Part shown: one piece after another, positions 1 through 32,000 of the stretch
Position numbering within the stretch: the stretch's first letter is position 1
How the letters are laid out: every line of letters begins with the position of its first letter
Assembly: GCF_000025945.1 (NCBI RefSeq)
Contig: NC_006138.1
Location: forward strand, 2,700,001 to 2,732,000
DNA: 32,000 nucleotides
Direction: 5' to 3'
From: Desulfotalea psychrophila LSv54
Lineage (GTDB): Bacteria; Desulfobacterota; Desulfobulbia; Desulfobulbales; Desulfocapsaceae
Made by a program: the position numbers and the translations under genes
Notes under the pieces: generated by a model
Databases searched by the model: none
Told to the model about the DNA's origin: nothing
What the model saw: only the letters and a program-made list of their open reading frames with translations

Positions 1-210
1 CTTGGCTATGGTAGTCGGGGCTTGAATGGTGAGTTGGTCTAAAAACAGCAGCACCTGGCAGTAGCGGATGGTCGAGCATCCTGGAGCTGGCTTGAATGAC
101 GACTGAAACAGAAAAGCTCCTTGACTTCTAAACGCCTGTTTTGTAACTGGTATTAGCTTGAGTTTACATAGGCGAATATTTGCGAGCAGGAGTACGATAA
201 CTTGGTCCTC

Positions 211-242
211 TCTTGAATGTGATCGAACGATCATATTCAAGA
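211..242. promoter_or_regulatory. Operator-like 15-bp inverted repeat (TCTTGAATGTGATCG-aa-CGATCATATTCAAGA) just upstream of the RBS of the 277 gene
   Basis: The arms match 14/15 when reverse-complemented. The half-site core CTTGAATG also occurs at 21-28 and 91-98. An AAAGGAG RBS follows at about 263-269. Confidence 0.4.
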
Positions 243-276
243 TCCCCTTTAGATATAGAATGAAAGGAGTTGCAAG

Positions 277-990
277 GTGATTACATTTGATAACTATTCG
301 GATTTGTATGATGCCTGGTTTCAACGCAATCAGGTGATTTTGGAATCCGAGCTGCGTCTGGTGGCTCATGTGTTGGGAAAAAATCCAGGTAGAACTCTGA
401 GTGTAGGCTGCGGTACAGGTCTGTTTGAGCAGCTGTTGCAGTCACAGTATGGCATTTCCATAAGCGAAGGCGTGGAGCCTTGCGAGCCCATGGGGGCCAT
501 TGCCCGTAAACGCGGAATGACAGTGGCCGAGGCCGGGGCAGAGCAGATGCCTTTGGAAGACGGCTTGTATGACACGGTGATGTTTAATGGTTCACCAGGC
601 TATATCGCCGATCTGGACGCAGCAGTGCTGGAGGCCCATCGTTTGCTCAAGATGGGGGGCCGGATTTTATTGATCGATGTGCCTGCAGAAAGTTCCTACG
701 GTCTTCTTTATCGTTTAGGTGGCGCCTATGGTGCCTGGGAAGATGAGCGACTACGGGGGGTATTGCCTGTCGAGCCCTATCCTGTTGAGTTGGCCGGTGG
801 CGCAAACTGGCGGCCCACTCAGGATAAAATCGATGCTGCCCTGAAGGCAGGGTTTACTGATTTATCCTATGCGCAGACCCTGACCAGGCATCCTTGTTTT
901 TCCGACACCACTCCAGAAGACCCCACAGCGGGCTATCAGTCCGGTGATTATGTGGCCGTGTCTGCGGTTAAGCCCCTGGCCGCTGGCTGA
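277..990 (+). CDS. Class I SAM-dependent methyltransferase
   Basis: 237-aa ORF with a GTG start after an AAAGGAG RBS. Motif I is LSVGCGTGLFEQLL. An acidic loop and an ILLIDVP strand are typical of the Methyltransf_11/25 fold. Confidence 0.8.
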   Translation: MITFDNYSDLYDAWFQRNQVILESELRLVAHVLGKNPGRTLSVGCGTGLFEQLLQSQYGISISEGVEPCEPMGAIARKRGMTVAEAGAEQMPLEDGLYDTVMFNGSPGYIADLDAAVLEAHRLLKMGGRILLIDVPAESSYGLLYRLGGAYGAWEDERLRGVLPVEPYPVELAGGANWRPTQDKIDAALKAGFTDLSYAQTLTRHPCFSDTTPEDPTAGYQSGDYVAVSAVKPLAAG

Positions 991-1008
991 AAACAGAGGT
1001 CTGTTGAA

Positions 1009-1665
1009 ATGAGTGATACTACCTTTTACGGTCGCTGCCTTAAGGCCTGTGGATCGAGCTGGGAGCTGGCTGCGGCTCATCCTTTTGTGGAAGGGCTGGC
1101 TCGCGGCCGCCTCAGTGCAGAGCAGATGCAGACCTATTTGATTCAGGATGGCCTCTATCTGCAGAACTATGTACGAGTCTGCCGCCTGTTGGCTAATCGG
1201 GCCGCCATCGCTTCTGATCGGCTCCTTTTTGAATATTCTGCCCGTCTGTCGGCAGAGGCAGAGCTGGGGTTGCAGGCAGAGCTTTTTCAGGCCCTGGGGC
1301 TGGAATGGAGAAATGCGCCACCAGAGCCTGCCACTGTGGCCTATATCTATCGGGAAAGCGAGGCGATGCTACACTCTTCTGAGCTGGTGGCCCTTGCTGC
1401 GGCTACCCCTTGTACCGTGCTGTATGCCGAGGTAGGGCGGCGGTTGGCAGAGCGGCCGGAAGCGGCAGCAGCCAACCATCCCTTTCGTCTCTGGCTGGAT
1501 CTCTATGCAGATGCCTCGGTGCAGGAGATGGCCCGGCAGTGGATACAGTGCTTGAACAGGTGGGCGGCAACTGCCAAACGGTCTGCAGAAGAACAGGCCT
1601 TAGAGGCATTTGCTGTCAGTATGCAGTGCGAGGTGGATTTTTGGGAGCAGGCCTGGGGGGCCTGA
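1009..1665 (+). CDS. tenA: TenA-family thiaminase II / aminopyrimidine aminohydrolase (haem-oxygenase-like fold)
   Basis: 218 aa. It carries [28 protein letters not shown] and the catalytic-Cys context [11 protein letters not shown], both characteristic of TenA_C. The gene starts 18 nt after the upstream stop. Confidence 0.75.
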
Positions 1666-1699
1666 GTAGCTATCCCTCAGGGGCAAGAGCCCTAGGGTT

Positions 1700-2396
1700 T
1701 GCCGGTGGAAACCTATGGCGAGGACTGGAAGATGCGCATTGCTCATGCTAAAATTCTCACCATCAATCCCGACGTACTGCTCTAAACCTTGTCGAAGTAT
1801 CGCTTTCCAGAAACTTGATCGCAACCCTACCTGCTTGCCTCCTCGCGGAGGCTTAGTTTGTCGTAAGTCAACTGCCTGTAGCGATACATTGCCGTTTCAG
1901 CCAGTGACCCTCTGGTGGTATCCTGTGCTTTCCTGCCACTCTTTCAACACACCTTTTCGCAGTGCTCTTACAGCGTCATTTCTCGGGTGGCTTCCTCCCA
2001 CATTCCAGCATTCTTCCGTGGAGGACGACGACCGATCCTTTTCTCTTGGCAATGTCATAGCAAGCTTTCGTGTCCTGCTCCATCACCCAATATCTGCTTA
2101 ATATGAAGAGGATTTAATAACGGCCCTAAGAATTTGGAATCATGGCCCCACTCCATCGAAATTTTACCACTTAGGCGATCAGTTTCTGTATCGATAGCAG
2201 GATGGAGTTTGCGCCAAGTTCTACGTTTACCTGCACCATGCTTTCCTATACTCCATTCTCCTTTTTCGTGCTTACACCCAATCGAAGCGGACAAGGTAAT
2301 TGACATCTCATACTCTGTAATTGTTCTTTTTATCTCGACGATAATTTTGTCTTCTATCTCGTTGATATTTTTAAGCATAAAACACCTCCTCACCAT
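1700..2396 (-). pseudogene. IS5-family (IS903-like) DDE transposase remnant, N-terminally truncated with multiple frameshifts
   Basis: Minus-strand translations spread over three frames read GEWSIGKHGAGKRRTWRKLHPAIDTETD, GDGAG, TKACYDIAKRKGS, PPRKNAGMWEE, NDAVRALRKGVLKEWQESTGYHQR and SLAETAMYRYRQL. These follow the conserved order of IS5/IS903 transposases. At least four frame changes are needed, and the N-terminal third is absent. Confidence 0.7.
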
Positions 2397-2666
2397 TAAG
2401 AGAGATGGGTAAACGCAATTTGATATCTGCTCGATCTTGCCTGTCTTGTGGGCAGAGAAGGTAGATGCTTTTCATGAGAAAAGTGATATGAAGATTGATC
2501 AATCTTGAAAAGCCAACTCGTTTCCATCTCTACCTAAGAGTAAATACTTACTTTTATATTATAGAAATGGCCTATGCAAATTTTAATGGTTGTTAACTCT
2601 GTCTTTGCTAAAACTCAGTTAAGTGAAAAGGGGAGGGGTATACAAGATTGTTTTCAGTGACTTGAC

Positions 2667-2687
2667 GTGTTCGGCAAAACCGAACAC
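2667..2687 (+). terminator. Perfect 8-bp hairpin (GTGTTCGG-caaaa-CCGAACAC) followed by an interrupted T-tract
   Basis: Read directly from the sequence. The downstream sequence is tttgtcatgttttt. No obvious upstream gene, so the function is uncertain. Confidence 0.25.
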
Positions 2688-2809
2688 TTTGTCATGTTTT
2701 TCGTAATTTCTTTTTACTGAGGTAGGGGGTATATAAAAATCGTAGCAAAGAAAAATACCACGATTTCGCTAGCCGTATTTGGCATATCATCTCTATGAAG
2801 GGTAATATA

Positions 2810-2923
2810 ATGAAAAATATATTCGCTAAAAAAATGAATGCTGTAGTTCAAGTAGCTGTTGGTCTTGCCCTTTTGAGTGTTGTTACCCTTGGGCCAGTTG
2901 AGGTAGCGCTACTTCTGGCCTAG
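2810..2923 (+). CDS. Hypothetical 37-aa hydrophobic peptide (MKNIFAKKMNAVVQVAVGLALLSVVTLGPVEVALLLA)
   Basis: ATG preceded by a GAAGGG-like RBS. It has a basic N-terminus followed by one hydrophobic helix. It falls below the length cutoff of the ORF track, and no homology is recognisable. Confidence 0.25.
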   Translation: MKNIFAKKMNAVVQVAVGLALLSVVTLGPVEVALLLA

Positions 2924-2981
2924 GTCAGTTATAGAACAAGCAGGCTTTTAAACACTTTGTTCCACCTAGACGGTGTAAAAT

Positions 2982-4030
2982 TTAAATCTTCGGATAAAGT
3001 CTTTTTAACTTTATCGGTGCAAAATTACCAATCAACTTTTGTTTGCTGACTATTTCGATCAATATGCTATACAGTGCCACACTATCTCTCATTTTTTCAA
3101 TACAGGCAATGCAACCTACGAGACATTGTCACGTTAAAATGCTGAGCTCAATCTCTGCAATGTTTAACCAACTCCCGTGTTTTGGAGTGTGGTGGATTTC
3201 AAGCCAATCTGCCAATTTTTTGGTTAAATCAAGTGGAAAAGCTGTATATAATGAAGCATGGGCGTTCAGATTATCCATAACTACTTTTTTAGCGTCTGGA
3301 TGGTTCTTCAAGCATTTCATGTATAAAATAAGCCCAGTTCGCACGAGTACGGCGCTCAGTATTTTTAACATGTCACATTTCCTGCAAAAGGTCATCGTCA
3401 AGCAACTCAGCGTGCCCCTGAAACTGCAGGAAGAAGCTTCTTCACCTCACGGCTCGGCTGAACACTTGACTCATTCATATAAAATAGCGGGAAATCAGCA
3501 TGGTTTGAACAAGTATAAAGGTCTAAAACATCTTCCAGCGCTACCACAAAAACGGCATTCTTGTCAGGAGGAATTTTCCAGTATTTACTCAAATACGGCT
3601 TACGCCTTTAACACCTTACAAACTGTCATTACCGAGACACTTTCTATCATTTTAAGCTCAACCATTTTCCCGCCAATAGCTGCACAGTCCAACGCCCCCT
3701 ACCCTCTGGGACTTCCGAACATGCAAATGCCAAAAGATGAGTTTCAAATTCTCCGCCAAATTTAATTTCCTTAGGTGGGGTTAGTCGTTTCTTACACTCA
3801 TTAGTAACCGAAATTCCCTATTCAACAAACCGTTTTTTCAGATATTCCAGACTACGAGTTATTGTCCCAAGTGCCTATCCAACATTTAGCACTCAAGCAA
3901 CAGTAGTACTCTTACATACAAGAGAGTTCGGGCAACTCTTCTCTCCCACATCGAAATAAATTCCAGATCTTTACGTTCTTTCCTGGTCAGCCTTACTCGA
4001 CAAGGTAGTGCCACGTAAACATTACCTTTA
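2982..4030 (-). pseudogene. IS630-family (DDE_3) transposase, heavily decayed
   Basis: Minus-strand fragments in family order: VRLTRKERKDLEFIS...RVARTLLYVRVLLLLEC (HTH region), WKIPPDKNAVFVVALEDVLDLY, DNLNAHASLYTAFPLDLTKKLADWLEIHHTPKHGSWLNIAEIELSILT, an in-frame TGA at 3129-3131, then QCLVGCI...APIKLKRLYPKI-stop. Several stops and frameshifts interrupt them. Confidence 0.8.
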
Positions 4031-4812
4031 TTCTTAAAGCTCCTCCCTCTTTTCTAAGAAACATCATTCTAAATATAACAATAATTGCATAGAGTCTTAG
4101 CCCCAAAATAGTATTTGCAGGAGGAAATTATACGCTAAGACACCTTGGTCGCTACAGGCCGTTACAAGACATTACAAAAGGTTAAGCATAGACACCAATA
4201 ATGCAAAAGCAACTCAGCAAACAATAGAAAAAAGAAATACTCCATAAATAACCAATGCAAGGGCAAAAAAAACCAGTGAAAAACAGCCTAGCCCTTTAAG
4301 CCAGCCTCAACATGTTGCCGGCAAAAAAGATGAACAAGTCACATTCGCATTATGGCTTTGGCCAAAAAAGCGCAGAAAGAAAAACAACCAAAAAAAAACA
4401 CTACTCATACTCCGCTAGCCTTCCCTTCAAAAATAAGCTCGATAAGCTTAATTAACTGAAAATACCAATCATCCCGTACAGCGCCAAGCGCCAGAAAATA
4501 AAGCTGACCCTTGCCCAGCATGAAGTCAAATAAGGCTAGGAATAGCTTGGTAATTTGCAGTTTTCAAATTGAAATGATTACAGCTGACAACGATTTAAAG
4601 TCAACTTTGACTCGTACAGCTCAGGTCAGCAGAAACAAAAAAACTGATAATCACCCAAAAACAGCTCGTTAGAAATTTAAGTCGTTTTTGGCATAAATTT
4701 CGCTTCGTATATTCCACCACATAGGGTTTTGACTAAAATAGTTGGGTGCTGAGGAAATATGTAATCTGAGTAGCTAACTAGCAAAATATAAAGGGAATAA
4801 AAGGGAAAATTT

Positions 4813-6327
4813 ATGGCTAAGAAAGAAAGAGTAGTTCTGGAAAAATCAATTAAACCTGCTGGTGTTTTAGCGCTGGCTATTGGCTCGATTATCGGCTGGG
4901 GTTGTTTTATTTTACCTGGCAGCATGATGGATAAAGCTGGCCCAGTAGGAGCCATCATAGGACTTATACTTGGAGCAGTAATCATGCTCGTTATAGCAAA
5001 AAGCTATGGCTATATGATTCAAAAAGTTCCTGTTTCTGGTGGAGAATTTGCTTACGCCTATAACGGTTTTGGTCGCAACCACGCCTATGTTTGTGGCTGG
5101 TTTCTTACTCTGGGCTATCTCAGTATTGTTCCCCTCAATGCAACGGCACTATCTCTTCTGGCAAAGTTTACAGCACCAGAACTCCTTACCTGGGGTTATC
5201 TCTATACGATTGCAGGCTCAAAAATTTACTTTGGAGAGGTTGCTCTTGCTTCATCTGCAATGCTCATTTTTGGTTTCCTAAATTATCGTGGCTCTAAAGG
5301 TGTTGCTGGCGTTCAGGTTTACATGGTTGCTCTCTTGGTTGCCGCTGCAATTCTTATTGCAGGCGGTGCAATATCATCTGAATCAGCATCGTTTAGCAAC
5401 CTTGTTCCATATTTCAACCCTGATGTGCCAACCATTGCTGGCATTGTAAGTATTGTTGCCATTGCCCCGTGGTTGTTTGTTGGTTTTGACACTATTCCTC
5501 AGGCGGCAGAAGAATACGACTTCCCACCTGCAAAAGCGAACAAACTCATCATACTCTCTATTCTTGTTGGTGTCGGAATATACCTGTTAGTTCTGGTAGC
5601 AACAGGTGTCGTTTTTCCTTGGCAAGAGTTATCTGCGGGCAACCATGTATGGCCTACAGGATTTGCGATGGAAGCTGCGGTAGGTAAGGCAGGTCTTTGG
5701 TTTCTCGTAATTGCAATTTCAATGGGAATTTGTACTGGTATTAACGGCTTTTACATGGCTACGAGCCGTCTGCTCTTTTCCATGGGACGCGCACAGGTGT
5801 TACCTGAATGGTTTACTGGCGTGGATAAGAAGAGTGGTGTACCTAAAAACGCTGTAATTTTCACAGCAGCAGTTGCTCTTATCGCACCATGGTTTGGTCG
5901 TAACGTTATTGTCTGGGTTGTTGAAATGGCTGCCCTCGGTACAGCTTTTGGCTACATGTACACCTGTTTTGGAGCATATAGAGAGGCCAAGAAAGCTGAT
6001 GGCAGAAATGTTGAAATCCCAATAAAAAGTGGAACTGCTCTTGCTGGTGGCCTTCTCTCTTTTGGCATCCTTCTTCTTCTCTGTGTTCCAGGTAGCCCAG
6101 GTTTTATGGCCCATGAATCTTGGTATGCTCTCGGAGTGTGGGTTGCTCTAGGCGCTGTATTCTACGCTATGCAGGCTAAGCGCTATAACGCCCTAAGCCA
6201 TGCAGAACTTGACTACTTAATTCTTGACAAAAAAGACTCTTCCGACAAATCTGTGGGTGAATGTGACGAAAATATCATGGTTCAGCCTATAATTAATACT
6301 GGATCTACAATAAGTGCAATAGACTAA
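4813..6327 (+). CDS. APC-superfamily amino acid/polyamine permease
   Basis: 504 aa with many hydrophobic segments. The N-terminal AGVLALAIGSIIGWGCFILPG motif is typical of APC permeases. An AAGGGA RBS lies upstream of the ATG. Confidence 0.8.
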   Translation: MAKKERVVLEKSIKPAGVLALAIGSIIGWGCFILPGSMMDKAGPVGAIIGLILGAVIMLVIAKSYGYMIQKVPVSGGEFAYAYNGFGRNHAYVCGWFLTLGYLSIVPLNATALSLLAKFTAPELLTWGYLYTIAGSKIYFGEVALASSAMLIFGFLNYRGSKGVAGVQVYMVALLVAAAILIAGGAISSESASFSNLVPYFNPDVPTIAGIVSIVAIAPWLFVGFDTIPQAAEEYDFPPAKANKLIILSILVGVGIYLLVLVATGVVFPWQELSAGNHVWPTGFAMEAAVGKAGLWFLVIAISMGICTGINGFYMATSRLLFSMGRAQVLPEWFTGVDKKSGVPKNAVIFTAAVALIAPWFGRNVIVWVVEMAALGTAFGYMYTCFGAYREAKKADGRNVEIPIKSGTALAGGLLSFGILLLLCVPGSPGFMAHESWYALGVWVALGAVFYAMQAKRYNALSHAELDYLILDKKDSSDKSVGECDENIMVQPIINTGSTISAID

Positions 6328-6340
6328 AGTCTGAAAAGTT

Positions 6341-6372
6341 GGTGAGTTGGAGCTGTTTTCCGCCAACTCACC
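6341..6372 (+). terminator. 10-bp perfect hairpin (GGTGAGTTGG-12 nt-CCAACTCACC) 14 nt after the permease stop
   Basis: Read from the sequence. There is no clear U-tract, so it is a possible but atypical intrinsic terminator. Confidence 0.35.
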
Positions 6373-6896
6373 CAAGCCTCATGGCACTTATCTGGTTTGC
6401 GTAAAGCAGGTTTGCCAATCCACGAAATGGAAGGGAGCTCACTCCGCTGGAAGTCTTTACTGGTCAGACTCTTACACTTATTGCTTAACCTGACATCAAT
6501 CTGAGTAAGTCCCTATTAAAATTGACTTCTTGTCGCACCCGGAACATGTTACGGATTGAGCATGTCGCTCAAAGTGTAACTTAAGTCAGTCTCTAGTACA
6601 CAGTAATTTTTAAGCATTCACTTCCACCCCAGTTCCTGCCATAATCTACTTTCTCGCATGAATCATGGAGCCTTTTATTCTTTCAACAGGAGGCTTTGGA
6701 TGACAGGGAAGAGATGGCCCATCCTCCCTCATATCATGGAATCGGCTTTGGGTGCCCCCCCTCCCTTTGACACGGAGCTGCACACCGGAGAGGCCCCACG
6801 ACGATAGCGCTTGAACTGTTTGAGCGTAGTGGAGTTCTCAAATTCTCGTGAGGTTTGCGGCGCACAGAGGGCCGTAGTGGCGGAGCTTTTTTTTCA

Positions 6897-7517
6897 TCAT
6901 TTTCTTTTGAGAGGATCAGGTTGTTTCTTTCCACTTGTATGAAAAATTACTATGGCGAAAATTGCACCAAAGGTGTCTGCAACAATATCTTTTTGGGCAT
7001 CCCATATATCTCCTTGGGACCCCAGAACCTCAATCCCAGCCTCTGGGTCTCCCAAAATTGCAAACTGCCACTCCATAACTTCATAGATTCCGGCAAGAGA
7101 CATGATGGCAAATAATGCAAACAGGTAGGTAACAACTTTTGAATTTGTCAGTTTTTTAGACGTCAATAATTCTGCTATGGGAAATGCGTAAAAACCTACG
7201 GTAAAATGGGCAATTCTATCGTAATGATTTCTCTCAAAGCCGAAAAAATCAGTGAACCAGTCAAAAGGGACTGCCGCAAAGGTATAATACCCGCCAATGG
7301 TGTGCATAAAGATCAAAAAAGAGATCAAAAAATAACTCAGGTTTGAAAATCTAAAATACCTGTATGTACCTACAAAAAGTATCACTATAAGTACAATTGG
7401 TAGATTTTCAGCAAACCATACCTCTCTTCCACTGAGAGGATTAATTCCTAAAATGATAAACAGTATTAAATAAGCAATAATGAGGAGATGGGGAAATTTG
7501 TTGCGCAAGAATAGCAT
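6897..7517 (-). CDS. DUF2238 (YjdF-like) inner membrane protein
   Basis: 206 aa and multi-TM. The segment FMHTIGGYYTFAAVPFDWFTDFFGFERNHYDRIAHFTVGFY matches my recollection of the DUF2238 signature. Confidence 0.65.
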   Translation of the reverse strand: MLFLRNKFPHLLIIAYLILFIILGINPLSGREVWFAENLPIVLIVILFVGTYRYFRFSNLSYFLISFLIFMHTIGGYYTFAAVPFDWFTDFFGFERNHYDRIAHFTVGFYAFPIAELLTSKKLTNSKVVTYLFALFAIMSLAGIYEVMEWQFAILGDPEAGIEVLGSQGDIWDAQKDIVADTFGAIFAIVIFHTSGKKQPDPLKRK

Positions 7518-7604
7518 AATATGATGCCCTGTTTTAAATAATTAATATGATGAAAAAACATAATCTCTACCCCTTCTCAACCCACTCCACCCAAGAATAG
7601 ACCT

Positions 7605-8498
7605 TTACGACCTTATAACTTCACCCACAACAATTGTTCGTCCAGCAGTGAATTTGATCTTCTTGTTTATCACTATAGTGCTAGGTAGTTTTTCAACAAT
7701 CTGATCTGGGAAAATAACACAGAAAGTTTTGATAAAAGGAATCCATTTGGTAAATATTGCCAGCGACAGATCTTGAGCGGAGGTGCACCAGGATCTGTCA
7801 GCCGGGAAGTCGGACACTAAACAACAATCATGGAGCCAAGGAGTAAAGGCATCTTTATTGTGAATATCTAAATCAACTCCCAAAACATCCCTATTTGTCT
7901 TCGCCATCCTGAGCATATTGACATTGTTATCAGAAGCATAGCTTTCCCTATCTAAAAGTTTAGCCGCCAGGGGAAGCAGACCTGTACCACAACAGGGATC
8001 AATAACAGGAGAACTCCCTGAAATATTTATAAGAGCAAGAGCAGCATGAGGTTTAAGGGAAACACAAGTTCTCTCTGTGATCTGCCCGAACTTCTCGACG
8101 ATGCTATCTGTTTTCTCACGAACAAAGCCGGCAATCCAGAGCACATTATCTGGTGAGAAAACTAAAATAATTGATTTAGGATGAGAAGCTCTTATCTCCC
8201 CTCCGTGAATTTTTTCTGCCAGGAATGCATAGCTGGTGGAACCACATCTTTTGTTCTTATGAATTTTTTCAAGTCTGTAGGGAGATGGGATATTTTCGCT
8301 AAAGTTTGTGATGACTTCTTCTGGAGATGATCCTCGAGATACCTCTCTAATAGAAAACCTGGCATAGGCACTTTTCTCTAAGTCAAAACTCTCCCCATAA
8401 AAAAATCTATTTGAGGCTTGGGTCAAACCAGCAGAGATCATCTCGGCTAAGGCTAAATCTTCAAATCCTTCGGTTGTATTTCTATAAATCCAGATCAT
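7605..8498 (-). CDS. SAM-dependent methyltransferase, UPF0020/Trm11-like, with an atypical motif IV
   Basis: 297 aa. Motif I is VIDPCCGTGLLPLAAKLL. DFPA (LVSDFPADRSW) sits where (D/N/S)PP(Y/F) is expected. The roughly 160-aa N-terminal domain is unassigned. Confidence 0.55.
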   Translation of the reverse strand: MIWIYRNTTEGFEDLALAEMISAGLTQASNRFFYGESFDLEKSAYARFSIREVSRGSSPEEVITNFSENIPSPYRLEKIHKNKRCGSTSYAFLAEKIHGGEIRASHPKSIILVFSPDNVLWIAGFVREKTDSIVEKFGQITERTCVSLKPHAALALINISGSSPVIDPCCGTGLLPLAAKLLDRESYASDNNVNMLRMAKTNRDVLGVDLDIHNKDAFTPWLHDCCLVSDFPADRSWCTSAQDLSLAIFTKWIPFIKTFCVIFPDQIVEKLPSTIVINKKIKFTAGRTIVVGEVIRS

Positions 8499-8588
8499 TA
8501 GAGGTCTTTTAAATTAAGGTTTGAAAGATGTTATGCAGCACCGTCACATTCTATTAGCACTCAATGTACTGTGTTCAAGCAAAGCAGT

Positions 8589-8831
8589 TTATAATCTCAT
8601 CAGTATTCTTTTTGTGCTGTCATACAGTATGGCAACACTCACTGACGAGGAAATCGAGGATAAGGTTAAATTGGACATCTCTTGAAGGTTATACTTTTCG
8701 GGCAGCACACTATCTTCGGTGATTCTGCCCCTCGGAATAGCTCTAGCGTGAGGAATTCTATTTTTGATAGTAACATCTAATCCTGCAATGTCAGCCCCAC
8801 TTTGACCACCTGATATGATTTTCTTTATCAT
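8589..8831 (-). pseudogene. cpYpsA/SLOG-family (former MoCo_carrier, PF12694-like) gene, C-terminally truncated
   Basis: The N-terminus IISGGQSGADIAGLDVTIKNRIPHARAIPRGRITEDSVLPEKYNLQE matches the ISGGQTGxDRAALD...GWCPKGR...P..Y.L.E pattern. After about 55 aa the similarity is lost and the ORF ends at 80 aa. No other frame continues the family sequence. Confidence 0.45.
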
Positions 8832-8901
8832 TAAGTACTCTCTCTAAGACGTTGCAGTCGGAAGTTTTTTTTCGAATCTGACCAGTCTGCGCCATGAGAT
8901 T

Positions 8902-10908
8902 TTATTTTCCTCCACCACGCAATATTTCTAACATTTTTTTTTGATGCTCTTTTATGTCAGTAAAAATCCATTCCTGCCCCGCTACACGAGTGTTTTGATT
9001 GTCTTGGCATTTCTGCATCATAATCATAAACTTGATTGACGCCACACTGACCTGCTTAATCTTTCCGGAAGTATCTAAGTAATGATCAAGCTTTGTTTTC
9101 GGACTCCAATTTGAACCTGAACTATTCGCCTCGCTACCAATCATAGCGTAGTTACCCAGGCAGTTTATTTGCTCTTTATCCAGCGCACCATTTTCTCCAT
9201 TAGCATTGGCTTGCGGGTAGTAATGCTCTAAACTCCTGCGCGTTCTCGAAAAATAAAACTGTTGGAATACTTTCAGTCCAAAATCACTACATCCAAGTGA
9301 GGTAAAAAAATCAGTTCGGTTTGGATCGTCTTCTTTTATACTTTCGCCGCGAAGCTCATTAGCATATTTCTCCCACAACTTATAGTCAAGATAGTTGAAA
9401 ACGAACAACGGAATACCCTTTGATTTTTCCGTGCCATCTCCATAGATTGCAGTAAAATCAAAATTGTCATTGAGTGGCTTAAAATTGAGTACATTGTTAC
9501 AGAGGACGGTGTTATCGAAGCTACCAGGATTCGGCGTATTAATTTGGTTAAGGTTCTCAGCCATCAAATACACGTCTTTGAAGTATTTGTCCGCCAACTC
9601 CGACACGCAATCATAATACTTGCTAATATCCCTGTCGTCAGAACTGAACAGATACAGCAAGCAATAGAAGAGATAATTTTTCCTTTGTCTTGCCGTAAAT
9701 GACACCTCGAACATCGAAAGCAACTGCACCAATTTATGTTGATGATCGCTTTCGCCGTCACGATTTTTCAGATAACCTTTTTTGCCGTCTTGTTGCCAAT
9801 ACTGCAGCTTCCAAGGGTTGTTCTCAATAGTGTCATCTTCATTTGAATGATGCACGAGATAATTGTCTAGCAGATATTTTGCCCTCAGCAAGTTGAAGCC
9901 GAACTTCTTTACAAATTCCTCCTCAACATGCACGTCATCAAATTCATGGATCAATTCTTTATCGTCGAGGATAAAATTCTTAGGTTTTAAACCGCTCTCT
10001 TCAATACGGGTGAGTTTTAACACAATTAGCAAGAAGTTTGAAAAGTCCATAATCGGCTGAAAGGTATCGATTTTGTACTTTTCTTCCTGCTGTTTATTTC
10101 CGCCCTTGTAATTGATAAAGTCTCTGATTTTCATTGTATTTTCGTTTTCATCCACATTCGGTAAAGCATCAAAACTTGAAACCTTAAAATCACAGAGATG
10201 CTTCCCAAAAATTGAGACTTCAGGATATTTTTGTTGTATGTAGACATTCATCTCGCTGCAAGATTCCCAAAGGCGATTAAACTTTGCCTTGTCCGCGTTA
10301 TTTAGTTTTTCAATAAGGCGTGCTTTAATAATTTCGTGCTTTTCCAGTTGCTCGCCTCTGGAATTCATGACTTCAAAGTAGTGATTTAAGTCTATATCTT
10401 TCGGCACTTGGTAGTGAATCAGGTGAACACTGTCCAGAAAATAGGTTTTGAATCCATCTTGGCATTCTTTCAGAACTATTTCATTAATGGTGTCCTTAGC
10501 ATATTTAAAGCCGTTTACGATTCCATAATCTTTTTCGTCAATCTCAAAACAAGGAATGCTTTGAATGGTGTCGTTCGATTTTTTGCGCGCCCGATACGTC
10601 AGTTTGTTTTGGAGGTAAACTCCCAATGCACCAAGTACGAGATTAATTGTGGTTAGCCTCTGTTGGCCGTCAATCACTTCATAGACTTGGTCTCCTTTGT
10701 GGAAGGACACCAATGTCCCAATAAAATAAGTCTGCTTTGGGGCGGTGGTGTATGCATCGTAGACATCCTGAATCAGCGCGGAAATCTCATCTTTTTCCCA
10801 GGCATAGTTTCTCTGGTAAATCGGCACTTCATAAGTAGCTTTATCGCCATTATAGATTTCGGCGATGGACAGTTCTTTGAGCGGCAGAGTTTTAGTTTTC
10901 ATTTTCAC
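8902..10908 (-). CDS. GmrSD-family type IV restriction-like protein (N-terminal DUF262/ParB-like NTPase plus C-terminal DUF1524 HNH-like nuclease)
   Basis: 668 aa. DUF262 motifs: YEVPIYQRNYAWE, IDGQQRLTT, YFEVMNSRGEQLEKHEIIKA. DUF1524 motifs: SLEHYYPQ ... NCLGNYAMIGSEANSSGSNWSPKTK. The track start is GTG at 10908. An alternative ATG at 10902 follows a GGAAGG RBS. Confidence 0.85.
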   Translation of the reverse strand: MKMKTKTLPLKELSIAEIYNGDKATYEVPIYQRNYAWEKDEISALIQDVYDAYTTAPKQTYFIGTLVSFHKGDQVYEVIDGQQRLTTINLVLGALGVYLQNKLTYRARKKSNDTIQSIPCFEIDEKDYGIVNGFKYAKDTINEIVLKECQDGFKTYFLDSVHLIHYQVPKDIDLNHYFEVMNSRGEQLEKHEIIKARLIEKLNNADKAKFNRLWESCSEMNVYIQQKYPEVSIFGKHLCDFKVSSFDALPNVDENENTMKIRDFINYKGGNKQQEEKYKIDTFQPIMDFSNFLLIVLKLTRIEESGLKPKNFILDDKELIHEFDDVHVEEEFVKKFGFNLLRAKYLLDNYLVHHSNEDDTIENNPWKLQYWQQDGKKGYLKNRDGESDHQHKLVQLLSMFEVSFTARQRKNYLFYCLLYLFSSDDRDISKYYDCVSELADKYFKDVYLMAENLNQINTPNPGSFDNTVLCNNVLNFKPLNDNFDFTAIYGDGTEKSKGIPLFVFNYLDYKLWEKYANELRGESIKEDDPNRTDFFTSLGCSDFGLKVFQQFYFSRTRRSLEHYYPQANANGENGALDKEQINCLGNYAMIGSEANSSGSNWSPKTKLDHYLDTSGKIKQVSVASIKFMIMMQKCQDNQNTRVAGQEWIFTDIKEHQKKMLEILRGGGK

Positions 10909-12352
10909 CTTCCACGAATTTGTTTGTTTTGAAATAGTGGAGATAGCTTTGATAAATGCCGTCCTTATTCTGCTTATCCATATTATCTTTTTTCGCCTTT
11001 ATGCAGCCAATCGGCAACGGATTCACCCTGTCGGAAAGTGTACTTAAAAGCGAAACCGGTGAATCTGCTTCGGTGATAATTTTGTATAGGTTGAAAGAGT
11101 TCTTAACTTTGTTGCCAATAATATAGTTTTGCGCAGACAGCCAACCGACATTATAATACTGTGCCCTAAGCGAATAAGCCCAAACAAAGGCAAAAACCAC
11201 AAATTGGTTTAACATTTCCAAGTCCATTTTTGCAGGTCGTTCGGGACAAAATCTATCAACATAGAGCAAAATAGTGGTGTCGAACAGCAAGCGTGTGATT
11301 CGGTTACCAACACCATTTTTGTATATTCTCAGGTCAAGTGTTTTTATAATGTCGTTATCATTGATAAAATAGCCTTCATACTTGTCGTTGTTCTGAATGT
11401 CTTTAAGAATTTCAAAGTAGTGTTTTGCATAGTCAAAAAACGGCTTGCCCGCGACAATTGGTGTGTCCAACTGAAACGGTTTAAGATTCCGTATGCCCGA
11501 AACAAAAGGCATTGCGGACTGATTGACCGTATCGGCATAAGCAAATGCCCCTTTGTAGAATTGAGCGTAAGGGAAGTTGTCCTGCCGGGTGATGCCCTTG
11601 AATTGATATATATTATGCTCTGTAAGTCCCCAAGCTTTGTTGCCTTTTATCCATTCTTTCACACGATAGAGATAATCGCTGAACAGTGCCGAGAGTTCTT
11701 TTTGATTTAAGTCCTCCCAACCTTTTACAACCTTCTCGGTTTCTGCTACATCCAAATCGTTCATCTCGCGAAGATGATAAGCCTTAAGCAAATCATGGGG
11801 GTAAAGCTTTTTTCCACGAGCATTTTGCGAATCAAAGAACTGGAAGGCGTCGGATATGTTTTCTGTAATGATAACGATAAGTTCGCAATTATTTTTGATG
11901 TAATCCAGCAATTCCTTGCTATCCTTGTCGTCAATGATATTATTTGTACGTCTTTCCAGTGTGCGGAAGTTATTGGCAATATTACGCGTATTATGTGGAT
12001 TATTTGCAAGAGGCTGCTCTAAAAAACTTATTGAATCAGCACCAAGAGCTTTAAGTAGCAACGTAAAGGTTATAGTTCGCTGTTGCCCATCGACAATGTT
12101 ATATATTGATTCTTCCTCTTGATGGAGGATGAGTGTCCCTACTCGGTAGGTTTCTTTATTTTCATTTTTTGCATCAATAATGTCATCCAGTAGTTGAATT
12201 GCATTTTTTGCTGTCCATTTATAAGGCCGCTGATAATTTGGTATCACCAAGTTAATGTCAGTAATGGTATTGCCGTCTTTATCTTGCGTGATTTTATCGT
12301 GCAACAATAAGTCACCGATTTTGGTTATTGCGAGTTTTAAGCAAGTGGACAA
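10892..12352 (-). CDS. DUF262 (GmrS-like, ParB-like NTPase) protein lacking a nuclease domain
   Basis: 486 aa. Motifs: VIPNYQRPYKWT, VDGQQRTITFTLLL, FFDSQNARGKKLYPHDLLKAY. No HNH/DUF1524 motif in the C-terminal half. TTG start after an AGGAGA RBS. Its 3' end overlaps the next gene by 11-17 nt. Confidence 0.8.
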   Translation of the reverse strand: MSTCLKLAITKIGDLLLHDKITQDKDGNTITDINLVIPNYQRPYKWTAKNAIQLLDDIIDAKNENKETYRVGTLILHQEEESIYNIVDGQQRTITFTLLLKALGADSISFLEQPLANNPHNTRNIANNFRTLERRTNNIIDDKDSKELLDYIKNNCELIVIITENISDAFQFFDSQNARGKKLYPHDLLKAYHLREMNDLDVAETEKVVKGWEDLNQKELSALFSDYLYRVKEWIKGNKAWGLTEHNIYQFKGITRQDNFPYAQFYKGAFAYADTVNQSAMPFVSGIRNLKPFQLDTPIVAGKPFFDYAKHYFEILKDIQNNDKYEGYFINDNDIIKTLDLRIYKNGVGNRITRLLFDTTILLYVDRFCPERPAKMDLEMLNQFVVFAFVWAYSLRAQYYNVGWLSAQNYIIGNKVKNSFNLYKIITEADSPVSLLSTLSDRVNPLPIGCIKAKKDNMDKQNKDGIYQSYLHYFKTNKFVEGENEN

Positions 12353-13429
12353 ATTATATTCTCCTATTAGAAATATTATTTACCACCGCCTGAACGGCGG
12401 TATATTTTATTCTCGCGTGTTACTTCTTTCAATATTTCTTCGGCTGCAACTATCATTTCAACGCATTGCGCCAATTGCAGTCAACTATATACATGCCGAA
12501 AAATTTCACACATAACGGTTGGATCATGTTGCCAAATTGTTGCTTAGTAAAACTCTCTCTCTATATGTTGGGTCCCTGATGATTTCCCAGGCATCCGTAG
12601 CAAAAGGTTGTTACGAGCATATACATGGACAGAGGATTGCATACTATCTCCACCTACAAAAACAACCCTAGCAGCCGACATCTGTCCTACACTAATTTCA
12701 TATTAAGGGCAAGTAAGAAGCCTTAGGTGATATGGACAGAGAGTTGAGCACCGGAAAAATTTGCGATAAAGGAGTTTGACCTGTTTGAGCTAGCCATTTA
12801 AACTCCCGCAAATTTTGAGGAGCACAGGGGAGGCGACCGGAGTGGCGGGGCCAAGCACCTTCGTCTCTTTTGAGGAAAAGAGATGATGACTGGATAATGA
12901 CCGAGTAAGTTTTTTTATCCGAACCCTTAAGACGTGTATTGGTTAACTACTTAATTTTAGATAAAAAAATAACAATTCCAAGAGCCCCCTTACTAAACAT
13001 TGATATCTACACAAGCTCTGCAATACCCGTATGAATGGGGGTTGAGGGAAAATATAGAAACTGGTGCAGCCTTGAAAGAGCTCTTGCCCTTGGCAAGGGG
13101 GCTCTGGGGATCATCAGCGGGGCCATGGGGAGAGTTGGTGTAAGCAAAAAAGCCCTGCGTTAAATGATGCTTGGCTTATTTGCCGAGCTTTTTAACAAAC
13201 CCCGGACCCCCCTTACCAAGGGGAGAAGTCTCCACAGTTCATGCAGACTCTCTCATTTTATGATTAAGCGCCAAGAAACATCGGTGAAACTCTTTGATTT
13301 ACTGGCTTCTGGCAAGATGTGTAGATACTAATACTTATCAAAGAGAGGGGTTGCCCCTGCTCATTTCGACCTTTTTCCTGAGGGAGAGGCCCATGAAGAG
13401 ATAAGAGCCAAGGTACTCAAGACGATGAG

Positions 13430-14557
13430 TTAAGAGCTGTTAGAGTTTTTTCGAGCCTGATAGCGGGGAGAATCGCCCCACTCATCCCAGCCAACACTCT
13501 CTCCTATCTGGTCAATACCGCTGACAAGTGCAAGCATGCTCTCATCACAAATCTCATCCTGACCAGGCTTATTTTCATAGAGCTGATAATTTGATTTGCA
13601 CTCAGGCAGGGTGATATTGGGCATAATAACATTTGCCCCGGCCAGAAGTCCCCGTTCACGTCCATCGGGGGCGAGGGCTTGAAGGGCGGTGGTGGCAGCA
13701 ATATTAATATTGGGCAGGAGAATACGGGCAAGGGCTATCATCTTTAGACCTAAATCCATCGATCGCTCAGGATCAGCTATAAAGTCAGGGGCCATCCCCT
13801 GAAGCGGCGCCTCGGCGTGGGGCAGGTAGGGGCCCATCCCGATCATATCCACATCAAGATCACGCAGGGCGAGAAGATCAGTCACCAGATTATCAAGACT
13901 TTGAAAGGGGAGATTAATCATCACCCCACTTCCCACCTGAAATTGGGCCGCACGCAGATCGGAGAGGGCGGTGAAACGACGAGAGTAATGATGGTCCGCC
14001 GGATGCAGGCGAGAATAGAGAGCTGGGGTAAAGCTCTCCATACGGAGCAGATAACGGTGGGCGCCTGCAGCAAACCACCGACGGTAGGTGGCAAGACTTT
14101 GCTCACCCAGGGAGAGGGTGATGCCAAGCCGTCCCTCACTTCGCTCCTTGATCCCAACAATAAGTCTGGTGATCCACTCGGTAAAGGCGGGAGATTGCTG
14201 CTCCCCTGCCTGAATCACCATTGAGCCAAAACGGAGACGAATCGCCTCATCGGCCGCAGAGAACACCTGCTCATCGCTCATCAGATAGCGTTGCACCGAT
14301 CTATTGGAGTGGCGGATGCCACAGTAGTAGCAATCTTTAGCGCAGACATTACTCAGCTCGACCAGACCACGCAGTCGAACACGCTTACCAACATTATCAA
14401 CCTTAATCTCGTAGGCAAGGCGGAAGAGTTGAGCAATATCGGCTCTCGTATCTAAGGAGAGAAGGGTTAAGAGATCACTGCGCTCAAGATTTTCCCTGGC
14501 AATAATCTTTGCAAAAACTCTCTCCCCTTGTTCAGTTCCATATTCCATACTTTTCAC
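13430..14557 (-). CDS. hydE: [FeFe]-hydrogenase maturase HydE (radical SAM)
   Basis: 375 aa. It has the radical-SAM CAKDCYYCGI (CX3CX2C) motif and is biotin-synthase-like. It sits last in the hydA-F-G-E operon. The GTG start overlaps the hydG stop by 1 nt; an ATG at codon 4 is an alternative start. Confidence 0.85.
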   Translation of the reverse strand: MKSMEYGTEQGERVFAKIIARENLERSDLLTLLSLDTRADIAQLFRLAYEIKVDNVGKRVRLRGLVELSNVCAKDCYYCGIRHSNRSVQRYLMSDEQVFSAADEAIRLRFGSMVIQAGEQQSPAFTEWITRLIVGIKERSEGRLGITLSLGEQSLATYRRWFAAGAHRYLLRMESFTPALYSRLHPADHHYSRRFTALSDLRAAQFQVGSGVMINLPFQSLDNLVTDLLALRDLDVDMIGMGPYLPHAEAPLQGMAPDFIADPERSMDLGLKMIALARILLPNINIAATTALQALAPDGRERGLLAGANVIMPNITLPECKSNYQLYENKPGQDEICDESMLALVSGIDQIGESVGWDEWGDSPRYQARKNSNSS

Positions 14558-15993
14558 TAAAAAAAGAGATCCCGAGCGCCGGCATATATTTTCTGCAGAC
14601 GCTGTTCCACTCGCTCCCGCATGGCCTGATCTGCCATCTCAGCAAGCTGCTTTTCCACCAACTCAAGCCCTATTTTTTTAGTTGCAGGCAGGGCATAATC
14701 CTCCAGATACTCCGTAAAGGTAAGCAGAGCATTGGGTTGGCAAAAACGCTTCACAAAACCGGGAACAGCAAACTCCATAAAGTGCTCACCAGTGCGACCA
14801 AGACGGTAACATCCGGTGCAAAATGAAGGGATATAGTTGGCCCGGCAGAGTTCGGCAATCACCTCATCAAGGGTGCGAGTGTCGCCAAGCTCAAATTGCG
14901 ATTTGTCCTCTGCCTCATCCTCGCCTGCATAGGAGCCAATGCCAATACTTGAACCGGCATCCATCTGGGAAACACCAAAACGCATCACCTCATTGCGCAT
15001 CTCAACCGATTCCCGAGCTGTAAGAATAAGCCCGGTATAGGGAACAGCGAGACGAAGTACGGCAACAAGATGCTTAAAATCTGCATCGGAGACCCCGGAA
15101 GGAGGGGCATCGGCAAACGCTGAACCTTGAGCAGGTTCAATCCGGGGAAAGGAGATAGTGTGTGGGCCGACTCCAAAACGCTCTTCAAGATGAATGGTGT
15201 GATGAAGTAAACCCATCACCTCAAAGCGCCAGTCATAAAGTCCCATCAGGGCGCCGATTCCCACATCATCAATCCCCGCCTCCATGGCCCGATCCAGGGC
15301 ATGGAGTCGCCACAAATAGTTTGATTTTGGTCCGGCAAGATGAACAGATTCATAGGTCTCTTGGTGGTAGGTCTCTTGAAAAACCTGATAGGTCCCTATT
15401 CCTGCCTCTTTGACCCTGGCAAATCCTGCTAGATCAAGGGGGGCTGCATTGATATTAATCCGGCGAATCTCCCCCCTACCCTTTTTCACCCGATAGACCT
15501 GCTCTACTGTCTTGGCGATAAACTCAGCATCATATTGAGGATGCTCGCCATAGACCATAATGACTCGCTTATGACCGTGGTCAATGAGGGCTTCCACCTC
15601 ATCCTGCAAACCCTGCTCCGTGAGGGTTGTGCGCTGACAGTTGCTGTTTTCACTACGAAAGCCACAGTAACTGCAGTTATTGATACATCTATTGCCGACA
15701 TAGAGCGGAGCAAAGAGAACAATACGGTTGCCATAAACCGCCTGTTTGAGCTGTTCGGCACCGCGGAAAATATCTTGTAAAAGCTCAGGGTCACGAACAT
15801 TAAGCAGGGTCGCAGTCTCTCGGGGCAAGAGGCGTTCCTTGCCCAGGGATTTTGCAATGATCGCATGAATCATTGCCGCATCGGCATCCACGGTTTCCCG
15901 CAGGTCGCTGGCAATTGCCTCTTCGGGAATAAAGGAGCTCAACCCCGTGGTATCAACCGTGACTGGGCCTAAGAGAGAAGATTGCACCGTCAC
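14557..15993 (-). CDS. hydG: [FeFe]-hydrogenase maturase HydG (radical SAM tyrosine lyase)
   Basis: 478 aa. It has CINNCSYCGF (CX3CX2C) and a C-terminal CTGC-x22-C motif (FCTGCYRLGRTGEHFMEFAVPGFVKRFC). It overlaps hydF by 4 nt. Confidence 0.9.
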   Translation of the reverse strand: MTVQSSLLGPVTVDTTGLSSFIPEEAIASDLRETVDADAAMIHAIIAKSLGKERLLPRETATLLNVRDPELLQDIFRGAEQLKQAVYGNRIVLFAPLYVGNRCINNCSYCGFRSENSNCQRTTLTEQGLQDEVEALIDHGHKRVIMVYGEHPQYDAEFIAKTVEQVYRVKKGRGEIRRININAAPLDLAGFARVKEAGIGTYQVFQETYHQETYESVHLAGPKSNYLWRLHALDRAMEAGIDDVGIGALMGLYDWRFEVMGLLHHTIHLEERFGVGPHTISFPRIEPAQGSAFADAPPSGVSDADFKHLVAVLRLAVPYTGLILTARESVEMRNEVMRFGVSQMDAGSSIGIGSYAGEDEAEDKSQFELGDTRTLDEVIAELCRANYIPSFCTGCYRLGRTGEHFMEFAVPGFVKRFCQPNALLTFTEYLEDYALPATKKIGLELVEKQLAEMADQAMRERVEQRLQKIYAGARDLFF

Positions 15994-17237
15994 ATCCTTT
16001 TATGCGAGTTGATGGTGACAAGCTCAGAAAATGGCGCAGTAACCCGCGGAAGCACCCCTTTCATCAATGAAATTGCCATACCATAATTGGTAATAGGAAT
16101 ACCTAGTTCTCCCGCTTTTTCCAGCCGGGATAGGGTCTCCTGTCGATTAAGCATACAACTGCCACAGTGGATAATAAGTTTATAATCCTCAAGATTCTCT
16201 GGGAAATCTCGCCCTGAGAAAACATCTATTTCCACTTTTTTGCCACTATATTTTCTCAGCCATCTGGGAATCTTTACCCGACCAATATCATCTTCGGTGG
16301 CGTGGTGGGTGCAAGCTTCGGCAATAAGGACTTTATCACCATCAATAAGCTGATCAATAGCCTCGGCCCCGGCCAGCATCTGGGCCATATCACCCTTTAA
16401 GCGCGAGAAGAGAATAGAGAAAGTGGTGCAGGCAAGCTCCTCAGGCGTCTGAGCAACCATCAAATCCACCACCTGGGAATCACAAACCACCAGATCGGGC
16501 AGGCGAGAAAACTCCTGCAAGCAATCAGCATAGCGATCCTCTTTTACCACTGTAATCATCGCCCCATGATCAAGGGCATCGCGGATTGCCTGAACCTGGG
16601 GCAGGATGAGGCGATGCTTGGGCGCTTGCAGATCAATGGGGACAATCATCACCACCCGGGAAAATTGACCAAGCAGATCACCCAAAAGTTTTGGCTCGGT
16701 TATGGGCAGAAGATTGTTCGTCGCAATTGTAGCTGTAAATTCGGTAAGAAAAGCGTCCCGGCCTCCCCGATCAAGGGCATTGCAGGTGAGGAGGTGAAGC
16801 CTGCGAGTTGCCATCTCAGCCCTAAATTGCGGGGAGAGTGGGGAGATATCATAATGGCTGGAAACAACAAGCAGCGGCTTCTTTTTCCCAAGGGCTGTCT
16901 GATAGATAAACTCCTCTATCTCGCCCCACTGATTGGGCTGGATAAGCAGAATCAGCAGATCAACCCGAGCAAAAACAGCACGGGTTTTCTCGGTGCGAAG
17001 ATGGCCAAGGGCACTCTCATCATCAAGGCCTGCTGTATCATGGAGAACTACGGGGCCCAGGGGCAACAGCTCCATACTCTTCTCCACCACATCGGTGGTG
17101 GTGCCGGGCTGGGACGAGGCGATCGCAACATCTTGATCCACCAAAAAATTTAGAAATGTCGATTTGCCCACATTGGTTCGGCCAAAGATACCGAGATGGA
17201 GCCGCATCGATTTTGGTACTGTTTGCATAAAAACCAC
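15990..17237 (-). CDS. hydF: [FeFe]-hydrogenase maturation GTPase HydF
   Basis: 415 aa. P-loop GRTNVGKST, G3 motif DTAG, and C-terminal cluster ligands CTHH ... HCGSC. The start is ambiguous: GTG at 17237 or ATG at 17228. Confidence 0.9.
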   Translation of the reverse strand: MVFMQTVPKSMRLHLGIFGRTNVGKSTFLNFLVDQDVAIASSQPGTTTDVVEKSMELLPLGPVVLHDTAGLDDESALGHLRTEKTRAVFARVDLLILLIQPNQWGEIEEFIYQTALGKKKPLLVVSSHYDISPLSPQFRAEMATRRLHLLTCNALDRGGRDAFLTEFTATIATNNLLPITEPKLLGDLLGQFSRVVMIVPIDLQAPKHRLILPQVQAIRDALDHGAMITVVKEDRYADCLQEFSRLPDLVVCDSQVVDLMVAQTPEELACTTFSILFSRLKGDMAQMLAGAEAIDQLIDGDKVLIAEACTHHATEDDIGRVKIPRWLRKYSGKKVEIDVFSGRDFPENLEDYKLIIHCGSCMLNRQETLSRLEKAGELGIPITNYGMAISLMKGVLPRVTAPFSELVTINSHKRM

Positions 17238-17281
17238 AAAAGAAGAGTACTCCGCCAGAGCGAACTCTGGCGGAGAGAAGA

Positions 17282-18733
17282 TTACTTGTCGAGAATGCTG
17301 GGGCTATTTTTGGCAAAATCCTGGCACTTTTTGGTCGCCTTCTTCAAGGAGATCAGATTAGCAGGTCCGGCAACACAGCCACCTTCACAGCCCATGACTT
17401 CGATAAAGTTGCCGGGAGCCTCTCTCTTTTGGCTATAGCGCTTGAGTTCGCGCATGCTCATCTTGTCAAGACCATTGATACTTATCGGCTTTACCTCAGT
17501 TCGATCACCAATCATTGCGGTGATGCCAGCGGTAACACCACCAGTCACCGGAAAGCTACGACCCTCCCGCATAGCAGGAAACATATATTCGCCATCTTCG
17601 CACTGCTCAAAGTCAATTTCAAGGGCGGCAAAAAGGCTACCAAGCTCCTGGAAGGTCAGCACATAATCAACGCCCTCATCCCGAGCACCCTCTTTACGCT
17701 TGGCCACACAGGGACCAATAAAAACAGTCTTATAGTTTGAATCTACGGCCTTGACCTTGGCTGCGGTGTAGTGCATTGGCGTTCTGGTATCCGAAACAAA
17801 TTCGCCAAGATCAGTGAGGTGCTTCCTCACCAGCATGGTATAAGCAGGACAGCAGGATGTGGTCATAAATGGTGCACCTTCCTCCATCCGCTCCACAAAC
17901 TCCTCCGCCTCTTTATGAGCGGTGATATCAGCCCCACTTGAGACTTCCGCCGCCTGAGCAAAGCCTATTTTTTTTAGGGCCGTCACAAGCTTTGCCATGC
18001 TGGCATCAAACTCTCCGGCAATGGCAGGAGCAACCATTGCAACCAACTTCTCCCCTGACCTCATCGCCTTGAGCACATCAAGCATTTGTGACTTTTCAAG
18101 TACAGCCGCAAAGGGACATTGGGCCATACACTTTCCACAAAAGATACAGAGATCATAATCAATAACCTGACGGCCCGAAACATCCTTTGAAATTGCACCG
18201 ATGGGGCAAGCTACTTCACAGGGAATGGGAATTTGAACAATTGCGTGGTAGGGACAGACCTTCAGACATTTTCCACAATTGATGCAGAGATTCGAATCAA
18301 TATGCGATTTTCCCTGAACCATGGTGATAGCATCTTTAGGGCAGCTCTGAATACAGGCTTGGGCAAGACATCCCTGACAGGCATTGGTAACCTCATAATG
18401 GGTACGAACACAGGCATTACACGCCTCATCAATAAAGGTGAGGGTGGTGGAAGTTACTGAATCACGCTTAAGCGCCATCTCTGCATATTCAGCCAGAGAC
18501 TTCAGCTCGTCATCATCTTGTTCAATAGCAAATCCCAAAAAAGCCATACAGCGATAGCGAATAATTGCCCGCTCGCGCCAGATACAGCAACGGGAGCTTG
18601 CCTTTTGGTCTCTAGGCCGCATCTGAATGGGGATGGCATTAACATTTCCAGCAAAATCATCGCTAAAAAAAGCCTTGGTGATAAGATTAAGAACTTCATG
18701 ATTGATAGTGCTGTGATAACTTTTGAAATACAT
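17282..18733 (-). CDS. hydA: [FeFe]-hydrogenase catalytic subunit (monomeric, ferredoxin-domain-containing; possibly group B)
   Basis: 483 aa. H-cluster motifs: TTSCCPAY (L1), GPCVAKRKE (L2), EVMGCEGGCVAGP (L3). It has two CxxCxxCxxxCP ferredoxin motifs (CINCGKCLKVCP, CIFCGKCMAQCP) and extra N-terminal Cys clusters. A GGTGAG RBS lies 8 nt before the ATG. Confidence 0.85.
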   Translation of the reverse strand: MYFKSYHSTINHEVLNLITKAFFSDDFAGNVNAIPIQMRPRDQKASSRCCIWRERAIIRYRCMAFLGFAIEQDDDELKSLAEYAEMALKRDSVTSTTLTFIDEACNACVRTHYEVTNACQGCLAQACIQSCPKDAITMVQGKSHIDSNLCINCGKCLKVCPYHAIVQIPIPCEVACPIGAISKDVSGRQVIDYDLCIFCGKCMAQCPFAAVLEKSQMLDVLKAMRSGEKLVAMVAPAIAGEFDASMAKLVTALKKIGFAQAAEVSSGADITAHKEAEEFVERMEEGAPFMTTSCCPAYTMLVRKHLTDLGEFVSDTRTPMHYTAAKVKAVDSNYKTVFIGPCVAKRKEGARDEGVDYVLTFQELGSLFAALEIDFEQCEDGEYMFPAMREGRSFPVTGGVTAGITAMIGDRTEVKPISINGLDKMSMRELKRYSQKREAPGNFIEVMGCEGGCVAGPANLISLKKATKKCQDFAKNSPSILDK

Positions 18734-20039
18734 AGATGTAACTCACCAAAGAGAAAATTAACAGGGAAGAGAAGTGCAAGCCCCCCACAAATGACACAGA
18801 AACAACATTCCTCCCAGCCTCTTCTGCACCGCTGACAAGAGCTTAGAGCCTATCAGAAAATAACATGCACATCTTGCATCTCAGCTTCGGGCCATCTTCG
18901 ACCGCTTCTCAATCGCAAAATCCTCGATGTAGCCCTGCTACGTCTGCAGTTTTGCTCAATCGGCGCGGCCAAATCTAACCCAAGCCTGAGCGAAATTTTG
19001 GCCATCTTATTTTGTAACAGACCCTTAGCCCACGAAACATTCCGCGAAATTTTTAGATAGAGGAAAGTTTACTTGTAAAATATTCAGCAAACGAAAACAA
19101 TGTTTATTTACCACCCCAAAACCCTTATTTATGCTAGGTATGCGCAATTTCTTTATTATCAAAAACTTAATTTGTTCCAGTAAAAAACAGTTTGTTGCAA
19201 AACGAGACAACAGCACACCTTTCCTTCGATCACACTTCACCTATTTACCAACACCAAATTCTCATTAACTCCCATATCTCCATTCTCTTTTTCAGCAGAA
19301 AATGATAGTTACCCGTCTCCTTATCAACTCAATCAAAAGGAAAATAATTTTAAAATATTATGCATTTATTGGCGGATTACTTCTTGCTGGAGCAAGCAGC
19401 GCCCTCGCAGCCCCCATTTGCCAAAATAGAAAAACAGCTTGAAACAGATCACCCAAGCGTTGAACTCACCCGTCTTATCTCCGACAAAGGCGAGAAAAAC
19501 GAGATCATGGCCTCTACCAAGAGCTTCTGGACCAGCTTCCAACCGAAGATGTTAAGATGAAAGCAACCCAACTCATCAAACTTCTCCGGGGGAAGGCGGA
19601 ATAAAGGCCAGACCAGGGGGAAGCATCTCAGCCGACAGGTAGCCCCCACGGGCAGATATTTGTGAATCTCATTAATCATTTCTGACCTGGGCTAGAGCAT
19701 AAAAGCCAATGCCTTGATCGTTAGCATATCTCTGGCAAGTTGCACGCTATCAGAAACGGCAACGGCAAGAGCAAGGACGGTTAACCACGGCTTAGAGGTC
19801 ACAGAGATTTTTTAGTTCTCTACAGGAAAGATATAGTGCAGCTCCCCCTCTGAGAAGTGGAGGTGACTTGAGGGCAACTTCATCCCCCTAAACTTCTGTT
19901 TAAGTAGACCTCTATGGTGTTGGGTCCCTGCACAGCTTCAAGCAGATAAGTTCTGCACTGCGCTACTCGCCTCTACACAGAAGGCACGGGTTTTCTGCGC
20001 AGAAGGCTGTGATCATGGGTAGCTAACGATGCTTAATCA

Positions 20040-20068
20040 TTGACCATAACAATAAAATTGTGTATTTA
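20040..20068 (+). promoter_or_regulatory. Candidate sigma70-type promoter (TTGACC-17 nt-TATTTA with a TG-extended -10)
   Basis: Read from the sequence about 130 nt upstream of the 20198 ATG, at the very left edge of the AT-rich cassette. This is a prediction only. Confidence 0.3.
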
Positions 20069-20197
20069 AGAAAACTGACGTTTAAATTGTAAAATACAAT
20101 ATATATTGGGCCTAGCCTTGAACTCTTACCAAACAAAACGTAAACAATTTCAATCTATTAGCAGACAGTTACTTATCTTTTATGTGGAGTTGCAAAC

Positions 20198-22804
20198 ATG
20201 ACAAAAGAACTACTTAAGATAGATCTCGATGATATAAAAAATAGATATGTAAACGATGGAGACTTAATTTGCTGTAGCGTCGATACCGCAAATTACCCTC
20301 ACATTCAACCTATAGTTTTCTTAAAAGACGATGTTTTCTACAATATATCTAATGAAGACTCACGAACAATATACAACTCTAGGTTTAAAGAACATATCAG
20401 TGACACTGAAGAAATATTCAGTCCACTCTATGAAAGATTTTTACCAAATGAATTATTTTTATTAAATAGATTCGCTGACAATAAAAGTAAATGGTCTGCG
20501 GCAGATCCTTACTTTTTTGCTTTTGGAAACGACACATTACCAATCACAAACCATCAAGCCTTAGAAGTTTTTGATGGATTTTTTTCCTTAGAAAATGATT
20601 TCTTCGTCCCCAAGCATAATGAATTACTTGAATTACTCAAAAATAAAATTGACAAGGGCATAACAAACCGTTTCTATGTCAAAACACAAGACACTGTTTT
20701 TGGCCCCTTTGAAGCAAAAAAGATAGAAACGAATAGTGTTAAATTGGCAGCAGTTACCATAAATAATGACACCATATATGAATGGAACTACTCTACAATA
20801 AAAAATGATTCTATTTTCGAATTTTCTGAACCTGAAAGAAACAATAAAATTATTCGCTCGATAACCTCAGGATGGCTTAAAAAAGAAGACAGCAAAAAAA
20901 GTATTATTTTCAAACCTGACAGTGAAATTTTAAAATGGGTAAGTCAACGCACTAAAAAATCTTGTAGCCTCACAAAATCTGATTATAAAAAATTTGAAGA
21001 AATCACAAAAGCATTTCTATCATACGAAGTTAATTCAGATGAAAAATTCATCTACAAGAGAGCAATAAAGCTTATCGAAAAAAGCAAGGAAAACAAGAAA
21101 ATTGTTGATGGTTTCATAGATTTTTTACCAGGATCTTCCATAATTACGGAAAAGCTAGAAGCACTTGAAAAAGAAGCAGAGGAAACACTCTATAAAAACA
21201 AAATAATAAAAAAAGAAAACAAGGAAATTGACGAAGAAATCAAAAACAATACACAAATAAAGAACGATTTACTTAACAAAATAGAAGAACTCAAGAAAAA
21301 AACGGAATTTGAACAAATAGAAGTTACCAAGAGAGAAAATGAGGAGCTCACATTACAAATCAAAAAAGATGAAACGCTAAGAAAAGAATCTGAAAAAAGA
21401 GAAAAATACTCGGAACTCTATAAAATAAATGCAGAAATCAGAAAAAAAGAAAACGCGATTGAAGATCTCAAGGAAAAAGAGAGGGAGTTGAGTGCGGTTA
21501 TAACAGACTTATCTGACCAATTTATCAATAAACAAAAAGAAGCTCACAGTAGTCTACGGGAATTAATAAAATCGAAAACTCATTTTGATTTTATCAGTGG
21601 GAGGAATTTTGAAGATGAAAATAAAACTGTGGAAGATTTTAGTCCGATTATTATAGATTCTTTTTATAAAAATGTTTTAGAAGACACAGGTTTTGTTTCG
21701 CATGAAAAATTTTTACTAGATAAAATTGCCACCTCCTTAAAATATTATGGCAGGAATTATGACAACAACTTTATTGCTAATGTGTTGATATCTCTATATC
21801 AAAACATGGGCACTATCTTTGCTGGACTACCAGGAACTGGAAAAACTTCTTTAGCCAGAATTATTTCAAAAATTTTAACAAAAGATAACAGGAAAGTTGT
21901 TGAAATACCAGTTGCACGTGGTTGGAGTTCTCAAAAAGACTTTATAGGGTTTTACAATCCTCTTTCCAAAAAATTCATTCCGACAAATGAAAAAATGTAC
22001 TCTTTATTAAGGTTAAGCGATGAAGAGGTCTCCTTAAAGACATATAAAGAAAATAATATAGGAATTGTCATCCTTGACGAAGCCAATCTGAGCCCAATGG
22101 AACATTATTGGTCTAGTTTTTATAACTTAACAGATAGTAGAGTCGATGATGAAAACATGCTAGAAATAAACATTGGCACTGAAGCAGAATTAAAATTTGC
22201 GAACAACATCAGATTTATCAGCACAATTAACATCGACCAAACAACAGAAGAACTTTCTCCCAGAATTTTAGACAGATGCAACGTAATAAGAATTCCAACA
22301 GACAATATTTCCTACACACATTCTGCCAATAAGTATAACAGCCAAACTGACATAGAGATTAACTTTTCAGATATAATAAAGTTGTTTAACTTAAAAGACT
22401 TTAACAATGGATTAACACCTGAAGATCTAGAAAACGAATCTTACAAAAAAATATACCTAGAATACTGTAAAACAAAAGATGCTCTGAAAAAATTAAAAAT
22501 AACAGTTAGCCCCAGAATTGACAATGCATTCACGGATTACTTCCTGACAGCACTTAGATTTATGCCTGAATACAAAGCGCTAGATTATTTCATTGCCCAA
22601 CGATTACTAACAAAAATAGATGGGCAGGGAGAAGCATACAAAAAAAACCTAGCAATACTCCTTGAGAAGTTGAAAGAAATATTCATAAACGACCATTCCA
22701 CTAAATCATTCAAAAATGATTCCATAGAAATACTAGAAGAAATTATCGAGACTGGCTCAGAAAGCGAGTTTTACAACAACTACAATTACTTTTTGATAAG
22801 CTAA
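20198..22804 (+). CDS. McrB-type AAA+ NTPase fused to a long coiled coil and an unassigned N-terminal domain
   Basis: 868 aa. Walker A is GLPGTGKTS (nt 21824-21850, K549). Walker B is IVILDEANLSP (D627/E628). QKDFIGFYNP resembles the McrB YEDFIxGYxP segment. STINIDQT has N678-I-D680 where McrB has MNTADRS. ILDRCNVIRI resembles the DxALxRRF segment. Residues from about 318 to 470 are heptad-like and Glu/Lys/Ile-rich (EKLEALEKEAEE...KEKERELSAV). Residues 1-310 carry no motif I recognise. Confidence 0.8.
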   Translation: MTKELLKIDLDDIKNRYVNDGDLICCSVDTANYPHIQPIVFLKDDVFYNISNEDSRTIYNSRFKEHISDTEEIFSPLYERFLPNELFLLNRFADNKSKWSAADPYFFAFGNDTLPITNHQALEVFDGFFSLENDFFVPKHNELLELLKNKIDKGITNRFYVKTQDTVFGPFEAKKIETNSVKLAAVTINNDTIYEWNYSTIKNDSIFEFSEPERNNKIIRSITSGWLKKEDSKKSIIFKPDSEILKWVSQRTKKSCSLTKSDYKKFEEITKAFLSYEVNSDEKFIYKRAIKLIEKSKENKKIVDGFIDFLPGSSIITEKLEALEKEAEETLYKNKIIKKENKEIDEEIKNNTQIKNDLLNKIEELKKKTEFEQIEVTKRENEELTLQIKKDETLRKESEKREKYSELYKINAEIRKKENAIEDLKEKERELSAVITDLSDQFINKQKEAHSSLRELIKSKTHFDFISGRNFEDENKTVEDFSPIIIDSFYKNVLEDTGFVSHEKFLLDKIATSLKYYGRNYDNNFIANVLISLYQNMGTIFAGLPGTGKTSLARIISKILTKDNRKVVEIPVARGWSSQKDFIGFYNPLSKKFIPTNEKMYSLLRLSDEEVSLKTYKENNIGIVILDEANLSPMEHYWSSFYNLTDSRVDDENMLEINIGTEAELKFANNIRFISTINIDQTTEELSPRILDRCNVIRIPTDNISYTHSANKYNSQTDIEINFSDIIKLFNLKDFNNGLTPEDLENESYKKIYLEYCKTKDALKKLKITVSPRIDNAFTDYFLTALRFMPEYKALDYFIAQRLLTKIDGQGEAYKKNLAILLEKLKEIFINDHSTKSFKNDSIEILEEIIETGSESEFYNNYNYFLIS

Positions 22805-22805
22805 A

Positions 22806-24491
22806 ATGTATTCCATTGAAATAACGTCTTTCAACAACAACAACGTTGTTCAAAAAGCGAACAACACTTTCGATATCAAGGAAACATTTAACTACAATAT
22901 TATTCTGCGAAGAGAGGGGATAGTACAAAATGGTTTTCTTCTTATTGATGGAGTTTTCAATCAATTTGGAGAACAAAGAACTATTGCGCTCGGAAAAGAA
23001 GAAAAGACACCTTTCATTAACTGCTTTGGTCTCTTTACTTGCTCATACGATGGACAATTTATTGCAACTTTCGACGTTTCAACTACAAAACTTAGTGGTG
23101 TAGAAGCTAAAAATATTCTAGAATACGTCTACCATAACTCCCAAGAGTTATTCACCAGCAACCTGAACAAAACAAGAAATTTCACCTCTGGTGGTAGTAC
23201 AAAAAACAACCTATCTCTTTTTAATTATATTGGTGTAATTAAAGAGTTGCTTGCATGCTTAAAATCTTTTTTGCCAATTTTGAAAAACAAAGCGCTTTAC
23301 AAAATACGGAAAGAAATAACAATAGAAAGATATGAAGAAAATTGTGCAACTAGCAAGAGCTTAGAGTGGATACTTGCAAACCTTGATAAGCATATTTACG
23401 GCAACAGTTTAAAAGGTTTACCAGGAGCTTTTGAAATAGATGGTACATTTGCCTTACCTAACCAAATAGAAATAGAAAAAAACATAAAAGATTTTTCCAT
23501 ATATGAAAATAAGATAATTATTGGAGCAATAAAAACATTAGAGTTACGTATTCGCGATACAATCTACCTAGTAAAATCTAATATAGAAGACAACGATATA
23601 ATCGATGAAAAATTTGCTAGTTTTAATACGATAAAGAAAATATTGCTATCGAGCGAGCTCAACAATTTAGCAGAAGCGAAGCACACTCTATATGAATTAA
23701 AAAACAACTATTTTTCGTTTTTTAATACTGTACCATCCATACAAGAAAAACCAAAATTAACACATAACTTCAGAAGAAAAAAACATTATAGAAATATTTA
23801 TGAAAAAGTAAGATTATTATATGATTCATCTTTGCTCCCGACAGGAATACATCTTGTTCTAGGGATTAAAAACATTGATATATTATATGAATATTACGTT
23901 TTTTATAAAATAATAGATTTATTCAAACAACTCTATGGAGAACCGACAAAAGTCGAAACAGAAGAGAAAGAACAAATAATAAAATATGTAGAATTCATAA
24001 ATGAACAAGGAATGACCTTCAGAGTTCACTATCAATTAAGAATAAACAAAGAAAAAATAACGCCATCATACCCTTGGCTCAAGCTATTTGTAAACTCAAA
24101 CACCGCCAGCCATTATACCCCAGATATTGTCGTAGAATTCGAGTTTAACTCTGTCTTTAATTACGCAATTTTTGATGCAAAATATAGTACAAAGAAATGG
24201 ATAGAGGGTACTTCCGTAAATATAGGAAACACAACTCAAACCGTAATAAACAAATATTATTTATCTGTTTCCCATAGAGGCGAGCCATACAAAAAAATAG
24301 ATTACTTATTTCTTGTTTACCCTAGTAGAATATCAGCAAAATTTTTCACAAAAGAGACAGATTATTATCCAATAATTGCAGCAATACCCTCTGTTCCAAA
24401 CAACAACAGTCATCTACAAGATATTATTGAAACAATCGCTAGAAACTGGGCGAATAACACTCAAGCGCATCACCCTAAGCCAAGCATTTAA
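22806..24491 (+). CDS. McrC-like protein (DUF2357-type N-terminal region plus C-terminal PD-(D/E)xK nuclease)
   Basis: 561 aa. The ATG lies 1 nt after the stop of the upstream gene (TAA-A-ATG). The nuclease motif is YTPDIVVEFEF-x11-IFDAKYS (D440, E445, D457-A-K459), the PD...DAK arrangement typical of McrC. Confidence 0.7.
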   Translation: MYSIEITSFNNNNVVQKANNTFDIKETFNYNIILRREGIVQNGFLLIDGVFNQFGEQRTIALGKEEKTPFINCFGLFTCSYDGQFIATFDVSTTKLSGVEAKNILEYVYHNSQELFTSNLNKTRNFTSGGSTKNNLSLFNYIGVIKELLACLKSFLPILKNKALYKIRKEITIERYEENCATSKSLEWILANLDKHIYGNSLKGLPGAFEIDGTFALPNQIEIEKNIKDFSIYENKIIIGAIKTLELRIRDTIYLVKSNIEDNDIIDEKFASFNTIKKILLSSELNNLAEAKHTLYELKNNYFSFFNTVPSIQEKPKLTHNFRRKKHYRNIYEKVRLLYDSSLLPTGIHLVLGIKNIDILYEYYVFYKIIDLFKQLYGEPTKVETEEKEQIIKYVEFINEQGMTFRVHYQLRINKEKITPSYPWLKLFVNSNTASHYTPDIVVEFEFNSVFNYAIFDAKYSTKKWIEGTSVNIGNTTQTVINKYYLSVSHRGEPYKKIDYLFLVYPSRISAKFFTKETDYYPIIAAIPSVPNNNSHLQDIIETIARNWANNTQAHHPKPSI

Positions 24492-24651
24492 TATAAAAAC
24501 AAGGATACTCCATTCTCTTATCCTCAGAAGCTATCAATCCCCTTTCGGCCCCCACAAACCAAGGCAAGGCCCGCTGACAAAGTTCGTTTCTTTTCAACCC
24601 TACCCATGTTACCATCCGGCAAAAGTAGGTAAACCATCCACAGGGAGAACG

Positions 24652-25215
24652 ATGCGAGATTTCACAGCAGATCTAAAAATAGGGAAGAGAAATATGGCCC
24701 AAGTGGCCTCTCTCATTACGCCAGAGCTCCGGCTCAAAGAGGCATCCATAGCCGAAAGACAGAGCAAAAGCTCTGAGAGTCAACGAGACAAGCTTATGGA
24801 GATCTATGCCCTGGCAGGTGAACTTACGGCAGAGATCTCCCCTCTCACCCCCTGCAGAGCCGGATGCAGCAACTGCTGTCATATCAATATTTCAATCTCA
24901 CCACTTGAAGCAGGAATTATCGCCGATGAAATCGGTATAGACCCAGGCACAGGGGACATTACCCTGACAGACGATTTTTACGGTTCCAAATGTCCCCTCC
25001 TCGTCAATGAGAAATGCTCTGTCTACCACGTACGTCCCTACTTCTGTCGCCGCTTCATCTCTCTTATGCCCAGTGAGTACTGGTGTGATCACCGAAGAAT
25101 ATTAAACCATGACTTCCCCCTTCTGCAATTTTCCGAAATAAACAGGGCATACTACCAGCTGATTAATGGTGGTGGGCTGAGGGATATCAGGCGGTGGTTT
25201 CAGCCCCGGGACTAG
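24652..25215 (+). CDS. YkgJ/UPF0153-family Cys-cluster (putative Zn/Fe-S binding) protein
   Basis: CRAGCSNCC (CxxCxxCC) plus a downstream KCPLL...KCSVYHVRPYFCRRF. The long track ORF begins at 24376 inside the AT-rich McrC-like gene. I chose ATG 24652 (GGGAGA RBS), where GC content rises; ATG 24694 is an alternative. Confidence 0.6.
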   Translation: MRDFTADLKIGKRNMAQVASLITPELRLKEASIAERQSKSSESQRDKLMEIYALAGELTAEISPLTPCRAGCSNCCHINISISPLEAGIIADEIGIDPGTGDITLTDDFYGSKCPLLVNEKCSVYHVRPYFCRRFISLMPSEYWCDHRRILNHDFPLLQFSEINRAYYQLINGGGLRDIRRWFQPRD

Positions 25216-25391
25216 ATCCGTCAGCACTATATAGTGCCTTCCCTGATTCCATCACCTGCCACAACCAACTCTGCTTAACTATTGCCCATAACAGGTAAAT
25301 AGTGTAGGAGAGGGAAAGAAGATTTAACGGGACGGCTAGGGCGAATACTTCCCCTAGGCAGGTGATAATAAAAAACAAGATGGTGAGATCT

Positions 25392-26156
25392 ATGGATGTT
25401 TTTCAGACGATTATTTTAGGCATTATTGAGGGTATTACAGAGTTCTTACCCATCTCTTCAACGGGACATCTGATCGTTGCAAGTAACTGGCTCTCCATCG
25501 AGCAGAACGAAACCAACAAGGCCATCGAGGTAATAATTCAACTGGCGGCAATACTTGCCGTTATTGCCAATTACAGAGATAAGTTCACCCTGAAGCACAA
25601 GGTTTTGTGGAGCAAAGTAGTCCTGGCCTTTATTCCCATCGGGGCCATTGGTCTTCTCTTCCATAAGGAGATCAAAACGCTCTTTACCGTACCCATGGTG
25701 GGAACCATGTTTATTGTCGGCGGTATCGTCTTTTTAGTGCTGGAACACTTTTACCAAGAGCGTTCCAGTCATGTCCAAGAGGTGGAAGCCATAAGTTACA
25801 GACAGGCCCTGTGGATAGGTATTGCCCAGGTCTTTGCCCTTATTCCGGGTACCAGCAGGGCGGGTGCCTCCATTGTTGGCGCCCTTCTTATGGGTCTGAG
25901 CAGAAAGGCCAGCGCAGAGTTCTCCTTCCTCCTAGCCCTGCCGGTACTGGCAGCAGCAGCAGGCTTTGATCTACTGACCCACTACAGTGACTTTAGTAGG
26001 GGGGATATGCTCACCCTCTCTGTTGGCTTTATTACCTCCTTCCTCATAGCCTATCTGACCATCAGGGTCTTTATAGGATTTCTGCAGCGATTCACCTTTG
26101 TAAGCTTTGGCATATACAGAATTGCATTTGGCGCCCTCCTCCTCTGGCTAGGGTAG
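25392..26156 (+). CDS. uppP: Undecaprenyl-diphosphate phosphatase
   Basis: Signatures [11 protein letters not shown] and PGTSRAGAS, with a multi-TM profile. The family normally starts near [14 protein letters not shown], so I prefer ATG 25392 over the GTG at 25362. Confidence 0.85.
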
Positions 26157-26188
26157 ATTTTCCATGTTTACCATTCAATAAACACATA

Positions 26189-26228
26189 GGTGGACGACGA
26201 AACGTCCACCCCTTTCAGAAGAAAGGGG
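26189..26228 (+). terminator. Two abutting hairpins (GGTGGACG-6 nt-CGTCCACC and CCCCTTTC-agaa-GAAAGGGG) 33 nt after the uppP stop
   Basis: Read from the sequence. There is no U-tract, so terminator function is tentative. Confidence 0.3.
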
Positions 26229-26683
26229 CACCCTAATTCTCGCAACATCCTCCTCTACTTTATCCTGGCAGCCCTTCCCAGCCCCAGGCAAAACAAAGAG
26301 GGGCCCCTTACTGGACCGATCTGGCCTCACCGCGTTGTCATTCTCTTCTGGATTGGCCTTACCGCCACGGGCTATGACCATCAAAATCTAAGCCTTCTTA
26401 TCAATCTCCCCATTGGCCTGATGATTGCCCTAACGCCCACCCACGAGTCATCGACAGAATCAGAGACAAAACAAACGTCTATCAGGCCTTAGCCCTCTCC
26501 CTCTTTGTCCATTCTTCCGCCCATTCCTATCTGCCTGAATAGGCCTTGCCTCGCTCAACTGACTGGGCGGTGGAATGATTTTCTGGACATCTCCCTGCCA
26601 ACTCAGGCAAAATGGTTAAAGAGATAGGAATTGATGTGATAGAATAAGGACAGCATTTCAATTTAAAAAACCGAGGAGGAAAT

Positions 26684-27214
26684 ATGGCTACGCTCAAGGC
26701 TCTTCTGGCCAACATTACCCAGGCAGAGGTAGACGTAATCGTCAATGCCGCAAACCCACGTTTACTGGGAGGAGGTGGGGTTGACGGCGCCATCCATCAG
26801 GCAGCAGGGCCAACATTACTGGACGCCTGCATGAAGATCGCAGAAAAAGATGGGGTGCGCTGCCCCACCGGCGAGGCAAGGATCACAGGGGCAGGTAGAC
26901 TGGCCGCCAAATATGTCATCCATACCGTAGGCCCTGTGTTCAAAAGAGAAGGGGCCGCGGCCGCCGCCCTGCTAGAATCTGCCTATACAAACAGCCTTGC
27001 CCTGGCCCTGGAACATGGTTGCAGATCCATAGCATTCCCAGCCATCTCCTGTGGCATCTACGGCTATCCACTGGAGGAGGCGGCCCAGATTGCCGTAAAG
27101 GCCTGCCAACCCTATCTGGCAGAGGATATTTCCATATTCTTCTATCTCTTTAACCAAGAGATCTATTCAATATTTAAAGAAGAAATTGAGAAATATCAGC
27201 ATAAAGGGGAATAG
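26684..27214 (+). CDS. Macro-domain protein (O-acetyl-ADP-ribose deacetylase, YmdB-like)
   Basis: 176 aa. It has the VNAANPRLLGGGGVDGAIHQAAG signature and a later FPAISCGIYGYP segment. A strong GAGGAGGA RBS precedes it. Confidence 0.85.
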   Translation: MATLKALLANITQAEVDVIVNAANPRLLGGGGVDGAIHQAAGPTLLDACMKIAEKDGVRCPTGEARITGAGRLAAKYVIHTVGPVFKREGAAAAALLESAYTNSLALALEHGCRSIAFPAISCGIYGYPLEEAAQIAVKACQPYLAEDISIFFYLFNQEIYSIFKEEIEKYQHKGE

Positions 27215-27265
27215 ACTACCGATGAGGGGCAGGGCAGATCATTATATTTTAACAAGGGGTTAAGG

Positions 27266-28660
27266 ATGAGCAGATACCGAACAGAGACTGATTCATTTGG
27301 TGAGTTACAGGTACCAACCGATAAATACTATGGGGCCCAATCGGCACGCTCCCTGATCAACTTCCCCATCGGGGTGGAAACTATCCCCCCTCCCCTAATC
27401 CGGGCCCTAGGCATTGTCAAGCAGGCAGCGGCCCGGGTAAATATGAATCTCGGCCTACTCAGCCCTCCTCTCGCTGAGGCAATCAGCCAGGCGGCCGGGG
27501 AGGTCATGACCGGGAAACTCGATGAGCACTTCCCCCTATCAATATGGCAGACCGGTTCGGGAACCCAGAGCAATATGAACTGCAACGAGGTGATCTCCAA
27601 CCGGGCCATTGAGCTCTTAGGAGGGGTGCTGGGCAGCAAAAGCCCCGTTCACCCCAACGACCACTGCAATATGGGCCAGTCCTCCAACGATGTCTTCCCC
27701 ACGGCCATGCATATTGCCGCCGTTGAAGAGATCAGGCACCGCCTCCTACCGGCCCTCCAATTTTTGCGTGACCAGCTGCAAAGTAAATCTCAGGCATTCA
27801 GCCATCTGGTTAAAATCGGCAGAACCCATACCCAGGATGCAACCCCCCTGACCCTGGGCCAAGAGTTTTCAGGTTACACTGCCCAGATGGACAATGCCCT
27901 GCGCAGAGCAAGGGCAGTACTACCCGCCCTCTATCAACTGGCTCAGGGCGGAACCGCCGTGGGTACAGGACTTAATACAGTCAAAGGTTTTGATATCAGC
28001 TTTGCCGAGGAGGTGGCAAGGATAACGGAAATTCCCTTTAAAACCGCAGAAAACAAATTTGAGGCACTGGCTGCCCACGATGCTATAGTTGAGGGCAGTG
28101 GCGCCCTCAACACAATAGCCGTAAGCCTTATGAAGATAGCAAACGACATCAGATTTCTGGGATCTGGACCGCGCTGCGGCATTGGGGAGATCAACCTGCC
28201 GGAAAATGAACCGGGTTCCTCGATTATGCCCGGCAAGGTGAACCCCACCCAGTGTGAGGCACTAACCATGGTCGTGGCCCAGGTTATGGGCAACCATACA
28301 ACCATTTCGGTGGCGGGTGCCAATGGCCATTTCGAGCTCAATGTCTTTAAGCCGGTAATGATCTATAACCTCCTGCAGTCGATTCGTCTACTTGCCGATG
28401 CCTGCCAATCCTTTGCCAAGAGATGCATCAGTGGCATCAGCGCCAACGAAGAACGTATTGGCAAACTCCGTGATGAATCCCTGATGCTGGTGACGGCCCT
28501 CAATCCGCATATCGGCTACGACAATGCCGCCAAAATTGCAAAAAAGGCCCACCGGGATGGCTCGACCCTCCTGGAAGCAGCCCTGGCCCTTAAGCTCCTG
28601 ACCAAAGAGCAGTTTACAGAGTGGGTAGTACCTGAAAAAATGATCGGACCCAGAGGCTGA
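27266..28660 (+). CDS. fumC: Class II fumarate hydratase
   Basis: 464 aa with the [15 protein letters not shown] signature loop and an N-terminal [20 protein letters not shown]. Confidence 0.95.
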
Positions 28661-28861
28661 ATCAACCGGCAGAAACATCTAGAAAATGGCACCTCTTCAA
28701 ACATCTAGCCTACATTTGCACACCACCTCGGGCCAGCATAGAGGGGACAAAAAAGATTAGTCTTTCCTGAATATTTCTGTTATTTATCTTGTAGTGAGTA
28801 GTAGAAGAAGAAAACACAATTTTTTAAACACACAATACTGTAGTGAGGCTCGTAATAACCT

Positions 28862-29215
28862 ATGAAAGCGACGCTTGCCATGACCCTGTTTCATGGAACC
28901 GAAAAATTTAACTGTAATCAGGCTGTGCTCAAGACCTTCCAGTCAGAGTTCGGAATATCCGATGAAACCATAAAATCAGCAGCACGCCTCGGTGGCGGTA
29001 GAGCTGAAGGTGGTGTCTGTGGTGCCCTGCATGCGGCACGGGTACTCCTTGACGACCACGAAATGCTACCAATCATTGAACAAGAATTTGCCTCCCAGAG
29101 CGATTCTATTTATTGTCGGGAGATCCGCGCGGCCAAAAAGCTCTCCTGCAGGAACTGCGTAGCCCTTGCGGCCCGACTTATTGAGCCCTACCTTGCTGCC
29201 TGTGAACCCGCCTAG
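28862..29215 (+). CDS. C_GCAxxG_C_C-family putative redox-active protein
   Basis: 117 aa. It has CNQAV near the N-terminus, GVCGALHAA (GCAxxG-like), and C-terminal Cys residues in YCREI and CRNC. Confidence 0.6.
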   Translation: MKATLAMTLFHGTEKFNCNQAVLKTFQSEFGISDETIKSAARLGGGRAEGGVCGALHAARVLLDDHEMLPIIEQEFASQSDSIYCREIRAAKKLSCRNCVALAARLIEPYLAACEPA

Positions 29216-29221
29216 ATAGCA

Positions 29222-29271
29222 GGCCCTGCCACCTCTTGCAGGGCCGGGAATGAGCCTTATTCCTCATTCCC
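29222..29271 (+). terminator. Two consecutive 8-9-bp hairpins (GGCCCTGC-8 nt-GCAGGGCC; GGGAATGAG-8 nt-CTCATTCCC) right after the 28862 gene
   Basis: Read from the sequence. They start 7 nt after the stop codon and are followed by a pyrimidine-rich stretch. Confidence 0.4.
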
Positions 29272-29436
29272 CCCCTTATTGATGCTTTAGCAACTCTCCC
29301 CCCTCCATAAAAACGTTGAACTATTTAACGCCACTGACTAAATTGAAAATTTTCCCTGATGCCTGAATCCTGCCAGACTGGACGCAGGTATCAAGAGATA
29401 GAGATAAACTTTACCCAAAAGAGGCACTTTCCTAGT

Positions 29437-29674
29437 ATGACACAACTCAACAATCCTTTACACGGAATCAAGCTGGAGCAAATCGTCACCCAACTTGTGG
29501 ATCATTACGGATGGGACTATCTGGCTGCCAGAATTAATATTGGGTTGTTTTAACAAGAACCCCACCATAACCTCCAGCCTCAAGCTTCTGCGAAGAACCC
29601 CCTGGGCAAGAAGCAAGGTTGAACGCCTCTATATTTCCACCTTTGCCGGAACCGGGGCAGGAAAAAAGAGATAG
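29437..29674 (+). pseudogene. DUF2132 (VF530-like) small protein gene interrupted by a 1-nt frameshift in a T4 run
   Basis: MTQLNNPLHGIKLEQIVTQLVDHYGWDYLAARINIGLF stops at 29551-29553. The next frame continues NKNPTITSSLKLLRRTPWARSKVERLYIS, which is the expected family continuation. Removing one T from 29548-29551 gives a single 78-aa ORF. Confidence 0.6.
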
Positions 29675-29750
29675 GACATACGGCGCCGGATAGCCCTGCG
29701 CCGACAGATCTGCCAAGCCAGGAAGTAGGCGAATAAGAGTGCTCCTTCCT

Positions 29751-30092
29751 TCAGCCCTTCCAATTCCAGCCAAAGCCCCAACGGTAGGAGGTATACAGAT
29801 AGCCACCGCCACCCAGACGGACGGCAAGCCAAATAGGCAACACCAGCACCTTGCCACACCAACCACTCCTAAAAACACAGAGGGCGAATTGATTATCGAC
29901 CCACAGCCTGTCGATAAAGCTTTCCCACCTGCCCGCCCTGCGACCAGAACCAAAATGATACTCTATATCATGGTTATAGCAACACTCCTCAAGGGGAGAA
30001 AGGCGCCTGAAGATCTTCACCCAGCCCCAGGACAAACCACCGGAGCAACCGTCGCTGACAAAGGGGAGATCCGGCAAATCAATCTTATCCAA
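29751..30092 (-). CDS. Prokaryotic phospholipase A2-like protein (DxCS...CCxxHDxxY) with a hydrophobic C-terminus
   Basis: 113 aa. SDGCSGG ... ECCYNHDIEY parallels the DLCS...ACxRHDFGY layout of bacterial PLA2. TTG start after an AAGAGG RBS. The overlapping ORFs 29534-29953 (-) and 29739-30107 (+) are judged spurious. Confidence 0.45.
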   Translation of the reverse strand: MDKIDLPDLPFVSDGCSGGLSWGWVKIFRRLSPLEECCYNHDIEYHFGSGRRAGRWESFIDRLWVDNQFALCVFRSGWCGKVLVLPIWLAVRLGGGGYLYTSYRWGFGWNWKG

Positions 30093-30147
30093 AATAACCT
30101 CTTATAAAATCCATCTATTTTTCACATCAACTACAAATCATTAGCAC

Positions 30148-32000
30148 CTATGATTTATTCGCAAGAACCTCTCTAACGCTTGCAGACAAGATCTTTTTAC
30201 CATATGGTTTCGTCATATATTTACTGATGCCCTGGACCTTAACATCTTCTGCAGAAACCTTAAAACTATAGCCGCTACAGAGAATAATTCGCATATCAGC
30301 CCTGACCTTTAATACCTCTTCGATAAGTTCTGTGCCAGACATATTGGGCATTGTCTGATCGGTAATAAGCAGATCAAAGCCATTGGCATCGGCCTTGAAA
30401 AGCTCAAGAGCCCTCTGACTACTGCTCTCGGAAACCACCCTATAGCCCATACCCTCCAACATATGCTGCCCCATCGTTAAGATAGATTTTTCATCATCAA
30501 CAAAGAGAATTCGTTCTGTGCCAGTGATGACCTCGGAGGAGCCCTCTATTTGCGGAGTCTCCTCCTCAGCCGTTACCGGCAAATATACGTTAAAGGAACT
30601 TCCCCGCCCCAAATCACTCTCTACGCTTATAAAGCCACTATGAATCTTAACAATCTCATGCACAAGGGCAAGGCCCATACCCGTACCCTTGCCAGCATCC
30701 TTTGTGGTATAAAATAGATCAAAGATCCGCTTAATTCTCTCCCGCCCCATACCCACCCCGCTATCTGTCACTGAGAGTTGCACATACTCCCCCTCTGCCC
30801 GGGCGCATGGCGTCGTTAGCGCAAGTTGATCGAAATCTGCATTATTAAGATGAACCCCTTGCATACGAACAACAACCTCTCCCCTATCCTCTATGGCATG
30901 CACGGCATTAATAACAAGGTTCATAACAAGTTGATGCAACTGCACAGGGTCCAGAAGAACAACACCACAGTCCGGAGAAATATCCTGGACAATAGAAATG
31001 CTGCTTGGTGTTGTGGAGCGAAGAAATTTCAGGGCCTCCCTGACCAGTAACTGCGGATGCACTGGCACCAATCTCATCTTTTCCTTACGACTGAAGCTCA
31101 GAATCTGCTTGATAAGACTCTTTGCCCGCTCAGAGGCCTTCAGCACCTCATCGATATTGGCAATGGCAGGATTACCCGCTGGGATATCCTCTCTAGCCAT
31201 TTCCGCATTGCCAAGAATAACTGCCAAAATATTATTAAAGTCATGGGCAATACCACCAGCCATGGCCCCAACCGTTTCCATCCTCTGGGCCTGACGTAAT
31301 TGCTCCTCAAGTTTGGCCTTTTCCGCCTCGATCTTTCTCTCGTGGCTGACATCATGAAGAATACAGTGTATCTTTTTACAAGAGTCATTATCAGCAGAAG
31401 AAATTCTGCCATCAATGGCCATAAGAACAGAGGCCCCATCCTTTTTAAGCACCTCAAGCTCTGCAGCCAATACCCCCCCCGTAGCCTTGACATATGAAAA
31501 TTTTTCTTCAAAGCATAATTGACCGGCAGGAGATAAAAAACCGATAAAAAATTTACCCAGAACCTCCCCTTTTTTATAGCCAAGATAATCCAACCAGGTC
31601 TGATTCACCTCAAGAAGAGCCCCTCTATCATCAAGTAACTGATAACCAATGGGTGCCTGCTCAAAAATATCTTTAAACCTCTCTATACTGTTCAAGAAAA
31701 ACATTTCAGCCTGCTTCTGTTCGGTTATATCGGTGCCAGAACAGAGTCTGCCCCTGACTGCGCCACTACTATCCCGCAACAAAATGCTATAAAAATCAAT
31801 ACTACGCATCTCCCCAGAACGGGTAACAATAGTTGTTTCATGGTTTTCAACAGCAATATCTTTGCGAAGAAGTAGCTGAAAAAATTCTTTCTTTTCATTT
31901 GAAGAAAAATGCTCAAACCAGTTAAGGCCTATGGCTTCATCCAAGCTAAGCCCTAAAATTTCACGGCCCTTTGCGTTGATCATGGTAATCACCCCCGAGC
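30148..32000 (-). CDS. PAS-domain hybrid sensor histidine kinase with a C-terminal receiver; N-terminus lies outside the window
   Basis: H-box GIAHDFNNIL. HATPase boxes NLVINAVHA, DSGVGM and GTGMGLALV. Receiver motifs ILFVDDE, DLLITDQTMPNMSG and TKP. PAS-like repeats lie upstream, and the reading frame is still open at the window edge. Confidence 0.9.
   Translation of the reverse strand, partial: SGVITMINAKGREILGLSLDEAIGLNWFEHFSSNEKKEFFQLLLRKDIAVENHETTIVTRSGEMRSIDFYSILLRDSSGAVRGRLCSGTDITEQKQAEMFFLNSIERFKDIFEQAPIGYQLLDDRGALLEVNQTWLDYLGYKKGEVLGKFFIGFLSPAGQLCFEEKFSYVKATGGVLAAELEVLKKDGASVLMAIDGRISSADNDSCKKIHCILHDVSHERKIEAEKAKLEEQLRQAQRMETVGAMAGGIAHDFNNILAVILGNAEMAREDIPAGNPAIANIDEVLKASERAKSLIKQILSFSRKEKMRLVPVHPQLLVREALKFLRSTTPSSISIVQDISPDCGVVLLDPVQLHQLVMNLVINAVHAIEDRGEVVVRMQGVHLNNADFDQLALTTPCARAEGEYVQLSVTDSGVGMGRERIKRIFDLFYTTKDAGKGTGMGLALVHEIVKIHSGFISVESDLGRGSSFNVYLPVTAEEETPQIEGSSEVITGTERILFVDDEKSILTMGQHMLEGMGYRVVSESSSQRALELFKADANGFDLLITDQTMPNMSGTELIEEVLKVRADMRIILCSGYSFKVSAEDVKVQGISKYMTKPYGKKILSASVREVLANKS

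What the first reader, a model, noticed from the sequence alone, without database searches (positions are those of the whole stretch)
8902..12352. Overlapping tandem DUF262 genes: a nuclease-less GmrS-like protein translationally coupled to a full DUF262-DUF1524 (GmrSD-like) enzyme
Seen in sequence: both proteins carry the full DUF262 motif set ((I/V)P(I/N)YQRxYxW, DGQQR, NxRGxxL). Only the downstream one has the DUF1524 His-Me finger (EHYYPQ ... N-x-x-G-N ... N). The genes overlap by 11-17 nt, and an SD-like GGAAGG sits inside the upstream gene, which implies co-translation. Established knowledge: single-polypeptide GmrSD/BrxU/SspE-type enzymes are NTP-dependent type IV restriction or nicking enzymes. 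Inference: the extra nuclease-less paralogue may act as a regulatory or specificity subunit in a heteromeric assembly. I do not know of this arrangement having been characterised.
Basis: partly seen in the sequence, partly recalled or inferred. Interest (0 to 1): 0.7.

Follow-up and report, generated by a model that had tools for sequence, protein, structure and literature searches.

The report
TgvAB-type two-protein restriction enzyme
This is an intact copy of TgvAB, a two-gene anti-phage restriction system already characterised in Vibrio cholerae; this very Desulfotalea locus is already listed as a TgvAB homologue in a 2024 paper, so it is real but not new.

Summary
Two intact minus-strand genes overlap by 11 nt: A (10892-12352, 486 aa) and B (8902-10902, 666 aa from a conserved ATG). 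A has DUF262 plus a C-terminal DUF7834 domain. B has DUF262 plus a DUF1524 His-Me nuclease.

In 24 of 27 related genome loci the B homologue lies directly downstream of A on the same strand. A and B identities co-vary (r = 0.98). The two DUF262 domains belong to two old clades, not a recent duplication.

The novelty claim fails. This architecture is TgvAB of Vibrio cholerae VPI-2 (VC1767/VC1766). There the ORFs overlap by 8 bp, both proteins are required, the DGQQR motifs of both and the His-Me site of TgvB are essential, and the targets are glucosyl- or arabinosyl-hmC phages. V. cholerae TgvA also carries DUF7834, and A and B align with TgvA and TgvB beyond DUF262. Table S5 of Vizzarro et al. 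2024 already lists CAG37104.1 and CAG37103.1 of Desulfotalea psychrophila LSv54 as a TgvAB hit.

Still open: whether A and B form a complex, what DUF7834 does, and which modification this clade senses.

The parts
12404..12432 (-). Promoter-like site (TTGAAA-17-TAAAAT, 10 of 12 matches) about 50 nt upstream of gene A
   Evidence: Consensus scan only. The -10 region and the surrounding ~165 nt are conserved with Lentisphaeria loci L002/L021. Function is inferred.
12381..12402 (-). Hairpin (TACCGCCGTTCAGGCGGTGGTA) in the 5' leader, between the -10 element and the ribosome-binding site of A
   Evidence: Only partly conserved in L002, L021, L024 and L007. Role unknown.
10892..12352 (-). Gene A, tgvA-like (486 aa, TTG start, AGGAG 8 nt upstream) = CAG37104.1
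   Evidence: 100% identical to P0001 of Desulfotalea psychrophila. Listed as the VC1767 hit in Table S5 of PMC11411939. 25% identity over 372 aa to V. cholerae TgvA, E 5e-23.
11774..12256 (-). DUF262 / GmrSD_N (ParB-like NTPase) domain of A, residues 33-193, with YQRPY, DGQQR and FFDSQNARG
   Evidence: Pfam 3.1e-29. Motifs invariant across 91 TgvA-type proteins from three clades. Most of this domain has block-mean pLDDT 83-94 in the AF2 model.
11021..11740 (-). DUF7834 domain of A, residues 205-444; predicted all-alpha, no nuclease motif
   Evidence: Pfam 2.7e-58. Also present in V. cholerae TgvA, 3.4e-38. Invariant residues W212, E213, W234, P298, G302, F389, R396. No profile similarity to B's linker or DUF1524.
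10908..10913 (-). Shine-Dalgarno GGAAGG for B, inside the 3' end of A
   Evidence: GGAGG or a close variant at the same place in most homologous loci.
10892..10902 (-). 11-nt overlap between the stop codon of A (TAA 10892-10894) and the conserved ATG of B (10900-10902)
   Evidence: The same 11-nt overlap occurs in 14 of the related loci; the others range from a 7-nt gap to a 25-nt overlap.
8902..10902 (-). Gene B, tgvB-like (666 aa from the conserved ATG; 668 aa from the GTG at 10908) = CAG37103.1
   Evidence: Listed as the VC1766 hit in Table S5 of PMC11411939. 25% identity over 394 aa to V. cholerae TgvB, E 1e-29, including the linker.
10315..10866 (-). DUF262 / GmrSD_N domain of B, with YQRNY, DGQQR and FEVMNSRGEQL
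   Evidence: Pfam 7.2e-34. Motifs invariant in 21 homologues.
8926..9369 (-). DUF1524 / GmrSD_C His-Me finger nuclease domain of B. SLEHYYPQ (H560 in 666-aa numbering, codon 9223-9225), LGN (N584), EAN (N593)
   Evidence: Pfam 6.3e-6, above the gathering cutoff. The FSRTRRSLEHYYPQ block is invariant in 21 homologues.

Best explanation
The locus encodes a TgvAB-type, two-subunit, modification-dependent (type IV) restriction enzyme of the GmrSD superfamily. The two genes are transcribed as one operon and are probably translationally coupled through the 11-nt overlap and the internal ribosome-binding site.

A (TgvA-like) consists of a DUF262 NTPase-type domain with intact catalytic motifs and an all-helical DUF7834 domain. 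B (TgvB-like) is a complete GmrSD-type chain: DUF262, helical linker and DUF1524 His-Me nuclease.

By analogy with V. cholerae TgvAB, both proteins are needed, the DGQQR motifs (predicted NTP-binding/hydrolysis sites) of both are needed, and the nuclease of B cuts incoming phage DNA that carries hypermodified bases while leaving the host's unmodified DNA alone.

Shown here: domain content, motif integrity, homology to TgvA and TgvB, and conservation and co-evolution of the pair. Inferred: that A and B form a complex, translational coupling, anti-phage function in Desulfotalea, and the identity of the recognised modification.
For: Domains and motifs.

Homology to the characterised system:
- V. 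cholerae TgvA has the same DUF262 + DUF7834 architecture.
- A aligns with TgvA across both domains (E 5e-23).
- B aligns with TgvB through DUF262 and the linker (E 1e-29).
- The authors' own TgvAB model picked up this locus: Table S5, system 14, CAG37103.1 + CAG37104.1.

Pair conservation:
- In 24 of 27 genome loci the B homologue lies directly downstream of A on the same strand. The other three contigs end or hold only a fragment.
- The overlap and Shine-Dalgarno site are conserved.
- A and B identities co-vary, r = 0.98, n = 17.
- A-type DUF262 domains group with A-type, and B-type with B-type, across six taxa: mean 107 and 113 bits within type, 57 bits between types.

Defence context elsewhere: defence islands and type I RM loci. 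In Bacteroidota loci the pair appears to sit between hsdS and hsdR, judged by my reading of the flanking sequences.

Published genetics for TgvAB: both genes required, DGQQR of both and H571/N602 of TgvB essential, specific for glc-hmC and ara-hmC phages (PMC11411939; 10.1101/2024.04.05.588314; PMC12409362).
Against: Identity to the tested V. cholerae proteins is only about 25%, and only their first 399 residues were available to me, so function and specificity are extrapolated.

No experiment exists for the Desulfotalea genes. No A-B complex is reported for any TgvAB in the papers I read.

Unlike V. cholerae, this copy is not embedded in a type I RM operon (no hsd genes in the window). It sits in a low-GC patch with gene remnants, so expression in this host is unproven.
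Confidence: 0.85

Rival explanations
1. A is not a catalytic partner but a guard or decoy. It protects the GmrSD-type enzyme B from phage-encoded inhibitors such as IPI*-like proteins, or keeps B's nuclease off until infection. Under this view B is the whole enzyme and A is only a regulator.
For: Vizzarro et al. raise this possibility themselves. A has no recognisable nuclease motif. B has every element of a single-chain GmrSD.
Against: In V. cholerae, TgvB alone gives no protection even when over-expressed, including against phages not known to carry inhibitors. DGQQR mutations in TgvA abolish defence, which points to an active NTPase role. The DGQQR, QR and FxxxN motifs of A are invariant across 91 diverse TgvA-type proteins.
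Confidence: 0.1
2. The pair is a phosphorothioate-sensing nickase system like SspE or DndI, working with a DNA-sulfur modification module rather than sensing phage base modifications.
For: PADLOC SspE profiles hit the N-terminal domains. The best structural matches to the model of A are DndI (9jfl) and SspE (7drs, 6jiv), E about 2e-6. B's weak PDB sequence hits include SspE.
Against: The hits cover only the shared DUF262 domain (TMq 0.29-0.36). No dnd or ssp modification genes turned up in the window or in the four annotated homologous loci (L028, L030-L033). The homologous TgvAB senses sugar-modified hmC.
Confidence: 0.03
3. The two genes are independent or decaying paralogues that merely lie next to each other. 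A would be a truncated GmrSD that lost its nuclease and has no function.
For: The locus lies in a low-GC patch with gene fragments: a truncated cpYpsA at 8589-8831 and a transposase fragment at 2055-2396.
Against: A is full length and 52-92% identical to homologues in seven or more phyla, with 153 of 486 positions invariant. Its C-terminus is a conserved domain of its own, with 410 clusters at 50% identity. The pair co-evolves, r = 0.98. The A and B DUF262 clades are old.
Confidence: 0.02

Closest known systems
[quoted passage not shown] 2024, PMC11411939; Gomez & Waters 2024, bioRxiv 10.1101/2024.04.05.588314)
   Same: Same gene order and strand. The upstream protein is DUF262 + DUF7834 and the downstream protein is DUF262 + linker + DUF1524. 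ORFs overlap (8 bp there, 11 nt here). The QR, DGQQR, FxxxN and H...N...N motifs match. Homology extends beyond DUF262. This locus is listed as a hit of the authors' TgvAB model.
   Different: Only about 25% identity to the V. cholerae proteins. By DUF262 score the Desulfotalea pair is closer to the Haemophilus, Tolumonas and Klebsiella-plasmid pairs. It is not embedded between hsdS and hsdR here. It has not been tested, so its target modification is unknown.
Single-chain GmrSD-family type IV enzymes (Eco94GmrSD, BrxU, HEC-06)
   Same: B has the full DUF262-linker-DUF1524 layout and catalytic motifs. HEC-06 is among the top PADLOC hits for both A and B.
   Different: Those enzymes work as single proteins (homodimers in the solved BrxU and SspE structures). 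Here a second DUF262 protein is strictly co-inherited, and in the homologous system it is required. The PADLOC matches for A and B cover only the first ~100 residues of ~560-residue profiles.
GrwAB of WASA-lineage V. cholerae (PMC12137116; reviewed in PMC12409362)
   Same: The other known two-protein GmrSD-like system: one DUF262-DUF1524 protein plus one DUF262 protein without a nuclease, both required.
   Different: The nuclease-less partner GrwB has an extended C-terminus of several unknown domains, and the system targets 7-deazaguanine-modified phages. I did not obtain GrwAB sequences, so no direct comparison was made.
SspE / DndI phosphorothioate-sensing GmrSD-like proteins
   Same: Shared DUF262 fold. 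They are the best structural matches for the model of A.
   Different: Single proteins that carry their own nuclease and depend on Ssp or Dnd modification genes, which were not found in the window.

Membership tests
TgvAB | Two adjacent same-strand genes: upstream DUF262 protein without DUF1524, downstream DUF262 + DUF1524 protein | tested here: met
TgvAB | The upstream protein shares TgvA's C-terminal domain (Pfam DUF7834) | tested here: met
   A: DUF7834 2.7e-58. V. cholerae TgvA, first 399 aa: DUF7834 3.4e-38.
TgvAB | Sequence homology to VC1767 and VC1766 that extends beyond the DUF262 domain | tested here: met
   A vs TgvA: 25% over 372 aa, E 5e-23. B vs TgvB: 25% over 394 aa, E 1e-29. 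Only the first 399 residues of the V. cholerae proteins were available, taken from Table S5.
TgvAB | QR, DGQQR and FxxxN motifs in both proteins, and an H...N...N His-Me motif in B | tested here: met
TgvAB | Overlapping ORFs / operon organisation | tested here: met
   11-nt overlap with an internal Shine-Dalgarno site, conserved in homologues. V. cholerae: 8 bp.
TgvAB | Detected by the describing authors' HMM/MacSyFinder TgvAB model | tested here: met
   Table S5 of PMC11411939, system 14: CAG37103.1 (VC1766 hit) and CAG37104.1 (VC1767 hit), with sequences identical to the window ORFs.
TgvAB | Embedded within a type I RM operon (the origin of the name, not required by the authors: 1,341 pair hits against 79 five-gene hits) | tested here: not met
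   No hsdM, hsdS or hsdR in the window. Close homologues in Bacteroidota loci L008, L011 and L015 appear to sit between hsdS and hsdR, judged by my reading of the flanking sequences. Others lie beside type I RM.
TgvAB | Both proteins required for defence; specificity for glucosyl- or arabinosyl-hmC DNA | not testable with these tools
   Needs phage challenge and mutants.
Single-chain GmrSD (Eco94GmrSD/BrxU type) | One polypeptide with DUF262 and DUF1524 is sufficient | not testable with these tools
   B has the architecture. Strict co-inheritance with A and the TgvB-alone result in V. cholerae argue against sufficiency.
SspE / DndI | Genetic association with sspABCD or dndBCDE phosphorothioation genes | tested here: not met
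   No such genes turned up in the window or in the four annotated homologous loci (L028, L030-L033).
HEC-06 (PADLOC) | Full-length match to the HEC-06 profile | tested here: not met
   The matches for A and B cover about the first 100 positions of 558-569-position profiles.

The most novel reading that the evidence does not exclude
The Desulfotalea-type clade may recognise a different DNA modification than glucosyl- or arabinosyl-hmC, with the uncharacterised DUF7834 domain of the A subunit acting as the specificity or assembly module of a heterodimer that has only one nuclease. This clade is about 25% identical to V. cholerae TgvAB, and its 3.5-kb cassette is about 90% identical in nucleotide sequence between Desulfobacterota and Bacillota. 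If true, the TgvA partner would be the swappable 'reader' that diversifies GmrSD-type enzymes.
Probability: 0.2. Interest if true: 0.45.

Novelty: already known. Interest (0 to 1): 0.15.

Why it matters
As a discovery it matters little. The architecture was described and genetically dissected in 2024, it appears as a defence-system category in 2026 genome surveys, and this locus is already in the published hit table.

It has some value as an example. It is an intact, stand-alone TgvAB cassette in a psychrophilic sulfate reducer. Its coding sequence is about 90% identical at the nucleotide level to copies in Clostridium and 82-88% identical to copies in Lentisphaeria, Sporolactobacillus and Accumulibacter, while the flanks are unrelated. 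That shows how freely the minimal two-gene unit moves.

The open questions belong to the whole family: why a complete GmrSD-type chain needs a second DUF262 protein, and what DUF7834 does.

Tried and rejected
- The look-up of encoding contigs for the window's A protein found no record, so context came from homologues instead.
- PDB sequence search: nothing for A. For B, only weak N-terminal DUF262 hits to 20yv/20yw ('DUF262 domain-containing protein') and SspE. No solved TgvAB structure was found by sequence.
- Tested whether DUF7834 is a degenerate GmrSD linker or DUF1524. hhalign of A-family against B-family C-terminal regions, with shallow and then broader alignments, gave probability below 1%. 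No support at sequence level.
- The first AF2 model of A (47 sequences) was poor in DUF7834 (pLDDT below 50). A 91-sequence alignment from three clades gave pLDDT 77.
- Foldseek on the full model returned DndI and SspE, but TM 0.29-0.36 is explained by the DUF262 domain alone. Whether DUF7834 resembles their helical domain stays undecided, because I could not crop the model.
- Megablast of the cassette against the plasmid and phage collections: no match. Protein-level search found a related pair (35% identity) on 888 plasmids, mostly conjugative Klebsiella plasmids.
- NCBIfam: no family for A or B.
- No tRNA and no Rfam family anywhere in the window, so no obvious integration site.
- Recent duplication of the DUF262 domains is rejected (26% identity; clade analysis).
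- The neighbouring 297-aa methyltransferase-like ORF and the cpYpsA fragment are rejected as parts of the system, because similarity to other loci stops at the ends of the two genes.
Full report
**1. What is in the sequence**

Two long ORFs lie head to tail on the minus strand.
- A runs 10892-12352 (486 aa). It has a TTG start preceded by AGGAG at 8 nt.
- B runs 8902-10908 as listed (668 aa, GTG).

Pfam assigns the following:
- A: GmrSD_N/DUF262 (3.1e-29) and, over residues 205-444, DUF7834 (2.7e-58).
- B: GmrSD_N (7.2e-34) and GmrSD_C/DUF1524 (6.3e-6, above the curated cutoff).

A has no His-Me or other recognisable nuclease motif.

At the junction the sequence is GTGGAAGGTGAAAATGAAAACTAA. 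In related loci the ATG (window 10902) and a GGAGG 5-6 nt upstream are conserved, while the GTG is not. B therefore most likely starts at 10902 (666 aa), and the overlap with A's stop is 11 nt.

**2. Origin and relatives**

A is 100% identical to a Desulfotalea psychrophila protein on a 3.52-Mb contig. The locus sits in a patch of about 39% GC next to a block of about 50% GC that holds the [FeFe]-hydrogenase large-subunit and hydF genes and two radical-SAM genes I take to be hydE and hydG.

Homologues of A at 81-92% amino-acid identity occur in Clostridium, Cohnella, Paenibacillus, Syntrophales, Accumulibacter and many metagenomes.

A scan of one genome per species returned 27 loci.
- In 24 of them a B homologue lies immediately downstream on the same strand. 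The other three contigs end or hold only a fragment.
- Identities of A and B to the window proteins co-vary, with r = 0.98 over 17 complete pairs.
- Nucleotide similarity to other loci (90% to Clostridium sp. OS1-26) begins about 20 nt upstream of A's start and ends at B's stop. It extends about 165 nt further upstream only in two Lentisphaeria loci (L002, L021) and about 120 nt in an Accumulibacter locus (L024). Flanks are otherwise unrelated.

The inherited unit is therefore the bare two-gene cassette.

**3. Are the two DUF262 domains a recent duplication?**

No. A and B share 26% identity over 194 residues, and only in DUF262. Across six taxa, A-type domains score higher with each other (mean 107 bits), and so do B-type domains (113 bits), than A with B (57 bits). 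They are two old, distinct clades.

**4. Comparison with what is known**

A literature search found that this architecture was described in 2024 as TgvAB of V. cholerae VPI-2:
- TgvA (VC1767) has DUF262 only, and TgvB (VC1766) has DUF262 + DUF1524.
- The ORFs overlap by 8 bp.
- Neither gene protects alone, even when over-expressed.
- DGQQR substitutions in either protein, and H571A or N602A in TgvB, abolish defence.
- The system restricts Tevenvirinae carrying glucosyl- or arabinosyl-hmC, and T2 escapes through agt mutations.

The authors built HMMs and found 1,341 tgvAB pairs in 41,142 genomes. Their Table S5 lists, as system 14, CAG37103.1 (VC1766 hit) and CAG37104.1 (VC1767 hit) of D. psychrophila LSv54, with sequences identical to the window ORFs.

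I tested the relationship independently, using the first 399 residues of the V. cholerae proteins given in that table:
- V. cholerae TgvA has the same DUF262 + DUF7834 architecture (3.4e-38).
- A aligns with TgvA over 372 residues spanning both domains (25% identity, E 5e-23).
- B aligns with TgvB over 394 residues, including the linker (25% identity, E 1e-29).

The locus is a member of the TgvAB family. It belongs to a sub-clade closer to the Haemophilus, Tolumonas and Klebsiella-plasmid pairs than to the Vibrio pair. A second two-protein GmrSD-like system, GrwAB, is also known.

**5. Context**

In D. psychrophila no type I RM genes are in the window. Elsewhere the same clade is found in several settings:
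- In a Clostridium defence island with a PLD-helicase, an N6-methylase/S subunit and IS elements.
- Next to hsdMSR in Cohnella, and next to hsdMSR plus a Tn7-like element in another genome.
- Alone, between what look like housekeeping genes and a Fic/TPR/CHAT cluster, in an Accumulibacter-assigned contig.
- Apparently between hsdS and hsdR in Bacteroidota loci. I infer this because the upstream flank encodes the ...RDTLLPKLMSGEVRV tail that I recognise as an HsdS C-terminus, and the downstream flank opens with an N-terminus that I read as HsdR-like.

A related pair (35% identity, 4-nt overlap) is carried by 888 plasmids, mostly conjugative Klebsiella plasmids.

**6. The DUF7834 domain**

- Across 91 TgvA-type proteins from three clades the DUF262 catalytic motifs are invariant. 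In DUF7834, W212, E213, W234, P298, G302, F389 and R396 are invariant.
- A search of 1.84 billion cluster representatives with DUF7834 alone found 410 clusters. Nearly all are 420-520 aa, with the domain C-terminal to an N-terminal region of about 200 residues. No listed hit leaves room for a further domain after DUF7834.
- Profile-profile comparison gave no similarity to B's linker or DUF1524.
- An AF2 model (pLDDT 77) predicts an all-helical domain.
- Foldseek returns DndI and SspE, but the scores are explained by the DUF262 domain.

Its role remains unknown.

**7. Mechanism**

Most likely (0.85 for the family and the general mechanism), this is a two-subunit type IV restriction enzyme. A and B would be co-translated and act together. 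NTP binding or hydrolysis by both DUF262 domains would control the His-Me nuclease of B, which cuts hypermodified phage DNA.

Rivals:
- A as a guard or decoy against inhibitors (0.1).
- A phosphorothioate-sensing system (0.03).
- Independent or decaying paralogues (0.02).

The complex, the translational coupling and the target modification are inferred, not shown.

**8. Verdict**

The feature is real, intact and conserved, but already known. Interest is low (0.15).

Noticed in passing
window 20198-24491 (+ strand): An 868-aa AAA_5 ATPase (Pfam 3.2e-7; PADLOC candidate PDC-M26A, 2.4e-26) is followed by a 561-aa protein with a weak PD-(D/E)XK hit. They sit in a 30%-GC island. This looks like a McrBC-like or candidate defence pair, 8 kb from the TgvAB genes.
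   Followed up: partly
window 8589-8831 (- strand): An 80-aa ORF matches only the first 50 positions of the 145-position cpYpsA SLOG profile (3.8e-15). It is a truncated gene remnant about 70 nt downstream of B.
   Followed up: no
window 7605-8498 (- strand): A 297-aa ORF has sub-threshold SAM-methyltransferase hits (UPF0020/RMKL-like, TIGR01177, PADLOC mad2 1.2e-5). It is not conserved next to the pair in other genomes.
   Followed up: partly
window 12353-13429: About 1.08 kb without a convincing ORF lies between gene A and the radical-SAM gene that starts at 14557 and ends at 13430. The GC shift from about 39% to about 50% falls near 13000. No tRNA or Rfam hit, so the insertion boundary is unexplained.
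   Followed up: partly
window 12381-12432 (- strand): A promoter-like site is followed directly by a 9-bp-stem hairpin in the leader of gene A. The hairpin is partly conserved in the Lentisphaeria, Accumulibacter and Enterobacterales copies. It could be an operator or an attenuator.
   Followed up: partly
window 2001-5000, including 2055-2396 (- strand): A second low-GC stretch (38-41%) holds a DDE transposase fragment and ORFs with no Pfam match (3043-3765, 240 aa). This suggests further horizontally acquired or decayed material.
   Followed up: no
L029 (Klebsiella pneumoniae plasmid pD17KP0018-1) 4941-8170: A TgvAB-like pair (426 aa + 650 aa, 4-nt overlap) lies on an IncF conjugative plasmid beside umuDC and a Phd/YefM antitoxin. 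Related copies occur on 852 Klebsiella plasmids in PLSDB.
   Followed up: partly
L001/L028 vs window 8921-12375: A Desulfobacterota chromosome and a Clostridium chromosome share 90% nucleotide identity over 3455 nt, confined to the two coding sequences with no shared flanks or mobility genes. How the bare cassette moves is unexplained.
   Followed up: partly

Follow-up and report, generated by a model that had tools for sequence, protein, structure and literature searches.

A probable CoCoNuT Type I-like, two-gene McrBC cassette of the N-x-D branch in Desulfotalea psychrophila

The window, a 32,000-nt stretch of Desulfotalea psychrophila LSv54 (contig NC_006138.1, positions 2,700,001 to 2,732,000), contains two intact, full-length open reading frames on the forward strand, DP2381 (868 aa; CAG37110.1/WP_011189622.1) and DP2382 (561 aa; CAG37111.1). 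The TAA of the first (22802-22804) is separated from the ATG of the second (22806) by a single A at 22805 (...GCTAA-A-ATGTAT...), and the composition profile displays a GC content of 0.29-0.33 over 20001-24500 versus ~0.48-0.54 on either side, confirming the AT-rich two-gene cassette and TAA-A-ATG junction of the original prediction. The islet comprises only the cassette and its upstream leader and, as revealed by Pfam matches of the neighbouring genes, is flanked by a [FeFe]-hydrogenase/HydEFG cluster on one side and housekeeping genes on the other. No tRNA, Rfam match or meaningful flanking repeat was found around it, and Pfam identified no helicase or HEPN neighbours beside the cassette. 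The cassette is horizontally acquired. Feature coordinates are shown in Table 1.

Table 1. Features of the DP2381-DP2382 cassette (window coordinates; residue numbers are those of each protein).
Feature	Position	Strand	Basis
AT-rich islet, GC ~0.30	20030..24500	.	Composition, edge sequences
Gene 1, DP2381, CnuB-like coiled-coil McrB homologue, N-x-D branch	20198..22804	+	ORF, AAA_5, PADLOC, McrB/CnuB profile matches
Beta-rich N-terminal sub-region, aa 1-120	20198..20557	+	AF2 pLDDT <40, five short strands predicted
Best-defined part of putative reader module, aa 121-250, with G169-P170-F171 motif	20558..20947	+	AF2, Foldseek, conservation
Coiled-coil segment, aa 313-467	21134..21598	+	155 residues without Pro/Gly, heptad periodicity
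McrB-type AAA+ NTPase core, aa 500-700	21695..22297	+	hhalign, profile search against PDB
Walker A GLPGTGKT, aa 543-550 (K549)	21824..21847	+	Invariance
Walker B ILDEAN, aa 625-630 (D627, E628, N630 invariant)	22070..22087	+	Invariance
Signature T-I-N-I-D-Q-T-T, aa 676-683 (INID 677-680); N678-x-D680, shortened McrB N-x-x-D	22223..22246	+	Invariance, hhalign
Candidate arginine finger, invariant D692-R693 of LDR 691-693	22271..22276	+	Invariance
C-terminal helical region, aa 701-868, family-conserved (R773, G809 invariant)	22298..22801	+	Profile matches
Gene 2, DP2382, CnuC-like McrC homologue: beta-rich N-terminus, DUF2357-type helical region, PD-(D/E)xK nuclease	22806..24491	+	ORF, family profile
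Beta-rich N-terminal region, aa 1-92	22806..23081	+	DSSP on low-confidence AF2 model: five strands, aa 5-92
YEN motif Y233-E234-N235 in DUF2357-type region (E234 invariant, N235 nearly so)	23502..23510	+	Homologue alignment
PD-(D/E)xK nuclease core, aa 357-484	23874..24257	+	Pfam PDDEXK_7 alignment aa 360-463, invariance, AF2

The NTPase of DP2381, which carries the COG1401 label, displays the McrB core motifs in the anticipated order, with start-to-start distances of 82 aa (Walker A to Walker B) and 52 aa (Walker B to N-x-D), in good agreement with the initial estimates of about 78 and about 50 aa. Residues G543, G546, T547, G548, K549, D627, E628, N630, T676, N678, D680, T682, T683, D692 and R693 are invariant in seven relatives and the pattern N-x-D-[EQ]-T-T is present in 153 of 155 homologues; thus, these motifs do not reflect chance. 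Alignment of the NTPase family with E. coli McrB by hhalign (probability 96.3%, E 1.6e-9, 150 columns) pairs N678 with the Asn of the E. coli MNTAD motif and D680 with its Ala, one residue before the E. coli Asp. The proposed shortening is confirmed: where E. coli McrB presents N-x-x-D, DP2381 presents N-x-D, with the Asp one residue nearer the sensor Asn. When the family profile was searched against the PDB with hmmsearch, McrB entries 6hz4, 6ut6 and 7vsr ranked top, making E. coli McrB the best solved relative. The McrB alignment extends from Walker A through Walker B to the sensor Asn; matches to other AAA+ structures in the PDB are confined to 30-40 residues flanking the P-loop. Searched with this profile, published Type I-A CnuB scores E ~1e-45. 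For the NTPase core, 6,544 representatives fall below E 1e-30. PADLOC recognised DP2381 as PDC-M26A (2.4e-26) and did not recognise DP2382. D692-R693 is a candidate arginine finger, by analogy, from published McrB structures, with the comparably placed RRRF stretch of E. coli McrB. In most gene 1 homologues the profile matches reach the C-terminus.

Upstream of the NTPase, the heptad-like charged region of roughly 150 aa that had been proposed corresponds to the Pro/Gly-free segment of aa 313-467, in which E, K, D, R and Q account for 45-57% of residues and a 3.5-residue hydrophobic periodicity reaches z = 3.1-3.6 in three of five sub-windows. It weakly matches the coiled-coil families JetC, LmuB, DivIC and HlyD. 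For the preceding ~310-aa region, sequence searches of Pfam, NCBIfam and the PDB returned no match. CSD, YTH and EVE domains gave no signal in Pfam and PDB sequence searches of this region, even with a 10-sequence profile, and the N-terminal profile found no counterpart in the N-terminal, CSD-bearing parts of Type I-A CnuB. AF2 models of both proteins are poor (mean pLDDT 41 and 52), with pLDDT rising to 66-88 at aa 121-200 of DP2381. The top Foldseek matches of the N-terminal model are the YTH domains of YTHDF2, YTHDF1, Mmi1, MRB1 (4u8t) and CPSF30 (5zuu), partly redundant as several PDB entries represent the same proteins, and PUA-like 1vhy and 1nxz are also listed; every match has E >= 0.2 and none is significant. 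From these weak yet recurrent matches, aa 121-250 emerge as a candidate YTH/PUA-like fold. A CSD/OB-like fold is possible for aa 1-120. The domain had been described as lacking recognisable motifs, which is correct at the sequence level, although the weak fold matches are as expected for Type I-B/I-C CnuB. The GPF motif ([FY]GPF) is kept across the clade, and G169 and F171 are invariant within a 22-member two-gene group.

In DP2382, the modelled β-rich region at aa 1-92 sits where CnuC proteins carry their Ig-like sandwich and matches it in size, making it a putative counterpart; the IG domain occupies aa 1-103/1-123 of Type I-B/I-C CnuC (Bell et al. 2024, eLife, PMC11090510). When the gene 2 family profile is aligned to Dorea CnuC, the match begins at the YEN motif, and the same ...ENxY... 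motif is seen in the Type I-A CnuC sequences of the eLife supplement (Bell et al. 2024, PMC11090510). The nuclease core, the one part that AF2 models with moderate confidence (pLDDT 64-79, alpha-beta-beta-beta...beta-beta-alpha order), comprises a helix with Y361-E362-Y363, strands, P439-D440, D457-A458-K459 and a helix with K483-Y484; E362, P439, D440, D457 and K459 are invariant over 20 homologues. The predicted PD...DAK motif is thus present, lying in the C-terminal quarter rather than at the very end of the protein, and the residues suggested for mutation in both genes (K549, D627/E628, D457/K459) are numbered correctly. BamHI recurs weakly among the Foldseek results (E ~1). DP2382 is named DUF2357 in UniRef and matches PDDEXK_7 at 8e-4, under the Pfam cutoff for this protein itself; among family members, PDDEXK_7 is found in 5/6 and DUF2357 in 3/6. 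With the family profile, published Type I-A CnuC scores E ~7e-9, and no sequence similarity to E. coli McrC was detectable. The McrC-like character originally proposed is, as judged from these profiles, retained via DUF2357/PDDEXK_7 and CnuC, not via direct resemblance to the E. coli protein.

Both genes are adjacent in ~27 related loci from several phyla, across which no third gene is common. A gene 2 homologue lies directly downstream in every locus with sufficient sequence, with junctions of -56 to +6 nt and one of +76 nt, showing the pair to be tightly operon-coupled. Two more distant relatives (P0005 and P0006) reside in TerY-P/UPF1-helicase operons of the kind that characterises Type II/III CoCoNuTs. 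In a Marispirochaeta relative gene 1 is broken by an IS256/Mutator transposase, and split genes occur in Desulfobacter curvatus (L011), a Bacteroidetes MAG (L017) and Collinsella aerofaciens (L034).

The N-x-D/CoCoNuT branch of McrBC was described by comparative genomics (Bell et al. 2024, eLife, PMC11090510), literature that the original prediction summarised accurately, and the CnuB and CnuC matches bear out its placement of the cassette in or near the CoCoNuT class. By definition, Type I-A and Type I-C consist of just CnuB and CnuC (Bell et al. 2024, PMC11090510), so the two-gene layout is not "non-canonical" and the novelty claimed earlier was overstated. The cassette is a further example of the branch named in 2024, not a new kind. 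Quite probably, DP2381-DP2382 is an intact two-gene system, gained by horizontal transfer, that falls within the N-x-D branch of McrBC as a CoCoNuT Type I-like member and on architecture best fits Type I-C.

It is unlikely, though worth weighing, that the pair represents a separate, unnamed N-x-D coiled-coil McrBC lineage outside the seven published CoCoNuT subtypes (Bell et al. 2024, PMC11090510), in which a ~300-aa [FY]GPF reader, neither CSD nor YTH, would recognise a ligand of unspecified nature within an McrBC-like mechanism. Conservation of the N-terminal module over the 22-member group with its invariant G169 and F171, the failure of sequence methods to recognise it or to match it to Type I-A CnuB, and the Gln that follows N-x-D in the closest subfamily all favour this reading, and DP2381 was not found among the listed entries of the published table in the part consulted (Bell et al. 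2024, PMC11090510). A rough NJ tree also places the two-gene group apart from Type I-A and Type II/III references, but its deep nodes lack usable support and Type I-B/I-C references are absent from it. However, the CSD/YTH domains of Type I CnuB themselves escaped sequence detection and were found by structure comparison (Bell et al. 2024, PMC11090510); an N-terminus without sequence match is thus expected of Type I-C, the sole structural signal points to YTH/PUA-like folds, and domain order and gene count are those of Type I-C.

A working for the Type I-like cassette can be proposed from E. coli and Thermococcus McrBC structures and from Bell et al. 2024 (PMC11090510). The NTPase domains of DP2381 would assemble into a hexameric ring, into which the N-terminal part of DP2382 would insert to stimulate GTP (or ATP) hydrolysis, the shortened N-x-D motif presumably requiring a partner that has co-adapted to it. 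Modified foreign nucleic acid would be recognised by the N-terminal reader, possibly a binder of modified bases with a YTH/PUA-like fold behind a small β domain, with the coiled coil spacing or dimerising reader and motor. The PD-(D/E)xK site (E362, D440, D457, K459) would then cleave the target, most simply DNA, resulting in a modification-dependent, Type IV-like defence whose primary target may be DNA or RNA.

An RNA target, by which the same proteins would sense and cut RNA (e.g. modified tRNA, rRNA, tmRNA or phage transcripts) to trigger abortive infection or dormancy instead of restricting DNA, appears doubtful. The CSD and YTH-like domains that Type I CnuB carries have been used to argue for RNA targeting (Bell et al. 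2024, PMC11090510), and the weak YTH-like signal in DP2381 agrees with it. The original statement that no such system is characterised biochemically holds, Type I CoCoNuTs and N-x-D McrBs included, yet a Type II CoCoNuT reportedly confers protection from both RNA and DNA phages; that system, however, has seven genes with HEPN and helicase parts. Here the only nuclease is a PD-(D/E)xK domain whose catalytic residues are all present, and neither cassette nor neighbours supply HEPN or another dedicated RNase. Characterised McrC-type enzymes cut DNA, as in E. coli McrBC, and McrB-fused YTH-like domains can read modified DNA, e.g. in Thermococcus gammatolerans McrB.

That the cassette is a decaying relic devoid of present function is very improbable: some relatives are broken, as described above, but both D. 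psychrophila frames are full length, with all invariant catalytic residues and the 1-nt junction preserved. Weak, generic single-sequence matches of DP2381 (AAA_5 3e-7, AAA 2e-4, EccA 4e-5 and 0.019) could suggest a MoxR-, EccA- or Cdc48-like ATPase with an unrelated downstream gene and no restriction system, a reading rendered hardly credible by the hhalign match, the alignment of McrB alone across Walker A, Walker B and sensor 1, the invariant McrB-specific N-x-D-x-T-T and the ever-present DUF2357/PD-(D/E)xK partner.

Among known systems, the cassette differs from Type II/III CoCoNuTs in the absence of a helicase, and from Type I-A in that DP2381 lacks the CnuB insert (52 aa compared with ~95 aa in Dorea CnuB). 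In its closest subfamily Gln follows N-x-D, a position usually taken by Glu or Asp (Bell et al. 2024, PMC11090510). Entries 4u8t and 5zuu, which recur weakly for the DP2381 N-terminus, are those that define the YTH-like domain of Type I-C/I-B CnuB (Bell et al. 2024, PMC11090510). Both the gene count of two and the domain order equal those of the Type I-C layout, CSD-YTH-CoCo-McrB plus IG-McrC_N-PD-DxK (Bell et al. 2024, PMC11090510).

The two genes of the AT-rich cassette, DP2381 (gene 1, 868 aa) and DP2382 (gene 2, 561 aa), are separated by one A lying between the TAA of the former and the ATG of the latter (Table). The GC content of the cassette is 0.29-0.33, against ~0.5 on either side, and the composition profile reveals that the AT-rich tract stops at the stop codon of gene 2. 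It is flanked by the HydE/HydG/HydF/[FeFe]-hydrogenase cluster and by genes assigned by Pfam to a CxxCxxCC protein, UppP, a Macro-domain protein and fumarase. The neighbours identified by Pfam in the window include no gene for a helicase, HEPN protein or TerY-P. No tRNA, integrase, Rfam match or flanking repeat was found at the cassette, leaving the mechanism of insertion unmarked, and promoter and terminator scans of the cassette gave no signal above chance. The interval separating gene 1 from the [FeFe]-hydrogenase gene has a GC content of 0.41-0.44, intermediate between flanks and cassette. It contains no convincing gene, its single short ORF having no Pfam match, and tRNA and Rfam searches were likewise negative; either a leader/promoter region or a remnant of the insertion event could account for it. 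At the opposite border, the mechanically called ORF of the CxxCxxCC-domain protein overlaps gene 2 by 116 nt. Since its Pfam domain is not reached until residue 160 and the GC-normal DNA past gene 2 offers an in-frame ATG (24653; ATGCGAGAT...), the true start is probably downstream and the overlap an artefact.

Coordinates of the cassette, of further features of the window and of related loci in other genomes
Feature	Sequence	Coordinates	Strand	Description
Gene 1 (DP2381 / CAG37110.1)	Window	20198-22804	+	ORF; record name 'ATP-binding protein', COG1401
Gene 2 (DP2382 / CAG37111.1)	Window	22806-24491	+	ORF; record name 'hypothetical protein', UniRef: DUF2357
Interval upstream of gene 1	Window	18734-20197		~1.46 kb
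ORF within this interval	Window	19360-19560		66 aa
CxxCxxCC-domain protein, mechanical ORF	Window	24376-25215		TTG start inside the 3' end of gene 2
Type IV restriction-like locus	Window	7605-12352	minus	Two adjacent GmrSD-type genes
GmrSD-type gene	Window	8902-10908	minus	GmrSD_N 7e-34 and GmrSD_C 6e-6
GmrSD-type gene	Window	10892-12352	minus	GmrSD_N 3e-29 and DUF7834 3e-58
Related locus L018	Methylomagnum / uncultured proteobacteria subgroup	9459-13569		Pair followed by a large ORF
Related locus L016	Marispirochaeta sp. MAG, OY763414.1	5974-9914		Interrupted gene 1 homologue
Transposase gene in L016	Marispirochaeta sp. MAG, OY763414.1	7758-8921	minus	IS256/Mutator family, Transposase_mut 2e-121
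Related locus L011	Desulfobacter curvatus DSM 3379	1726-3400		NTPase or nuclease gene split or truncated
Related locus L034	Collinsella aerofaciens	7493-8389		NTPase or nuclease gene split or truncated
Related locus L017		1277-3681		NTPase or nuclease gene split or truncated
Related loci L037-L039	Christensenellaceae MAGs	~5170-6861		Proteins of 550-563 aa

A second Type IV restriction-like locus was observed in the AT-rich stretch extending from ~2000 to 13000, where two GmrSD-type genes are adjoined by a 297-aa ORF with a weak methyltransferase-like match (UPF0020, below cutoff). The GC content of this locus is ~0.39 versus ~0.5. The window carries two modification-dependent systems ~8 kb apart (12352 to 20198), with the hydrogenase maturation cluster between them.

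Gene 1 displays Walker A, Walker B and the sensor-1 Asn in the order and spacing of McrB, and the original prediction had placed all of its motifs at the correct residues. These are invariant in the first seven relatives retrieved. The signature reads T-I-N-I-D-Q-T-T, with N678 and D680 invariant and the canonical N-x-x-D absent; 153 of 155 homologues carry N-x-D-[EQ]-T-T. Walker B and N-x-D are separated by 52 aa in gene 1 and by 50-65 aa in all 153 homologues scored. The residue following N-x-D is Gln in the subfamily closest to gene 1 and Glu in the remaining ones, a position described in the N-x-D branch as 'usually, but not invariably' E/D (Bell et al. 2024, PMC11090510).

Single-sequence searches with gene 1 returned weak, generic AAA+ matches (AAA_5 at 3e-7, AAA and EccA). 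When the family profile was searched against the PDB with hmmsearch, the best solved relative was E. coli McrB (PDB codes 6hz4, 6ut6 and 7vsr; E-value of 6.6e-6 over 150 residues), with an alignment spanning Walker A, Walker B and the sensor Asn; the matches to Cdc48, Lon, TRIP13 and the other proteins found were confined to the P-loop. Alignment of the NTPase module with E. coli McrB by hhalign (probability of 96.3%, E-value of 1.6e-9, 150 columns) places N678 opposite the Asn of MNTAD and D680 one position before the E. coli Asp. The one-residue shift, in agreement with the shortened signature that had been proposed, is the one-residue deletion by which the N-x-D branch is defined (Bell et al. 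2024, PMC11090510). With McrB as the best relative in both the profile searches and hhalign, a MoxR/EccA-type AAA+ identity for gene 1 was rejected. An exhaustive search with the NTPase module recovered 11,496 representatives (6,544 below 1e-30), mostly proteins of 750-1000 aa with the NTPase at the C-terminus, and the motor of gene 1 thus belongs to a large family. Among the published Type I-A CnuB sequences compared, matches to the NTPase profile reached 1e-45. The apparent extreme rarity of both genes in word-indexed searches (7, 3 and 5 relatives) was in part a matter of insensitivity, as genome scanning with HMMs uncovered more than 20 homologues of gene 2.

The heptad-like region noted in the original prediction corresponds to residues 313-467 of gene 1, a stretch of 155 residues devoid of Pro and Gly, with 45-57% E/K/D/R/Q and a significant 3.5-residue hydrophobic periodicity; coiled-coil families cross-match gene 1. 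The AF2 models of the preceding N-terminal module and of gene 2 were built on only 5-6 sequences each and are consequently of low confidence. In the model of residues 1-335 (mean pLDDT of 52), residues 1-120 are predicted to be β-rich at pLDDT below 40, while residues 121-200, around an invariant GPF motif, reach pLDDT 66-88. Foldseek comparison of this model retrieved mostly the YTH domains of five proteins (including PDB codes 4u8t and 5zuu) and PUA-like folds, with a best E-value of 0.2 and a TM-score of ~0.3. Searches with Pfam at permissive thresholds identified no CSD, YTH or EVE domain in 16 N-terminal modules, a module profile derived from a richer alignment matched no PDB sequence, CSD included, and no sequence relation was apparent with the Type I-A CnuB N-termini compared. 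The predicted YTH-like fold would agree with a Type I-C coiled-coil nuclease tandem (CoCoNuT) and provides a lead rather than proof.

Gene 2 alone matches PDDEXK_7 at 8e-4, just under the Pfam cutoff, and no match to it was found in the PDB or among PADLOC models. At the family level, PDDEXK_7 is recognised in five of six members and DUF2357, the N-terminal domain of McrC, in three of the six. A profile of 20 gene 2 sequences matches the published Type I-A CnuC proteins compared, from Dorea (7e-9) and Anoxybacillus (6e-4; E-values computed with a database size of 10^6), the aligned region running from the 'YEN' motif through to the first helix of the nuclease. Residues E234, Y328, E362, P439, D440, D457 and K459 are invariant over 20 homologues, and the PD-(D/E)xK site (E362, D440, D457 and K459) is thus complete. 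The McrC-like nuclease originally proposed is therefore upheld as regards the PDDEXK_7 assignment, the CnuC match and the catalytic site, but does not extend to E. coli McrC itself, to which the gene 2 family has no detectable similarity (hhalign probability of 0.15%). The same 20-sequence profile found no match among PDB sequences. The AF2 model of gene 2 (mean pLDDT of 41) comprises a β-rich segment at residues 5-92, with five strands at pLDDT ~30, a long helical middle region and an αβ nuclease core, which is the sole part reaching pLDDT 64-79. The DUF2357-type and nuclease regions are directly linked, and no CxxC pair is found in the C-terminal part. Foldseek with this low-confidence model gave nothing significant, BamHI recurring at an E-value of ~1.

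A scan of species-representative genomes, with ORF calling and HMM searches, revealed the NTPase gene directly followed by a gene 2 homologue in ~27 loci, with junctions of -56 to +6 nt and one of +76 nt. Among the hosts are a Cloacimonadales MAG, Desulfobacter curvatus, Marispirochaeta, Sphingobacterium, Arcicella, Dyadobacter, Bacteroidales, Collinsella, a Verrucomicrobiales MAG, Halomonas and Methylococcales. These groups share no third gene, and no relatives were found on known plasmids or phages. A neighbour-joining tree was computed with E. coli McrB as the outgroup and with Type I-A sequences plus Type II/III sequences inferred from gene context as references, without Type I-B/I-C, CoCoPALM or methyltransferase-linked N-x-D references; its deep nodes lack usable support, which was lost on re-rooting, and support is low elsewhere. 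In this tree, the window protein clusters with 21 two-gene loci, within the N-x-D ingroup alongside the CoCoNuT references and apart from E. coli McrB. The more distant gene 1 relatives P0005 and P0006 are encoded in operons alongside TerY-P genes, a UPF1-like helicase and other large proteins, the layout published for Type II/III CoCoNuTs.

Several related loci depart from the simple pair. In a subgroup from Methylomagnum and uncultured proteobacteria (L018, L021, L028 and L031), a co-oriented ORF of more than 1,369 aa lies downstream of the pair and has a C-terminal SNF2-family helicase (SNF2-rel_dom 2.5e-67, Helicase_C 5.5e-25). This ORF, absent from the window, could represent either a third component or a neighbouring defence gene. 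In the Marispirochaeta locus, a transposase gene cuts the gene 1 homologue into parts of 586 and 314 aa, and the gene 2 homologue that comes directly after it is intact. The split ORFs of L011, L034 and L017 suggest frameshifts or pseudogenes, or possibly sequencing errors; broken copies are common for defence genes. The Christensenellaceae proteins have a hydrophobic N-terminal half with apparent multiple membrane-spanning segments, match the NTPase profile distantly (1e-23 to 1e-25), have no adjoining gene 2 homologue and fall outside the coiled-coil group in the rough neighbour-joining tree. They may constitute a different, membrane-anchored McrB-like family.

Beyond the domain order, family relationships, intact catalytic motifs and operon coupling established for the cassette, a mechanism may be proposed from the structures of E. 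coli and Thermococcus McrBC, following the summary given by Bell et al. (PMC11090510). By analogy, the NTPase domains of gene 1 would form a hexameric ring, into which the N-terminal region of the partner would insert, stimulating hydrolysis via contacts with the signature Asp; because the partner would contact this residue and the motif is shortened, a co-adapted partner would be required. The N-terminal module may recognise foreign nucleic acid by some feature of it, perhaps a modified base; the coiled coil may space or oligomerise the assembly, and the PD-(D/E)xK site would cut the target. Given the type of nuclease and the absence of an RNase, the simplest target would be DNA, and RNA, the target hypothesised for CoCoNuTs, is the less probable alternative. 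Protection against RNA phages as well as one DNA phage has been reported for a Type II system, 'Obs' of P. aeruginosa: the RNA phages are PP7 and LeviOr01 and the DNA phage is MPK7.

To our knowledge, no N-x-D McrB homologue or Type I CoCoNuT has been characterised biochemically, and the sole functional data that we know of are the phage-protection phenotypes of one seven-gene Type II system. As a compact pair of proteins that retains the full catalytic set, DP2381/DP2382 is a convenient subject for study, notably of whether shortening the GTPase signature by one residue alters nucleotide preference or partner stimulation, of the role of the coiled coil, and of whether modified DNA or RNA is the target. 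The cassette is useful in this respect, yet it leaves the comparative-genomics picture unchanged. The sense of novelty conveyed by the original prediction does not hold, as the class had already been described in 2024, along with its N-x-D signature and two-gene subtypes. The two records should read McrBC-family (CoCoNuT Type I-like) defence pair.

E. coli K-12 McrBC (EcoKMcrBC) is the canonical GTP-dependent Type IV restriction enzyme. The cassette shares with it the order of AAA+ motifs, an operon with the NTPase first and the nuclease second, and a partner with PD...(D/E)xK. In contrast, gene 1 has N-x-D where E. coli McrB has N-x-x-D (MNTAD), a ~310-aa unrelated module and a ~155-aa coiled coil replace the small DNA-binding domain, and gene 2 is of the DUF2357/PDDEXK_7 type, without detectable sequence similarity to E. 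coli McrC. PDC-M26A, component A of a PADLOC candidate system, matches gene 1 (E-value of 2.4e-26) from residue 322 (profile position 131) across the coiled coil and into the NTPase, of which the first half is covered; the N-terminal module is therefore not shared. Gene 2 matches no model, and PADLOC would call no system. Nothing relevant to PDC-M26 emerged from the literature searched.

Membership of, or relationship to, the CoCoNuTs, as first proposed, is supported by the CnuB and CnuC matches (1e-45 and 7e-9) and by the coiled coil. Type II/III systems have a homologous CnuB NTPase module with a coiled coil and N-x-D-E-T-T. Their CnuB carries the coiled coil alone at the N-terminus (Bell et al. 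2024, PMC11090510), and their CnuC, which does not match the gene 2 profile, often has an inactivated nuclease (Bell et al. 2024), whereas the gene 2 site is complete. The cassette is adjoined by none of their accessory genes (CnuH, a UPF1-like SF1 helicase, CnuE, a wHTH-effector nuclease with HEPN or another nuclease domain, and, often, TerY-P), and the absence of helicase and effector genes rules out this assignment. Type I-B, whose coiled coil is on a separate protein (Bell et al. 2024, PMC11090510), is likewise rejected, as the coiled coil is fused to gene 1. Type I-A and Type I-C consist of CnuB and CnuC only (Bell et al. 2024, eLife 13:RP94800, PMC11090510), such that the 'minimal two-gene' form is an already recognised category. 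In the Type I-A sequences compared, the cassette finds the same two genes, an NTPase core match of ~1e-45, a partner match of ~7e-9 from the YEN motif to the nuclease helix, and an identical 'N-x-D-x-T-T...LSP+xLDR' motif. However, gene 1 lacks the defining helical insert (52 aa from Walker B to N-x-D, against ~95 aa in the Dorea CnuB), and gene 2, at only 561 aa, has neither the coiled-coil/CSD insertion nor the C-terminal Cys-rich zinc ribbon, differences that rule out Type I-A.

In Type I-C, CnuB displays the order CSD-YTH-CoCo-McrB and CnuC the order IG-McrC_N-PD-DxK (Bell et al. 2024, PMC11090510). The cassette resembles it as a two-gene operon with an N-terminal reader module, coiled coil and N-x-D NTPase in this order, and a partner that combines a predicted β-rich N-terminus with a DUF2357-type region and an intact PD-DxK, and in having no insert to separate Walker B from N-x-D. 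As in Type I-C, sequence searches do not detect the reader domains; the YTH-type fold matches (4u8t and 5zuu) are non-significant and come from a low-confidence model. The cassette differs from Type I-C in the Gln, not Glu/Asp, that follows N-x-D in its closest subfamily, and the CSD, YTH and IG folds are represented in it by predicted candidates only. It is unlikely that the window protein and its ~20 relatives (from Desulfobacterota, Cloacimonadota, Spirochaetota, Bacteroidota, Actinomycetota, Verrucomicrobiota and Gammaproteobacteria) are instead a distinct two-gene N-x-D coiled-coil McrBC lineage outside the published subtypes, in which the ~300-aa [FY]GPF-motif module would be a new nucleic-acid/modification reader and not a CSD-YTH tandem; such a lineage, if real, would be the simplest tractable model for N-x-D motor-nuclease coupling, with two proteins and a complete PD-(D/E)xK. 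Type I-C is the candidate subtype that remains, the domain order of the cassette fits it, and the pair is best filed as a currently mis-annotated addition to a known, biochemically unstudied kind.
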